Of a DNA stretch of 64,000 nucleotides, positions 1-64,000 are shown in pieces. The stretch is from Aulosira sp. ZfuVER01 (GTDB taxonomy: Bacteria > Cyanobacteriota > Cyanobacteriia > Cyanobacteriales > Nostocaceae), in assembly GCA_034530615.2 (NCBI GenBank), contig JAVRCV020000063.1:1-64000 (forward strand), written 5' to 3'. The position numbers and the translations under genes were made by a program. The stretch's first letter is position 1, and each line of letters opens with the position of its first letter. The notes beneath the pieces were generated by a model. That model had not been told where the DNA came from. It ran no database searches and was given only the letters and a program-made list of their open reading frames with translations.

Positions 1-113
1 TTTCCGATTTCCTTCCTGATTATACTCCTCCCGTAGTAACAAAAGAGGGTTATACTAAATCTCCAAAATCGGGCAACACATCTAGACTCTGAAACCTTGA
101 TTTTGCCAGACTT

Positions 114-150
114 TCGTAATTATGAATTACGAATTACGAATTACGAATTG
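114..150. repeat. Short tandem heptamer repeat (AATTACG)n, STRR-like
   Basis: cgtaattatgaattacgaattacgaattacgaattg at the 3' end of the MFS gene. Confidence 0.8.
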
Positions 151-1424
151 GTATTACCCTCATATTCCTGTAATGCTCCGAGTTTGGCAATACCTGGCCA
201 GATTGCCGCTACAGCAATCACCACTGCAATTGTGCCAATCCCACCACCAACTACGGAGACAACTGGGCCAAATAAAGCAGCTGTCAAGCCTGATTCAAAG
301 CCTCCTAACTCATTGGAAGCACTAATAAATACACTATTAATCGCAGCAACTCGACCGCGTAAATGATCTGGCGTTCTAATTTGTACTAAGGTATGGCGAA
401 TCACAACGCTAATTGTGTCTAGTGCGCCACTCAGCACTAGCATCAATAATGATAGCCAAAACCAACGCGATAGCCCAAAGATAACCGTGACAACGCCAAA
501 GCCAACTACTGACCAAAGTAAGGCAGGCCCCGCTTTGCGTAAGGGTGGTAAATATGCCAGTACAACCGCCATAAATAAAGCGCCAATCGAAGGGGCTGCT
601 TGTAGGTAGCCTAACTCTAATGGCCCTACTTGCAAAATATCTTTGGCGAAAATCGGTAGTAATGCGATCGCACCTCCTAACAACACTGCAAACATATCTA
701 AGGTAATCGCTGCTAAAATCAGCTGATTTTGCCAGACAAACTTAGCTCCAGCTGAGAGTGCTTTGAGTGAGATTGGCTCTTTAGAATAACTGGTTTTCGG
801 TCTTGAAATCGCCGCTGTTAAGATAAAACACAACAATCCCGCGATCGCAGCCAGTACGTATACCCCCGTCGCACCTCCCAACAAGGCTATACCAAATCCT
901 CCCAAGGCTGGGCCGATGACTGAGGCTAATTGAAAGCTACTACTATTCCAAGTGGCTGCATTTGTAAACGCACTGACAGGTATCAATTGCCACATCAAAG
1001 CATCGCTGGCAGGTTTCAAGAAAGCCTTGGCAATACCTGTTAACACCAAGCAGGCGTAAATTAAAACTATTTTTCCTTGAGTCCAGGAAAGTAGAGCCAA
1101 ACCTAGGGAACATAAGGCTAATAAAAATACTGATAGCAACATCGTTAATTTGCGATCGCGGCGATCGGCAACATCCCCAGCAATCAAGGTGAGGGCTATC
1201 ATGGGTAAGACTTGGGCTAACCCAACACCACCTAATGCTAAAGCTGAATTTGTGCGATCGTAGAGTTCCCAGCCAATGGCCACAGTTTGCATTTGTGAGC
1301 CAGTGAACAAAAGTACACGCCCGATAGTAAATAGTTGATAATCGCGAAACCTCAACGCTGCAAAAGGATCGTGTGTTGCAGACTTAGTGTTGGGGAGGTT
1401 TGCTTTCTGTTTGCTCGAAGACAT
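141..1424 (-). CDS. MFS transporter (MFS_3 / transmembrane secretion effector type)
   Basis: 427 aa, about 12 hydrophobic segments, motif GDVADRRDRK, C-terminal TPDHLRGRV. Confidence 0.9.
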   Translation of the reverse strand: MSSSKQKANLPNTKSATHDPFAALRFRDYQLFTIGRVLLFTGSQMQTVAIGWELYDRTNSALALGGVGLAQVLPMIALTLIAGDVADRRDRKLTMLLSVFLLALCSLGLALLSWTQGKIVLIYACLVLTGIAKAFLKPASDALMWQLIPVSAFTNAATWNSSSFQLASVIGPALGGFGIALLGGATGVYVLAAIAGLLCFILTAAISRPKTSYSKEPISLKALSAGAKFVWQNQLILAAITLDMFAVLLGGAIALLPIFAKDILQVGPLELGYLQAAPSIGALFMAVVLAYLPPLRKAGPALLWSVVGFGVVTVIFGLSRWFWLSLLMLVLSGALDTISVVIRHTLVQIRTPDHLRGRVAAINSVFISASNELGGFESGLTAALFGPVVSVVGGGIGTIAVVIAVAAIWPGIAKLGALQEYEGNTNS

Positions 1425-1863
1425 TTTTTAGTAGTGCTAACCCTTCTTCTATATGGGAAACTTGCTCTGGTGTAAGGCCTTCCAAAAGGTCGGCAATATG
1501 AGCGCGAGTTTGGTCTTGGGATTGTTTTAAATGGTGCTTTCCCTGTTCTGTAAGATTCAGGAGAACTCGCCGTCTTTCTTGCGGATCGTTGATGCGTTGT
1601 ACCAAGTTGCGTTGTACTAGCCGTTCTGTGGTTGCTGATGCTGTGGCACAGGTGACACCTAAATGCTCTGCCAAATCAGATAGTGAAGCACCTGAATTGC
1701 GGTTGAGAAAAGCTAGCGATCGCAACTGCGGTATAGATAAAGAAGCGGCACTGTGAGCTCGCATATCTGCTCGGATAAACCGCATCACTAACGGAATTGT
1801 ATCCATTACTCTGGCAGCACATTCTTGGGAAGTTGCGCCTTGCACAGGTTTACCGAGGGTCAT
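1384..1863 (-). CDS. MarR family transcriptional regulator
   Basis: LSDLAEHLGVTCATASATTERLVQRNLVQR..DPQERRRVLLNLTEQG winged-helix signature. Confidence 0.92.
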   Translation of the reverse strand: MTLGKPVQGATSQECAARVMDTIPLVMRFIRADMRAHSAASLSIPQLRSLAFLNRNSGASLSDLAEHLGVTCATASATTERLVQRNLVQRINDPQERRRVLLNLTEQGKHHLKQSQDQTRAHIADLLEGLTPEQVSHIEEGLALLKNVFEQTESKPPQH

Positions 1864-1878
1864 CTGCTATGCTCCTAA

Positions 1879-2733
1879 TTACATTGCTACTCGTGGATAA
1901 AGTCTTCCACAAATTAAGGTCAAGGCAATTAATGTTAACAAGAGAATTGCACAGTCCAAACCAAAGCCATAAATACTAATTCCATTTACTAGCATCGTGC
2001 CGCGTAATGCATCCACTTGGTAAGTCAAGGGATTAACGTGAGATAAAAATTTTAACCAGTTCGGCATCATGGAAATGGGATAAATGGCATTACTGGCAAA
2101 AAATAATGGCATAGTTAACAACTGTCCAATTCCTGTCATCCGTTCTCTGGTTTTCACCAGACAGCCAATGATTAGGGAAAATGTGCAAAAACAACCTGCT
2201 CCCAGCATGACAATCAATAGCACTTGCACAAAAGCTAAAGGATGAAGGTTAAGTTTCACCCCTAGCAGTAGTGCTAATACGTAAATCACAAATACTTGTG
2301 ATAAACAACGTACCCCGCAAGCTAAGGATTTACCTAATACCATCGCTACTCTAGGAGTTGGGCTAGCCAAGAACTTGTGAACAACTCCTAAATCGCGCTC
2401 CCAAATCAGCGTCATCCCACCTGTAAAAATTGCCACAAATAACACACTCTGCGCTAGAATACCCGCAGACATAAAGTCAAGATAAGCTAAGTCGCCTGTG
2501 GGAATTGCCCGAATCCTGGTGAATACTTGCCCAAAAATCAACAGCCACAGTGATGGTTGCACGGCTCTGACTATTAAATCAGTCGGATCGTGTCGGAGTT
2601 TCCGCACTTCCATCTCGGCAATCACAAGAGTTTTGGTAAATATCTGAATAATGGTAGAAATTACATTGGCTTTGCGGGTAGCTTTTGGCTTAACCCAACC
2701 GTTGAGCTGTACGTCTGGTTCTGGCTGTATCAC
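1879..2733 (-). CDS. ABC-2 type transporter permease
   Basis: Hydrophobic protein with ERDLG..FLASP and NPLTYQVDALR motifs; next to an ABC ATPase. Confidence 0.9.
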   Translation of the reverse strand: MIQPEPDVQLNGWVKPKATRKANVISTIIQIFTKTLVIAEMEVRKLRHDPTDLIVRAVQPSLWLLIFGQVFTRIRAIPTGDLAYLDFMSAGILAQSVLFVAIFTGGMTLIWERDLGVVHKFLASPTPRVAMVLGKSLACGVRCLSQVFVIYVLALLLGVKLNLHPLAFVQVLLIVMLGAGCFCTFSLIIGCLVKTRERMTGIGQLLTMPLFFASNAIYPISMMPNWLKFLSHVNPLTYQVDALRGTMLVNGISIYGFGLDCAILLLTLIALTLICGRLYPRVAM

Positions 2734-3544
2734 GGTAGTTGACTCCTGATGCTAATTGATCCCCTGTGTAATGAATAAAGACATCATCTAAGGTTGCATT
2801 CGGCTTACCCAAAGAAGCTTTTAAATCGTTGGGTGTGCCTGTAATCACAACTTGGCCTTGCTGCATAATTGTCACTCGGTTACACAGACTATCGGCTTCT
2901 TCTAAAAAGTGAGTGGTTAAAAATATAGTTGTGCCGTAATCTGCACGCAGTTGTTGTACTAGATGCCATACTTGAGTACGGGCAATGGGATCTAGTCCTA
3001 CAGTCGGTTCATCAAGGAACAAAATCTTGGGTTGGTGCATGATAGATTGAGCAATTTCTAGCTTACGAATCATGCCACCAGAGTAGTTACGTACCAAGCG
3101 ATGGGCTGCTTCTTGCAAACCCATAAAATCTAGTACTTCTCGGATACGCCTTTGCCTATGTTTAACAGGAATATCGTATAGCTTGGCAAAGATTAAGAGG
3201 TTTTCGTAACCTGTGAGACTACCATCAGCAGACAGTGCTTGCGGTACATAACCAAATAACCGCCTCACAGCCGCAGCCTGATGAGTAACATCATAACCAG
3301 CTATAGTTGCTTTGCCTGCACTCAGGGGCAATAGGGTAGTCAACATTTTAATTGCTGTGCTTTTACCCGCGCCATTGGGGCCGAGTAAGCCAAATACCTC
3401 ACCTTGTTCTACTGTGATACTCAAATCATTGACAGCCACAGCTTTACCGAAGTAGCGTGTCAGTCCTTGCGTTTCTAAAATCACCGCTTGAGGGCTACTA
3501 GCAGGAGATTCCGATAAATCAGTGTTTCCCGTAAGTCTAGTCAC
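2690..3544 (-). CDS. ABC transporter ATP-binding protein (DrrA-like)
   Basis: Walker A GPNGAGKST, signature YSGGM, Walker B LFLDEPT. Confidence 0.95.
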   Translation of the reverse strand: MTRLTGNTDLSESPASSPQAVILETQGLTRYFGKAVAVNDLSITVEQGEVFGLLGPNGAGKSTAIKMLTTLLPLSAGKATIAGYDVTHQAAAVRRLFGYVPQALSADGSLTGYENLLIFAKLYDIPVKHRQRRIREVLDFMGLQEAAHRLVRNYSGGMIRKLEIAQSIMHQPKILFLDEPTVGLDPIARTQVWHLVQQLRADYGTTIFLTTHFLEEADSLCNRVTIMQQGQVVITGTPNDLKASLGKPNATLDDVFIHYTGDQLASGVNYRDTARTRRTAQRLG

Positions 3545-3572
3545 GAGTTGGATGCACTCTCAATATTTAGAT

Positions 3573-3589
3573 AAGCTAAATATTAGCTT
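3573..3589. promoter_or_regulatory. Palindrome AAGCTAA-N3-TTAGCTT, candidate MarR operator
   Basis: Perfect 7-bp inverted repeat about 30 nt upstream of the ABC-MarR-MFS operon. Confidence 0.45.
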
Positions 3590-4417
3590 CGCATATTTTA
3601 TGTGAAAGTCAAGAGTCAACAACATCACCATGTATGAAAATGGGTATAGGGCAATGGTGCGAAGAAGGGATGCCGAGAAATCCAAGGGAGTTCTGCTACG
3701 GGGCGATCGCTTGTGAGTTTGCTACTTTGCTTTTTAATCGATCACTTCATAGGTCGATTCAAGTTTCAGAACTCTAAAGTTGGACGTGTTTAGATAAATA
3801 CCTCTCTCTTAAGTATGATTCCTACATCTGACACGAACGGGCTTTTAATGTTTCTGCTATCGTTACTTACTCAATTGAAACAAAAGGAAGGTTGTTTTTC
3901 AAAAAGGTCATGCTATGGTAGAGATGTTTACATTAAGTCAAAAAACTCAAATTGCTAGTGACATGAATGCTGATGTTCACCGATGTTTGAATATTGCTTC
4001 AAACATTGTTCTTAGTTCAAATAATTATTTCGCCGCTTGCTATTGGGAAAGAACGGTCAAGCAAAAGCTGCTTCGCTCGCTACGTTGAGGCAATATTTGC
4101 TGAATCTTTTTTTCAGACACTAAAGTTTTTGCCCTATTTCTAGTCAAGGTTTCTACTGCAACCTATTTTTTGCAGTCATAGCTCGGCACAGCTATTTGCT
4201 GCCGATACGATTCATGTTTGCTGAGATTTTTAATTAGCCCAATGCGTCTAATTCAAATTGAGTTAGAAGTTAGAATCGGGCTAATTCGCAAATACGACAT
4301 AGCTATGCTTTTAGGCTGGTTGATAACCCTTCTACGAAAGGAGGCAACTATTTTGCTCAAGGCATTGCAGTGGAAATGTAGCCAATATTCCTCTTTTGAA
4401 AGAGGAGCCAACAAACG

Positions 4418-4483
4418 ATGCTGACAACTTATCAGGCAGCAATCGTAATTGTTCTAGCTATGGTTGGTTTGGTGGTGGCTTAA
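4418..4483 (+). CDS. Putative 21-aa hydrophobic small protein (MLTTYQAAIVIVLAMVGLVVA)
   Basis: GAGGAG RBS upstream of the ATG; single TM-like stretch; not in the ORF track. Confidence 0.3.
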   Translation: MLTTYQAAIVIVLAMVGLVVA

Positions 4484-4573
4484 CGCATCTGTCCAACGCT
4501 GGTACGGATTGCGCCTGTTTTTTGATTGGCTCAATTCGTTCAATTCTAGATTGAATTATGAGTTTTGATCGCA

Positions 4574-4774
4574 ATGAAATTCAAACATCACACACAAAGA
4601 CCCACAACGAGAAATTGTCTTTACTGTTCCCATCGATTACTACGTCATATTCGTGGTCAACGAATCTATTGGTTCTGTCGAAATTGCTGGGAAGAAATCT
4701 ATTTTCTAGAAGAAACACCTTTTAGAAAAGGCTTAAAGAATATCCCACAGTACCAATGTGAAAAAGCTTTTTGA
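4574..4774 (+). CDS. Small CxxC...CxxC zinc-ribbon-like hypothetical protein
   Basis: CLYCSHRLLRHIRGQRIYWFCRNCWEE resembles a small conserved cyanobacterial family. Confidence 0.6.
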   Translation: MKFKHHTQRPTTRNCLYCSHRLLRHIRGQRIYWFCRNCWEEIYFLEETPFRKGLKNIPQYQCEKAF

Positions 4775-4926
4775 GATTTGGACTAAATCCTATCCAAAGT
4801 TTGAACTCAAATTAAGTTTTTGCAGCGATAGATTATCTCAGATGTTTATGTTGAAAGGCATTACACCCATCTAAGCTTTCAGTTTGATCATCTTGTTCAA
4901 TTCAGATTAAATCAGGAGTTTCAATC

Positions 4927-5259
4927 ATGATGCTCTTAGTCCGACGCACAGAAAAGCCTGTGTGGTCACAGTTTTGTAATTATGGTGTTTACTTCACGCG
5001 ATGGTGGTCATCTTACTGGTTTAATATTTTTGCTATTGCAATTGTGTTAACCGCTACTTTGATCTACCTTCTAGCATTCGTTAACGCACCATTCTCTCAA
5101 ATCAGTAATGACGATTACCAACCGATTTTAAGTGCCTTGTTTTTGAACAATGAGATGAGTAACAGCACTACACCTCAGTTCTCTGGCTACCGATTAGCAC
5201 TCTTGTATGACTTTGGCAGATGGTTTGCTGTACAAGCAATTCGACTGTTGTCTAACTGA
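4927..5259 (+). CDS. Hypothetical membrane protein
   Basis: AGGAG RBS; one TM segment. Confidence 0.5.
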   Translation: MMLLVRRTEKPVWSQFCNYGVYFTRWWSSYWFNIFAIAIVLTATLIYLLAFVNAPFSQISNDDYQPILSALFLNNEMSNSTTPQFSGYRLALLYDFGRWFAVQAIRLLSN

Positions 5260-5333
5260 GTTTAGAACCGTGGTTTGAAGACCTTAAATGATGGTTTTTC
5301 TTTAGATATATTGTCGTAATTCGTAGCAAAGAA

Positions 5334-6503
5334 ATGACACAACAAGTTCTAATTTTGGGAGGAAGTGGAAGAATTGGGGGTCAAGTCGCCGCAGACTTGC
5401 TCTCCCATACTGCGGTAAATGTGACAATTGCAGGGCGCAATCCAAAAACCGGGCAGAAAGCCTGTCAGGTATTGGTCAATTCAATTGGAGAAACGTCTCC
5501 CCAACGCTGTCAGTTCGTCTCAATTCACTTAGATGATTTGAGAAGACTACAAGATGCGATCGCGCAATCAGATCTAGTAATTCACTGCGCGGGGCCGTTT
5601 CAACATCGAAATGCTAGTGTTTTGAAACTCTGCATTGATTCTGGTGTGAACTATATCGATGTCAGCGATTGTGTCTCTTTCACTTGTAAAGCGATCGCAC
5701 TCCAAGCAGAAGCCCAAGCCGCAGGAATCACCGCAACGATCAACACGGGCATTTTTCCCGGCATTTCTAATAGCATGGTGCGGCGAGATATCGAGCAACT
5801 CGATCGAGCCGACAAAGTGCATCTCAGCTATGTAGTTGGGGGATCTGGTGGGGCAGGTCTTACGGTGATGCGCTCGACCTTTTTGGGGTTACAGCGTCCG
5901 TTTGCAGCGTGGATTGATGGGAAACACCAACAAGTTCAACCTTATAGCGATCGCGAAGCGATCGAATTTCCACACTATGGCAAAGTCGGCGTTTATTGGT
6001 TTGATATGCCCGAAGCCTTGACGCTAGCGGATACGTTTCCAGTCAAAACCGTTGTCACTAAATTTGGCACTGTACCGCGTTTTTACAACTATCTGACTTG
6101 GAGCGTGGCGCGATGGTGGCATCCTAAACTACTGCAATCAAATAGCGCGATCGAGTTTTTGTCACAAGTCAGCTACGCAATGACGCAGATCAGCGATCGA
6201 TTTAGCGGCGTAGGTGTGGCTATTCGCTCCGAAGTGCTGGGAATGAAATACGGTCAGCTTGTCCGTTGCTGCTCAACACTGCATCATCCGAATACGGCCG
6301 AGGTTGCTGGTAGGGGAACCGGAGCAATCGCACAACTATTACTGTCTGGAGAACTCAGAAAACCTGGAGTGTGGACACCAGAACAAGTCCTCTCAACGCC
6401 AATGTTTGAAAAGGTAATGAGCGATCGAGATCTGGAAATTCATCAACAGTTGCTTCCTAATTCGATCGATCGTTCCTTTGAAACTTCTACTGCGAAGTGT
6501 TAA
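5334..6503 (+). CDS. Saccharopine dehydrogenase-like NAD(P)-binding oxidoreductase
   Basis: ILGGSGRIGG Rossmann motif, HCAGPF, GIFPGISN. Confidence 0.88.
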   Translation: MTQQVLILGGSGRIGGQVAADLLSHTAVNVTIAGRNPKTGQKACQVLVNSIGETSPQRCQFVSIHLDDLRRLQDAIAQSDLVIHCAGPFQHRNASVLKLCIDSGVNYIDVSDCVSFTCKAIALQAEAQAAGITATINTGIFPGISNSMVRRDIEQLDRADKVHLSYVVGGSGGAGLTVMRSTFLGLQRPFAAWIDGKHQQVQPYSDREAIEFPHYGKVGVYWFDMPEALTLADTFPVKTVVTKFGTVPRFYNYLTWSVARWWHPKLLQSNSAIEFLSQVSYAMTQISDRFSGVGVAIRSEVLGMKYGQLVRCCSTLHHPNTAEVAGRGTGAIAQLLLSGELRKPGVWTPEQVLSTPMFEKVMSDRDLEIHQQLLPNSIDRSFETSTAKC

Positions 6504-6509
6504 TTTGCA

Positions 6510-6719
6510 ATGTTATCTCTTCCTTTTCTAGTAGCCTTTTCGATCGCCTGCTTTGCAATCTATGTGGCAAATGTAGCAAAAGAAGAAATGGTTGAAATCT
6601 TTGCTGCGATCGTTGCAGTTCTAAGTTTTGTTGTCGGTTTGATACTAGCGCCTTGGTTTATCCAAATAGCGCTGCTAATTTTTGTAGTGGTGTTTTGGCG
6701 TACCCCAATCCTGCGATAG
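6510..6719 (+). CDS. Small membrane protein
   Basis: 69 aa, almost entirely hydrophobic, operonic spacing. Confidence 0.6.
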   Translation: MLSLPFLVAFSIACFAIYVANVAKEEMVEIFAAIVAVLSFVVGLILAPWFIQIALLIFVVVFWRTPILR

Positions 6720-6909
6720 ACCTATGTGTACTACCATGCTATGGCTGTGGTCATCGTTGCGATCGGACTAGAGATTTAACCATATTTGTAAATTGGTTAT
6801 GCGTTGCCTGTTCATCGTCATTGAGCTAATTTTTCCGCCCTAGCGTCATCAATACTTCGATTTCTCGATGTCATCAGTCAGTATTCATTTTTAATTAGGA
6901 GAGAATTTT

Positions 6910-7254
6910 ATGCGATCTCGATTAAGATCTGCACGCTCCCAGATGGAGTCTGTTTTGTTATCGCCTGAAGATGCGATGGCTCGTTTGAATAAGCTGTTCA
7001 TCGTTGATGTGCAGAATCCGAAATATGCCAGTTCTGTTCTTCCTAAATCACATCGTCTGAATGTTGATACTTTGCTCAAAGACATTCCCAAAACGCAACC
7101 CATTCTGTTGACTTGTCTCGTTGGGCAACGCAGTTTTACTGTGGCTCAACAATTGATTCAGAAGGGCTATGACGCTATTTATGTTCTGAGAGGCGGCGTG
7201 ATGGCATGGAAGCAAGCAGGGTACACTGTACAACCGATCAAAATCTGCGCTTAA
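6910..7254 (+). CDS. Rhodanese-like domain protein
   Basis: CLVGQRS active-site loop, LRGGVMAWKQAG; AGGAGA RBS. Confidence 0.85.
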   Translation: MRSRLRSARSQMESVLLSPEDAMARLNKLFIVDVQNPKYASSVLPKSHRLNVDTLLKDIPKTQPILLTCLVGQRSFTVAQQLIQKGYDAIYVLRGGVMAWKQAGYTVQPIKICA

Positions 7255-7275
7255 TTATTTACCGAATCAGATGGA

Positions 7276-7962
7276 ATGGGAGCAATGCTGGATTACATTT
7301 TTGAGTCTCCGTTTAATTGGGGTGTTGAAACCCTTTTCCTGCTGCTCGTGCTGGTTGCCTTAGAAGCAGTCTTGTCAGCAGATAATGCGATCGCGTTAGC
7401 TGCATTGTCTCAATCCTTGCAAAATCCCAAGCTAGAACGACGCGCCCTCAATATTGGTTTAGGCATTGCTTATGGGCTGCGAATGCTGCTGATTGTCAGC
7501 GCGACTTGGATTATTCAGTTCTGGCAATTTGAATTGGCTGGAGCGCTTTATCTTCTGTGGTTGTCCTGGCAATATTTCACAGCCAAGCAAGCGGATCGGG
7601 GCGATCGCCCCACGACACCAAAATCGCTTTGGCAGGTAATTCCTGCGATCGCGGTGACAGATTTGGCATTCTCTCTGGATAGTGTGACGACTGCGATCGC
7701 AATTTCTCAAGACCTCTGGTTGATTCTATTGGGGGGTACAATTGGCATTGTGGCGCTTCGTTTTCTGGCAGGATTATTTATCCTCTGGTTAGAGGAGTTT
7801 CTGTATTTAGAAGATGCGGGCTACGTTGCAGTTGCTTTAGTTGGATTACGATTGCTGTTACGTGTGGTTGCTCCAGTGCTAGTTCCTCCAGAGTGGTTTA
7901 TGGTTAGCTTGATTGCTGTGATATTTATTTGGGGATTCTCTCAGCGCCGCCAACAAGCTTAG
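7276..7962 (+). CDS. TerC family membrane protein
   Basis: LEAVLSADNAIALA and DLAFSLDSV motifs. Confidence 0.92.
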   Translation: MGAMLDYIFESPFNWGVETLFLLLVLVALEAVLSADNAIALAALSQSLQNPKLERRALNIGLGIAYGLRMLLIVSATWIIQFWQFELAGALYLLWLSWQYFTAKQADRGDRPTTPKSLWQVIPAIAVTDLAFSLDSVTTAIAISQDLWLILLGGTIGIVALRFLAGLFILWLEEFLYLEDAGYVAVALVGLRLLLRVVAPVLVPPEWFMVSLIAVIFIWGFSQRRQQA

Positions 7963-7973
7963 GAGAGCACCAA

Positions 7974-8608
7974 ATGACACTTGAACAACTACAGGGGGCT
8001 ATCGATGAGGCCTACAGTTAATACAACATTTTGTGCTGGCTTAACTTAGTACCATTTGGGTATAAGGTATTTGTCTTCGATCGCTGGTATCGCAATGTCT
8101 TGCTTTTTCACCTGCTTCGACCTAGAGATAGTTCAGTGAAAGCACCGTTTAAGCGAATTTTAGCTGCGATCGCACGCTCTGCTTCGGCTCAAAATTTATT
8201 TAATCTGGCGATCGCACACATAAAGCAAAACTGCAAGCATCAAATGCTTGCCCATTGCCTTAGCCTCAAGAGTTTCGAGCAAATGGGTAAACTTATTGAT
8301 GCTGGGTTTGGGCTATCTACATATCTATAGTCCATAGATATTATCAACATAATCAGATGTTAAACACTATTGATTCCGCAAGGGAAAAAATAGAAGCTCT
8401 GGAAAAGACTATTCGCGAAACCTCAGAACGCTTAGTTAGTGGTGTGGTGTTAAAGTATGGCAAAGACAGTCGGGAATATGAACTAACAGGTGGGGTACGT
8501 AAAAGCGATGGCTTCGCCAACGCCAAGGGCGAACGCGCTCGTAAAGCCACCATTACTCGATTAAAATCTTCCGCAGAGGCAAAAGCCGCTTCGATAGAAA
8601 CAGAATAA
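7974..8608 (+). pseudogene. Degraded hypothetical gene(s)
   Basis: RBS plus ATG at 7974, in-frame TAA at 8019, frame continues to 8330. The 8357-8608 fragment (KYGKDSREYELTGGVRKS) looks like the C-terminal part of a conserved cyanobacterial protein and carries a 24-nt insertion. Confidence 0.45.
8510..8533. repeat. 24-nt small dispersed repeat inserted in a HIP1 site
   Basis: GCGAT[GGCTTCGCCAACGCCAAGGGCGAA]CGC. Confidence 0.7.
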
Positions 8609-8812
8609 TAGAAATATGCGATCGCCTCCCAACTAGAAAAATTTCCTCACGCTTTCCTCACATTTTGTTTCTAACCTCAAAATGGAGATGAGGTTAAAAG
8701 AAATAAGCGTTGCATAAATGCGGGATGATTTATCTCACGCACCAGATGTAGAGAGAATGAGGATTTTGAGATATTGCTGATAGCAAATGACTCGGAAGTG
8801 GAGGTTCAGTCA

Positions 8813-9499
8813 ATGCTTAAGACGTTAACACCAAAACCCCAGCAACAGCTGGTTTCAGTCTCAGCAGGTGAAGTCAAGTTAAAGGGTAGTTTAATTATTC
8901 CAGATGGTGCTACAAGCATCGTTTTATTTGCTCATGGCAATGGTAGCAGTCGTCATAGCCCCCGCAATCGATATGTTGCTGGAGTTTTGGAATTATGCGG
9001 CTTGGCAACTTTGCTGATTGATTTGCTAACTCCCGAAGAAGAAGAACTCGATCTGCGAACAAGGCATTTAGGTTTTGATATGAGGTTGTTAGCATCGCGG
9101 TTAGTTGGTGCTACAGATTGGTTGTTACAAAACTCAAATACTAGTCACCTGAACATAGGTTACTTTGGAGCTAGTACTGGAGGTGGTGCGGCGCTAGTTG
9201 CAGCCACAAAACGTCCAGAGGTAGTTAAGGCAGTTGTGACTCGTAGCGGACGCCTTGATTTAGCTGGTTTAGTATTACCTCAAGTTCAAGCACCAACGTT
9301 ACTAATTGTAGGGGGCTACGATTTGCCAGCGATCGCAATGCATGAAGATGCACTAAAACAATTGCAGACAAAGAAACAGCTAGAGATTATTTCCAATGCT
9401 ACCCATTTATTTCCCGAACCAGGGACGCTTGCAGAAGCGGCGCGAGTAGCAAGTGAATGGTTTAAATGCTACCTGGTAGAAGACGCATCTCAAAACTAA
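8813..9499 (+). CDS. Dienelactone hydrolase-like alpha/beta hydrolase
   Basis: FAHGNGSSRHSPRN, GYFGASTGG nucleophile elbow, ATHLF; GGAGG RBS before ATG 8813. Confidence 0.85.
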   Translation: MLKTLTPKPQQQLVSVSAGEVKLKGSLIIPDGATSIVLFAHGNGSSRHSPRNRYVAGVLELCGLATLLIDLLTPEEEELDLRTRHLGFDMRLLASRLVGATDWLLQNSNTSHLNIGYFGASTGGGAALVAATKRPEVVKAVVTRSGRLDLAGLVLPQVQAPTLLIVGGYDLPAIAMHEDALKQLQTKKQLEIISNATHLFPEPGTLAEAARVASEWFKCYLVEDASQN

Positions 9500-9568
9500 A
9501 ATTCAAGTACCGCTTTGCATAAGTTTGTCAGTTTTTTAAACGCAAAGGATTGCAGCGGTTAGCGCAGC

Positions 9569-9702
9569 GAAAAGTTCCTCGAAGCCGGGTTTCCCGGCGT
9601 AGGAACGCCACTTTGCACAACGGGGAGGCAGCCGTGTGGGCGGGTTTCCCGACTTGAACGGACTGCCGTGGGAACCCCCGCAAGCAAGTGGCTCAACTTT
9701 TC
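9569..9702. repeat. Three nested palindromic dispersed repeats
   Basis: GAAAAGTT/AACTTTTC outer, GCCACTT/AAGTGGC middle, GGCAG/CTGCC inner; related copies near 41453, 56114 and 62141. Confidence 0.7.
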
Positions 9703-9757
9703 AAGACAGAGGAACGCAGAGGAAATTCACCACGAATTGATGAAATGGTGTACTAAG

Positions 9758-10513
9758 ATGGGCAAAAATCAGCGCGATCGCACAGCCAAACTTTACCCAG
9801 CAGCACCACCAGGAGTTGTCTTTCACGTGCATGGAGTTGCTAAAATCTACCGCATGGGTGAGGTGGAAGTTCATGCACTAAAGTCGGTTGACCTTGACCT
9901 TTATGAGGGAGAATTTGTCGTACTACTGGGGCCTTCAGGTAGTGGTAAGTCAACTCTGCTTAATATTCTGGGTGGTTTGGATGTGCCTTCTCAAGGTCAT
10001 GTTTTTTTTGGCGATCGCGAGCTGACAAATGCTAGCGAGGCAGAACTTACCCGGTTTCGGCGCGACTGTGTGGGTTTTGTCTTTCAGTTCTACAATTTAA
10101 TTCCCAGCCTCACCGCTAGAGAAAATGTCATGCTGGTGACAGATATTGCCCGTCATCCCATGCGTCCGGAGCAAGCTTTGGCTTTGGTAGGATTAAGCGA
10201 TCGCCTGGATCATTTTCCCGCCCAAATGTCTGGTGGCGAACAGCAACGAGTAGCGATCGCCCGGGCTATTGCCAAGCGCCCGCAGGTATTGTTATGCGAT
10301 GAACCCACAGGCGCGCTGGATTTTCAGACAGGTAAATTAGTATTAGCAGCCCTAGAACAAGTCAATCGTGAACTCGGTACAACAACTGTGGTAATTACAC
10401 ACAATGCAGGTATCGCAGCAATGGCAGATCGAGTGGTGACAATGCGTAGCGGTCAAATTGCCAAAGTACAGCAAAATCAGCAAAAGCTGGCTCCTGAGGA
10501 ATTAGAGTGGTAG
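9758..10513 (+). CDS. ABC transporter ATP-binding protein (MacB/LolD type)
   Basis: [25 protein letters not shown]; start placed downstream of the repeat. Confidence 0.93.
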
Positions 10514-10709
10514 AAGGAGGCAGTCCCATTCATGAACAGGAGACGCGGAGACGCGGGGATACGGGGAAAAGATCAATGATTCTTTCAAGTCAGTCAATCA
10601 CGGGAAAAACCCACAACCAAACATAAAAATCTAATTCCCCGCTTCTCCCTGTCTCCGCGTCCGCATGTCTATCTCAAAGCTAAAACTGCCCTTTGCCTTC
10701 AACACATTC

Positions 10710-13076
10710 ATGAAAGCTACTGATATCAAACTGCTACGTGACCTCTGGCATTCTCGCGGTCAAATGATTGCGATCGCTTTGGTTGTGGCTTGCGGAATTG
10801 CTAGCTTTGTCTCGATGCTGAGTGCTTACGAATCCCTGAAGCTGTCCCAAACTACTTATTACCAAGAATATCGTTTTGCTCAGGTCTTCGCTCAACTCAA
10901 ACGCGCCCCTGAATCCCTGAGAACGAAAATTGAGGAAATTCCGGGAGTAGCGCAGGTGCAAACACGGGTAGTAGCAGATGTTAGCCTCGATATTCCGGGC
11001 AGAAGTGAACCAGCGATCGGCAGGTTAATTTCCATACCTGAACGGCAAACACCCATACTCAATGACCTGTTTATCCGTCGGGGGCGCTATATCCAACCAG
11101 AGCGAGATAATGAAGTATTAATTAGTGAAAGCTTTGCCAAAGCCCATCGGCTAGATTTAGGCGATACGCTAGGTGCAGTGATTAATGGACGCTGGCAAAA
11201 ATTACAAATTGTTGGGATAGCACTTTCACCAGAGTATGTCTACGCCATCCAAGGGACAGGTGATATTTTCCCAGATAATCAGCGATTTGGCGTTTTTTGG
11301 ATGGAACGCAAGGGACTAGGAACGGCCTTTGATATGGATGGGGCGTTTAATGATGTCACCCTAACACTGATGCGGGGAGCAATTGAGCCAGATGTAATTT
11401 TTCGCCTTGATAAATTGCTAGAAAGATATGGCGGATTTGGTGCTTACCTGCGCAAAGATCAGCTTTCTAACCGCTTTCTCTCAGAAGAAATTACCCAACT
11501 GCAAGGCACAGCAACTATAGTACCTTCAATTTTTTTGGCGATCGCTGCCTTTCTGCTGCACATTTTATTATCTCGCCTCATCGCTACCCAAAGAGATCAA
11601 ATCGCTGTCCTTAAGGCTTTTGGCTACAACAATTTCAGCATTGGTTGGCATTACCTGAAGTTTGTCTTGGCAATTGTCTTTACAGGTGCAACCTTGGGAA
11701 CGACTTTAGGACTGTGGTTTGGTTCGGCTATAACTCACAACTATGCCCGCTTTTTCTCTTTTCCCATTCTCCGCTATCAAGTAGGCATAGCTGCGGCGAT
11801 CGGGTCAATTCTCATTAGTGGTGGTGCAGCAGTAATTGGTGCTTTTATGGCTGTACAAAAAGCGGTTTCTCTCCCGCCAGCAGAAGCAATGCGTCCTGAA
11901 CCACCCGCCCATTTTCGCCCCACCATAGCCGAACGCCTGGGATTTAGGCATCTTTTATCACCCACGGGTTTAATCGTACTGCGCAATCTAGAACGCAAAC
12001 CAGTACAGGCAATTTTATCTACCGTAGGTGTAGCTTTAGCTGTGGCGATTTTAGTTGTTGGTCGCTATTCTACAGATGCGATGCAACACATGATTGATGT
12101 ACAGTTCCGCAATGTCCAGCGCGAAGATGTGACAATTGTTTTCAATCAGCCGCGTCCATCCCGTGTGAGGTATGAAGTTGCTCATTTACCTGGTGTTTTA
12201 CACGCTGAACTATTCCGGGTAGTAGCCGCTAGGTTGCGATTTGAACACCGTACCTATCGCCTGGCAATTACTGGGTTAGAAGCAGGGGGAGAATTGCGGC
12301 GTTTGGTAAATCGGCAATTGCAGACTGTCTATTTACCCCCGAATGGCGTGGTATTAACAACAAAGTTAGCAGAAATTCTCCGAGTAAAACCCGGTGATAT
12401 GCTGATAGTAGAGGTGTTGGAAGGAGAAAGACCAACCCGCACCATTGCCGTAGTTGGCTTGGTAGATGAACTGATTGGTGTGGCTGCATATATGGATATC
12501 CATGCTTTAAATCAGTTGATGCGTGAAGGCGGAACTGTCTCCGGCGCTTATCTGGCTGCTGATGCGTTGCAAATCAATCGCTTGTATTCTTTATTAAAAC
12601 GCACGCCCGGAGTTACAGGCGTGTCTGTGCGAGAAATGGCGATCGCGCGTTTTCAAGAAACTATTGCTGGTAGTCTCGGTATTTTTACAACTGTATTGGT
12701 AATTTTTGCTGGCATTATCGCTTTTGGTGTGATTTACAACGCCGCCCGTATTGCCTTATCAGAACGCAGTCGGGAATTAGCAACTTTACGGGTAATTGGT
12801 TTTACGCAAGCTGAGATTGCATTTATCCTCCTCAACGAACAAGCTGTATTAACTCTTGCAGCTATTCCCTTAGGGTTTGCGATCGGATTTGGCTTGTGTG
12901 CTTTGATGTCTATTGGTTATAACTCAGAACTTTATCGCTTTCCCTTATATGTCACTAAAGCAAGCTTTGCCTTTGCTTTTATTTATGTAGCAATTTCGGC
13001 GGTAATTTCTGGGTTAATTGTCCGTCGCCAGCTTGTTCATTTGGATTTAGTTGCTGTATTGAAAACGAGGGAATGA
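10710..13076 (+). CDS. ABC transporter permease (FtsX/MacB-like, duplicated domains)
   Basis: Two FtsX-type halves (QIAVLKAFGY, ELATLRVIGF). Confidence 0.9.
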   Translation: MKATDIKLLRDLWHSRGQMIAIALVVACGIASFVSMLSAYESLKLSQTTYYQEYRFAQVFAQLKRAPESLRTKIEEIPGVAQVQTRVVADVSLDIPGRSEPAIGRLISIPERQTPILNDLFIRRGRYIQPERDNEVLISESFAKAHRLDLGDTLGAVINGRWQKLQIVGIALSPEYVYAIQGTGDIFPDNQRFGVFWMERKGLGTAFDMDGAFNDVTLTLMRGAIEPDVIFRLDKLLERYGGFGAYLRKDQLSNRFLSEEITQLQGTATIVPSIFLAIAAFLLHILLSRLIATQRDQIAVLKAFGYNNFSIGWHYLKFVLAIVFTGATLGTTLGLWFGSAITHNYARFFSFPILRYQVGIAAAIGSILISGGAAVIGAFMAVQKAVSLPPAEAMRPEPPAHFRPTIAERLGFRHLLSPTGLIVLRNLERKPVQAILSTVGVALAVAILVVGRYSTDAMQHMIDVQFRNVQREDVTIVFNQPRPSRVRYEVAHLPGVLHAELFRVVAARLRFEHRTYRLAITGLEAGGELRRLVNRQLQTVYLPPNGVVLTTKLAEILRVKPGDMLIVEVLEGERPTRTIAVVGLVDELIGVAAYMDIHALNQLMREGGTVSGAYLAADALQINRLYSLLKRTPGVTGVSVREMAIARFQETIAGSLGIFTTVLVIFAGIIAFGVIYNAARIALSERSRELATLRVIGFTQAEIAFILLNEQAVLTLAAIPLGFAIGFGLCALMSIGYNSELYRFPLYVTKASFAFAFIYVAISAVISGLIVRRQLVHLDLVAVLKTRE

Positions 13077-13255
13077 ATTGAAGAAGGCAGTCCCGATGAA
13101 ACAAGTTTCACCGCCAAGCATGAAAGAGGGACATGGGGACGCGGGGACGCGGGGAAGTGGCAAATTATTCTTTCAAGTCAGAGGGCAGAAGGCACAAGGT
13201 TTTTGAGGGATTCCCAACCAATAACGCAGCTAATTAATTATTAGGAATAATTGCT

Positions 13256-13813
13256 GTGAAAGACTTAAACTTATATTACAAAAACGAGCATAATATCTAT
13301 TTAATTGAAATTCGTCTGGGTAATATTAGCCAAATATTTAACTCATTCGATCCTTCGCCATTTTTAGAAAAAGACCTTGATGAAGATGCCGAATCTTATA
13401 TTGTCCAGTCGGTTAGTGAATTCCAACTGAAAACTCCTCTGAAATTAGTTTTTTATCTACCTCAACAGTTTCACGAAAAAGCAATGCAGATTCTACCAGA
13501 AGCTATTCATAACTATTTTGATTACAAAAAAAATAATGCTGCCACAGAACTGCGTCTGGTTCTCCGTCAAGGTCGTCTTTCTTTAATGATTGGTTTGTTA
13601 TTTTTAGGTGTGTGTATTAGTGTGAGCAAACTAGTTATGCTATTAGGTAATGGAATGTTTGCGAATATCGTTACAGAAGGACTTTTGATTCTGGGTTGGG
13701 TAGCAATGTGGCGACCTTTAGAAATGTTTCTTTATGATTGGTGGCCGATCCATCGCACTCAACAAGTGTTTGAGAAACTTAGTTGCATGACAATTGAAAT
13801 TCGGATTTTATAA
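13256..13813 (+). CDS. Hypothetical membrane protein
   Basis: FNSFDPSPFLEKDLD and GWVAMWRPLEMFLYDWWP conserved-looking motifs; two TM segments. Confidence 0.75.
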   Translation: MKDLNLYYKNEHNIYLIEIRLGNISQIFNSFDPSPFLEKDLDEDAESYIVQSVSEFQLKTPLKLVFYLPQQFHEKAMQILPEAIHNYFDYKKNNAATELRLVLRQGRLSLMIGLLFLGVCISVSKLVMLLGNGMFANIVTEGLLILGWVAMWRPLEMFLYDWWPIHRTQQVFEKLSCMTIEIRIL

Positions 13814-13841
13814 TTATACTTTCTGTATAGTTACTAATTAT

Positions 13842-14312
13842 ATGAAAATAAGATTGTTTCATCAGCAAGATGCCGAGCAAATAGCACAATTATTTCACGA
13901 AACAGTGCGTGAAGTTAATATTAGCGACTACTCAAACAATCAAGTCGCAGCCTGGGCACCAGATAATCTATATTTTAGAGATTGGGCAAAAATTTGCTCA
14001 GAAAGATTCACTTATGTTGCTGACGATCGAGGTGTGATTGCAGGTTTTGGTGAATTAGAGTCAAACGGGCATATAGACTGCTTCTACTGCCATAAAAATT
14101 ATCAACGAATGGGTGTTGGTAGCCAGATTTATGCTGCAATCGAAGCAAAAGCTGATGAATTAGGAATTAATCGCTTATACGTTGAAGCAAGCATTACCGC
14201 CAAGCCTTTCTTCTTGCGCAAAGGATTCTCCATCATCAACGAACAACAGGTAGAACGTAGAGGAGAAACCTTTATTAATTATCTAATGGAAAAGTTTTTA
14301 ATTCCCCAATGA
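13842..14312 (+). CDS. GNAT family N-acetyltransferase (YafP-like)
   Basis: YQRMGVGSQ motif A, EASITAKPFF. Confidence 0.88.
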   Translation: MKIRLFHQQDAEQIAQLFHETVREVNISDYSNNQVAAWAPDNLYFRDWAKICSERFTYVADDRGVIAGFGELESNGHIDCFYCHKNYQRMGVGSQIYAAIEAKADELGINRLYVEASITAKPFFLRKGFSIINEQQVERRGETFINYLMEKFLIPQ

Positions 14313-14388
14313 CAAATTCATTTAACAAACCTCCGCGTCCCTCCGCGCGTACTCTGCGTCACTCTGCGTTAAAAAAGTCTTCTTTCTT

Positions 14389-15765
14389 ATGAAACTATTA
14401 CCTTTCCGCGACGAAGTTAAAGACTTAAGAAAGCGCCTCCCAACAATCTCACCAAAATTGTTGATTTATTCAGCGATCGCTCTGGGAACCACAATCTTAA
14501 TAATCTGGGCTTTCCGTCCGGCTCCAATTGCAGTAGATACTGGGCGTGTCAGTCGCGGTGATTTGCAGGTGACAGTGAATGCAGAAGGTAAAACCAGAGT
14601 ACGCGATCGCTTTGTAGTTTCCGCCCCCGTTGATGGTCGTCTAGCGCGGATTGAATTAGATGAGGGAGATACAGTCAAACCAGGAACCATCGTCGCCCGG
14701 ATTGACCCTCTACCGTTGAATTCCTCAGTAAAACAAGCTTTAGCACAGTTAGCTGAATGGCAAGCGCAACGCGCTGGCGTAGCCACCCAGCGACCCAAAC
14801 AAGCCACCCTAGAACAAGCACAGAAGCGCATCCGAGCAGCTGAAGCATTACAGAAGCAAGCAGTTGCCAAAGTGTCTCAAGCGCAAGCAGCACTCACCCA
14901 AGCACAACGCGATCGCCAGCGCGCCCAACAATTACAATCTACAGGCGTCATCTCTCGCAAAGAACGGGAAACCGCAGAATTGAATGCAACCACGCAGCTT
15001 AAAGAATTTCAAGCGGCAGAATTAGCAGCAAAAGCCGCCGCCGCAGAGGTTGAGCAAGCACGCGCCGCCCTGGCTGTATTGCAAGCACAACAAAGCGACC
15101 CAGATTATTTACTGCGAGTCTACGATGCGCGCATTGCTAATGTTGAGGCGGAACTATCCAAGCTGAAAGATGAAACAGCGCGTACCGTAATACGCTCCCC
15201 CGATCGCGGTCAAGTGCTGCGGATACTGCAAAAAAGCGCTCAGTATGTCACATCTGGAACTCCTTTAATCGAGGTAGGGGATGTTTCTCGCTTGGAACTA
15301 GTAATTGATGTACTTTCCAGCGATGCGGTCAAGATTAAGCCAGGTAATCCCATCCTCATCGATCGGGGAACAGACACTCAACCACTGCGAGCGAAAGTTA
15401 GGCTGGTGGAACCCTCAGCTTTTACCAAAGTTTCTGCCCTTGGGGTAGAAGAACAACGAGTCAATGCGATCGCTGATTTTGTAGACTCACCCGACTCCTT
15501 CGGTGATGCCTACCGCGTCGATGTCAAAATCGTCATTTGGGAAGGTAAAAATATCTTAAAAGTACCACTGAGTGCTTTGTTCCGCTGTGAAAAATCTTGG
15601 TGTGTCTTTACAGTTAAGGATAGTAAAGCATCTCGCCGTTTAGTTGCAGTCGGTCAACGCAGCGACTTTGAGGGAGAGATTCGCCAAGGACTTCAGCAAA
15701 ATCAAGTGGTGATTCTCCATCCCTCAGAACAAATTAAAGAAGGTAGCCGAGTTACCCCTAATTAG
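14389..15765 (+). CDS. Efflux RND/HlyD family periplasmic adaptor (MFP)
   Basis: N-terminal TM, SAPVDGRL lipoyl motif, long coiled coil, KVSALGVEEQRV. Confidence 0.92.
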   Translation: MKLLPFRDEVKDLRKRLPTISPKLLIYSAIALGTTILIIWAFRPAPIAVDTGRVSRGDLQVTVNAEGKTRVRDRFVVSAPVDGRLARIELDEGDTVKPGTIVARIDPLPLNSSVKQALAQLAEWQAQRAGVATQRPKQATLEQAQKRIRAAEALQKQAVAKVSQAQAALTQAQRDRQRAQQLQSTGVISRKERETAELNATTQLKEFQAAELAAKAAAAEVEQARAALAVLQAQQSDPDYLLRVYDARIANVEAELSKLKDETARTVIRSPDRGQVLRILQKSAQYVTSGTPLIEVGDVSRLELVIDVLSSDAVKIKPGNPILIDRGTDTQPLRAKVRLVEPSAFTKVSALGVEEQRVNAIADFVDSPDSFGDAYRVDVKIVIWEGKNILKVPLSALFRCEKSWCVFTVKDSKASRRLVAVGQRSDFEGEIRQGLQQNQVVILHPSEQIKEGSRVTPN

Positions 15766-15793
15766 AGATTGTAATCTTCTTGAGAAGATCTAG

Positions 15794-16345
15794 TTAAGCT
15801 CGTTTCCCAAGGGAAAATGCCGGACGTTCAGACAAGCGTTTGACATAATCCAATACGGCTGGATAAGCACTCAGATCTAGCTTCAGCAGGAGCGAAGCAT
15901 AACTTAATATAGATCCCACAGCTACATCAGCAACAGTAAATTCATTACCCAGTAAAAAAGGTTGCTGCTCAAAAATGTTATTTAAGGGAGTTAACAAACG
16001 AGGCATTTCCCGTTCTCGATTCTCTTCTCCAAAAAGTCCCGGCCCCAAAGTAGCATTAGCAAACAATACCCACTGCGACAAAACACCACGCAACTCCGGT
16101 GAAAGTGCTGTTTTGCCATATTTATCGGCAAGATACAACAAAATTGCTCCTGATTCCCAAAGCTGAAAGTCCCCATCTACTACTGCTGGAACTTTGCCCA
16201 TTGGGTTAATTTTCAAATACTCAGGCTGAAGATGTTCACCTGATTGCATATCTAGGAGCACAAATTCGTAGGGAATTGCCAATTCTTCTAAATACCACTC
16301 GATGATTGACGCACGACTACGAGTACCACCGTAAAGTTTCAGCAT
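15794..16345 (-). CDS. Glutathione S-transferase family protein
   Basis: INPMGKVP, LWESGAILLYL, FTVADV. Confidence 0.95.
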   Translation of the reverse strand: MLKLYGGTRSRASIIEWYLEELAIPYEFVLLDMQSGEHLQPEYLKINPMGKVPAVVDGDFQLWESGAILLYLADKYGKTALSPELRGVLSQWVLFANATLGPGLFGEENREREMPRLLTPLNNIFEQQPFLLGNEFTVADVAVGSILSYASLLLKLDLSAYPAVLDYVKRLSERPAFSLGKRA

Positions 16346-16632
16346 AATTACTTTAGATTCAAGAACTTTGTAAGTGTGGGAATGCTTTTTAATGTTAACT
16401 TTTGTTTTGACCTAGTTACTATTGTGATTCTCAATTCATTGTTTTTGTGACTGGAGATAGAACTTGAGCACAATTTTCTAGCTGGTTGCGCTTTACAGAT
16501 AATCTCGCAGCACGCCTGCACCAAAAACTGTAGGCATTGGCAGGTTGCAGTGGTTAACATTGTGGGTGAAAAATAATGTTGGGTTTCTGAGCATCAATTT
16601 AACCCACCAGAACAGCGATCGCACTTTATCCC

Positions 16633-17472
16633 TTGACTCTGAGCCAGCAAACAATGAGCAACCTGAACTATAGCAACCAGATATTGCACGATCGCTCTTT
16701 CAAAGGGCAGGACTTATCTGGTGCAGATTTCAGTGGTGCAGACTTGCGGGGGTGCAATTTTACAGGCGCAACCTTAATTGGAGCAAACTTTCAGCAGGTG
16801 AAAACAGGACAGAGCCAGCGCCAAGTACGTATGTTAGTTGTTAGCACTATAGTCAGTCCAGTGGTTTTATGCGGCTCTGGTGCGCTCTTTGTGTATCTAT
16901 TAAGTTTATTGTTGAGCGATCGCGCCATCAACTTCTTAATCGGTTCGCTTCCGGTATTATTTTTTTTTGCTGAGATTTTCCTCAGAGATAGTATTAACTT
17001 TCACTTTCCCCAAGCCACAACTTTCTTTGGTATAGGAGCTATTAGTATACTATTTGCAGTCATGGTCGCGCTCACCATCGGACTTGCTTGTATTGGCTTC
17101 TCTGGCTTTGGTAATGGATCTAGCGCTCAAGGATTTTTCTTCTTAATCATGGCGGTTGTTTCTGCGATCGTCACTTTCCGGATTTTTCAATGGCTGATCC
17201 AATCTATTCAAAGTCATCCCGGAACATCTTTTAGAAAAGCGAACTTAACCGATGCAGACTTTAGTTATTCTGAACTTAAAAATACAGATTTTTCCCTTGC
17301 AGTGTTGACGGGAATCTGTATTTTTAAGTGGGCGATCAAACCTTATACCGATTTTACAAATGTTTATTGTAAATATCTTTATTTAGAACCAGAGCAGCAA
17401 AATCGCCAACCTGCTGAAGGGAATTTTCAAGCAAATGAATTGGAACGGGTACTAACTCAATTTAGAAGATGA
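16633..17472 (+). CDS. Pentapeptide repeat membrane protein
   Basis: A(D/N)(L/F)xx repeats flanking a TM bundle; start may be ATG 16654. Confidence 0.85.
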   Translation: MTLSQQTMSNLNYSNQILHDRSFKGQDLSGADFSGADLRGCNFTGATLIGANFQQVKTGQSQRQVRMLVVSTIVSPVVLCGSGALFVYLLSLLLSDRAINFLIGSLPVLFFFAEIFLRDSINFHFPQATTFFGIGAISILFAVMVALTIGLACIGFSGFGNGSSAQGFFFLIMAVVSAIVTFRIFQWLIQSIQSHPGTSFRKANLTDADFSYSELKNTDFSLAVLTGICIFKWAIKPYTDFTNVYCKYLYLEPEQQNRQPAEGNFQANELERVLTQFRR

Positions 17473-17704
17473 ATATAGAAATTGTATTTGAGTGGTGAAA
17501 TTAGTTGTGGAGGCAGACAATAAAAGTTACTAGGCAGATGCTTGGAGATTGCTACCCTAAGTATGAGCTTTGTTGTCTAATGTAGATATTGATACAATCC
17601 ATTTAGAGCAGTTGGAATGAGTTTAAGCGTTACTGTTTAAGCAAACTAGATTCGTATTCGACGTTTGCCGCTGTTACATAATATCGAACTTTTCATTAAT
17701 ACAG

Positions 17705-19459
17705 ATGATACAGTTAGTATTTTTTGTAAAATTAGTTAATCCTGTCTCTGCACATGTATATGATAATGAAAATGTTAAATTCAGGATACTTTTACCAATG
17801 AACAAATCTTTAAAAAAGGCAAATCTAAAAAATTCACTCTTACAAGTCTTTACCAGAAGAAGTACTGTTAAAGGGTTTTGCCAAATATTTATTGCTTTGG
17901 TCTTTACTTCTACTATATTTATAGTAATACCCTATTGGGAACCACAAACAAAAAATGAAAAAGGAGAACTAGTCTGTCAGGGACAGAAAGTTGCTACTGA
18001 AGATTTTATTTGTAGGATTGGTAATTCTAAATTATTGCAACAAATTCAAAACTTCAGCGTTATTTTTGTCGCATTTTTATTTATTTTAGATACCTTTGAA
18101 CGCAAGAAACGGGCATACCGTGAGGCATGGAGTTTGATAGATGGAGCTAGAGATTCTGAAACGAGTGGAGCCAGAATTTTAGCTCTCAAGGAGTTACAAG
18201 AAGATAAAGTTTCTTTGAGAGGGCTAGATGCAGAAAAGGCAGATTTGATGGAAATTAATTTGCAAGGAGCTTTTTTGGAAAAAGCAAATCTTCGAGGTGC
18301 TCTACTTCAACGTATTAACTTAATAAGTGCTAACGTACAAGATTCTGATTTTCGAGAAGCTAACCTGCAAGAAGCAAAGCTACAGAAGGCTAACCTACGC
18401 AGGGTTAAGCTGCAAAGAGCTAAGTTAAATAAAGCTGAGCTTCAGGGTGCAATACTTAGTGGAGCAAATATGCAAAAAGCAACTTTAGAAGAGACTCAAC
18501 TGCAAGAAGCTGATTTATCAGGCGTTGACTTTCGAGAGGCAGATTTATGGAGAGCCAATCTTAGCGGAGCTAATATAGAATCTGCGATATTTACAGGTGC
18601 TAAAAAATTGGATATAGCTCAAGTTCAAAAAGCTAAGAATTGGGAAAAAGCTATATATGGAAAAGACTTTGCCCCTGAACTAGAGAAATCATTGTTAAGA
18701 CGAGATTATCCAAGTGAACTAAATATCGAACAATTAAACCAAAAAACAGGAGAAAATGATTTATTACAATCTTTTATCAAGCTATTTATGCTATCTGAAT
18801 CAAGTAACATTCAAGCAATATTAGAATTGCGGAGAAAACTTGATACAGCTATTGAATTGCTGACAATCAATCAACCCTTATCTGCTCAGGATAGTGTACA
18901 ATTAGAATCCATCGTCACAGAAGTAGTTTCGGAATGGTTAAAAGCTAAGAATGCTACTCCTAGAGATGTAGAAGATGAACTCAGGGATAAGTTACAGAAT
19001 TTTCAAGATATTGGCGAGAATGCTAGAAAGAAACTTGAAAAGGAACAGGAGTTTGATCTTAGCGCTAGCGAATGGTTAAAAATTAGATATGTCAATTTGA
19101 AAGATTTAGGAATTAGAGGTTTTCTGAATAAACATCCAGAGATGACAAAGCCAGGAGCTTTGCTTTATTCACCCGATCAAATTAATCAACTTAGTGACGA
19201 TATTGGGAATTGCTTAAATCTTTTAGTAGAAAGCCTTGCCGCACATAACCTTCCTTCTATTGCTAAGGGAACTATGCTGAAAATGCCTAAATCAATATAC
19301 TTGGGTGTACTTCGCGAGATTTGGGAAGAGGTGATGCCAAAATTTATAGAAATTAAAATGGAAAATGAATCAGAACCACTATCTGATGGAGCGTTTGAAC
19401 GATTAAAAGGATATTTCTTTATTCTAAGAAATCAAATCAATCAACTTCAAGACGAATAA
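17705..19459 (+). CDS. Pentapeptide repeat protein with TM N-terminus and helical C-terminal domain
   Basis: About 25 pentapeptide repeats after SGARILALKELQ; AT-rich; start uncertain. Confidence 0.85.
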   Translation: MIQLVFFVKLVNPVSAHVYDNENVKFRILLPMNKSLKKANLKNSLLQVFTRRSTVKGFCQIFIALVFTSTIFIVIPYWEPQTKNEKGELVCQGQKVATEDFICRIGNSKLLQQIQNFSVIFVAFLFILDTFERKKRAYREAWSLIDGARDSETSGARILALKELQEDKVSLRGLDAEKADLMEINLQGAFLEKANLRGALLQRINLISANVQDSDFREANLQEAKLQKANLRRVKLQRAKLNKAELQGAILSGANMQKATLEETQLQEADLSGVDFREADLWRANLSGANIESAIFTGAKKLDIAQVQKAKNWEKAIYGKDFAPELEKSLLRRDYPSELNIEQLNQKTGENDLLQSFIKLFMLSESSNIQAILELRRKLDTAIELLTINQPLSAQDSVQLESIVTEVVSEWLKAKNATPRDVEDELRDKLQNFQDIGENARKKLEKEQEFDLSASEWLKIRYVNLKDLGIRGFLNKHPEMTKPGALLYSPDQINQLSDDIGNCLNLLVESLAAHNLPSIAKGTMLKMPKSIYLGVLREIWEEVMPKFIEIKMENESEPLSDGAFERLKGYFFILRNQINQLQDE

Positions 19460-19699
19460 TGCATAATATATAAAAATATTCAGGCAATCTCTATCAGAGA
19501 GATATTTGTTTTGAGCAATTGAACCAGATATTAACTTCATATCTGAAATATCTTAAAAGCGCAAAATGCACTTTCGGCTTTTGCGAATTTGTGCATAGCC
19601 TTCTTGGGAAGAAAGCTATGCTATCTTTCTTCCCTTAACCAACATCAAAAAATTCCCGATTTAAAAGTTGCAAAATTATAGATAAACAGAATATCTTGT

Positions 19700-19933
19700 T
19701 TACCAACATCCGCAACGATACCAAAGATATTGGAATTCATTTTTTAAATCCGGAAAACAATTCAGAACATAACAAATATTTTCCTTGTAATCATCTACTT
19801 GGTCAGAGTTGTTATCTATAATCTCCTTAATACTAAACAAAATTTGTCTTAGAGCATTGATATCATTGGTTTGCAATGCATTGGCAATTTGGAAATTAAT
19901 ATCCAAATCTTCATCAAAATCAAATTGTCTCAT
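19700..19933 (-). CDS. Small acidic hypothetical protein
   Basis: 77-aa ORF with ATG in an AT-rich segment. Confidence 0.4.
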   Translation of the reverse strand: MRQFDFDEDLDINFQIANALQTNDINALRQILFSIKEIIDNNSDQVDDYKENICYVLNCFPDLKNEFQYLWYRCGCW

Positions 19934-20147
19934 CGTTTATTTTTCTGTGAGTAATATTACCTGTGCTGGAAAAAGATCAAAGCTATTCAGGCGCAATAAT
20001 CATATTTCTAGTAACATTAATCACAAAGTATTTGCAGTATCAGGAAGCTTGAGACTTACTTTGCAAAGATAGCTTAATTCTTTATAAGAGCTTCATAAAG
20101 TACTACATGAGGCTACGTATTTACTTGGACTTAAATTTTGATAGTCA

Positions 20148-21314
20148 CTAATTCAACTTGCTGTCACAAGTTTGTAGAAACGCTAGCTGAGTAATGATTT
20201 CATCTTCATTACCAGAGACAAATTTCGCAAAACGCTGTGCTAAAGGTGGTACGAGAACTAAGGGATTACTGAAACCAGAAAAAATATGAATATTGGCAAA
20301 TTCTGGAATAGCACCAATCAAGGGAAGGCGATTAGGGCTAAAAGCAACTAAGCAATGATGCCAAGTTCCTGGTAAATTTGCTAAGGCTGGTAAAATTTTT
20401 CCAATACTTTCCCTCAGCCACCTTTCACTTTCTTGGGAATTTACTTCAGCATGAGGATCTGTGAGTGTACGGCTAATTTGACCTAAGCGCAAACTCCCAT
20501 ATTGAAACTGAATTGCACCTGCATCTAAAATTGGCGGTACTGGCTGATTACCTGGTTCATCCCATAATTCATCAACTTGGGTAGATTGTGCTTCTAGTTG
20601 AAATCGTTGCAGATTTGCTGGCATTACTAAAGTATTTAACCGCACATCCACAGGTGGGATTTTAATGATTTCTGCATGGGTGAAATAGAGTTTGATGGGA
20701 ATCCCAGCTGATTTTAATAGTTGTCGGCTGAGTCCACCTGCACAAATAACTACATTAGCGCTAGAGAATGTTGCAGTAGCTGTTGTTACACTATCAGGTT
20801 TAATATGTAGGACTTGCGCAATTTGCATTTCACCACCAACACGTAGAAAAGCTTGAATGTAAGCTTGTGTTGTTTTTTCTGGGTGGATATGACCGTGTTT
20901 TACAGTTAAAGCACCGGAAATTGCATCTGGATTTAGCAATGGTTCTAATTCACAAGCTTCTTTGACTGTGAGTAAACGGGGAGGAATGGGAAAATTAGCA
21001 TAAGACGCAGCAGTGATTTCTGGATCGCTAGTACCGGGAATAGTAAGTAATAAATCTAATTCGCGGAATTGAATATCAGCGTCTAACTCTTGCGAGAGGA
21101 TTTGGTAACGTGCGATCGCATCTTCGCACAATTGGCGAGTTAGGGGTGTAGTACCTGACCAATAAGCTAACCCACCATAACTATAGCGAGTTGCGTTGTG
21201 TGGTGTTGCGTCTTGCTCTAACAACAGCACCGCAAAGCCTGTTTTTGCTAACTCGTAGGCAAGTGTAGCACCTGTGATGCCACCACCAACAACAATCCAG
21301 TCGTAAGTCTTCAT
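20148..21314 (-). CDS. FAD-dependent oxidoreductase (DAO/glycine oxidase family)
   Basis: WIVVGGGITG dinucleotide-binding motif. Confidence 0.9.
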   Translation of the reverse strand: MKTYDWIVVGGGITGATLAYELAKTGFAVLLLEQDATPHNATRYSYGGLAYWSGTTPLTRQLCEDAIARYQILSQELDADIQFRELDLLLTIPGTSDPEITAASYANFPIPPRLLTVKEACELEPLLNPDAISGALTVKHGHIHPEKTTQAYIQAFLRVGGEMQIAQVLHIKPDSVTTATATFSSANVVICAGGLSRQLLKSAGIPIKLYFTHAEIIKIPPVDVRLNTLVMPANLQRFQLEAQSTQVDELWDEPGNQPVPPILDAGAIQFQYGSLRLGQISRTLTDPHAEVNSQESERWLRESIGKILPALANLPGTWHHCLVAFSPNRLPLIGAIPEFANIHIFSGFSNPLVLVPPLAQRFAKFVSGNEDEIITQLAFLQTCDSKLN

Positions 21315-22204
21315 TAATATGTTGCTTGTAAACGGCTCAATAGATATTCTCCCGCAAGGATGGGTGGATAAATTGGGGAATGATTATTTTGGCAACTCTC
21401 AAGACAAGCAATTTCAATATCATCATTAGGATGGCAGAAAAAAGCAACAGAATAGCGAGACTGTTTCACCCTATTGTCGTTGGGAATTATCACCCGATGC
21501 TTAGTTGAGCAAAATACATGATTTGTCCATCGCTGCATTAAATCGCCAGTATTCACGACTACAGTACCAGGAATCGACGGCGCTGCAATCCATTCCCCAG
21601 ATGTAGTTTGCACTTCCAACCCGCCAATGTCATCTTGGAACAATAAAGTAATACTGCCATAATCAGAATGCTCGCCAGCACGTATCTGTCCGGGTTTAGG
21701 GGTTGTGGGTAACGGTGGATAGTGGAGCGATCGCAGAGTATGATTTTGTTGATTGTGTCTGGAGGTAAAAAAATCTTCTGGTAATTCCAACGCTAAAGCA
21801 AAAGCCTCTAGCACAGTGTTAGCTAGTTTTGTACAAGCCTCATAAAATGCGAGTGAATTAAACTCAGGTAGATTTTTACTGTTATCACCTTGTTTACCTA
21901 TATTCAACGCCTCTTTCAAGTCTCCTGGTTTGTTAGGGTCAAGACGTTCTCTTTCTATGCCAACATAACCAGTATTGCTCAATTCATCACTCCAAGCTAG
22001 CTGTTGCTTCACAGCTAAAGGTAAATTAAAAAAAGATTGACTTTGTGCAAATATTTGCTCGATCAACTCTTGTGATATTCCATGATTTTGCAAGTACATA
22101 AAGCCAATTTCATGGCAAGCCTGATAAATTTCTTGAACTACAGTTTGCTTTGTTGTATTATCCTGGCTGAAGGCAGCTAAATCAATTATGGGGATTTCAA
22201 TCAT
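21314..22204 (-). CDS. 2OG-Fe(II) oxygenase (isopenicillin N synthase family)
   Basis: IPIIDL, HSDYG..H..RYS facial-triad and RxS motifs. Confidence 0.93.
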   Translation of the reverse strand: MIEIPIIDLAAFSQDNTTKQTVVQEIYQACHEIGFMYLQNHGISQELIEQIFAQSQSFFNLPLAVKQQLAWSDELSNTGYVGIERERLDPNKPGDLKEALNIGKQGDNSKNLPEFNSLAFYEACTKLANTVLEAFALALELPEDFFTSRHNQQNHTLRSLHYPPLPTTPKPGQIRAGEHSDYGSITLLFQDDIGGLEVQTTSGEWIAAPSIPGTVVVNTGDLMQRWTNHVFCSTKHRVIIPNDNRVKQSRYSVAFFCHPNDDIEIACLESCQNNHSPIYPPILAGEYLLSRLQATY

Positions 22205-22257
22205 TTTAAGTTTTGGAATTATAAAAATCCGGTTTGAATAAAATTGAGTCTAACATC

Positions 22258-22764
22258 ATGAATATTCGCAGCGAAACTATCCAAGACTATCCAGCAATAG
22301 CTGAGGTAAATATACTAGCTTTTGGACAAGAGAACGAGGCTAAATTAATTGCAGAAATTCGTGATTCTGACCGCTATATTCCAGAACTTTCTTTAGTTGC
22401 AGAAGTTGAAGGTTTAGTAGTTGGTCATATTCTCTTCAGCTACATTGACCTGGTAGGTGAAGAAACATTTCAGGTACTTGGTTTAGCACCGATGGCCGTG
22501 CTACCAAATTTTCAAAGAAAAGGAATTGGTAGCGCACTAGTACAAGCAGGTTTAGAAATAGCAAATAAGCGAAAAGAAGCAATAGTCATTGTCCTCGGTC
22601 ATCCCCCATTCTATACACGCTTTGGATTTGAGCCATCAGTTAATTATGCGATCGCCTCTCCCTTTCCAGTTCCAGAAGAGTTTTTCATGGTTAAGCCACT
22701 CCAAAGTTATCAGGAAACCTACAAGGGAAAGATTGTTTATCCACCCGCTTTTGAAAAGGTGTAA
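22258..22764 (+). CDS. GNAT family N-acetyltransferase (YhbS-like)
   Basis: FQRKGIGSAL, VLGHPPFYTRFGF. Confidence 0.92.
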   Translation: MNIRSETIQDYPAIAEVNILAFGQENEAKLIAEIRDSDRYIPELSLVAEVEGLVVGHILFSYIDLVGEETFQVLGLAPMAVLPNFQRKGIGSALVQAGLEIANKRKEAIVIVLGHPPFYTRFGFEPSVNYAIASPFPVPEEFFMVKPLQSYQETYKGKIVYPPAFEKV

Positions 22765-22891
22765 GGCCAATTTGAAGCAAGAATGCGACAATCTCTTCTC
22801 TCTGTGTCTCTGTGGTTTAATCAGACAAAGAGAGCATAATTGTAATTTTTTGGTAAGAATGCTTGTATCTAGTGTTGTTATTTAGATACTC

Positions 22892-23896
22892 TTGGCAAAA
22901 ATCACAAATAATATAGTTATGGCTATCCTAAAAGCTTTGTCTGTAACTTCGGCTAGCGTAGTATTGATAATTTGCAGCCTTGGGGAAACAGTTACCGCTG
23001 AAACCTCTACACCTCAGCCTCTGTTTAAAGATGTCGATAGCTACACTACAAAAATCTCTGAAAATAATGACATAGCTGATATTTACTTTCCTAAAATATC
23101 AAGTAAAAAAACTGGTAGCCCTTCATTTCCTATTGCTTTGTTATTACAAGGCGCAAATGTAGATAAATCCAATTATTCAAATTTCGCCAGTATAGTAGCT
23201 AGCTACGGATTTGTTGTAGTTGTTCCCAATCACAAAGCAAAACGTCCAACGGTTGGTACAGGACTTTTCGCTGACACTTCACAAATCCAAGCTGTGTTAG
23301 CGCAAATGAGGCTAGAAAATCAAAATCCTAAGTCACCTGTTACTAACATTATTAATACAGAAAAACTAGGCTTACTTGGTCACTCTCTAGGGGGTGCTGT
23401 TGGACTATCTGCTATTGCAAACTTATGCTTACCTTTTTTATGTCAAGGTTCTTTTAGCCGTCCCAAACAACTCTTAGCAGGAGCTTTTTTTGGCGCAAGT
23501 CTTCGTAATGTGACTACTCAACAGTACGTTCCTATTCATAATTCTTATATTAAAGTAGCCCTATTACAAGGAAGCGTTGACAGTATAGGTCTTCCACAAA
23601 GAGCGCAGGCAACTTACGAACAAATTCAAGACCCTCCTAAGACATTAATTACTATTTTAGGTGCAAATCACTATGGCATCACAAATACTAACAATCCTAC
23701 TGGTGCAAGAGCAGATAGAAATTTCCCATTACTCAAGCAAAATACATCAATAGAAACCATTGCTCGTTGGAGTGGATTGTTTTTGCGTGCTAATATTTTG
23801 AATGACCAAGTTGCTGGAAATTACATATATTCTACAGGTGATACTTTAGATGAAAATGTGACAGTTATCAACCAAAATAATAAATATAAGAAATAA
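22892..23896 (+). CDS. Secreted alpha/beta hydrolase (chlorophyllase-like)
   Basis: GHSLGG nucleophile motif, GANHYG; signal-like N-terminus. Confidence 0.8.
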   Translation: MAKITNNIVMAILKALSVTSASVVLIICSLGETVTAETSTPQPLFKDVDSYTTKISENNDIADIYFPKISSKKTGSPSFPIALLLQGANVDKSNYSNFASIVASYGFVVVVPNHKAKRPTVGTGLFADTSQIQAVLAQMRLENQNPKSPVTNIINTEKLGLLGHSLGGAVGLSAIANLCLPFLCQGSFSRPKQLLAGAFFGASLRNVTTQQYVPIHNSYIKVALLQGSVDSIGLPQRAQATYEQIQDPPKTLITILGANHYGITNTNNPTGARADRNFPLLKQNTSIETIARWSGLFLRANILNDQVAGNYIYSTGDTLDENVTVINQNNKYKK

Positions 23897-23940
23897 TTTT
23901 TGTTTTGGTTAGCTTGCGTTTCTAAAACTTTGATTTTTCT

Positions 23941-24777
23941 CTAGATAAATGAGTAGTCGTGCCAGTCACAAATAGGATGGTAGCCAATCTTTTTGTAGAT
24001 GTAATTAGAGGTTGGATTTTCCAGATCCGTAAACAGAAAACAGCGATCGCATCCTTGATTTAAAAGTTTTTGGCTCAAAGCTGCAACACAGGCAGTAGCA
24101 TAGCCTTTGCCACGATACTCTGGTGGTGTGTAGACTGGGCCAATCCGCGCCGCCGCAGGTAAAGATTGACTACCGCTAGCCCATGAAACTGGGATGCCAT
24201 CATCCCATAGATAAATACTCTGCCGCGTCAGTCCGGTATTAACTGCTTGTTCTGCATCTTGAGAAACCACCTCACCAACTTCAGCAGCAAACCTTGTAAA
24301 CCACTCTAATAGCAAAGGGCGATCGCTTTGGGTAGCAAGTCTGAGATAACCATTGACAGTTGCCACAGGTTCTACCTGAGTCAACTGGTGGATTCTCATC
24401 TCCATCACCCGTCGATAGGACTGTCCTGTCAATGTTTGCCATGTCTGCAAAAACGTTTCTACCTCTGCAACCAGTCCACTTACACCAGGGTGTTGCTGTG
24501 GATCGTCTTGCAAATCCTCAGCAATTAGCCTGACAGCATTTAAATCCTGTGCTTTGGAAAGTATCAGCTTGTATGGAGGAGTACAGATAGCGACAGCCAG
24601 AATCTGGCCTTTTGTTTCCGCGATCGCCAAGTACGGAGGCTCGGGATAACGTTCTGGGTAATGCAATAAATTGTGTGAGATCCCAAGCAACAAATTATGC
24701 TCTGCTTCATACTGGAGTAAGTAATCCTGAGCTTGATGCCAGAATTCCTTGATGTTCTGGAATCGGCGTAATTGCAT
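23941..24777 (-). CDS. GNAT family N-acetyltransferase (FR47-like)
   Basis: VYTPPEYRGKGYA, LFTDLENPTSNYIYKKIGY. Confidence 0.9.
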   Translation of the reverse strand: MQLRRFQNIKEFWHQAQDYLLQYEAEHNLLLGISHNLLHYPERYPEPPYLAIAETKGQILAVAICTPPYKLILSKAQDLNAVRLIAEDLQDDPQQHPGVSGLVAEVETFLQTWQTLTGQSYRRVMEMRIHQLTQVEPVATVNGYLRLATQSDRPLLLEWFTRFAAEVGEVVSQDAEQAVNTGLTRQSIYLWDDGIPVSWASGSQSLPAAARIGPVYTPPEYRGKGYATACVAALSQKLLNQGCDRCFLFTDLENPTSNYIYKKIGYHPICDWHDYSFI

Positions 24778-25127
24778 GATTTACCTCCTGAGTGCGGCTA
24801 GATCAGCTCCTTTAGGAAATTCAAAATTACAACCCCATAAATTTATTGTTTGGGATTGTATCCTTTTTCTTCTCCAGTCAATCCAAAATTGTTTGACGAT
24901 ATGGAACACGGCATTACTGAAAATTTATAACCAATTACCAATTAACACAAATGCCGACCAGTATGTGCTGCTCAGATTTGATGCGCAGTTTGAATTTTAC
25001 AAGAGGTGCGATCGCCAATTTCATCAGGTGAGTTTTAGGAAAATGGGATCGCATTCTCCCAAAAAGTTCTCGATGAGTCGCGTTAAGCTAATAGTAACTG
25101 AGATGATAAATGTAGGTGGGGTGGGTT

Positions 25128-26192
25128 ATGAGCGATCGCACCGTGACTGTGAATAGTATCACTCAAGAGTTACAGCAAGTCACCGCCGACTTACACCGAG
25201 TTAATCCTAGAGCCGGATTACTACGTTTTAGTATACTGGGCTTGATATTTGTGGGGTTAGTCATATTAGCTTGGTCAGTGCCAAACGGTATTTTATTTGT
25301 AGCGGCAACAATGCTGGCGGGAATTTTTTATGGTTTTTGGCTGATTTGTACCCATGATATGACACATCAAACCTTAACAGGTTGGAAGTGGTTTGATACG
25401 ATCGTGCCGCGATTGATCAGTTGGCCAATGCTGTGGCCTTACAGTATCTATGCAGAGATACACCGCTTGCATCATGGCTGGAATGGCATTGACTTGCGAG
25501 ATCCAGAAAGACTCCAATGGACTTGGCAAGAATACCAGCAAGCACACCCGATACTGCGTTGGTATGTCAGTCATCAGTGGCTGTGCGATATTTTTATTTT
25601 GGGGGGAATAGGGCTAATTATTAAAACCTTTATTAAAGGTGTACGCTTCCGAAACCTAGCTAGTATGCGGCGACAGCTAATGCTGGATATTACAGGTATA
25701 GTGTTTGTTCAGAGTGTTCTATTAATGTTAGCAATCTTTCATGGAGAATTAGGGCGCTACATTTTATTTTGGTTAATTTTAGAACGGATAGTTGGGATCG
25801 TAGCGCAGACACGCGATCACTTAGAACACTATGCACTGTGGGGAAAATTTACCACTCACCAATTAACGCAGCTTTATGCTTGTCGTAATATTGAGACTAG
25901 TTCTTTAGTTGGCTGGTTGATGGGTGGACTAAATTATCATGCAGTGCATCACGCCTATCCTGATATTCCCTTCAACCATCTACCACAAGCATTTGAGCGA
26001 ATTCAAAAGGTGTTAGAAAAGCATAATTTGCCACTCATGAACCAGGAACCTGGTTATCTCAAATCTGCATACTGGTTAAGTCGTCGTCCATCATTAATTA
26101 GTGAAGTTGACTGTTCTCATCCAACAAATCGCCATCAGATGATTCCACTAAACGACCTCTCTGTTTCTGGCAACAGAAGCCTGGGGGCATGA
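25128..26192 (+). CDS. Fatty acid desaturase family protein
   Basis: Three His boxes: HDMTH, HRLHH, HAVHH. Confidence 0.9.
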   Translation: MSDRTVTVNSITQELQQVTADLHRVNPRAGLLRFSILGLIFVGLVILAWSVPNGILFVAATMLAGIFYGFWLICTHDMTHQTLTGWKWFDTIVPRLISWPMLWPYSIYAEIHRLHHGWNGIDLRDPERLQWTWQEYQQAHPILRWYVSHQWLCDIFILGGIGLIIKTFIKGVRFRNLASMRRQLMLDITGIVFVQSVLLMLAIFHGELGRYILFWLILERIVGIVAQTRDHLEHYALWGKFTTHQLTQLYACRNIETSSLVGWLMGGLNYHAVHHAYPDIPFNHLPQAFERIQKVLEKHNLPLMNQEPGYLKSAYWLSRRPSLISEVDCSHPTNRHQMIPLNDLSVSGNRSLGA

Positions 26193-27160
26193 GTATGCGC
26201 TTTTCATACTGTGGCGCAATATTCCTCTTGCGGCAGGTAAATAATCTCAACAGTTCGCACCAAAGTAAACTGATATGCAATGGACTATACCTTGCCTTGC
26301 TGCGATCGCTCATGGATTACAAGCAACAAAAATTTTTTCAGCGTTGGCATTGATATTTCCTTCCTATCTAATGATATTTGTCTACGTATTCTTCACTTTG
26401 GATCTCATCCTCAATGGTCGATCAAACATCTGCCAACAGTCTTGTTTTTCTCAGAAAAAATTGGAGAACAGTTTCTTCACGAGAAATGATATCTGCTCTA
26501 CCCTCCATTCCTAATTTGATCGTACATTGGTTTTTGCCTTGACCGAAGACTAAACTTTCTGGTGCGATCGCCTAATATCTTCTGTACCGGATCGTTGCTG
26601 TAATCTAATTTGAGACGAAAATCGGCAGATAATGCGCCGCCAACTACATAAGTAGGACGAATAGCCGTAACTGTCACTAAGATCAAAGTTGACAATAACA
26701 GTTCGCGATCTGTTTTCGCTATTTGCCAGGGTAATACCTAATTTTTGTCCTCGATGAGACCAATTAGCGTTATCAACATTCTTTTCCAATAGGACACCTA
26801 CTATTTTTTAGTTTTATCTTAAACTTTTAAATTTTAGCAAATTGGTATTTATAAAAGATCTATATATCGGTTAGTTTAAACATGATTATTTGATGTGATT
26901 AGGGGTATTTGCATTAAATTTTTCTGGGATTTATTATTTTATTTTTAATATTTTTCATATAATAATTATCCCCTAATCCGATATAAATATGATTTATTAA
27001 AACAGAAGTTTTGACAGTTCAATAATAAACTATATAGCCAACGAGTATGCTGATTTTTCAGCTTCCAATTTGTCCAATGTCTGCGATTCTCAATCAGCAT
27101 TGGCAGCACTGAAGTTACCAGTAATTTCAAGCTACTCTCGCCGCAATATGACCAGTACAA

Positions 27161-27469
27161 TTGACCGACATCAGGGTTTTGTTGCATACTATCAGTTCGC
27201 AAGACAACTACTCAGGATGTACAGATGTGAAACTTTACCTAGCTAACGTATCTTCAAATCTACCTGACTGGGCAACTGTTACCTCAAAAAATTCAGATTT
27301 AATTGAAGTGGCAATCAAAGATCATCACCCTGAGTTTCAGTTATTACTTGCTAATTTAGCAACTGAGATTCAGCCAGGAGTCATAGGAGTGAAAGCAGCT
27401 GATTTATGTTCAGCTTTAGTATCACAGATGACACTCCCCAAGTTGAGCGCTCTTGCAGAGATAGCTTGA
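27161..27469 (+). CDS. Hypothetical protein
   Basis: 102-aa ORF with plausible composition. Confidence 0.5.
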   Translation: MTDIRVLLHTISSQDNYSGCTDVKLYLANVSSNLPDWATVTSKNSDLIEVAIKDHHPEFQLLLANLATEIQPGVIGVKAADLCSALVSQMTLPKLSALAEIA

Positions 27470-27521
27470 TTAATTTCTGTTATTTTACGCAAAACCATCA
27501 ACGTTGTTTGAGAGTCGGTTG

Positions 27522-28058
27522 CTACACCTCAATACCTCGTACAAGTGCATCAATTGTTGCTCTAAGCGACTGCACGGTGTCGGGATCTATTAGTTCACCT
27601 TTACCATTCAGTTTCTTACTGACAAAGGGGACAGTCAGTGATGCTCCCTCGATAATGTTGGCAGCTAAGGCAGTCAGTGTCAGCACCAAAGAAGCATGGG
27701 CTTTGTCAGCACCAAATTCTGATGGAGATGCACTAATCGTAGCAACAGGCTTCCCCACCAACTCGCCCGACGAAACAATCCAGTCTAGTGCGTTCTTCAG
27801 CACACCAGGCATTCCATAAGCATACTCTGGTGTGCAGATGAGTACACCATCAGATGTTTGAAACTGCTCACGCAGATTTCTTACAGATATTGGCGGAGTA
27901 TCACCATCGAGTTCGGGATTAAAGTGCGGTAAGTCTGCTAATCCTTCATAGATTGTCAGATCAATGCCTTCAGCTACAAGTGTTGCAGCAGCCTTTAGCA
28001 GCGAAGTATTGGCAGAACCTGGTCTGAGACTTCCGGAGATAGCTAGAATTTTCATCAC
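27522..28058 (-). CDS. NADPH-dependent FMN reductase
   Basis: ISGSLRPGSAN, TPEYAYGMPGVLKNALDW. Confidence 0.93.
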   Translation of the reverse strand: MMKILAISGSLRPGSANTSLLKAAATLVAEGIDLTIYEGLADLPHFNPELDGDTPPISVRNLREQFQTSDGVLICTPEYAYGMPGVLKNALDWIVSSGELVGKPVATISASPSEFGADKAHASLVLTLTALAANIIEGASLTVPFVSKKLNGKGELIDPDTVQSLRATIDALVRGIEV

Positions 28059-28221
28059 ATATCTAACCTGGTTTCTTCAACTTTTCACGGTAAGCCTGCA
28101 CAATAGCAAAATACTCGTGGATTTTATCTTTTAATCTAGATTACATCAGTTTTCACTTTGGGAAAATTCTCAAGTACTATGTAAGGCTGCATAGTTACTG
28201 CAAGATTTTTGTAAGCAATTG

Positions 28222-28266
28222 AGGTGTTGTACTAAGCGTTAGCCAGAACCTGAGAATACTACACCT
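28222..28266. other. Putative site-specific recombination site (att-like) at the nifE breakpoint
   Basis: AGGTGTTGTA (28222-31) and TACTACACCT (28257-66) form a 9/10 inverted repeat whose centre, 28244, is where NifE homology begins. Confidence 0.7.
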
Positions 28267-29112
28267 TATGATATTAACTTAATCGGTGAGTACAACATCG
28301 CCGGCGAAATGTGGGGAGTGACACCGCTATTGGAAAAATTGGGCATCCGCGTCTTATCGAAAATTACAGGTGATGCTCGCTATCAAGAAATTACTTACGC
28401 TCACCGTGCCAAGTTGAATGTGATGATCTGCTCGCGCGCATTGCTCAATATGGCGAGAAAAATGGAGGAGCGTTATGGCATTCCTTACATTGAAGAGTCT
28501 TTTTACGGCATCGATGACATGAACCGCTGTCTGCGGAACATTGCTGCTAAGTTAGGAGATCCCGATCTGCAAGAGCGTACAGAAAAGCTAATTGCCGAAG
28601 AAACTGCTGCTTTAGATTTAGCTCTAGCTCCCTATCGTGCCCGCCTCAAAGGCAAGCGCGTTGTCTTGTATACTGGCGGTGTCAAGAGTTGGTCAATTAT
28701 CTCCGCAGCTAAAGACTTAGGCATAGAAGTTGTCGCCACCAGCACCAGAAAAAGTACAGAAGAAGACAAAGCCAAGATTAAGAAGTTAATCGGTAACGAT
28801 GGCATCATGCTCGAAAAAGGCAATGCCAAAGAACTACTGCAACTGGTTAAAGATACCAACGCCGATATGTTAATTGCTGGGGGTCGTAACCAATATACAG
28901 CCCTTAAAGCCAGAATTCCTTTCCTCGACATTAACCAAGAACGCCACCATCCCTACGCAGGTTATGTAGGCATGGTAGAAATGGCACGAGAACTGTATGA
29001 AGCTCTCTATAGCCCAATTTGGGAACAAATCCGCAAGCCTGCGCCTTGGGATGAGGAAACGGGGATGTTCAACGCCTTTGATGAAACCGGCTTAGTAGAA
29101 GAGGTTAGCTAA
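28244..29112 (+). CDS. nifE: Nitrogenase FeMo-cofactor scaffold NifE, 3' segment only (split gene)
   Basis: In-frame TAG at 28240-42, then (P)[24 protein letters not shown]...[10 protein letters not shown]...[14 protein letters not shown]-terminal part absent; no internal stops; directly upstream of nifN. Confidence 0.93.
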
Positions 29113-30431
29113 TGGCGATCGTTACTGCTCCCAACAAACCACTGACAGTTAATCCCCTCAAGCAAAGCCAAGCTTTGGGTGCATCTTTAGCCTTTTTGGG
29201 ATTGAAGGGAATGATTCCCTTGTTTCACGGTTCACAAGGTTGTACTGCTTTTGCCAAAGTCGTCTTAGTACGGCATTTCCGGGAAGCAATTCCCCTAGCA
29301 ACTACAGCCATGACGGAAGTCACTACCATTTTGGGTGGTGAAGAAAATGTGGAACAAGCAATTCTCACTTTGGTAGAGAAGTCCCAGCCAGAAATTATTG
29401 GTATATGTAGCACCGGGTTAACCGAAACTAGAGGTGATGATATAGAACGGTTTCTTAAGGAAATTCGCAAACGTCACCCAGAATTGGATCGCCTACCGAT
29501 TGTCTTTGCACCGACACCAGATTTTAAAGGTGCTTTGCAAGATGGCTTTGCGGTGGCTGTAGAAAGCATCGTTAAAGAAGTTCCCCGACTTTGTGCAACC
29601 AGAATTGAACAAGTGACCATCTTAGCTGGTTCATCTTTTACACCGGGGGATATACAAGAAATCAAGGAGATGGTAACTAGCTTTGGACTAGTTCCCATTG
29701 TTGTACCCGATTTGAGTGCTTCCTTAGATGGACACCTAGAAGATTCCTATAGTGCGATTACAGCCAGTGGGACAACTGTGGCTCAACTGCGGGAAGTTGG
29801 CGGTTCTGCCTTCACGATCGCACTTGGTGAAAGTATGCGGGGTGCAGCGCGGATTCTGCAAGAACGGTTTGGCATTCCCTACGAAGTTTTTGGACAACTC
29901 ACAGGATTAGAACCTGTAGACGAGTTTCTCCACGCCTTGGCAATTCTTAGCGGTAACAGCGTCCCCGAAAAATACCGCCGCCAGCGTCGCCAACTGCAAG
30001 ACGCAATGTTAGACACTCACTTTTATTTTGGTGCCAAACGAGTATCCTTAGCCTTAGAACCTGATTTGTTGTGGTCAGCAGTCCATTTCTTGCAATCAAT
30101 GGGAGCGCAAATTCATGCTGCGGTGACAACAACGCGATCGCCTTTACTCGAACAACTCCCCATCAAAAGTGTAACTATCGGTGATTTAGAAGACTTTGAA
30201 GAACTAGCAGCCGACTCAGACTTGCTAATTGGCAATTCTAACGTAAGTGCGATCGCAAAACGCCTTTCCATTCCTCTCTATCGTTTGGGACTGCCCATTT
30301 ACGATCGCTTAGGTAATGGTCAATTTACCAAAGTTGGCTACCGAGGCACAATGGAGCTTTTATTTGGCATGGGCAACCTCTTCTTAGAAGCAGAAGAAGA
30401 GAGAGTTAAACACTTTCACGGAGATTGGTAA
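29112..30431 (+). CDS. nifN: Nitrogenase FeMo-cofactor biosynthesis protein NifN
   Basis: VNPLKQSQALGA, HGSQGCTAFAKVVLVRHFRE. Confidence 0.97.
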   Translation: MAIVTAPNKPLTVNPLKQSQALGASLAFLGLKGMIPLFHGSQGCTAFAKVVLVRHFREAIPLATTAMTEVTTILGGEENVEQAILTLVEKSQPEIIGICSTGLTETRGDDIERFLKEIRKRHPELDRLPIVFAPTPDFKGALQDGFAVAVESIVKEVPRLCATRIEQVTILAGSSFTPGDIQEIKEMVTSFGLVPIVVPDLSASLDGHLEDSYSAITASGTTVAQLREVGGSAFTIALGESMRGAARILQERFGIPYEVFGQLTGLEPVDEFLHALAILSGNSVPEKYRRQRRQLQDAMLDTHFYFGAKRVSLALEPDLLWSAVHFLQSMGAQIHAAVTTTRSPLLEQLPIKSVTIGDLEDFEELAADSDLLIGNSNVSAIAKRLSIPLYRLGLPIYDRLGNGQFTKVGYRGTMELLFGMGNLFLEAEEERVKHFHGDW

Positions 30432-30434
30432 TCG

Positions 30435-30565
30435 GTATTGTCATTTGTCAATCGTCATTAGTCATTGGTTGTTGTGCATGAATTTTTTAGCGATTGCTAA
30501 TTACTAAACACAAATGACAAAGGACAAAAGACAAATGACCAAAAACAAATGACAAAGGACAAATA
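30435..30565. repeat. STRR-type heptamer repeats in inverted arrangement
   Basis: tgtcatttgtca...gtcattagtcatt then caaatgacaaaggacaaaagacaaatgac... Confidence 0.75.
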
Positions 30566-30568
30566 AAA

Positions 30569-30982
30569 ATGAAAATTGCCTTCACGACAAGTGACCGAGT
30601 TCATATTAATGCTCACTTCGGATGGGCAAGACAAATTGAGGTTTATGACGTCTCAGATGAGGGATATTCATTTGTTGAGACTTTGAACTTTGAGGGCGAC
30701 CTCAAAGAAGATGGTAACGAGGATAAAATCACACCCAAACTAGAAGCGCTAGAGGATTGCACAATTGTTTATGTTTTAGCAATTGGTGGTAGCGCTGCTG
30801 CTCGTTTAATTAAAAAAGGTGTTACCCCAATTAAAGCGCGATCGGAAGAAGAAGAAATCGCAGAAGTGCTAACTAAATTAGTGCAAACACTTAAAGGTAA
30901 TCCGCCACCTTGGTTACGTAAAGCTTTAAAGCAAAAAGACACATTATTTGTAGATGAACTCGAAAATGAAGCAACAGTATGA
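30569..30982 (+). CDS. nifX: Nitrogen fixation protein NifX
   Basis: HINAHFGWA, AIGGSAAA, PPPWLRKAL. Confidence 0.97.
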   Translation: MKIAFTTSDRVHINAHFGWARQIEVYDVSDEGYSFVETLNFEGDLKEDGNEDKITPKLEALEDCTIVYVLAIGGSAAARLIKKGVTPIKARSEEEEIAEVLTKLVQTLKGNPPPWLRKALKQKDTLFVDELENEATV

Positions 30983-31455
30983 GCATAGATAATAGTGTTA
31001 ACGGAACCACCAGCACCACAGTCTTAAACTCACCTTTTCTTAAAGCCATAGTCCAACAAATCCGGGGACAAGATACTTATGGAACTTACCGGAAGTGGTC
31101 TGATGACTTAATTCTCAAACCTTATGTTGTCACCAAACAAAAGAAACGCGAAATTTCTCTTGACGGTGAAGTAGATCCGTTGACTAAAGCACGGATTATG
31201 GCATTTTACCGGGCTGTAGCCGCTTGTATTGAACAGGAAACAGGTTTAATTTCCCAGGTTGTGGTTGATTTAAGCCATGAAGGATTTGGCTGGGTACTTG
31301 TCTTCTCTGGTCGTCTTTTGTTAGTTGCCAGAACTTTACGAGATGCTCACCGCTTTGGGTTTGATTCCCTAGAAAAAGTCGCAGAAGAGGGAGCCAAACT
31401 CATAGAAAAAGGCGTTGATTTAGCAAAACGCTTCCCCGAAGTTGGCAAGCTTTAA
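30979..31455 (+). CDS. NifX-associated protein (DUF269)
   Basis: LSHEGFG, LRDAHRFGF; synteny. Confidence 0.93.
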   Translation: MSIDNSVNGTTSTTVLNSPFLKAIVQQIRGQDTYGTYRKWSDDLILKPYVVTKQKKREISLDGEVDPLTKARIMAFYRAVAACIEQETGLISQVVVDLSHEGFGWVLVFSGRLLLVARTLRDAHRFGFDSLEKVAEEGAKLIEKGVDLAKRFPEVGKL

Positions 31456-31557
31456 GAGTCCTGAGTTCTGAGTCCTGAGTAAGAACTGCAAGATTAGGGA
31501 TTAATAATTGCAAAATTCTTAACTAAATACTCGGCACTCTTTAATAAGGAGAGGCTA

Positions 31558-31776
31558 ATGGTGCAAGCAGAAGATAAAAGTATTGAGGAGCTAAAAGGTA
31601 AAATCAGAAGACTCAATAGTAAAGCAGGTCAAATGAAAATGGATCTGCACGACTTAGCCGAAGGGCTACCAACAGACTTTGAAAAACTAATGGATGTTGC
31701 GGCTGATACTTATGAAATCTATCGCCAATTAGATGAACTTAAGAAACAGCTAAAAAAATTGGAGAAGGGTGAATGA
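31558..31776 (+). CDS. CCE_0567 / Rop-like nif-associated protein
   Basis: KAGQMKMDLHDLAEGLP. Confidence 0.9.
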   Translation: MVQAEDKSIEELKGKIRRLNSKAGQMKMDLHDLAEGLPTDFEKLMDVAADTYEIYRQLDELKKQLKKLEKGE

Positions 31777-32090
31777 GCCGGACTATTGATGAGTTCAAGC
31801 AGCTCGTAGATGCAGAGGAATTCTTTATTTTTTTTAACCTGCCCTACGACCAAAAATTTGTGAATGTAAATCGGTTACATATTTTGAAGAAATTCTCCCA
31901 ATATATGAGAGAAATTGATGAGAATTCTCCTGACTTAAACGCAGAAGAAAAACTCAATCAATATGCCATTGCTTTGCAAAAAGCCTATGAAGTATTTCTT
32001 GAATCAACACCTCAAGAACAAAAGCTATTCAAGGTGTTTAACGAGAAGCAAAAAAATGTAGTCAAGCTGACAGAAATCACTTCTGATTAG
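31773..32090 (+). CDS. nifW: Nitrogenase-stabilising protein NifW
   Basis: AEEFFIFFNLPYD..VNVNRLHILKKF. Confidence 0.96.
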   Translation: MSRTIDEFKQLVDAEEFFIFFNLPYDQKFVNVNRLHILKKFSQYMREIDENSPDLNAEEKLNQYAIALQKAYEVFLESTPQEQKLFKVFNEKQKNVVKLTEITSD

Positions 32091-32100
32091 GAGGTAAAAA

Positions 32101-32901
32101 GTGGTAAACCTGACGCCTACCGAATTAGAACGCTATAGTCGCCAAATGATGCTCCCTAACTTTGGCGAACTAGCTCAGAAGCGCCTGAAGTCAGCGACGG
32201 TTCTGGTTACAGGTGTGGGGGGATTAGGCGGTACGGCGGCGCTTTACCTAGCAGTAGCGGGCGTTGGGCGACTAATCTTAGTACGGGGTGGTGACTTGCG
32301 GCTAGATGATATGAATCGTCAAATCCTCATGACAGACGATTGGGTAGGTCAGCCAAGGGTATTCAAAGCTAAAGAAACTCTGGAAGCGATTAATCCTGAT
32401 GTCCAAGTGGAAGCAGTTCATGATTACATCACCCCGGAAAACGTAGACGCCCTGGTACAGTCCGCTGATATGGCTCTTGACTGCGCCCACAATTTTACCG
32501 AGCGCAATTTGTTGAATGCAGCTTGTGTGCGTTGGCGTAAGCCGATGGTGGAGGCAGCAATGGACGGGATGGAGGCTTACCTGACTACGATTATTCCTGG
32601 TGTAACTCCTTGTTTGTCCTGTCTGTTTCCAGAAAAGCCTGATTGGGATAGGCGTGGCTTTTCAGTTCTCGGCGCTGTTTCTGGGACACTAGCTTGTCTG
32701 ACAGCTTTAGAAGCCATCAAGCTGATCACTGGGTTTAGTCAACCGTTACTGTCACAACTGTTGACAATAGACCTCAGCCGGATGGAATTTGCTAAACGCC
32801 GTTCTCACCGCGATCGCTCTTGTCCAGTATGTGGTAACAGTGCGCCCTGGAGATACGCGCAATCAGATTCAATGGAACCCACTGGTAATTGCACAAAATA
32901 A
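32101..32901 (+). CDS. hesA: HesA (ThiF/MoeB family)
   Basis: ERYSRQ, GVGGLGG, CxxC pairs; position in nif cluster. Confidence 0.95.
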   Translation: MVNLTPTELERYSRQMMLPNFGELAQKRLKSATVLVTGVGGLGGTAALYLAVAGVGRLILVRGGDLRLDDMNRQILMTDDWVGQPRVFKAKETLEAINPDVQVEAVHDYITPENVDALVQSADMALDCAHNFTERNLLNAACVRWRKPMVEAAMDGMEAYLTTIIPGVTPCLSCLFPEKPDWDRRGFSVLGAVSGTLACLTALEAIKLITGFSQPLLSQLLTIDLSRMEFAKRRSHRDRSCPVCGNSAPWRYAQSDSMEPTGNCTK

Positions 32902-32998
32902 TCAGCTTATACCAATTCGTAATTCGTAATTACGAAAGTCAATAGCAAATACCCCACCTGTAAACAGAACACCTTATCGCTACAAATCAGGAGAATTG

Positions 32999-33370
32999 AT
33001 GACTGTAACTTTGACAGAAAAAGCCGAATTTCGTTTGCGGGCGTTCTTAGTCGCCTCTGCCCCCGATCCTAACGGTGCGACTAAAGGCGTCCGCATTTCT
33101 GTAAAAGACGGTGGTTGCAGTGGCTATGAATATGGAATCGATATTACTAGCAAGCCGCAACCAGACGATTTGGTAATTGAGCAAGGCAAGGTGTTACTTT
33201 ACGTTGATGCTAAAAGCGTACCTTTATTGAAAGGAGTTGTGATCGATTTTGTTGATGGGGTAATGGAAAGCGGCTTTAAGTTTACCAACCCTAATGCAAC
33301 TGATAATTGCGGTTGTGGCAAGTCTTTCAAAGCAGGTGATTGCACACCTGATGGTGTACCTTGCAGCTAA
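32999..33370 (+). CDS. hesB: HesB / IscA-type Fe-S assembly protein
   Basis: GGCSGYEY, CGCGKSF. Confidence 0.95.
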   Translation: MTVTLTEKAEFRLRAFLVASAPDPNGATKGVRISVKDGGCSGYEYGIDITSKPQPDDLVIEQGKVLLYVDAKSVPLLKGVVIDFVDGVMESGFKFTNPNATDNCGCGKSFKAGDCTPDGVPCS

Positions 33371-33558
33371 ACTAAAACACATCTAAATTGCATCATCACT
33401 TCATCTGTTCGTCTTTTGTCATTAGTTATTTGTGTTGACAAAATACAGAGGACAAATGACAAGTCGCGCTTCAGGTAGCTTGAAAACGAGTAGCACAGAG
33501 CGACTGACAAATTCTGGGAATTCAATCTAATTGTATAAAGTTTGAGGAGAATCGGAAA

Positions 33559-33858
33559 ATGGCTACCTACCAAGTTAGATTAATCAACAAAAAGGAAGAC
33601 CTCGACACCACAATTGAAGTGGATGAAGAGACTACCATCCTAGAAGCAGCAGGAGAAAATGGTATTGATTTGCCTTTCTCTTGCCACTCAGGGTCTTGCT
33701 CTAGTTGTGTTGGTAAAGTTGTTGAAGGTGAAGTAGATCAATCCGATCAAATCTTCTTGGATGATGAGCAAATGTCTAAGGGCTTTGCTTTACTTTGTGT
33801 TACTTACCCCCGTTCTAATTGCACAATTAAGACTCATCAAGAACCATATCTTGTCTAG
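33559..33858 (+). CDS. fdxH: Heterocyst [2Fe-2S] ferredoxin FdxH
   Basis: [25 protein letters not shown]. Confidence 0.96.
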
Positions 33859-33877
33859 AGTGCAGTTATAGCTTGAA

Positions 33878-33911
33878 CTAGGATGAAGGATGAAAAGTAT
33901 CTTCATCCTAG
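33878..33911 (+). terminator. Stem-loop downstream of fdxH
   Basis: CTAGGATGAAG...CTTCATCCTAG, 11-bp stem. Confidence 0.5.
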
Positions 33912-33964
33912 CCTGGTACAAGCTGTTTTAATAGCATATACCTAATTCATGTTGCATATTTCTC

Positions 33965-34219
33965 ATGTTTACTCCTTTTATTGTTAAGGGTTGTTCATTA
34001 GAATTGCTCAGAATTGGAGAAAAAGCAATTGTCACTTTCTGCAATATTCCAAATGAACCAATCTGCAAACAATTGAGAGATGCTGGTATAAATGTAGGAA
34101 CTAAGATAGGTTTAATCCAAAAATTTCCCTATTTGCAAATTCAAGTTAATGATATAACTATGGCAATAGATCTAGATATAGCTCGTACAATTTATGTACG
34201 AGTTATTGATAGTGAATAA
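33965..34219 (+). CDS. feoA: FeoA family protein
   Basis: LRDAGINVGTKI...IARTIYV; position after fdxH. Confidence 0.8.
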   Translation: MFTPFIVKGCSLELLRIGEKAIVTFCNIPNEPICKQLRDAGINVGTKIGLIQKFPYLQIQVNDITMAIDLDIARTIYVRVIDSE

Positions 34220-34222
34220 TCT

Positions 34223-35599
34223 TTAATTCTTTAAAAATACAGAGCAAACTCCCTTAGCTTCTAGCACAGATGCAATTTTTAAAATCAACGCTTCATTGTA
34301 AGGTGCTGCTATTAATTGCACGCCTAAAGGTAAAGCATTTGGACGCTGAATTGGCACTGATAATACAGGTAAACCAATAAAAGATAATGGTTGAGTAAAT
34401 AATCCTAGATGCGGACGAACTATAATTTCTTCACCATCTACGATCATAGTTTGTTGCCCAATTAATGGGGCAGCAATTGGTGTGGTAGGTGCAAGAATTA
34501 TATCGACATTTTGAAAGATTTCGCGGACGCGATCGCGGTACCATCTTCTAAACCTTTGCGCTTGCAAATACCACTGACTGGGAATTAACGCCCCAGCCAA
34601 AAAGCGATCGCGTGTTGCATAATCAAAATCTTGAGGACGCGATCGCAATTTTTCTAAATGCAGATTTGCCCCTTCACTAGCTGTAATCACAAATGCAGCA
34701 GCCCTAGCGCGGTGTGCTTCTGGTATCGTCACGTACTCATTCACATCCAAAGCACGGGCAACCTGTTCCACAGCTGCCAATGCTTCTGGTTCCGCACCCT
34801 TCATGAAATAATCACCAGCAATAGCAATTCTGATACCAGAGATATCTCGATTGAGTTGTGGTAAACATAATTCAGGAGGACGTTTTGTACAAACCGGATC
34901 GCGATCGTCTTCTCCTTGCAGAATATCAAACACCGTCGCAATATCCCTTACAGAACCCGCAAAAGGGCCAACATGGTCAAAACTGCTAGAAAATAAAGCT
35001 ACCCCAGCACGTGACAACCGCCCATAAGTGGGTTTTAAACCAAAAATCCCGCAAAAAGCCGCCGGAACGCGAATTGAACCATTTGTATCAGAACCCAGCG
35101 TTAACGGAACTAACCCAGCCGCCACCGCCGCCGCCGAACCCCCAGATGAACCACCAGCTACACGCTGTAAATCATGGGGATTGTGAGTAGCGCCGTAATG
35201 GGCATTTTCCGTCACAAACCCATAGGCGTACTCATCCATATTTAACGCCCCCACCAAAACCGCACCAGCCTGTTTCAACTTCGCCACTGCTGTTGCATCT
35301 TGGGTAGCTGGGGGATTTTCCGCATTAATTTTCGCACCGGCTAGAGTAGTTAAACCAGCGATATCGTAGAGGTTTTTCGCTGCAAAAGGCACACCAGCCA
35401 ACGCACCAGGGTTATTACCTTGAGCAATTTCTTTGTCAATCCTAGCTGCATCTGCTAAAGCCGTTTCTGCAATTATCGCCGTAAAACAATTGAGTTCAGC
35501 ATCTCGTGCAGCAATTTTAGCTAACGCAGCCTGAGTCAGTTCCAGCGCGCTAACTTTGCCTTCACGCACAGCCGCAGCTATTGAGACAGCATCATTCAT
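34223..35599 (-). CDS. AtzE family amidase (amidase signature)
   Basis: GGSSGGSAAAVAAG, GSDTNGSIRVPA. Confidence 0.93.
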   Translation of the reverse strand: MNDAVSIAAAVREGKVSALELTQAALAKIAARDAELNCFTAIIAETALADAARIDKEIAQGNNPGALAGVPFAAKNLYDIAGLTTLAGAKINAENPPATQDATAVAKLKQAGAVLVGALNMDEYAYGFVTENAHYGATHNPHDLQRVAGGSSGGSAAAVAAGLVPLTLGSDTNGSIRVPAAFCGIFGLKPTYGRLSRAGVALFSSSFDHVGPFAGSVRDIATVFDILQGEDDRDPVCTKRPPELCLPQLNRDISGIRIAIAGDYFMKGAEPEALAAVEQVARALDVNEYVTIPEAHRARAAAFVITASEGANLHLEKLRSRPQDFDYATRDRFLAGALIPSQWYLQAQRFRRWYRDRVREIFQNVDIILAPTTPIAAPLIGQQTMIVDGEEIIVRPHLGLFTQPLSFIGLPVLSVPIQRPNALPLGVQLIAAPYNEALILKIASVLEAKGVCSVFLKN

Positions 35600-35784
35600 G
35601 GTTCAAAAATGGGTGCAACTTCAACTTCTTCTGGTATGGGGAATTCGTTTACCAAAAGAGCAATCGCTTTAATTCTCTCAAAATTTGCCACCACCCCATC
35701 ACGATACTCATCCCTCAGTTGCAAATCTACCAATAACGCCATCTGATCTACATACTCACCCACATCAAACCCCTGACTCTCCAT
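35596..35784 (-). CDS. DUF4089 family protein (small amidase partner)
   Basis: EYVDQMALL...GVVANFERI...APIFEP; start moved past the 9-nt repeats. Confidence 0.8.
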   Translation of the reverse strand: MESQGFDVGEYVDQMALLVDLQLRDEYRDGVVANFERIKAIALLVNEFPIPEEVEVAPIFEP

Positions 35785-35822
35785 CTCTCTTCCTTCGCGC
35801 CCTTCGCGTCCTTCGCGGTTCG

Positions 35823-36173
35823 TCAATCTAAATCTACAACTTCTTGCGGCAACTCAAACAAACCATTTTCCCCAGATTCAAAATCAATTACCTGAAACAC
35901 AGCATCAATATTTAACTCTCCATAAATATGGGGAAATAACTCATCTATTTCCGCCTCCTCATAACGAATTTTAGCCTTAACTTTATCAGCATCAATAAAT
36001 AGTAATACTAATCCCTTTTGATTACGGAAAAATTTATTTGCAACCTTGACTATTTGGTTAGCTTCCGAACAATGAATAAAGCCCTCAGTATCTAGTGAAT
36101 CAGCATGATAGCTACCGTTGATTTTGGCTTGATCCCATTGTTTTGTTTGCGTAATATGAAGAATATTTTTCAT
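35823..36173 (-). CDS. DUF952 domain protein
   Basis: SLDTEGFIHCS, FPHIYGELN. Confidence 0.9.
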   Translation of the reverse strand: MKNILHITQTKQWDQAKINGSYHADSLDTEGFIHCSEANQIVKVANKFFRNQKGLVLLFIDADKVKAKIRYEEAEIDELFPHIYGELNIDAVFQVIDFESGENGLFELPQEVVDLD

Positions 36174-36175
36174 AT

Positions 36176-36589
36176 TTATTGAATCCTTTTGCGGATATCT
36201 TCTAGAGGTAATTCAGGTTCATTTTGTTCATCTGGATAAAATTCAATAACTAAATTATTTCGTTTGTCACTATTAGGATATATAGATATCTAAATTTCTA
36301 ATTTGCCTTTTTGCCATCCTCTACCATCAATTTTAAGAACCCGACAATCTTTTACAGCATGTAGTTTAACTTCACTGAAGGGTATGGACTCGTCACCAGT
36401 AGAAATGTTAGCAAATAAACTACCAACTGAATCATTAGTCGGCTGAGTTTTATATGTGTGAATTTCCTGACGCCATTTCTTGATAAATTGTTGTATGACT
36501 AATTCCCTTAATCTACTTACTGTATAAGTATTTTTTTCTAACCAAACTACATCATCTCCACATTCTAAAGGAATACATTTATTTTCCAT
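36176..36589 (-). pseudogene. KGK domain protein with in-frame TAG
   Basis: GWQKGKLEI*ISIYPN...EFYPDEQNEPELPLEDIRKRIQ*; the frame continues past the stop at 36290-36292. Confidence 0.8.
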
Positions 36590-36623
36590 GTCACTATTAA
36601 TACAAAACTTAAAAATTTTAGTC

Positions 36624-36709
36624 TGTAGGGTGTGTTATGCCGTAGGCTAACGCACCTTGAATTTTGATAGTGCAATGGTGCGTTGCGCTACGCGACAACA
36701 CACCCTACA
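36624..36709. repeat. REP-like inverted repeat pair (GTAGGG-type)
   Basis: TGTAGGGTGTGTT...AACGCACC / GGTGCGTT...AACACACCCTACA. Confidence 0.75.
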
Positions 36710-36843
36710 TTTAACTTCATTAACAGTTGAAATATGAGCACCAACTTACTTATTTTAATCTTCATTTTTTTTACATCAATTCAGTAAAATCACTGGATTA
36801 AAATATCTAAACAATATTTGCGCTTATGCGCGAAATCATCATT

Positions 36844-38361
36844 CTATAAATTAGGTGGAACACAAATATCCGGCGCACACAAACCCTGAAACTTAAACGT
36901 CGTTACCGCAAACGAATTCAAATCAACACAACGAATCACATGATTATTCGTATCAGCAATATATAAATTTGAATCAAAAATACTCAATCCCGAAGGTTCA
37001 AAAAAGCGGGTATTCTTTCCTACACCATCTTCCAAACCCATCACCCCATCGCCCAAAATTGTTTGACAATTACCCGTACTGGGACTAACTAATTTAATTT
37101 TGTGATTGTAAGTATCTGCTACCCATAAATAATTCTGAGCATATTCTACCCCCAAACAATGCTGTAACCGCACATTTTCACCTTGTCCATCTACATCGCC
37201 AAACCCAAATAAATCACCACTACCGCACACAGTTCTAACTAAACGCGGTTCCACTATTCTCACACCGCGAATTGAACTTACTTCACTATCAGCAATAAAT
37301 AATTCTTCGCCATTACTACTAATACCACTAGGTTGAGCAAAAGCAGATTCACTCAAGGAACCATCAATACAAGCTTCTGCACCCATACCAGCATAAGTTT
37401 TAATTACCCCTGTTTCTAAATCCATTTCCCAAATTTGATGGTTTCCCGCCATTGCAATAAATAGGGTATTTCCTACCTTCACCAAATCCCAAGGAGAATT
37501 TAGCGCTGTGTCTAAACCAGCACCACCATGAGGACGAATATTACGACTTTGTTCGCCAGTTCCCGCAATAGTCTCTACAACCTGACGCTGTAAATCAACT
37601 CGTCGCAAAGCATGATTTTCTGTATCTGCAATGTAGAGAATTTGATTATCTGCATCAAATGCTATTCCTTGAGGTGCAGAGAACTGTGCTTCATTAAAAT
37701 TACCATCAATTAAACCAGATTTTCCTGTGCCAATTATATGCAGAATTTCCCCTGCAAAAGTACTCATCACCAAGCGATGATGTCCAGAATCAGCGATAAA
37801 TAAGCCTGCTGATGTCGCTAAAACTTTACCAGGAAAAGCCAGGGGTGTAATTAATGGTTGGCGTTGTTTTTCTAAATTCAGGCTGAGTGCTTGAAAATTA
37901 ATTATGCCTTTTTCTCGATGTTCTTGAAGTAGTTTTTCAATTAATTCGTCTAAAGCTTCACGATGTCCTTCACCAGAAACATAGCCAATTACATAACTTT
38001 CGGGATCGATAATCATTAAAGTAGGCCAAGCACGTACAGCATACTCTTGCCAAACTCTAAACCCACTATCTACTACAACTGGATGTTCGATATCATAGCG
38101 CAAGATTGCTTGCCGAATATTTTCAGTTTCTTTTTCATTATCAAATTTAGCAGAATGGACACCGATAACTGTCAGGCTATCTTGATATTTTTGTTCTAAA
38201 TATTTTAAGTCTGGTAGGATGTGTAAACAGTTAATACAACAGTATGTCCAAAAATCTAATATTATTACTCTACCCTTGAGTTGTTTAATAGATAATGGTT
38301 TATCTGTATTAAACCAAGGAGAATTTTGCGGTAGTTCTGGCGCTCTGACACGGGGCATCAT
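36844..38361 (-). CDS. Thioredoxin-like plus NHL-repeat protein (SOQ1/NHLRC2-like)
   Basis: DFWTYCCINCLH, repeated IADxxNH NHL blades. Confidence 0.93.
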   Translation of the reverse strand: MMPRVRAPELPQNSPWFNTDKPLSIKQLKGRVIILDFWTYCCINCLHILPDLKYLEQKYQDSLTVIGVHSAKFDNEKETENIRQAILRYDIEHPVVVDSGFRVWQEYAVRAWPTLMIIDPESYVIGYVSGEGHREALDELIEKLLQEHREKGIINFQALSLNLEKQRQPLITPLAFPGKVLATSAGLFIADSGHHRLVMSTFAGEILHIIGTGKSGLIDGNFNEAQFSAPQGIAFDADNQILYIADTENHALRRVDLQRQVVETIAGTGEQSRNIRPHGGAGLDTALNSPWDLVKVGNTLFIAMAGNHQIWEMDLETGVIKTYAGMGAEACIDGSLSESAFAQPSGISSNGEELFIADSEVSSIRGVRIVEPRLVRTVCGSGDLFGFGDVDGQGENVRLQHCLGVEYAQNYLWVADTYNHKIKLVSPSTGNCQTILGDGVMGLEDGVGKNTRFFEPSGLSIFDSNLYIADTNNHVIRCVDLNSFAVTTFKFQGLCAPDICVPPNL

Positions 38362-38369
38362 AAATTATT

Positions 38370-39251
38370 TTAAGAGATATCTTTTAATTTACTCCATAAT
38401 TCAAGCGCAGGAATTTGGCAAATTCCTGCAAATTGGGCATCTGCTGTTTCTATCACAATCCACTCACCAGTTTCTAATTGCCCAATATCAATTGCCACAT
38501 AGGGAACTCCAAGGCGTTTAGATGCTAGCAATGCCAAGTTTAAAACTTGCTTTTCTTCTTGTTGAGATAACTTGCTCAAATCATCTTTACTATCCCAATA
38601 ATATCCATACTTGAGAATATGATGATTATAAATAAAGCATCTAAATTCTCTTCCCATAGGAAAGCCGTTAGGAGCTAAACGTTGATGTCGCAGCTTCACT
38701 AACTTTCTGACAATCACTCTACCTCGTGAACCATATTTGAGTTTTAATAACCATTCTGTTAACTTGACTAATTCTTCTTGATTATTGGCTACGCAAGATT
38801 CCCATCCTTGTTGCTTTCTTGATTGAACTGCGCCTTTAATAAATACAGGAAATCCCAATAATTCACCTGCTTTGATACATTCCTGCGTCGATGTAATAAC
38901 TACACTATCAGGCGTTAATCCTTGTAAATGTGGGTAAAACAAGTCAAATTCTAGTGCTGTCTGATGCTCTAACGGAGTGTTGAGTAATTTTATCTTTTTA
39001 GCTAAAGCAGCTTGATATATAGCTTCGTACCTTTCTAACTCAGGAATATATCCTACCCAAATTCCAGCAGTTTCTTTGGGATAGTTAGGAACATGCCATA
39101 GAGCATTTTCTACTGTGCCGCAGCGTTGAAAATCTCTTGGTATATGGTAAACTTTAAAACCTAATATTTGAGCAGTCTCAGTCATTAATTTATTTTCATT
39201 AGCGCTGGCTGATGCTGCTATTTGCTCGGTAGATTCGCTTAAAACAATCAT
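38370..39251 (-). CDS. ATP-grasp domain protein (R2K-like)
   Basis: FPVFIKG, REFRCF, AIDIGQLETGEWIVIE. Confidence 0.8.
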   Translation of the reverse strand: MIVLSESTEQIAASASANENKLMTETAQILGFKVYHIPRDFQRCGTVENALWHVPNYPKETAGIWVGYIPELERYEAIYQAALAKKIKLLNTPLEHQTALEFDLFYPHLQGLTPDSVVITSTQECIKAGELLGFPVFIKGAVQSRKQQGWESCVANNQEELVKLTEWLLKLKYGSRGRVIVRKLVKLRHQRLAPNGFPMGREFRCFIYNHHILKYGYYWDSKDDLSKLSQQEEKQVLNLALLASKRLGVPYVAIDIGQLETGEWIVIETADAQFAGICQIPALELWSKLKDIS

Positions 39252-39310
39252 TGATTTACAGCGCTTTTCATTGACATTAAGTACACACTTTGAACACTAA
39301 ATTATCGGAA

Positions 39311-39335
39311 GGGCACAGCACTGCTGTGCCCCTAC
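39311..39335. repeat. REP-like hairpin downstream of rtcB
   Basis: GGGCACAGCACTGCTGTGCCCCTAC. Confidence 0.6.
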
Positions 39336-39340
39336 GTGAT

Positions 39341-40060
39341 TTATCCTTTTACACACAAGACTTGCTTGAGTGTTGCTACAACTTCAACCAAATCTGCTTG
39401 ATTTGCCATTACTTCATCTATCGGTTTGTAAGCACCGGGAATTTCATCTAATACCCCCTCATCCTTACGGCATTCTACGCCTTTAGTTTGCTCTATTAAA
39501 TCATCGAGAGTGTAGACATTTTTTGCCTTGTTTCTAGACAGTAGCCTGCCTGCACCATGACTGCAAGAGCAAAAACTGTGAGCATTACCTTTACCTTTAA
39601 CAATGAAAGATTTAGCTCCCATGGAACCGGGAATTATGCCATAGTCTTCAGTTCGGGCACGGACTGCTCCCTTACGAGTAACATACACATCTTCGTCAAA
39701 ATGTACTTCTTTTTCGGCATAATTGTGATGACAATTCACTTCTAATAAAGGTTTAGTAGGCTTTCCTCCTGCTAAATGTTTTTCGATAATACGCTTAAAT
39801 CGCGCCATCATCACATCACGGTTGAAACTTGCGTAATCTTGTGCCCATTGTAAATCGTTCCAGTATGCTTCAAATTCTGGTGTACCAGCGACAAAATGAG
39901 CTAAATCTGGATCGGGTAATTTATTACCTGCCATCTTTGCTAATTCTTTAGCTGTATTAATATGGCATTGCGCTAAATTATTGCCGATGTTGCGCGAACC
40001 GGAATGCAGCATCAACCAAACTTGGTTCTCTGTATCGAGGCAAACCTCAATAAAATGGTT
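39341..40060 (-). CDS. rtcB: RtcB RNA ligase, exon 2
   Basis: NHFIEV, HSGSRN, HHNYA, RKGA, PGSMG, SCSHGAGR, DEIPGAYK. Confidence 0.95.
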   Translation of the reverse strand, partial: NHFIEVCLDTENQVWLMLHSGSRNIGNNLAQCHINTAKELAKMAGNKLPDPDLAHFVAGTPEFEAYWNDLQWAQDYASFNRDVMMARFKRIIEKHLAGGKPTKPLLEVNCHHNYAEKEVHFDEDVYVTRKGAVRARTEDYGIIPGSMGAKSFIVKGKGNAHSFCSCSHGAGRLLSRNKAKNVYTLDDLIEQTKGVECRKDEGVLDEIPGAYKPIDEVMANQADLVEVVATLKQVLCVKG

Positions 40061-40871
40061 CAATTTGTTACTGATTGCTTGCTTTGCTTATTTAGTCTCC
40101 ACAGTCTTAATTCAATACTGTTTCGACTTCTGCCTAGCACTTTCATCAATAAATTTTATAGATAAAAGTTGCAATCGATCAAGTCATTTCTGCTTGATTC
40201 TATACCTTCCTATTTGGTATAGTTCGGAGCACACCTTCATCCTAAATAAATTAGGATGCTCAAGTCCCTCTGCTCTCTACGGGGCGTTTTACCGCTTCCC
40301 TCGGTATTAGCGAGTAAATCTTTTAAGATACTGCTGCAAAAACTGTCTGAACTCATCATCTGTTCTTTTACCTTTTAATTGGTTACAGTTTTGACAAGTT
40401 ACAGATATGTTGGTTATGTGGTGTAGTTCGTTTCTACTTAAAAGTGTTTTGTGGTCAATACGACTTGTTCTTTATTTAATTGGATTTGGCAATAAAAGCA
40501 ACACGGATTTCTTTCATATAATTCTTTTAAATCCTTTGCTTTTAACGGTTCTGATAATTTGATTATTTGTCCTGCCAAACCTTTTCGTCTTGAACCACTA
40601 CTATTTAATGATTTTGATCTTATATTCCAATATTGAGGTTGGTTTTTTTTCGCTCCATTTCTGAATTGCTCGGTCAGTTTGAACTTTTTTGCTACACCAC
40701 ATTTAGAGCATATCTTTGTACCGATTTTATATACTTCTTATTTTACAGTTTCTTTGTTATTAGATTACCGAAAATTAAGACCGAAGTATATAACAGATTT
40801 ACTATTTCTCAGCCTTCACCGATTTGGACGAGTTTTGATTACTGCATTACTACAGTAAGGGGCAATCTTTT
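40061..40871 (-). ncRNA. Group I self-splicing intron in rtcB (811 nt)
   Basis: 5' exon ends in U pairing with G in P1 (AGGGGGU/GCCCCUU); P2 hairpin with GUAA loop; P3 CUCGUCC/GGAC(UU)GAG; P4 UCGGUG/UACCGA; P7 GAGCA/UGCUC within R (GUAGAGAGCAGA) and S (AAGGUGUGCUCC); P8 and P9 stems; terminal G; removal restores GSLGGG-NHFIEV in frame. Confidence 0.93.
40307..40737 (-). pseudogene. Intron-encoded HNH homing endonuclease, frameshifted
   Basis: CSKC...CCFYC...[frameshift near 40458]DHKTLLSRNELHHITNISVTCQNCNQLKG; no intact start. Confidence 0.85.
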
Positions 40872-41333
40872 ACCCCCTCCCAGAGAACCCATTTGTTTCA
40901 TTGCTTTACTTTGCAGATTTTGCACACCACGATGCAAATCTTTAAAGCTACTCCAGCGTTGCCAATTACTAACAGATTTTTCAACCTCTTTATTTTCGTT
41001 GAATCCAGTAGGAATTGCTGCTTCAATATCCAAGCGGATTTTCTTTAGTTTGCCTTCTAGTTGTTCACCAGTAAATGGCATTTTAATCGCACACATTCCG
41101 CAACCCACATCTACACCGACAGCAGCAGGTATAATGGCTTCTTTTGTCGCTAATACAGAACCAACTAAAGCACCTTTACCTAAATGGACATCTGGCATCA
41201 ATGCTACGTGTTTAAATACAAATGGCAATGATGCTACATTCTTGGCCATTTTGGTTTCTTCTGGCCCCAAAGCATGATTAGCCCAAGATAAAACTGGTGC
41301 TGGTGTAGTAATTTCTAACTTTTCGTAGGGCAT
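40872..41333 (-). CDS. rtcB: RtcB RNA ligase, exon 1
   Basis: LMPDVHLGKG, PAAVGVDVGCGM, ending KQMGSLGGG (154 codons). Confidence 0.95.
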
Positions 41334-41452
41334 AATTTCCTCTATTTAAGATTGTTCCAGTGTAATTTGAAATTAGGTGGATTCTTACGCATATACATCA
41401 TGATTAATGGTATTAATTTACATCTTATACCATTTTAGATTTTAGATTTTGC

Positions 41453-41496
41453 GGAAAGTTGCGTGGGCGGCTCTGCCGACTTGAGCAAATTTTCCA
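41453..41496. repeat. About 44-nt palindromic dispersed repeat
   Basis: GGAAAGTTGCGTGGGCGGCTCTGCCGACTTGAGCAAATTTTCC, related to the 9627 and 62141 copies. Confidence 0.6.
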
Positions 41497-41527
41497 AATC
41501 GGATTCCTATATATAATTCAATACAGT

Positions 41528-43729
41528 TTAAGTTAGAGATTTTGTGAAAAGGCGACCATCCAAAACTAGGCTAAGTTGCCTGTTGGCAAGAACGCTAGTT
41601 CCTAGGATATAAGGAGCAACTGGGATTGCTTCCCCTAGAGGATGGATCGTAGAGGATTGTTTGCCGATGATGCAATCTACTTCTAAAGCACATAGTTTGT
41701 CTAAATAACGAAATACTAATAACGGCTTATCCTGCTTGAAAGCATTTAGTGTATCTGTACTGTAGGTGTTAACTGGGGTAGGAAAGTGGTTAGGAGAAAT
41801 CAGCACATCAGTCAGTAAGTGGATAGGGACGAGCATTTCCGTTGTTGGGAAGCCACTGGTGCCAGAAGACTGCAAAAATAACATGCGTCCCGCTTGAGTT
41901 TGGAGAATTTGTTCGGACTGGGATAAACAAATTTGCTCTACGGAATCGGCAACAAATGCATAGAGTCTGGAGTTAGCTTGACAGACGATAAGTTGAGCAA
42001 TTTTTTGCTCTAGGGGAATTTGCAGCGAGAAGGCTGTACCATGTCCAGCTTTAGACTTCAATACTATTCTTCCTTGAATAGCTGTTAATTGCTTGCAAAC
42101 TTCAGTTAATTCTGCTCCTAACTCTAAAGCAGCGCGATCGCACAAAACAGATGAAACTTCTGGTTCAAGTATTAGTTCAGTCGGTTGTAGAATATCCCCT
42201 GGTTTTGTCAGGGCGAATCCTTGGGCTAAAGCTTGTTGATAGATTTGAGATAAGTTAAGTCCTGCGCCATCATCACAGCCATCAATAATTAGTTGATTTC
42301 CCTGCTGGTAAACTTGAATTTCGATGATACCATTGCTATTTTTACCTAGCTGTTGGCGTGTTTGGCAAGACTCTATACTTTGTTCTAGTAAATAACAACT
42401 GATATGCAGTAGCAGGACACGGAGGCGATCGCTCAACGCCCGATCGACTTGGATATCACTAATTTGTAAATGTAGTCTAGCAGACTTATCTTGTAGAGCT
42501 TGTAACTGAGACCAAAGCCGATACAATGGTTCTAAGGCTACTTTTAAAGGAATAGTTGTAACTTTTTTAACTAAATCAGCAGAACGGTTAAGTAAATTTT
42601 CCTGCTGTACGATTTCTTGTTTGAGTTGGTAACGCTCGTTATTCAGGGAATGAACAGTTGATGCCACAACAGACGCTTGAGCTAAAACAGATTGCAAAGT
42701 ACTGTACAATTGCTGAGAGCGAGAAGCAGCTAAAGGGGAAAGGGTATCTGAAATTGCTGCTAAAAGTCCTGACCATTCCTGTAAATTATCCAGCAGGCGT
42801 TGTAATCGTTTAACTTGTCGAAGCAACTGCCCGATAGTATGTTGCTGTTGTTCTTCCTGACAAGCTTGCTGATTATAGTGAGTTAGTAATGTTGTAATCA
42901 GTGCATTTAGTTGTTCGAGATGCTGAATATTGATTGGTGTGGCGGCTGGAATACTGGTTGCAACAAGGGTGGGAATGTATTCTTGTAAAGAGAGTGTATG
43001 GCGATCACTCAAAGATTTAACTAGGGATGCTTCAGATGTTTCAGCAGGTAGGAAAAAATCTCCCAACCAAGCCTGAAACTCTTCTTCCCCATATTCCTCC
43101 AGGTTTGCTAGTTCTCCTATCTTAGCGGGAAGTCGCTCGGTATCTACGTGATAAAGGCTGCCAGACTGAGGGCTAGTTTCATCTATTAGCTCCTTGTCTT
43201 TAACCGTAACTTGCTCTGCTAGAGCCGCAGAAGATTCTACCTCGGACAAGGAATCGCCAAACTGGATAACTGATTGATGTTCCGGTGATCGCTCTAACGA
43301 TGTATCAAGGTTTGTTTCCTGGGAATCCCTAAACTCTGCTTGCAAACGAGCAACAATGGCAGACATCCGCTCCAGAATTTCTACTTCCTCAATTTTCGAG
43401 GCTGTTAAAAATCCCATCAACAGCATCTGTAGGCAATCTAATCCTTCCGACAATAGGGAGGCGATGGGAGCGTCAATAATTGCCCGATACTGATACAAAA
43501 GCTGAAAAATCTCTTCTAGTGCAGCCGCAACTATAGCAATCGTCTCTAGTTCGGCTGCTATAGCAATCGAATGCAGAGAGCCAGCAGCTTCCATGAGAGC
43601 CAAAGCTGTACCGGGGTTACTGTCTTTTGTATAGTTAGGCAACTCCTGCTCCAAGAACAGTAACAAATCGATCGCTTCTTCTAGAAAGCGATCGTCGTTC
43701 TGCGGTTGGGGGACAAAATCGGTACTCAT
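41528..43729 (-). CDS. Degenerate CheA-like protein (Hpt-like, HATPase-like and CheW domains)
   Basis: FLEEAIDLL Hpt start, DDGAGLN, GHGTAFSLQIP, C-terminal CheW; catalytic residues missing. Confidence 0.8.
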   Translation of the reverse strand: MSTDFVPQPQNDDRFLEEAIDLLLFLEQELPNYTKDSNPGTALALMEAAGSLHSIAIAAELETIAIVAAALEEIFQLLYQYRAIIDAPIASLLSEGLDCLQMLLMGFLTASKIEEVEILERMSAIVARLQAEFRDSQETNLDTSLERSPEHQSVIQFGDSLSEVESSAALAEQVTVKDKELIDETSPQSGSLYHVDTERLPAKIGELANLEEYGEEEFQAWLGDFFLPAETSEASLVKSLSDRHTLSLQEYIPTLVATSIPAATPINIQHLEQLNALITTLLTHYNQQACQEEQQQHTIGQLLRQVKRLQRLLDNLQEWSGLLAAISDTLSPLAASRSQQLYSTLQSVLAQASVVASTVHSLNNERYQLKQEIVQQENLLNRSADLVKKVTTIPLKVALEPLYRLWSQLQALQDKSARLHLQISDIQVDRALSDRLRVLLLHISCYLLEQSIESCQTRQQLGKNSNGIIEIQVYQQGNQLIIDGCDDGAGLNLSQIYQQALAQGFALTKPGDILQPTELILEPEVSSVLCDRAALELGAELTEVCKQLTAIQGRIVLKSKAGHGTAFSLQIPLEQKIAQLIVCQANSRLYAFVADSVEQICLSQSEQILQTQAGRMLFLQSSGTSGFPTTEMLVPIHLLTDVLISPNHFPTPVNTYSTDTLNAFKQDKPLLVFRYLDKLCALEVDCIIGKQSSTIHPLGEAIPVAPYILGTSVLANRQLSLVLDGRLFTKSLT

Positions 43730-43753
43730 CGAAACTCCTGGTTTGTGACAATT

Positions 43754-44974
43754 CTATGGCTTCGACATTGATTTGAGGGTACAAGCAGCGATGTCGGCGA
43801 TCGCTTTAAATTGTTCTTGGATTTGCGCGATTGACTCCAGCCCAGCACTGATTTGGCGATCGCACGGTTCGATAGCAGAAGCTACATCTCCTGTTGCCAC
43901 CTGGAGTTCTTGAAACCATTCCTCTATATTGAGCGTGCTTTCGCGGGCTTGGCGGGCGAGAATTTCTACCTGTTCGGCAGCAGCTAGCAAACTTAGTTCT
44001 TGATCGTTAGCTTTTGTTGCTTCAATAGCTGTATTCAAGGACAAAATCTGAATTTTGCTACTCAAGCCTTCCACAAGTCCAACAAAGCCAGAAGCTTGCT
44101 GGCAAAATTCACCAAGGTATTGCAGCTGTTTATTTGTAAAAGCAACAGTATCTTGAATAGACATTAAATACTCACGCTCTTGCTCGGTAATTCTTGCTCC
44201 TTCTTGTACGGCTTGACTCACCTGCTGCAATGGCACTAATAACTGTGAGCGATCAAAGGATTCAAGCTGTTGAACAGGTGGAGTTACTATTTCAGCCGAG
44301 TGCAAGTTAATTGTCAATATCATTCCTACTTGTTGCAGCAAACTGCGCTCTGCTTCTTGCCATTGTCGGGGTGTAAGGCAATGCTGAATAACTAACAAAC
44401 CCCAGGGCTGTTGTTTGACAATCAAGGGTAAGCACAGACTCGCTTGCACCTGAAAGCGTTGCCAAAATTGCTGTTGGCGCGGGGTTAGTTCTAATACTTC
44501 AGTTGGGTTACTAAAATCAGGTTTGGTAACAAACAAATTTATCGGTAGGGATTGGTTGAGCAAGGATGTCCAACCCGGTTGTATAGCTTCAGCGATCGCC
44601 CGAGAGCGATTATCTTCCTCAAAACGATAAATCAGGACGCGATCGGCGTTAAGAACATCTTGCAGGGCGGTGACTGTAGCTTCCAAAAGTGCGGTTTGAT
44701 TTTTTGCTTGCTGCATTTGCCGAGCAATTACCGCCAGTTGTTCTCGCTGGAGGTGAAAAGCCCTTTGCACATTATCATCATTGTCACTGGGCGAATCCTG
44801 AGCCAAAGCTTGGATAAAAGCTTCGATTTGACTTACCTTGTGCTGCAATTGAGCGACCTTTGGCCCCTTAGCAGATTGAAAGACTGCTTTGAGTACAGCC
44901 ACATTAGCCAAAATTTCTTCTATCGGGATTTGATTGTCAACAGGCTCGGTTTGGTCTAAAGTTGCGATCGTCAC
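43754..44974 (-). CDS. GAF-domain short methyl-accepting chemotaxis protein
   Basis: ADRVLIYRF GAF without bilin Cys; LSLNTAIEATKA MCP hairpin. Confidence 0.85.
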   Translation of the reverse strand: MTIATLDQTEPVDNQIPIEEILANVAVLKAVFQSAKGPKVAQLQHKVSQIEAFIQALAQDSPSDNDDNVQRAFHLQREQLAVIARQMQQAKNQTALLEATVTALQDVLNADRVLIYRFEEDNRSRAIAEAIQPGWTSLLNQSLPINLFVTKPDFSNPTEVLELTPRQQQFWQRFQVQASLCLPLIVKQQPWGLLVIQHCLTPRQWQEAERSLLQQVGMILTINLHSAEIVTPPVQQLESFDRSQLLVPLQQVSQAVQEGARITEQEREYLMSIQDTVAFTNKQLQYLGEFCQQASGFVGLVEGLSSKIQILSLNTAIEATKANDQELSLLAAAEQVEILARQARESTLNIEEWFQELQVATGDVASAIEPCDRQISAGLESIAQIQEQFKAIADIAACTLKSMSKP

Positions 44975-45003
44975 AGAAAACTCCTTGGCAGCATCAAGTT
45001 AAA

Positions 45004-46017
45004 TCAGTGGGTTTGCCATTGCAATGTCTGGGCGATCGCTTTGGTGTCTAAAATCCAGCGATCGCCTGGCAGAATACCTCGAACAAAATTTAGTAGTTTG
45101 TTGGGGGAAAAGTCGGTTGGTGCCGATTGTGCTTGCTGTAAATCCTGCCACTCTACATCTAAGACATGAGCGACCAAAAACCCGACTACCTGATTTTGAA
45201 GTTCAAGAACTAGAATTATTGGCTTTTCTGGTCGTGACTGTCGCTTAAAAAGCGGTGCATAACCAAGCAAATGTTCTAAGTCAACCAGTCGCAGCATCTG
45301 TCCTTGCCAATTATAGAAACCTAAAATCCAACTTGGTAAGGCCGGGGCTGGAGAAATTTCTGAGCTAGCGATATGAATCGTGTCCACTACTGAGTGAAAT
45401 GGTAGCAATCCACTTCCGCGATCGCCCAAGGAAAAACGCAGAAATCTCTGCCGTTGTTCGCATGATGTCAGTCCAGGAGCAAATGACTGGGTTGTTCCGG
45501 GCAACCCCAACTTATCAGCTAATATCTGGTTCATGCCTAGAAGCAGGACTTTGAGTGGTTCTTCATTTGGTGCTACAGATAAGACAGCCATGTGGCTAAC
45601 AAAGTTTAACTCCGCTACTTGCCGATAAGACCAAGGCACCGGACGCACAGCTGACAAAGGAATATCGATTAAAGCAGGGGGCTTGTCCACAGGAATGCCA
45701 CAAAGTTCTCCAGTCCGTGTTTGAGTTAGAAGTAAAAAGCGTCCTGAAGTGTCAATTCCAGAGAGAACTTGGTGCGTTTGTTGGGGTTGTACTTTCTGGC
45801 GCAAGTCCACAATCGTAATAGTTTGCGCTCCCAGATCGACCATCCCGATCCCGCTTTCAACCGTACTGCTAATAGGAGGACAAGCAATCACCTTGAGAAC
45901 TGCACCAACTGGCAGGGCAAATAAATAGTCTGCGATCGCAAAAACAACAACTCGTAATGAGTCGCTCTCGGTCACAGTGCCAGATAATCGCTTAAACGGA
46001 AAGGGAGTGTTAAGCAT
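45004..46017 (-). CDS. cheW: Tandem CheW-domain protein
   Basis: Two CheW-like domains; WILGFYNWQGQMLRLVDL. Confidence 0.85.
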   Translation of the reverse strand: MLNTPFPFKRLSGTVTESDSLRVVVFAIADYLFALPVGAVLKVIACPPISSTVESGIGMVDLGAQTITIVDLRQKVQPQQTHQVLSGIDTSGRFLLLTQTRTGELCGIPVDKPPALIDIPLSAVRPVPWSYRQVAELNFVSHMAVLSVAPNEEPLKVLLLGMNQILADKLGLPGTTQSFAPGLTSCEQRQRFLRFSLGDRGSGLLPFHSVVDTIHIASSEISPAPALPSWILGFYNWQGQMLRLVDLEHLLGYAPLFKRQSRPEKPIILVLELQNQVVGFLVAHVLDVEWQDLQQAQSAPTDFSPNKLLNFVRGILPGDRWILDTKAIAQTLQWQTH

Positions 46018-46084
46018 AAGTCGGTTGGTGTGGTGTTAGGGGGGCAGGGGAGTAGGGGAGCAGAGGAGCAGGGGAGAAAGAATA

Positions 46085-46514
46085 TTAACGCTTCATTAGC
46101 CAAGGTGAGGGGTCAGTAATCATATTCACCAAACCATCTAAGATGCGATTGTAGATTCCATATAATTCTCTGCCTAATTCAACATCCAAATAATTGCACT
46201 TAACAGCAAATTCAAGCCATGTTTGTGTTTCTGCTGCCTCTGCTTGTCTACGACACGCTTCGCGAACACAGTCATTGAGTTTAGCCACAAAAGCTCCTTC
46301 ATATCTACGCTTTCTCCAAGCTACCCTTCGGGAACGCTGCGCGAACAGCTAGATTTGCACAAACAGAACGTGACGAACGACGGATCTGATCTGTTAATGA
46401 ATACCGCTCCTCGACAGGAAACTTTTTAGAGAGTTCAAAGATTTTCATAGCTCCATCGAATGCCATTTGATAGACTTTCAAGTCTTGATGATTTTTAATT
46501 GGTTCTTTTTCCAT
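46085..46514 (-). pseudogene. Four-helix-bundle (23S rRNA IVP-like) protein disrupted by two SDR insertions
   Basis: DLKVYQMA...ERYSLTDQIRRSSRSVCANLA..AWRKRRYEGAFVAKLNDC.EAEAAETQTW; removing the 22-nt (46324-45) and 21-nt (46246-66) inserts gives a 128-aa ORF. Confidence 0.88.
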
Positions 46515-46546
46515 CTCTATCTACTCCTCTGCTCCCCTGCCTTATC

Positions 46547-49500
46547 TCAGGTATTAACCAATTCAGCGATCGTGGCTAGGAAGTTCTGTTCGGAATAGGG
46601 TTTGGTCAGGTAAGCTTTCGCCCCTAGAGCTAAAGCTAATTGGCGATGCTTCTGTCCGCTACGGGTAGTCAGCATCACCACAGGAATCCCTGCCAAACGC
46701 TCGTCTTGGCGATGGTGTTCTAAGAACTCAAATCCATTCATACGTGGCATTTCAATGTCACAAATCACCAGATTGACATCACCGTTTTGCAGCATTTGCG
46801 CGATCCCTTCTCGACCATCACCTGCTTGCAACACTTGATAATCGGCTTTCTGGAGCGTCTGCACCAAACTTTGCCTTTGGACAACTGAATCTTCCACTAC
46901 TAACACCGTCTGTCGATTAGGTTGAGCAACGGCTGTATTAACTTCGATTGGCTGTTGCTGCGGTTGCGTTATCGTTAGCTCGGATTGCTGCCCCTCTAGA
47001 GCCAGAACAGGCTCAGGCGCAGGCAATAGTTTAGTTGCAAGACTGGATGCCTGAGAAGTCGGCATCATATCTGTCTCCCAGGTTTGGCGAACTAACTCCA
47101 ACGGATCAATGGTGAGGGTGAGACTACCATTTCCCAAGACACTGTAGCCTTGGATGTAACTAGGTAAAGTCAGGACTCTGCCGAGGGATTTAATTACTAA
47201 TTCCTGCTCGACTAAAATCTGATCGACTTGCAAACATAGGTATTGCTGCTCTGTTTGCAACAGCAGCAGAGGTTCGACGGTGTTCCGTTGTTTGACTGGA
47301 AAAGGACTGAGGGTTAAATTGTGGTCTTGGGTGAGTAAAGGATATTTGTAATCCAGCAAATTGGCAAGCGGGCGGATGGGAACTAGTTGCTGATTTTGCC
47401 CTTCTCCCCACTGCCAGAATTTTTGGATGCCTTGGCCGTGTAAAGATTGCTGCACTTGAATCTGGTCTGGCTGCGGTAATAAAACCTGGCTAATTCCTTC
47501 AGACAGCAAGGCATAAGTAATACCTTGAGATTGGCAAACAAGCAAGCGTGCTGTTGTCAAGCTCAGAGGCAATTGCAGGATAAAGGTGGTTCCCTGCCCT
47601 GAAAGCGATCGCACCACAATCGAACCTTGTAAAGCTTGCAATTGCGTGCGAACGACATCTAAGCCGATACCGCGACCAGATAATTCACCAATCTGGGTAG
47701 CGGTAGAAAAGCCTGGTTCAAATAATAACTCTGCCAGTTGGTCTTCGGAGGCGTAGACTGCTTGTTCCGGTGTCAGCAGATGTTTTTCTATACCTCGCTG
47801 ACGAATGGATTCCCAGTTAAATCCTCGACCATCATCTCGTACCTCAATAGTAGTGCGGTTGCCTTGATGATAGGCTTGAATTGTAATTGTTCCGGTTTCT
47901 GATTTACCTTGCTGTCTACGGTTTTCTACTGATTCAATGCCGTGATCGAAGGCATTGCGAATCATGTGTAGCAAGGGATCGTACAGCTGCTCGGAAATGG
48001 CTTTATCTACCAGTACTTTCGTACCGTCAAGCTTGAGTTCAACAGGCTTATGATAAGTTGCTACCATCTGTTGCAGGAGGCGGGGAAAGCGATTTAACAC
48101 TGTTCCCAGGGGAACCATTCTGGCTTGCAGCAAATCTTCCTGCGCTCCTGAAAGGAGTTGCTTGCGCTTGCCGAGGCTGAAGCGAGATTGCTGAACTAAA
48201 GTATTAAAAGTCTCAATCCGTTCTCCTAATTGCACCATGTCTTCTGTGAGATTTTGCAGGAGAATGTGCAACTCGCTATAGCTATCCATTTCTAAGGCAT
48301 CAAAATTAGATTGTGCCTGGGCAGTTGGGGAAGCACGGACAATTGAGCAGCGTGGGTATCGCTGCTTTGCGCGTTCGGGAACCAGTTGTCGATCCGACCA
48401 AGTAAAAACTTTACTAAGTTGTTGTTGACAGTGCAAAAACTGTAGTAGAGTCTCTTGAGCTGCTTTGTGGATGTGATTAGATTGTAGGTTTTGTTGGTTT
48501 TCGTTGATTAGCAATTCCCCAATCGTGTGGCTGAGGCGATCGAGTTGTTCGATCGCTACTCGGATAGTGGGAAGTGATGCCGATGACTGAACCTGGAGGC
48601 TTGGCGCTGGTGGTGGAGAGGCAGGCCGATCTGAATCTGAGTAGCGGCAGGATGTCTGTGAATCTCCTATCCAGATTGACTGTAAAATCCGATCTATGGC
48701 AGAGGGGGCTACTACCGCATCCTGAGAAATTGGTTCGAGTACCTCCGGTGCTTTCGCTACGGAATTATCAGTTCGCTTGGGGAAAAACGACCAAATTGAT
48801 TCTGCTTCGCTGGCATTGAGGAGGGGGGATGGCTGATTCGTAGTCGTTGGTGTTAGTTGGGCAGCGATGAAAACTGGCTGCCCTTGCGGTTCTGGAACAC
48901 GAGTAGTTAACCCTGCCCATGCTCGCAATTGTGGAGATATTTCTCCGCCTTGAGTGCGATCGCCTGCGAGTACTGCTGCTTGAGCCGCTTTAAAATTTTC
49001 TAAAGCCACCTGAGCGATTTGCCGTACTTTGTCTGGATGCGCTTTGAGGGCGTTGAGGGTCGCCTGAGCAATTTCTCCCAATCCAGATAAGCCATAAGAT
49101 GCTGCTAGTTCGGCAAAAAATTCTGCTTGGGAACTGAGTGTTGTTTGAATTTGTTGCGGATCTTGGCTTTGGATGTCAGCTTCCAGGTGTTGCAAATCCT
49201 GGGGTACACTCCCGGAAAAGATTGACTCTACCACATCAAAGCCAAGTTCTTCTGAACTGGGAAGCGGAGCCTCACGACCAAAAAAGTCGCCTAGTTTATG
49301 TTGCAGTTGAGCGAAGATTGAGGCAGTTTTATCGAGTATTTCTGCCTCATTGCAGGTTAAGCCCATCAAGGTTGCACTCAATGGAGTTCGCAGGCACTCA
49401 TAAGCATCTAGAAGCAAAGCACCCAATTCTGGATCGATTTCCAATTCTTGCGGGTATAACGCCTGGAATACATCTTCCAAATGATGGGCAATTGTCTTAA

Positions 49501-49690
49501 TCGTTTCCTGTCCAACACTGGCAGCACTCCCTTTGAGAGTATGGGCGCTTCGCATCAAAGCGTGAACTTTGTCTGTGGTTTTTTCATCAAGTAAACCGAT
49601 AAGACTCTGTTCGATGGTTTGCAACAACTCTGCCGCTTCAGCCAGAAAAGCCTGCTCTAACTGCCGTTGATTACTGGGATCGGTGTTCAT
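46547..49690 (-). CDS. ptxE: CheA-like hybrid histidine kinase (Hpt-HATPase-CheW-REC), PtxE-like
   Basis: RSAHTLKG, LLHMIRNAFDHGIE, DDGRG, SGRGIGLD, CDIEMP receiver. Confidence 0.9.
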   Translation of the reverse strand: MNTDPSNQRQLEQAFLAEAAELLQTIEQSLIGLLDEKTTDKVHALMRSAHTLKGSAASVGQETIKTIAHHLEDVFQALYPQELEIDPELGALLLDAYECLRTPLSATLMGLTCNEAEILDKTASIFAQLQHKLGDFFGREAPLPSSEELGFDVVESIFSGSVPQDLQHLEADIQSQDPQQIQTTLSSQAEFFAELAASYGLSGLGEIAQATLNALKAHPDKVRQIAQVALENFKAAQAAVLAGDRTQGGEISPQLRAWAGLTTRVPEPQGQPVFIAAQLTPTTTNQPSPLLNASEAESIWSFFPKRTDNSVAKAPEVLEPISQDAVVAPSAIDRILQSIWIGDSQTSCRYSDSDRPASPPPAPSLQVQSSASLPTIRVAIEQLDRLSHTIGELLINENQQNLQSNHIHKAAQETLLQFLHCQQQLSKVFTWSDRQLVPERAKQRYPRCSIVRASPTAQAQSNFDALEMDSYSELHILLQNLTEDMVQLGERIETFNTLVQQSRFSLGKRKQLLSGAQEDLLQARMVPLGTVLNRFPRLLQQMVATYHKPVELKLDGTKVLVDKAISEQLYDPLLHMIRNAFDHGIESVENRRQQGKSETGTITIQAYHQGNRTTIEVRDDGRGFNWESIRQRGIEKHLLTPEQAVYASEDQLAELLFEPGFSTATQIGELSGRGIGLDVVRTQLQALQGSIVVRSLSGQGTTFILQLPLSLTTARLLVCQSQGITYALLSEGISQVLLPQPDQIQVQQSLHGQGIQKFWQWGEGQNQQLVPIRPLANLLDYKYPLLTQDHNLTLSPFPVKQRNTVEPLLLLQTEQQYLCLQVDQILVEQELVIKSLGRVLTLPSYIQGYSVLGNGSLTLTIDPLELVRQTWETDMMPTSQASSLATKLLPAPEPVLALEGQQSELTITQPQQQPIEVNTAVAQPNRQTVLVVEDSVVQRQSLVQTLQKADYQVLQAGDGREGIAQMLQNGDVNLVICDIEMPRMNGFEFLEHHRQDERLAGIPVVMLTTRSGQKHRQLALALGAKAYLTKPYSEQNFLATIAELVNT

Positions 49691-49728
49691 AACACAATAC
49701 GCTTGGTGTCAAGGAGATTTATCTGTTA

Positions 49729-49827
49729 AGGCAGGGGAGGCAGGGGAGGCAGGGGAGCAGGGGAGAGTTTTTGTACAAGTTCTTTCCCCTCCGCCCCTCT
49801 GCCCCTCTACCCCATGCCTCCTGCCTT
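49729..49827. repeat. Inverted STRR-type repeat cluster (GGCAGGGGA)n
   Basis: aggcaggggaggcaggggag... followed by a complementary cccct...cctgcc arm. Confidence 0.75.
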
Positions 49828-49858
49828 ATCCTGAGAATAAATATTCACCACGACCTAC

Positions 49859-52800
49859 TTAGTCAACTTTGAACTGGCTAACGCTGGTTTCCAGTTGTTG
49901 TGAAGTCATCCGTAGTTCCTCAAAAGACTCGGAAATGTGCATTGCACTTTGTGAAGTCTTGCGGGCGATCGCCGAAACATCCATCATCGCTTCTGTCAAT
50001 ATCTGAGATTGCTGACTTTGGTTGGAAACTGCTTGAGTAATTCCTTGTACCAGTCCACCAATTTCGTTGGTAGCTGCCACGATCGCACTCAGGGAATAAC
50101 GAGTTTCATCGATCAATTTCGAGCCTTGGACAACTTGGGTAATCCCTACTTCCATTGCTGCGGTAACTTCGTTGGTTCCACTTTGAATTTCTTGCACGAG
50201 TCGCTCAATTTCTGTGGTAGCACTCGCTGACTGATAAGCCAGGGAACGAACTTCATCTGCAACCACCGCAAAGCCTTTGCCATATTCTCCAGCGCGAGTA
50301 GCCTCGATCGCAGCATTAAGTGCTAGCAAATTAGTTTGAGTGGCAAAGTTTTCAATCAAACTCACTACTTTCGAGATTTTCTGAGAAGCTTCACCAAGGC
50401 GTTTAATCTTCTTGGCTGTTTCGGACACGGTTTCCCGAATCTCCAAAATGCCATCTACGGTTTTTTCCATCAGGGAATCGCCAGCTTGGACGGTGTTATT
50501 AGCTCTTTGCACCGCCTGTCCTACTCTTTGGGCATCAGTAGCAACTACCTGGGTGGAAGTTACCATCATTTGTAATTGTTCCAGAGCGTTTTCGAGGCGT
50601 TCTGCTTGCTGTTGAGCTTGGTCAGATAGTTTTACTACTGAGGTGGTGTTGTTACTGGAAGTTTCACTCACCCTGCTGGCAGCAATCTGCACTTGTCGGA
50701 CTAAATCTCGTAAACTTTGGATCGTAGTGTTGTAACCGTCGGCGATCGTGCCGATTTCATCTTCAGATAGGGGCGCGCGAACGGTGAGATCGCCCCTGAA
50801 GGATGGTTCCAAAGCCATGAGAACCCGTATAGCTCCTTGTTGCAGTTTTTCCCGGGCGGTGCGATCGCGCTCTGCTGCTTCTGCTAGTTGCTGCTCTTGA
50901 GTACGAACCTGTTTGAGGTATTCTGCAAGATTCAGGGCAATACCAATCTGGACGCTGGCTTGGTTGAGAACATCCTCCTCTGATTGCTCCCACTGGCGTG
51001 CTGCGCTATTTTGATAAACTCCCATCAGCCCCCATAGCCGATCTTCTTGAAAAATCGGCGCAATCATGTAGGCTTTAGTTCCCCACGTTTCTAACAATTG
51101 AATGTGGCATTCGTCATGACCGACACCATATATATTGTCAACCCGCAAACTTTCTTTGCGGGCATAACGCCCGCCTTTGTTGTACTGAAGAAAGGTATCT
51201 CTAACTCTGGCAAGGCTAGTTCCCACAAGCTTTGGCCAATCCCCACTCACAGACTCAACTACAAATTCTCCAGACCAATCAGGCTCAAAACGGTAAACTC
51301 CAACTCGATCTACTTTGAGTAGCTGACGAAGTTCGTGGGTGGCAAACTGGACAAATTCCAGAACATCACCATGACTTTGGGCCATCTCTGTTAACCGACT
51401 TGGCAAGCGATAGGAAAATCTGGCGTTTGCTACTTCCCGTTCTGCCAGTTTTGTCAGTTCCTCATTCTTGTTTAAGGTTTGCTGTAAGTATTGCGATTGC
51501 TGGACGGCAACCCCAAACTGCGTGCCGATTTTGGTTACCAAGTTGATTTCATTATCTTGCCATTGCCGCGGCCCGTCATTCTGATATGCTCCTAACAAAC
51601 CCCAGAGCTTGTTTCCAGCAATAATCGGGGTGATGATATAAGCTCTAATCTGGAATTGCTCGAGAATTTTTATGTGGCACTGAGCATGACCAGAAGTGTA
51701 AATGTCATTGATCGTAAAGGTCTCGTTGTGGCGATAGCGCCCACCTTGGGTTTGTTGGAGGTGTTCGTCTTCCCATACAGTCCTGATATCTGGGCCAACC
51801 AAAGCCACCCATTCACGACTTACAGATTCGGCAACAAACTCCCCACCCCAATCTGGATTGAAACGATACACTGCGAGGCGATCGCATTCCAAGTGCGATC
51901 GCAATTCTGGTAGAGCATTGCGGAAAATTGTATCTAGCTCTTGAGCTTGGCGAATTTTTTCTGACAGCCGTGTCAGCGCTCGTTCCCCTTCTGCGGTTCT
52001 GGCTAACTCTGCATTCTTCTTCTTGAGCTGTTCGATATACTTAATCTGCTGCAAGCCAATACCCATTTGCAAAGCTAGTTTTCGCAACAGCTGCACATCC
52101 TTAGATTTCCACTGCCGAGGGCCAATATTTTGGTATGCTCCTAAAAAGCCCCAGAGTTTGCTGCCAGTGAAGATAGGAGCGATCGCGTAAGCTTTGGCCT
52201 GAATTTTTTCTAATATCTCTAGGTAGCACTGAACGTGACCGACAGTGTAAATATCATCGACAACAAAGGTTTCATGATTGCGATAGCGTCCGCCCTGAGT
52301 TTCTTGTAAGTGTTCGTCCATCCAAATCGTTTTGATGTCGGAACCAGCTAAAGATAACCATTTATCTTTTACGGATTCGGCAACAAACTCCACACTCCAG
52401 TCGGGATGAAAGCGAAATACTGCTAGGCGATCGCATTGTAGTTGTTTGCGTAAACTTGGCAGCACATTCTGGAAAATTGTATCTGTATCCTGTGCCTGAC
52501 GGATTTTTTCCACCATCGCTGTCAGCACTTGTTCCTCTTCTGCTGTTTGCGCCAACTCAGCATTCTTCGTTTTCAGTTGTTCGATGTACTCGGCTTGCTG
52601 CACGGTTAACCCCAACTGAATCCCCAATTTGGTCAGCAATCGCACTTCTTCGGAATTCCACTGGCGGGGGCCGCTATTTTGGTAAGCTCCTAATAAACCC
52701 CAAAGTTTGTTGCCGACAAAAATCGGAGCGATGGTGTAGGCTTTAACCTGGAACTGCTCCAGCAGGTCGATGTGGCACTGGGCATGACCAACAGTATAGA

Positions 52801-55105
52801 TGTCATTGACGACATAAGTTTCATTGTTGCGATAGCGTCCGCCTTGGGTTTGCTGTAGGTGTTCGTCTTCCCATACGGTTTTGATATCGGGGCCAACCAA
52901 AGGCACCCAGTCACTTCCCACAGATTCGGCAATAAATTCACCACCCCAATCTGGATTGAAGTGATATATTGCCAGGCGATCGCATTTGAACAACTGCCGC
53001 AATTCTGCCAAGGTAGTGCGGTAAATCGTTTCTGGCTGTTGGGAATGACGCATTCTCTCCGCCATACGCGCGATGGCGTTTTCTACTTCAGCTACTTGGG
53101 TCATTTGTATATTTTTTAACCGTAGCTGTTCGATATATTCAGCTTGTTGGAGGGCAATACTCAACGGTTCGCCAATCTGCAACAAAGCGCCAGTCTCTTC
53201 TTCAGTCCATTTCCGCACATCAGAATTTTGATAGGCTGCTAACAAACCCCAAAGCTTACCAGTGCGGAAAATCGGAACAATAATGTACGCTTTAGCTTGG
53301 AATTTCTCTAATGACTCTAAATAGCAAGGTGAAAAACCAGCAGCATAAATATCGTTAACTTTGCGGAAGCGCGTTCCTTTGGCGTACATTCCACCCTGGG
53401 TTTCCTTGAGATATGTATCGGTATCAAGTTTCGCAGGGGAGCCATAATCCTTAACACTGCAACGCTCTGAAGATATCATACCTGTTTTTAAAATGCCCTC
53501 TTGTTCCTGCATCTCCAACAGTGACGACCAACCAGCAGCCACAGATTCAGCAATAACTTCTCCACTCCAGTCCGGATAAAATTGATAAACGACTACGCGA
53601 TCGCATTTTAGGAATCGGCGCAGTTCTTGGGTTGCAGTGCGGAAAATGTTTTGAATATCCGTTGCTTGCCCAATCTTTTCAATAATGCCGAAAACCGTAC
53701 GTTCTCGTTCAATAAGTTTGGCTGACTCCTCAGAGCGTTGATAAAGTTGTTGCTGATATTGCAACTGTTGAATAGCAATACTAGACAAAGATGCCACCTG
53801 CACCATCAGTCGCACTTCGCTATCTTTCCACTGACGAGGCTGAGAATTTTGATAAGCAGCGAGCAAGCCCCACAATTGTTCTCCCTGGAAGATGGCAACA
53901 ATAATATATGCTTTGGCTTGATAGCTTTCTAAAATTTTGATATAGCAGTCTGAAAAACCAGCACTGTAGATATCATTAGTGACTCGATAAACCTGTCCGC
54001 GATGGAAAGTTTTGCCTTGGGTATGCTGAATGTAGCTATCTGCACTGTGCGATCGCCCTGTTGTCCCAGCTAATCCCCCTTCCTCTGCAAGGTGCCTCAC
54101 ACTGCAATAGTTAACGTTATTGACAATTGCTGGATTGTTTCGCTGTTCTTCTAACAGAGAAACCCACTCAGTTCCAACAGATTCAGCAACAAATTCTCCA
54201 GTCCAATCTGGTTTGAAACGATAAATTGCCACGCGATCGCATTTTAGTGACTGTCGCACTTCTTGGGTGGCAACGCGAAAGATGGTATCCACATCTTTGG
54301 ACTGGAGAATTTTATTTGCTACACCAGTAAGAATTTGGTCTTTTTCCACTTCTTGTTGCAATGTAGCTTGAATCATGGCAACTTGCAGTTGCGCTTCTAA
54401 TTCCTGCGCGAGCAATTTTAGCGACCGAATTTCAGCATTCTGCCACTGGCGAGGTGCAGTACATTGCTGCACTACCAACAAACCCCAAACCCCATCTTTT
54501 GTTAAGATTGGCAAGCTCACACAAGCTTTTACCTGAAACCGATCCAAGAGTTGCTTTTGGTAAGGAGACAAGCTTGCAGTGTAGGTATCCGCGATCGCTA
54601 CTAATTTTTCTTGTTGATAAAGCTTGGCAGAACCTAACCCAAAGGTGATGGCGGGCAGTTTTTCCTTTAGCATTGGGGTAAAGCCATCTCTCATCGCCTC
54701 CGCAGCAACTATCCCCAGCGTCGGATTGGTAAACTCATACACCACTACGCGATCGGCTTGCAGGGCACTTTGTAACTCCATAACAGCAGTAGCAAGCAAG
54801 GTATCTAGATCGGAAAATTGGCGGATTTTGCTGGCGATCGCCTGTACTTGCTCTACCTCTAATCCATCTCCTCTGTCTTGATATGGCAACACACTTACCA
54901 ATTCTTTTAACTTGCGGATTCTGTCTCGCAATGGCCCTGTTTCCACCCAATCAGCTTGATCCAGTTCAGTTCGCAATTCTTCTAGAGTGGAGGTGATTTG
55001 TTGTTGTGCAGGTAAACCAACGGTATGCCCGTTATCGGCATCTTTATAACCGTTGCTGAAATTTGAGTGTGGTTGGTTGGGTGTAAGATTGGGTTGCGTT
55101 ACCAT
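49859..55105 (-). CDS. ptxD: Seven-GAF cyanobacteriochrome methyl-accepting photoreceptor (PtxD-like)
   Basis: 7 GAF repeats: first lacks Cys, g2/g3 have an extra inserted Cys, g4-g6 have W(E/M)DEHL; HAMP and MCP domain [28 protein letters not shown]. Confidence 0.9.
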
Positions 55106-55156
55106 AATCTTTCTTGCTATTAAGGTTGTCGGAGTTAATAAGTAGAATGCAGAGTG

Positions 55157-55690
55157 TTAAATAGACTGAAGGGTTTGAATCACAGCATCGGTGTCAACTA
55201 ACATCAAAGGGCTACCTTGAGCATCCATAAAGTAACCCTGCAAAAACGATTTGAGTCGGGCGGGTAACATTGATGCCGAAATCGCTAACCGTTCTTGGGA
55301 ATCGTAAACTTCAATGGTATTGACTTGCTCCACCAATAGCCCGACAGTTTGATTCTGGACTTGAACAAGCATCGCCATGCCAGAGTTGCGTACATTTTCT
55401 CGCCGACACCAGTGTGTTGCTCCCAGTAAACCTGCTAAATCAAGAATCCAGATAGCTTCTCCCCGCCAATTCATGATGCCTAACAAGAATTCTGCTACCT
55501 GTGGCACTGGTAAAATCTCTGTGAGTGCAACTTGAATTACTCCCCGCAACTCAGCTAGTGGGAGTAACCCATTTACCTTTCCATTTAACGGAAATCTTAA
55601 AAACCTCTGGTTGTTTCCTTGGGGAGAGTTATCAAGTGGAAATTGGCTAGTTATGGGTAGCGCTCTAAAGCTATCATTGCTCTGTACCAT
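55157..55690 (-). CDS. cheW: CheW protein
   Basis: ILPVPQV..LLGIMNWRGEAIWILDL. Confidence 0.92.
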   Translation of the reverse strand: MVQSNDSFRALPITSQFPLDNSPQGNNQRFLRFPLNGKVNGLLPLAELRGVIQVALTEILPVPQVAEFLLGIMNWRGEAIWILDLAGLLGATHWCRRENVRNSGMAMLVQVQNQTVGLLVEQVNTIEVYDSQERLAISASMLPARLKSFLQGYFMDAQGSPLMLVDTDAVIQTLQSI

Positions 55691-55704
55691 TGCCCCAGCT
55701 TCCT

Positions 55705-56067
55705 TTAGCGAATAAATTTACTAACAGTCTGGAGCAAGGTATTTTCATCTACAGGTTTGACTAAATAGGCATCAGCACCACTCATATTGCCCCAAGTTCT
55801 ATCAACATCTGTGTTTTTAGTTGAGCAAATCACTACCGGGATTGCTTTTGTTATCGGATCGGCTTTTAACTTGCGGCAGAACTCAAATCCACTTTGTCCT
55901 GGCAAAATCAAATCCAGTAATATCAAGTCAGGTTTTTGTTGTTTCAACCGCAGTTGAGCCTCTTCACCACTGCGAACTTCATAAACTGAATATCCTCCTT
56001 GCTCTAGGAAACGTGTCATCTTTTCGGATTCTGTGAGACTATCTTCAACTAAAAGAACTTTTTTCAT
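55705..56067 (-). CDS. CheY-like response regulator
   Basis: VEDS, LLDLILPG, YLVKP. Confidence 0.93.
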   Translation of the reverse strand: MKKVLLVEDSLTESEKMTRFLEQGGYSVYEVRSGEEAQLRLKQQKPDLILLDLILPGQSGFEFCRKLKADPITKAIPVVICSTKNTDVDRTWGNMSGADAYLVKPVDENTLLQTVSKFIR

Positions 56068-56113
56068 TTTTATTCCTAACTATTTAATTCAGAGTTTCAA
56101 AATAAGGCAGAGG

Positions 56114-56157
56114 AGGCAGTGCGGTGGACAGGTTCCTCGGCATAAAGCAACTGCCGT
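56114..56157. repeat. About 44-nt palindromic dispersed repeat
   Basis: AGGCAGTGCGGTGGACAGGTTCCTCGGCATAAAGCAACTGCCGT. Confidence 0.6.
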
Positions 56158-56267
56158 GGCAGAAGGAAGGTTTAAGAATTTTCATGCTTGGTTGTGCCAA
56201 AATTGGGCATGAATAGCTGTCTTGAAAATGGGTGTAAAGGAGCCTGTTGTATGACTGTCGCTTCAAC

Positions 56268-57833
56268 CTAAACGGTTAAATACTTGTGAAGCATATTGAG
56301 TACCTTTTCTGCCTCTACGGGTTTACCCAAAAAGTCAGTTGCTCCTACTAATTTTGTTCGCATCCGATCTACTATTCCATCTTTCCCAGTTAGGATGACA
56401 ACTGGCACATCTTTGAGACTTGGAGTTTTACGGATTTGAGCACAAATTTCATAGCCATTCACTTTTGGCATCAAAAGATCTAAAAAAATGAAGTCGGGCT
56501 TGCTTTTAATTAGCTTTAAAACTGCCGTCAAGGAATCTTGAATGCCAACAAAGCGATAATTTTGATGAGTGAGAATTTCCTCCAAACTGCGACAGATTGT
56601 CGGGCTATCATCTACACAGGCTACTAAAGGCCTTGAGACATCAATAATTGTTTTGCTAGCCGCTGGGGGGGCAGTTTGTATAACAGTTTTCTCTTCTGTC
56701 TTCGGTGAAGAATTGGGATGATTAACTGCACTCGACGGACTGACAATTTGTTTGCTAGCCGCTGGGGGAGCAGTTTGTATAACAGTTTTCTCTTCTGTCT
56801 TCAGTAAAGAATTGGGATGATTAACTGCACTCGACGGACTGACAATTTGTTTGCTAGCCGCTGGGGGAGCAGTTTGTATAACAGTTTTCTCTTCTGTCTT
56901 CAGTAAAGAATTGGGATGATTAACTGCACTCGACGGACTGACAATTTGTTTGCTAGCCGCTGGAGGAGCAGTTTGTATAACAGTTTTCTCTTCTGTCTTC
57001 AGTGAAGAATTGGGATGATTAACTGCACTCGACGGGTTGCTAATTTCTTGACTAATTCCAACCTTTCTGGGGCTTGGGGTGGGTGAAAAAGCGATCGCTC
57101 CTGTTTTTACCAATGGCATCAATACCCGAGTCAAAGCTAAGGCATCCCGGCCGATTTTTTGCCCTAGACTTCGTAAAGTTTTTGTGCCATCAACTAGAGA
57201 AATAATCACTTTAGAGGATGCTTGTCCTTGGAGTAACTCAAGTTGTTGAATGACAGGATATAAATTGGGCGAGTAACTTGCCAGTCCTGCATCTCGCCAT
57301 TCTTGCCAAGCTTGTGTAGCCTGTTTCCAGACTTCCTCAGTTGGTATTACAGCTAGGAGAAACCCAGGAACTTCACCAACAACGGTAGTATATGACAACT
57401 GCCCTGCTGGATTGTTGTTATTTCTTTTGGCTTCAACGAACTGGATTATATCAAACAGAACTTCAGCTATTAAGCTTGTAATCAGGCTAACAAGTTGTTG
57501 TTGTTCGATTAATTTTTGTTCTCGCAATTTAGCAAGAATGCAATACTCGCGATAATTTTCCTGGGGAGAGACAAGCCCCTCCAACTTTGTCACATCCAGA
57601 TTAGGAAAGTATTGCGACAAGTATCGTCGCCATCGCTCATCGGCATTAGAACCGCCAGCCTGCCAAATTAATCGTCCTAAACGAAAATATAGCGTCCAAG
57701 TCGGCCCGTCCTTAGCTCCAAGATTCAGCCTGCCTGTGAATAATTTAGTTTGAAGTTGCTCGATCAATTGTTTCACAATGGATCGCACCTCCTTATATAT
57801 CTTGAGTTTTGCATTTACATTAGAATTCCTCAA
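56268..57833 (-). CDS. PatA-family response regulator (PATAN plus REC) with expanded linker
   Basis: FTGRL..WTLYFRLGRLIW PATAN, C-terminal REC (CVDDS, FLDLLMP); start uncertain. Confidence 0.9.
   Translation of the reverse strand: MRNSNVNAKLKIYKEVRSIVKQLIEQLQTKLFTGRLNLGAKDGPTWTLYFRLGRLIWQAGGSNADERWRRYLSQYFPNLDVTKLEGLVSPQENYREYCILAKLREQKLIEQQQLVSLITSLIAEVLFDIIQFVEAKRNNNNPAGQLSYTTVVGEVPGFLLAVIPTEEVWKQATQAWQEWRDAGLASYSPNLYPVIQQLELLQGQASSKVIISLVDGTKTLRSLGQKIGRDALALTRVLMPLVKTGAIAFSPTPSPRKVGISQEISNPSSAVNHPNSSLKTEEKTVIQTAPPAASKQIVSPSSAVNHPNSLLKTEEKTVIQTAPPAASKQIVSPSSAVNHPNSLLKTEEKTVIQTAPPAASKQIVSPSSAVNHPNSSPKTEEKTVIQTAPPAASKTIIDVSRPLVACVDDSPTICRSLEEILTHQNYRFVGIQDSLTAVLKLIKSKPDFIFLDLLMPKVNGYEICAQIRKTPSLKDVPVVILTGKDGIVDRMRTKLVGATDFLGKPVEAEKVLNMLHKYLTV
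56652..57035 (-). repeat. 99-nt (33-aa) tandem repeat, about 3.9 near-identical copies, in frame
   Basis: PSSAVNHPNS(S/L)(L/P)KTEEKTVIQTAPPAASKQIVS repeated. Confidence 0.97.
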
Positions 57834-58199
57834 ACAATCAAGCTTATTAACCTCATCGTGCGATCGCCAATAGCACAGGTCTAAACCTCGATTCAGCTAC
57901 CCTAGCTTGTTATATCCCTTTCCAATCCGAACATTTTTAAAGTTTAAAGCCGGAAGCTCGAACAAAGATTTAAGCTCTTTTTTAATTAGAAATCGGTTAT
58001 CTATATTACTTCTGCAACGTTACATATACTGAGACAATTGCCGATTAATACAAACCTTAAAAAGATGGAAATGTTGAATACTACAAAGCATAGACCAGCT
58101 TTAATGCTTATCGATTGCGTAATGTGCCTGCTGAAGACACAAGACACAAGCGATCGCCTAACAGCTAGTCTGCAATTACAAAAAATGAGATTGAGTTTG

Positions 58200-58919
58200 T
58201 CAAGAAATTGCTTGTTGCCGAATAAAGTATTGGCGATCGCGTTGTTCTAGTAACCCTTGCTTGATCAAAGAGCGCAGGATATCTATCGTTTGCACCCGGC
58301 TTAAGCCTATTACTTCTTCAATTTCTATTAGAGTAGCTCCTTCAGCTTGCTGAATATATTGCTGCACTTTGGATCTAAGAGTATCTGCATTTGACGCAGG
58401 CACTTTCCTAGTCATGGTAGTGACGGCAGGACGAAAACCAGTGGCTTTAATTGAAGAACGGGAAACTGACCATTTTGGAACTGTTGCAACTAATTTCTCT
58501 TGTTTAGCAGGAGTCGGGGAAACTGGTTGTTCATGACTGCGTAGGCGCAGCCCGTCGGAGACATCGCCCCAAACACTTTTATGTAAAATTGCTCGGAAAT
58601 TTTGCAAATCTTGGAATAATACCTGAGCCTTTGCTGCCCGCTGTTGGCGGTATTCTTGCTGGCGTTGGCAGACATCTGTTTTTATTTGCAATATTTCTAA
58701 TTGCCGTTCTACAATCTCTTGCTGAAATTGCTGCTGTTGTAACTTCCTGTTGTTGTGAAGGCTACTAACAGAACTGTTCAATTCTTGATGAAGTAAATCT
58801 GCTTGCAGCTGCAATTCTTGTTGAGTTAGCTGTTTCCATTGGTTAACTTGTTGACGGCGTTCAGCAGTTATTTGCAATCGCTGCGATCGCTCTTGTTCCC
58901 ATAAATTCTTGAGAGCCAT
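58200..58919 (-). CDS. GvpC-like Gln-rich coiled-coil protein with C-terminal HTH-like domain
   Basis: Directly downstream of gvpA; Q/R-rich helices; C-terminal GATLIEIEEVIGLSRVQTIDILRSL. Confidence 0.65.
   Translation of the reverse strand: MALKNLWEQERSQRLQITAERRQQVNQWKQLTQQELQLQADLLHQELNSSVSSLHNNRKLQQQQFQQEIVERQLEILQIKTDVCQRQQEYRQQRAAKAQVLFQDLQNFRAILHKSVWGDVSDGLRLRSHEQPVSPTPAKQEKLVATVPKWSVSRSSIKATGFRPAVTTMTRKVPASNADTLRSKVQQYIQQAEGATLIEIEEVIGLSRVQTIDILRSLIKQGLLEQRDRQYFIRQQAIS
58542..58562. repeat. 21-nt SDR inserted in HIP1, in frame
   Basis: GCG[TAGGCGCAGCCCGTCGGAGAC]ATCGC. Confidence 0.85.
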
Positions 58920-58994
58920 CAGATGAAATCTCCTATTTTCTTAACTAGAAACATTAAATGGGAGCCATGAAGACTCCCTTTTTCTAATGTGGTG

Positions 58995-59216
58995 TTAAGC
59001 AGCAGACGGAACAGCAGCTTGAGATGTTAAACCAACTGCCTCTGCATATCTTAAGTAAGTTTCAACTGAAGCAATGACAATGCGAGCTTCGACTGCTAGC
59101 AATTCAATACCAACTAAAGAAACACGCACCCAAGCATCAACTACAATTCCTTTGTCTAGAATGCGGTCAATAACTTCAGCCAGGCTTGAAGATGAGTTAA
59201 CTTTTTCAACAGCCAT
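58995..59216 (-). CDS. gvpA: Gas vesicle structural protein GvpA
   Basis: [40 protein letters not shown]. Confidence 0.98.
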
Positions 59217-59457
59217 TTTATTTTCCTCACATAACTTTAATTATTGGTTTAATCTTGCTCTGCGCGAGCAGTAGGTAAAACTTACACAATGTGTTTTATT
59301 CTTCCTGAATTTAGTTTTCCCAAAAATATAAGCTAAATAGCAAATAATAAAAAAATACTTAAAAGTTCACAACATTTTTTTGTCTAAAAAAATTCAAGAA
59401 AAAATCATCTTATCTTGATTTTTTCTTGACAAGTTTTAAATATTATTTTTTATGAAT

Positions 59458-60147
59458 TTATATAATAGTATTTTCGAGAAAATGATAGGGTGGCAGAGGT
59501 TCGCTTATTGCCAATTGCCAATGCGAGCATTGTACTTGCCAAAGGGAAAACTGCTGCTTACTGACCGTTGAATCGTTGCGTTGTGCTAAAAAGTGGATTT
59601 GTCGCACATCTGGCTGTCGAGTTTCACAGATAACATTTGTATATGTTTTAAGAATTAACTGGTTCAAGAGTTCCCACTGTTCGCATTGTTGTGCTTGAAA
59701 TGCTTGCTGTGTTTGGTAGCGTTGTTTTTTAGCTAATAAATAGGCTTTTCCCCTAGCATCAATAGTGTCAGAGTCGTCAAGCAAATTACAGGGTGTAGCT
59801 TTTAAGGTGTACTCAACTTTGTCTGTTAGGTGAGTTAGGGTTTCTAGATACTGCTGTTGGTGTTTTTCTAAATGATTCAGCAGTGTTTCTACAGAGTTAA
59901 AACCGCTCCCAAAGCGTAGGGGAAGAAGAGGAGTTTGTTGAAAAAGTTCTCGAAGCACGCGATCGTGGGTTAACACAGATTGAAGTAAACGCTCATCTGT
60001 TGTTTGTATTGCCTCCAGTAAGATTTCTGGCTCTACGATCGCCGCTAAACCAGAAGAGTAAACGAGTTCGGTATTTCTTTCCATCCCTAAAGGTAAAACA
60101 GGCGGTGATGCGATCGGTAGTAAAAGCGCATAGGCGTATATTGACAT
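59458..60147 (-). CDS. GvpL/GvpF family gas vesicle protein
   Basis: HDRVLRELF..LLPLRFG, PLPPYHF. Confidence 0.85.
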   Translation of the reverse strand: MSIYAYALLLPIASPPVLPLGMERNTELVYSSGLAAIVEPEILLEAIQTTDERLLQSVLTHDRVLRELFQQTPLLPLRFGSGFNSVETLLNHLEKHQQQYLETLTHLTDKVEYTLKATPCNLLDDSDTIDARGKAYLLAKKQRYQTQQAFQAQQCEQWELLNQLILKTYTNVICETRQPDVRQIHFLAQRNDSTVSKQQFSLWQVQCSHWQLAISEPLPPYHFLENTII

Positions 60148-60204
60148 AAATTTTCGATGGGTTGGGGGTGTTCAGATTTCCGACTTCTTAAAGAAGTCGG
60201 GAAT

Positions 60205-62046
60205 CTATAAGCCTTCAGATTGGTGCTGATTGGCAAGCATCTGATATGTAACTTGGAAATCATCATTTGTAATCTGAATCAAGCTGGAGTCGCTTAATCC
60301 CTGGGCGCGGTATCGACGAATTGCGCTTAAAGCCGCTTGATTGCTCAACAAAGCTAAGTCTGCACCATTCCAACCTTCGGTAACTGTCGCCCAAGTTTCT
60401 AAATCGACATCAACGAGGGGACGATCTAGATTGTGAACTCGTAAAATTGCTAATCGGCTGGCTGGATCTGGTAGATCGATTTTGATTTGTAAGTCTAATC
60501 TTCCGGCTCTGAGCAAGGCAGGATCGAGGGTTTCTGGACGATTGGTTGCTCCTACTAACAGTACTTTCGGGCATTCATGTAACCCATCCAATTCGGTGAG
60601 CAGTTGACCAACAACGCGATCGCTAACTCCAGAATCACCACTGAATCTTCCCCGTGCTGGTGCTAGGGTATCAATTTCATCTACAAACACAACGCAAGGT
60701 GCTGCTTGTCGAGCTTTGCCAAAGAGTTCTCTGACTGCTTGTTCTGCGGCTCCTACCCATCGGCTGAGTAATTCCGGGCCATTCACAGCAATAAAGTTGG
60801 CTCTCGCCTGAGAAGCGATCGCTTTTGCTAGTAATGTTTTTCCCGTTCCCGGCGGCCCCCACAACAGAATCCCACGGGGCGGCTGGGCTTTGGTTTGCTC
60901 GTATAGTTCGGGATAGAGGAGTGCGCCCTCTACAGATTCTTGAAGTTTTTGCTTAACATCATCCAATCCACCAATGTCATCCCAACTTACATTTGGTGCT
61001 TCAACTGCTACAGATCTCAGAACCGAGGGTTTTATCTCCTTAATTGCTTCGAGAAAATCCTGCTGAATGATAGTCATGTTCTCAGGAATCGGACTGTTGA
61101 GCGAGGGGACTTGACGACGCAGGGCAATGTAGGCGGCTTTTTGACAAAGTGCTTTGATATCGGCACCGACAAAACCGACGGCTAAATCCGCGATCGCTCC
61201 TAAATCAACCGCAGTCTCCAAGGGCATGGCACTTGTCAAAATTTTGAGAATTTCCAATCTTCCATTGCGATCGGGAACGCGAAAATGAACTTCGCGATCG
61301 AAGCGTCCCGGACGACGCAGTGCCGGATCGAGATAATCGGGACGATTTGTTGCTGCTAGTACGAGTACGCCCTCAGTTTTAGCAAACCCATCCATTAACC
61401 CCAGCAACTGCGCCACTAGTCTTTTTTCAACTTCACCTTCTACTTGGCTGCGATCTGGGGCGAGACTGTCAATTTCATCAATAAATATCAGACAGGGAGC
61501 AGAACGAGTTGCTTTCTCAAAAATGCTTCGCAAACGGGCTTCTGCTTCCCCGTAATACTTGCTCATCACCTCAGGGCCATTGATGGCAATGTAGTTTAAC
61601 TCTAACTCTTCTGCCAAAACACGGGCTGTTAAAGTTTTTCCTGTACCGGGAGGGCCAACTAGTAAAACCCCACGCGGAGGTTCTAAGCCTAATTTCGCCA
61701 ATAAATCAGGACGTTTTAGAGGAATTTCGACTAACTCTCTGATTTCCTTGAGAACATCACCCAAGCCGCCGACATCTTGCCAAGGAGCTTTTGAGTTCGT
61801 CCGAGGTGATGGGGGAGTGACTTCAACATCATCCATTGGTGTCGCTGTATCGGTGCTGCCAACGGTGGAATTAGATCGGACTCGGCTGGAATTACTTCTT
61901 CTCGGAATATTGCCTTGCCGGGGAATACTACTGAGATTATGAGAGCGAATTTCAATAGAAGTTTTTAACTCACCTTTCTCTGCTTTTTCTTCTAATGCTT
62001 TGGCTATTTCTAATAGCTGTTCAAATCCTTTAAATATGTCGTCCAT
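60205..62046 (-). CDS. Cdc48/VCP-like double AAA+ ATPase
   Basis: Two GPPGTGKT Walker A, two DEID Walker [12 protein letters not shown] and [14 protein letters not shown]. Confidence 0.93.
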
Positions 62047-62088
62047 TGATTTTACTTAAATAAAAGGTAGAGAAAAATCTAATTTCAA

Positions 62089-62256
62089 TAGGCTTCTTGC
62101 ACGAATGTTGAAAACAAGAATTTTTTATCTCACGCAGAGAAGCCACTGCGTTGGGCGGGTTTCCCGACTTGAAGCAAGTGGCGCGCGCAGAGGCGCAGAG
62201 AGTTACAGAGAAATAAACTGTTTAGTAGCCATGAAATGATTTATGCAAGAGGTCTA
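62089..62256. mobile_element. MITE-like element with about 18-bp terminal inverted repeats, containing a nested palindromic repeat
   Basis: TAGGCTTCTTGCACGAAT / ATTTATGCAAGAGGTCTA (14/18 match); nested repeat at about 62141-62182. Confidence 0.6.
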
Positions 62257-62287
62257 ATAATTTTTGATTTTCAATTTTTATTGCTGT

Positions 62288-63058
62288 TTAGTTAGAACTG
62301 AATAATCGCAGACGAGCAAAGTTAAAGGGGGCAGTGAAGTTGTTGTAGCGAATTCGCAAACGTTCTTCAAATTGACGATCGAGTGCTTCAACCTGTTCGC
62401 TAAATTGTGATTCTGCTTCCCAAGGAATTAGGTAGGCTGCGTTGTAAATCATTGTGTCCATTTGGGGGCTATTTTCCACCACATCGATCGCAATTGAGTT
62501 GAGCGTGCCTTGAAATAAATTTATGATGCCTTGTTTGCGATCGCTCATTCCCTGTTCGATGGCTTGTCCTATTTGGATTACCTGCTCCATATTCAGAGGT
62601 TGACCCGCTAGCTTGTCCCTTTCGGTTTTGATATCTGGATTTTCTGCTAACAATCCCTGAATTTCTGCCTCGGTATCCCAAAAGACTTTGACACTAACTT
62701 CTCGACGGCCCGATAACTTTGCTAACAATTGCGTCAATTCTTCTTGATGAGGACGAATTAATTGTTGTGAAAACGTTTCCCAGCTTGCAACCACAAGTCC
62801 AAATTGCACGGGTAGTAAATTGCGTTGGCGTAGCCCGTCGTAGACATCGCCTCCTTGCATGATCTCCTCAAGGACTTTCTCATGACTTAGCAGGTTACGA
62901 CGGCTTGCCAAATAACGCTCCTGCTGTGCTTCGGAGTAGATGACTGCAAAACCATCCAAAATTTTAATTTGTATGGGTTGCCGATCTAAACCCTCTAAAT
63001 TTAAGTTTTCTGGAGCAGGTAAGGTCAAAATGCCATAAATGTAAAAGCCATAACTCAT
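62288..63058 (-). CDS. gvpF: Gas vesicle protein GvpF
   Basis: YIYGIL, RYLASRRNLLSHEKVLE, LPVQFG, RYNNFTAPFNF. Confidence 0.9.
   Translation of the reverse strand: MSYGFYIYGILTLPAPENLNLEGLDRQPIQIKILDGFAVIYSEAQQERYLASRRNLLSHEKVLEEIMQGGDVYDGLRQRNLLPVQFGLVVASWETFSQQLIRPHQEELTQLLAKLSGRREVSVKVFWDTEAEIQGLLAENPDIKTERDKLAGQPLNMEQVIQIGQAIEQGMSDRKQGIINLFQGTLNSIAIDVVENSPQMDTMIYNAAYLIPWEAESQFSEQVEALDRQFEERLRIRYNNFTAPFNFARLRLFSSN
62825..62845. repeat. 21-nt SDR inserted in HIP1, in frame in gvpF
   Basis: GCG[TTGGCGTAGCCCGTCGTAGAC]ATCGC. Confidence 0.85.
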
Positions 63059-63090
63059 AGAAATGTATTACCAAGAAGAATGTAGATGAG

Positions 63091-63268
63091 AAGGCAGGAG
63101 GCAGAGGGCAGAGGGCAGAAGGTTTTATTAAGAAAGGGATTCAGTTTCCTCTTGTCGGGGTTTTAAACCGCAAGTTCGCTACCCTGCGGGAACGCTACGC
63201 GAACGGTTACGGCAAAGGGCAAGATTCAGAATTCCCTTATGCCTCCTGCCTCCTGCCCTCTGCCTTTC
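63091..63268. repeat. Inverted STRR-type heptamer arms enclosing an SDR copy (63180-63204)
   Basis: gaaggcaggaggcagagggcagagggcag...tgcctcctgcctcctgccctctgcc; internal taccctgcgggaacgctacgcgaac. Confidence 0.75.
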
Positions 63269-63274
63269 AAAAAG

Positions 63275-63709
63275 TTACAGGGGCTTAGAGGTGAGTACTA
63301 ATCTTAACTTGGCATGGACTAAGTTTAATTGAGCCAGTCCTAAGTCCAAGTCACCTTCAACCACCACACCTGTATTTAATAGGCGATCGAGGAGTTCTAG
63401 TATAGAGGGTTGACTAGAGGTTTCACCAGGGTAGTATCCTCCAGATTGGGGAAGTAAAGTTCCCATTTCACCCAAGTTAATATTTAGATCGGCTGGATCA
63501 ATATCAAATATCTCGCAAAGCTTAACAACCTGTTGTTCAAGCTTTTGCAGGCTTTCGGCAGCTCGATCTAACTCATAGTCGTTGAGAGTGCCAGCATCCA
63601 TGCGCCGAATCACTTGAGCTTCCATGAGTTGTCGTATCAGCTCAACAACCGTCAATAACAACGGTGCTAAACCTGAATCGGAACCTTTTGATTTGCTAAT
63701 CGCCTGCAT
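63275..63709 (-). CDS. gvpK: Gas vesicle protein GvpK
   Basis: GLAPLLLTVVELIRQLMEAQVIRRMD. Confidence 0.93.
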   Translation of the reverse strand: MQAISKSKGSDSGLAPLLLTVVELIRQLMEAQVIRRMDAGTLNDYELDRAAESLQKLEQQVVKLCEIFDIDPADLNINLGEMGTLLPQSGGYYPGETSSQPSILELLDRLLNTGVVVEGDLDLGLAQLNLVHAKLRLVLTSKPL

Positions 63710-64000
63710 TCTGATGATTAATAGGATTGAGTGCTTTGAGCGATCGCAGTTCTGTTTCTAGACTGGCAACACGCTCTTGAAGTTGTTGATTAGTTGTTAA
63801 TAAGGAACGAGCTTGACTATTGAGGTAGGGGTCGCTCTCCCACCAGTTAATTCCAATCTCTTTGGCTTTATCAACAGAAGAAATCAACAAGCGAATCCGA
63901 ATGTTGAGCAGTTCTGTGGAGCCGACGGAAACAGAAATATCTCCTGCTATAACAATGCCTTTATCCAAAACCCGTTCGAGGATATCTGCCAAGGTAGAAC
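63696..64000 (-). CDS. gvpJ: Gas vesicle protein GvpJ (5' end beyond the window)
   Basis: STLADILERVLDKGIVIAGDI..SVDKAKEIGINWWESDPYL. Confidence 0.92.
   Translation of the reverse strand, partial: STLADILERVLDKGIVIAGDISVSVGSTELLNIRIRLLISSVDKAKEIGINWWESDPYLNSQARSLLTTNQQLQERVASLETELRSLKALNPINHQNAGD

Follow-up and report, generated by a model that had tools for sequence, protein, structure and literature searches.

The only nifE gene of Aulosira sp. ZfuVER01 lies in two pieces, very probably rejoined by an adjoining XisF-family serine recombinase

In the vegetative-cell genome of this strain the only nifE is present as two pieces, and we think it highly likely that these are rejoined through site-specific recombination by a large serine recombinase encoded next to the 5′ piece (rec_E), NifEN then being made in the nitrogen-fixing cell. 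It is already well documented that vegetative cells can carry nif genes in separate pieces which site-specific recombination reunites in heterocysts, and the nifE site was catalogued in 2016. The 3′ piece lies on contig C63, within the 64-kb stretch analysed here (the window), and the 5′ piece on contig C56 of the same assembly; coordinates of all features are collected in the table.

The preliminary description of the window had nifE beginning mid-protein, and it does: just after a TAG codon (28240-28242) the codons from 28243 read CCA GAA CCT GAG AAT ACT ACA CCT TAT GAT ATT AAC, and the frame stays open up to the stop at 29110-29112 (289 aa, P0001). P0001 matches positions 141-398 of 399 in PF00148 (Pfam) and 195-459 of 459 in TIGR01283 (NCBIfam nifE), only the later part of either model, and is thus nifE without its first ~187 codons; aligned with an intact NifE from the same genus, its residues 2-271 correspond to 187-456 at 98% identity. 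Identity to the counterpart in Nostoc carneum NIES-2107 is 91% for DNA and 99% for protein, a difference that points to purifying selection on the nifE pieces.

The missing 5′ half, expected elsewhere in the genome with an end of the form ..GGT ACx G, is present once, on C56, where its 3′ end reads ..GGT ACA GCA GAA CC. It aligns with residues 1-194 of intact NifE at 97% identity, and the two pieces together tile the TIGR01283 model (positions 2-192 for the N-half, 195-459 for the C-half), scoring 287.1 and 406.9 bits respectively, each below the full-length cut-off of 505 and summing to 694. A full-length nifE orthologue is hence the sum of two genome regions, the criterion applied by Hilton et al. 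(2016). Each half is single copy by tblastn. An intact nifE elsewhere was looked for with a PF00148 profile search and tblastn, and no second nifE was found in the genome: the eight PF00148 matches among 14 candidates are nifN, the two nifE pieces, nifD 5′, nifK 5′ and 3′, and two ChlB/ChlN-like genes.

Features of the split nifE and its surroundings (window positions unless a contig or protein residues are given)
Feature	Position	Strand	Remarks
DNA between nifE halves, or inverted-segment flank	1..28243	.	accessory-type genes (Pfam)
attR hybrid site	28222..28266	+	P-type arm, central dinucleotide, B′-type arm
attR P-type arm	28222-28245		
attR central dinucleotide	28246-28247		GA, proposed
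attR B′-type arm	28248-28266		nifE coding sequence
nifE 3′ part	28243..29112	+	289 codons + stop; residues 187-469 of intact NifE
Core CAGAACC	28244..28250	+	identical at attL, C56:42579-42585
nifN	29112-30431	+	intact
nifX-like	30569-30982	+	intact
DUF269	30979-31455	+	intact
Rop-like	31558-31776	+	intact
nifW	31773-32090	+	intact
ThiF/hesA-like	32101-32901	+	intact
hesB-like	32996-33370	+	intact
2Fe-2S ferredoxin (fdxH-like)	33559-33858	+	intact
nifE 5′ piece	C56:42023-42585		plus short read-through tail; same genome
rec_E PF00239	residues 3-135		
rec_E PF07508	residues 176-261		
rec_E PF13408	residues 278-333		
orfX	C56:43909-44175	convergent with rec_E	88-aa unannotated ORF

The coding sequence of nifE is interrupted at nucleotides 558-564, within the Glu codon of ..Ala-Glu-Pro... 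A short core such as CAGAAC had been anticipated between the junctions, and both do have CAGAACC in common, of which GAACC is the part common to the attL/attR pairs of all relatives compared; judged from these shared letters, any strand exchange must fall inside CAGAACC. The junction in the window, earlier read as a right-hand att site, fits an attR with its matching attL at C56:42562-42606, and its architecture recurs in 11 other genomes, the homology of relatives to the window contig beginning at 28222/28223. It carries a 9/10 inverted repeat (AGGTGTTGTA at 28222-28231 and TACTACACCT at 28257-28266), whose match and centre at 28244 stand as described; the idea of a single symmetric site does not, the arms being a hybrid of attP-type and attB-type with their proposed true centre at the GA of 28246-28247. 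As stand-alone evidence we rejected the repeat, which is by itself not beyond chance, since the window contains 88 comparable ones, or 1.4 per kb (10-nt arms, at least 9/10 matching, spacer of 15-35). It gains meaning only when set beside the other junction and other genomes, and in that light it represents the outer recognition motifs of one attP-type arm and one attB-type arm.

Consensus arms, drawn from 23 attL sites (of 37 candidates fitting the anchor pattern) and 12 attR sites, make this arrangement visible. Over the outer 13 nt, agreement between the P/P′ and B/B′ arms peaks when they are offset by +5 bp (40/52), and no other shift from -3 to +10 rises above 24/52. Quasi-palindromy about a central dinucleotide, together with a 5-bp displacement of the outer motif, is the criterion for attP/attB-type sites, and the sites here show both; according to PMC3783163, a shift of the zinc-ribbon-domain motif between attP and attB is known for serine integrases. 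This register shift among the four half-sites goes beyond the literature we examined and supplies a crossover model, centred on GA, that can be put to the test. In the assembly, the four arms are each present a single time, and no contig has a rejoined nifE or an attP-type junction. Rfam models gave nothing near either junction or within the 190 conserved bp that follow rec_E, all matches lying far below gathering scores, and a -35/-10-like site in the P′ arm upstream of rec_E was rejected as a promoter, the regional count of such sites being at chance (8 found vs 8.4 expected).

A recombinase gene at the end of the 5′ half had also been foreseen, and rec_E starts 62 nt past the core, inside the 3 kb from the interrupted gene that Hilton et al. 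(2016) use as a criterion. Its 468-aa product belongs to the XisF family and is, as the preliminary description had suspected, a large serine recombinase, with the domain set Resolvase, Recombinase and Zn_ribbon_recom (Pfam). Residues 1-135 align with gamma-delta resolvase, including the ..GYARVST.. serine motif, and Ser10 is presumably the nucleophile. The protein scores 503.4 bits against the NCBIfam XisF model NF041201 (cut-off 375; model positions 2-464 of 465), whose name is 'fdxN element excision recombinase'; rec_E, however, adjoins the nifE junction and not an fdxN junction. It is only ~24% identical to the genome's own XisF-family recombinase beside nifS (on contig C22, where no fdxN 3′ fragment was seen by eye between the two genes), and in a tree it clusters with copies from the same host genus. 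We take rec_E to be, in all likelihood, a nifE-specific paralogue within the XisF family, for which the label 'XisF' is misleading about the target.

The relatives supply both empty and occupied sites. Uninterrupted nifE genes from five same-genus genomes and one same-family genome equal the left flank of the present attL plus the right flank of the present attR, with no indel, and all five of the same-genus species are without rec_E. Among the 14 other genomes of the genus, eight have a short nifE 5′ frame (204-215 aa), each with rec_E (8/8), and five have a long frame (482-496 aa), none with rec_E (0/5); in the last, G014, rec_E stands at the beginning of a contig and the nifE 5′ search gave no match, so that 9 of the 14 other species carry the recombinase. 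Orthologues occur in 36 further Nostocales genomes, which makes the nifE element widespread, again beyond the literature examined. The orientation of the site pair varies. The nifE 3′ half is inverted relative to nifE5′-rec_E in three of the five complete relatives examined (Nostoc carneum NIES-2107 and Tolypothrix tenuis PCC 7101, ~10 kb apart in both, and Calothrix sp. NIES-3974, ~28 kb apart) and direct in two (Calothrix brevissima NIES-22, 6.2 kb, and Calothrix sp. NIES-2100, ~42 kb), while a metagenome genome (L017) has a direct 3.1-kb element. Given the three inverted pairs, where an inversion instead of an excision would restore nifE, 'element' may be too narrow a word.

The DNA to the left of attR encodes MFS and ABC transporters, MarR, GNATs, a desaturase, an FMN reductase and others, and a Pfam scan of window positions 1..28243 revealed no recombinase, phage or conjugation genes; phage, conjugation and replication genes were likewise absent from the scanned 28 kb of window DNA and the scanned first 14 kb after rec_E on C56. 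The DNA beside the sites looks like ordinary accessory chromosome, free of mobile-element hallmarks. In the five complete relatives, the 20 kb preceding attR and the 14 kb that follow rec_E find only scattered gene-sized matches, and these genomes are therefore unusable for inferring the local map; the last 2 kb before attR find a match in 2 of 25 relatives, at other genomic places. C56 at its 3′ end and C63 at its 5′ end both run into dispersed repeats, with 50-58 bp common to many other contig ends, from which neither adjacency nor orientation of the two contigs is derivable.

On the other side of the junction, the nifN-fdxH cluster is whole, as first described, every gene from nifN to the fdxH-like ferredoxin being uninterrupted, and these genes depend on a restored nifE for a complete FeMo-cofactor pathway. 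The rest of the nif cluster shows fragmentation of the classical type: nifD is interrupted at GGATTACTCCG and nifK at GTTCTCTT, the latter adjoining a second XisF-family recombinase, and both interruptions are of the developmental kind.

We propose the following mechanism. With the nifE 5′ piece joined to the P′-type arm and rec_E 62 nt farther on, and the 3′ piece preceded by the matching P-type arm, dimers of rec_E would bind to both att sites and cleave them at the central GA; rotation and religation of the ends would then give an uninterrupted nifE (with an attB-type site) and an attP-type site. Were the sites direct on the chromosome, the intervening DNA, at least 62 kb, would be excised as a circle; were they inverted, the segment would flip. 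By analogy with the nifD, fdxN and hupL elements, recombination would take place late in heterocyst differentiation, so that NifEN would be made only in the nitrogen-fixing cell. Heterocyst specificity is proposed from precedent. The literature searched contains no strain in which restoration of nifE was shown by experiment. A deletion would cost heterocysts at least 62 kb, with transporters and a cysteine-synthase-like gene among the losses.

The same recombinase and sites could act on halves that are inverted here, nifE being restored by inversion of a chromosomal segment, an appreciable possibility that we nonetheless hold to be somewhat short of probable. The three inverted pairs among five complete relatives speak for it, as does the same layout given in PMC11249958 for NIES-3974 and PCC 6303, and the flanking DNA here is chromosomal in look; in NIES-3974 the nifE site pair can work by inversion. 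Against it are the direct pairs of NIES-22, NIES-2100 and L017, and nothing in the present assembly fixes the orientation.

Improbable, in our view, is an ordinary integrative mobile element (prophage, ICE or island) that uses nifE as its attB and is excised for transfer, without a tie to heterocysts. Large serine recombinases with attP/attB-type sites are described as typical of phages and islands (PMC3783163), and the cargo differs wholly between genomes, but the scanned DNA is devoid of phage, conjugation and replication genes, and the conserved parts are restricted to the sites, rec_E and orfX (below). Moreover, the present rec_E groups with same-genus copies, its occurrences in the genus are always in nifE, and the same cluster has the developmental-type interruptions of nifD and nifK. 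Still less credible is a dead gene, inactivated by insertion or rearrangement in a strain that no longer fixes nitrogen with this cluster: nifE is physically split and the assembly lacks a rejoined copy, yet the pieces have neither stops nor frameshifts, their protein is 97-98% identical to intact orthologues at ~9% DNA divergence, the split has been kept together with an intact rec_E in eight other species of the genus, and every other nif gene is either whole or interrupted at a known developmental site. For annotation, nifE is not to be called a pseudogene, and the genome should be scored nifE-positive. A chimeric join at about 28243 is conceivable in a draft genome of 83 contigs, but we regard it as extremely unlikely; in 11 other genomes the matching junction has sequence homologous to the 22 nt that precede the core, so the junction is not a misassembly of the kind the preliminary description had warned of, and a complementary junction with the same core exists on C56.

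The closest published counterpart is the nifE element that Hilton, Meeks & Zehr (2016; PMC4874684, Table 1 and supplement Table B) list for Scytonema hofmanni PCC 7110. Its repeat, TGAACC, lies at position 558, and its serine recombinase, in the + direction, is 66 nt away from the start. Going by these published table entries, rather than by PCC 7110 sequence, the gene is the same, the repeat begins at nifE nucleotide 558 in both, and the repeats are near-identical (TGAACC there, (C)AGAACC here, its AGAACC starting at nucleotide 558); the PCC 7110 element, however, is 9.5 kb on one contig, whereas two contigs are involved here, on which the halves adjoin 62 kb or more of unrelated DNA. NIES-4101 also belongs with the closest published cases (PMC11249958). 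The recombinase of Calothrix sp. NIES-3974, which adjoins the nifE 5′ half, is an orthologue of rec_E (76% identity). XisF of the fdxN element in Nostoc/Anabaena PCC 7120 belongs to the same recombinase family, and the principle is alike: the interrupting DNA carries at its end the gene for a large serine recombinase, which restores a gene of the nif cluster. Target gene and site differ. XisF requires XisH and XisI (PMC4874684, PMC11249958); in contrast, neither xisH nor xisI occurs on C56 or C63, and a different small ORF stands beside rec_E.

The phage large serine integrases (Listeria A118/LI integrase, phiC31, Bxb1, SPbeta SprA) have the same domain set as rec_E, and their sites, like those proposed here, are quasi-palindromic about a central dinucleotide; attB-type arms have the outer motif 5 bp closer to the centre than attP-type arms do. 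Beyond the catalytic domain, rec_E resembles integrases of solved structure only weakly, and its best full-length match among them has E = 2.6e-4. Unlike the phage systems, there is no phage here, the 'host' site belongs to a developmental gene, and what matters biologically is the excisive or inversive reaction. Serine integrases require a directionality factor for attL x attR reactions, and the same is expected for rec_E.

The best candidate here for such an accessory or directionality factor is orfX, which was found wherever rec_E is and nowhere else in the 26 genomes searched (in Calothrix sp. NIES-3974 it lies ~3.6 kb away from rec_E). Outside its overlap with rec_E, its substitution pattern is that of a protein-coding gene. 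It has no family in Pfam, NCBIfam or PHROGs and no match in Atlas; its AlphaFold model, three helices, is confident for residues 1-50 only, and Foldseek against the PDB returned nothing at E <= 0.001. One of the genome's ten xisH-xisI pairs is the alternative; as local accessory genes they were rejected, about 10 pairs being present in the genome and none on either site-bearing contig. A conserved small partner ORF of this kind is a candidate for the factor that enables attL x attR recombination and perhaps makes it cell-type specific. It is a speculative and rather unlikely extension that XisF-type recombinases have in orfX the first member of a new family of directionality or cell-type-specificity factors, and that a serine recombinase with a convergent small helical ORF forms a general module of heterocyst gene restoration. 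Behind the nifK-element recombinase there is a different convergent small ORF, placed likewise.

In the window, nifE starts mid-protein, as the preliminary description had stated from the sequence alone: after a TAG at 28240-28242 the frame (CCA GAA CCT GAG AAT ACT ACA CCT TAT GAT) is open to 29112, and its product of 289 residues aligns only with the rear of the nitrogenase component-1 fold (Pfam PF00148, profile positions 141-398) and only with the rear part of NifE (TIGR01283, positions 195-459). The cluster on its 3' side is intact, again as described, with nifN, a nifX-like gene, a DUF269 gene, a Rop-like ORF, nifW, hesA-like and hesB-like genes and a 2Fe-2S ferredoxin gene following whole and in that order. 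The missing 5' half, which was predicted to lie elsewhere in the genome, was found once, on contig C56 (P0003), where it begins with MKITQGKINELL.., ends in ..VVGTAEP plus 11 read-through codons and covers positions 2-192 of TIGR01283. Genome-wide (8.03 Mb, 83 contigs), Pfam gave 8 matches among 14 candidates, namely nifN and the nifE 3' piece (C63, whose positions 1-64000 are the window), a piece covering profile positions 1-142 (nifE 5') and the nifK 3' piece (C56), the 5' pieces of nifD and nifK (C22), and two protochlorophyllide-reductase-like genes (C15, C4). Each nifE half has exactly one tblastn match in the genome and is therefore single-copy, so that the alternative in which the window holds a dead duplicate of an intact nifE finds neither an intact gene nor a duplicate in the whole genome by tblastn and Pfam. 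The relatives G006, G008, G010, G015-G018, G024 and G027 have a second nifE-like gene (N-half ~82% identical) in an open reading frame 909-973 aa long, suggestive of a nifEN fusion in a second nif cluster; no such copy was found in the present genome (Pfam and tblastn, whole genome).

Features of the split nif genes, recombination sites and recombinase genes
Feature	Contig and positions	Strand	Remark
nifE 5' piece (P0003)	C56:42023-42616
attL (nifE 5'-piece junction)	C56:42562-42606		ATATGTAGTAGGTACAGCAGAACCACAACACTTACAACCACACCT
attR (nifE 3'-piece junction)	window 28222-28266		AGGTGTTGTACTAAGCGTTAGCCAGAACCTGAGAATACTACACCT
orfX (P0004)	C56:43909-44175 (= L059:5910-6176)	minus	unannotated 88-aa ORF, convergent with rec_E
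Second convergent small ORF	C56:39323-39511 (= L059:1324-1512)	plus	62 aa, just 3' of the nifK-element recombinase stop codon
nifK-element recombinase	C56:39587-41158	minus	520 aa, XisF-family, abuts nifK 3' piece
nifK 3' piece	C56:41150-41400
nifK 5' piece	C22:75631-77040
nifD 5' piece	C22:54919-56334
nifD 3' piece	C22:~75370-75510
ORF adjoining nifD 3' piece	C22:73836-75266	minus	477 aa
Third XisF-family recombinase	C22:48970-50532	minus	523 bits on NF041201, immediately upstream of nifS
Fourth large serine recombinase	C22:42584-44126

Both junctions contain a short shared core, as had been anticipated with CAGAAC as an example; it is CAGAACC (C56:42579-42585; window 28244-28250). nifE is uninterrupted in five genomes of the same genus and one of the same family (for example at locus L072: ATATGTAGTAGGTACAGCAGAACCTGAATATACTACACCT), where it equals our attL left flank plus our attR right flank with zero bases gained or lost; the N-half is 97% identical to residues 1-194 of that intact NifE and the C-half 98% identical to residues 187-456. 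The recombinase gene sought at the end of the 5' half is likewise present: rec_E (P0002), a 468-aa ORF on C56, starts 62 nt past the core, has Resolvase, Recombinase and zinc-ribbon domains, aligns with the gamma-delta and Tn3 resolvases from residue one (..YARVS.. motif included) and scores 503 bits against the NCBIfam XisF model (cut-off 375). It shares only ~24% identity with the other two XisF-family genes in the nif region and 42% with a fragment from the small contig C57, and is thus a distinct paralogue. Given both halves, the shared core, rec_E and the empty sites in relatives, the split of nifE is real and its interpretation as interruption by a recombination element is correct.

The element belongs to a known kind. 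In passages of Hilton, Meeks & Zehr (2016; PMC4874684), the 22 orthologue groups listed as interrupted include nifE, for which two elements are given, both of a single variant: that of Scytonema hofmanni PCC 7110 (9.5 kb, repeat TGAACC at position 558, with a + direction serine recombinase 66 nt from its beginning) and that of Calothrix sp. PCC 6303, which carries the remark 'odd assembly'. Our AGAACC also starts at nifE nucleotide 558 (C56:42580 minus 42023 plus 1), the same position as in PCC 7110, and the present element is therefore a further member of the described variant. The full-text literature searched, subscription-only papers aside, yielded in-silico statements only and no nifE restoration experiment.

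The 10-mers at 28222-28231 and 28257-28266, which the preliminary description took for the recombination site, do form a 9/10 inverted repeat; however, 88 repeats of such quality occur in the 64-kb window (1.4 per kb), so that the repeat by itself proves nothing. To describe the site, consensus arms were drawn from 12 attR and 23 attL sites, own included (the attL sites from 37 candidates, the remainder being off the anchor pattern or of the other orientation type). Both attP-type arms (P, P') are near-identical inverted copies with the consensus AAAGGTGTTGT.GTAA..GTT, and both nifE-derived, attB-type arms (B, B') bear the same ..GTGTTGT.. motif nearer the centre. When the outer 13 nt of the P arms were slid along the B arms (shifts -3 to +10), agreement peaked sharply at +5 bp (40/52 positions; every other shift at most 24/52). 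A P/B register shift is reported for serine integrases in passages of Rutherford et al. (2013; PMC3783163), with the zinc-ribbon-domain motif at half-site positions 16-24 in attP and 11-19 in attB; counted from the first base outside GA (the zero base of that paper may differ), the motif AGGTGTTGT lies at 24-16 in our P arm and its counterpart at 19-11 in our B' arm. The inverted repeat is thus real biology but a hybrid, pairing the outer motif of an attP arm with that of an attB arm, which is why its centre at 28244 lies 2.5 bp off the symmetry centre. This symmetry, together with GAACC being the sole stretch that the attL/attR pairs have in common across all genomes compared, points to GA (window 28246-28247) as the probable crossover dinucleotide. 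Very probably, rec_E would recombine attL with attR at this central GA and so recreate nifE; the precedents of nifD, fdxN and hupL suggest that it would do so in differentiating heterocysts.

Restoration could proceed by deletion, if the sites are direct, or by inversion, and the relatives do not decide between them. Inversion is favored by three of the five complete relatives, in which the 3' half is inverted: Nostoc carneum NIES-2107 (nifK 5' inverted too; ~10 kb away, beyond the nifK3'-nifE5' block), Tolypothrix tenuis PCC 7101 (~10 kb, arranged likewise) and Calothrix sp. NIES-3974 (~28 kb downstream, in agreement with passages of PMC11249958). The halves are direct, however, in Calothrix brevissima NIES-22 (6.2 kb) and Calothrix sp. 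NIES-2100 (~42 kb, rec_E at the far end), and the metagenome genome L017 has a direct element of merely 3.1 kb. If the sites are direct here, the excised DNA would be at least 62 kb, well inside the size range of 1.3 kb to ~1 Mb given in passages of PMC4874684. C56 runs 33 kb beyond rec_E (the first 14 kb, by Pfam scan, with a ModA-like binding protein, an OprB porin, a cysteine-synthase-like gene and others), and C63 has 28 kb ahead of attR with transporters, GNATs, a desaturase and an FMN reductase; this cargo is without synteny to relatives. In every relative compared, homology ends ~190 bp past the rec_E stop codon and restarts at window 28222, so the conserved unit comprises the sites, rec_E and 190 bp, and the DNA between is variable, as noted for element variants in general by Hilton et al. 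(in passages of PMC4874684). C56 and C63 both terminate in dispersed repeats; 50-58-bp sequences in window 1-60 and at the termini of C56 and C22 recur at many other contig ends, as is typical where contigs break in a dispersed repeat or an insertion sequence.

Scanning one genome per species gave 40 loci, of which 36 carry rec_E orthologues (76-94% identity, one of the 36 being a partial match at a contig end), in Calothrix, Tolypothrix, Nostoc, Scytonema, Rivularia, Richelia, Mastigocoleus, Aetokthonos and other Nostocales. In 28 of these, rec_E has the nifE 5' half upstream and in the same orientation (five with an additional 200-300 bp before the recombinase start), one contig begins at the core, one locus has neither nifE half upstream, and six have the reverse complement of the 3' half instead, with the recombinase at the element's far end pointing to nifE. 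Far-end arrangements (L035/L049, that is NIES-2100, and L027, L030, L036, L044 and L032) join a P'-type arm to a B' arm and have at least two origins in the rec_E tree, which would fit flips of the whole unit at the quasi-palindromic site. Among 14 other species of the genus, rec_E accompanies all eight short nifE 5' frames and none of the five full-length frames, and lies at a contig start in the remaining one; it was absent from 11/11 more distant genomes searched. The tree of 35 proteins places our copy within a group of same-genus copies (support 100/99); it omits the broken frame of L042 (Plectonema radiosum NIES-515, 4001-5402), which stops after 232 aa through either a frameshift or a sequencing error. 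All sampled words of window 27900-28600 occur in three root-metagenome runs of one study, which may be its source, and small shares in other soil and rhizosphere runs.

The nif cluster is split in the classical manner at nifD and at nifK, the latter with its own XisF-family gene, and a third XisF-family gene beside nifS marks a putative further split. The nifD pieces, ~19 kb apart, are split at GGATTACTCCG, an 11-mer that we take to be the classical nifD-element repeat, and the nifK pieces share the core GTTCTCTT. The gene beside nifS has the position expected for an fdxN element, and no fdxN fragment was seen in the 220 bp between them. The short block of nifK 3' piece, Mo-nitro_C ORF and nifE 5' piece has an outward-facing recombinase gene on either side (n=2).

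Of the 40 loci, 31 conserve the 190 bp past rec_E (77-93% identity), a stretch that contains, on the opposite strand, the start of orfX, which overlaps the last ~140 nt of rec_E. It was detected by tblastn in 35/40 loci, with gap-free full-length copies in 28 loci and our genome, and in exactly the nine same-genus genomes with rec_E (0/16 other genomes searched); in NIES-3974 it is detached from rec_E, with a shorter tail and the first 45 residues kept. Over the 41 codons outside rec_E, variable sites number 23/14/36 at codon positions 1/2/3, a distribution typical of translated frames; the overlap is uninformative on coding because third positions of both genes coincide. No family matches in Pfam, NCBIfam or PHROG, and a 5.8-billion-protein collection holds only 27 close relatives, all 'hypothetical'. 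The predicted structure has three short helices (residues 4-49, pLDDT 76-90) and a disordered tail, without a Foldseek match in PDB at E <= 0.001. Because serine integrases require a directionality factor for attL x attR recombination (passages of PMC3783163) and XisF requires XisH and XisI (passages of PMC4874684 and PMC11249958), orfX is by analogy a reasonable candidate accessory or directionality factor for rec_E. The genome has ~10 xisH-xisI pairs over ten contigs, and none on C56 or C63. The 62-aa ORF beside the nifK-element recombinase has no Pfam family and is unrelated in sequence to orfX; its core ..ETLAELVARTVIEFEQRE.. is kept in ~15 related loci, and the two ORFs suggest a recurring module of recombinase plus convergent small ORF.
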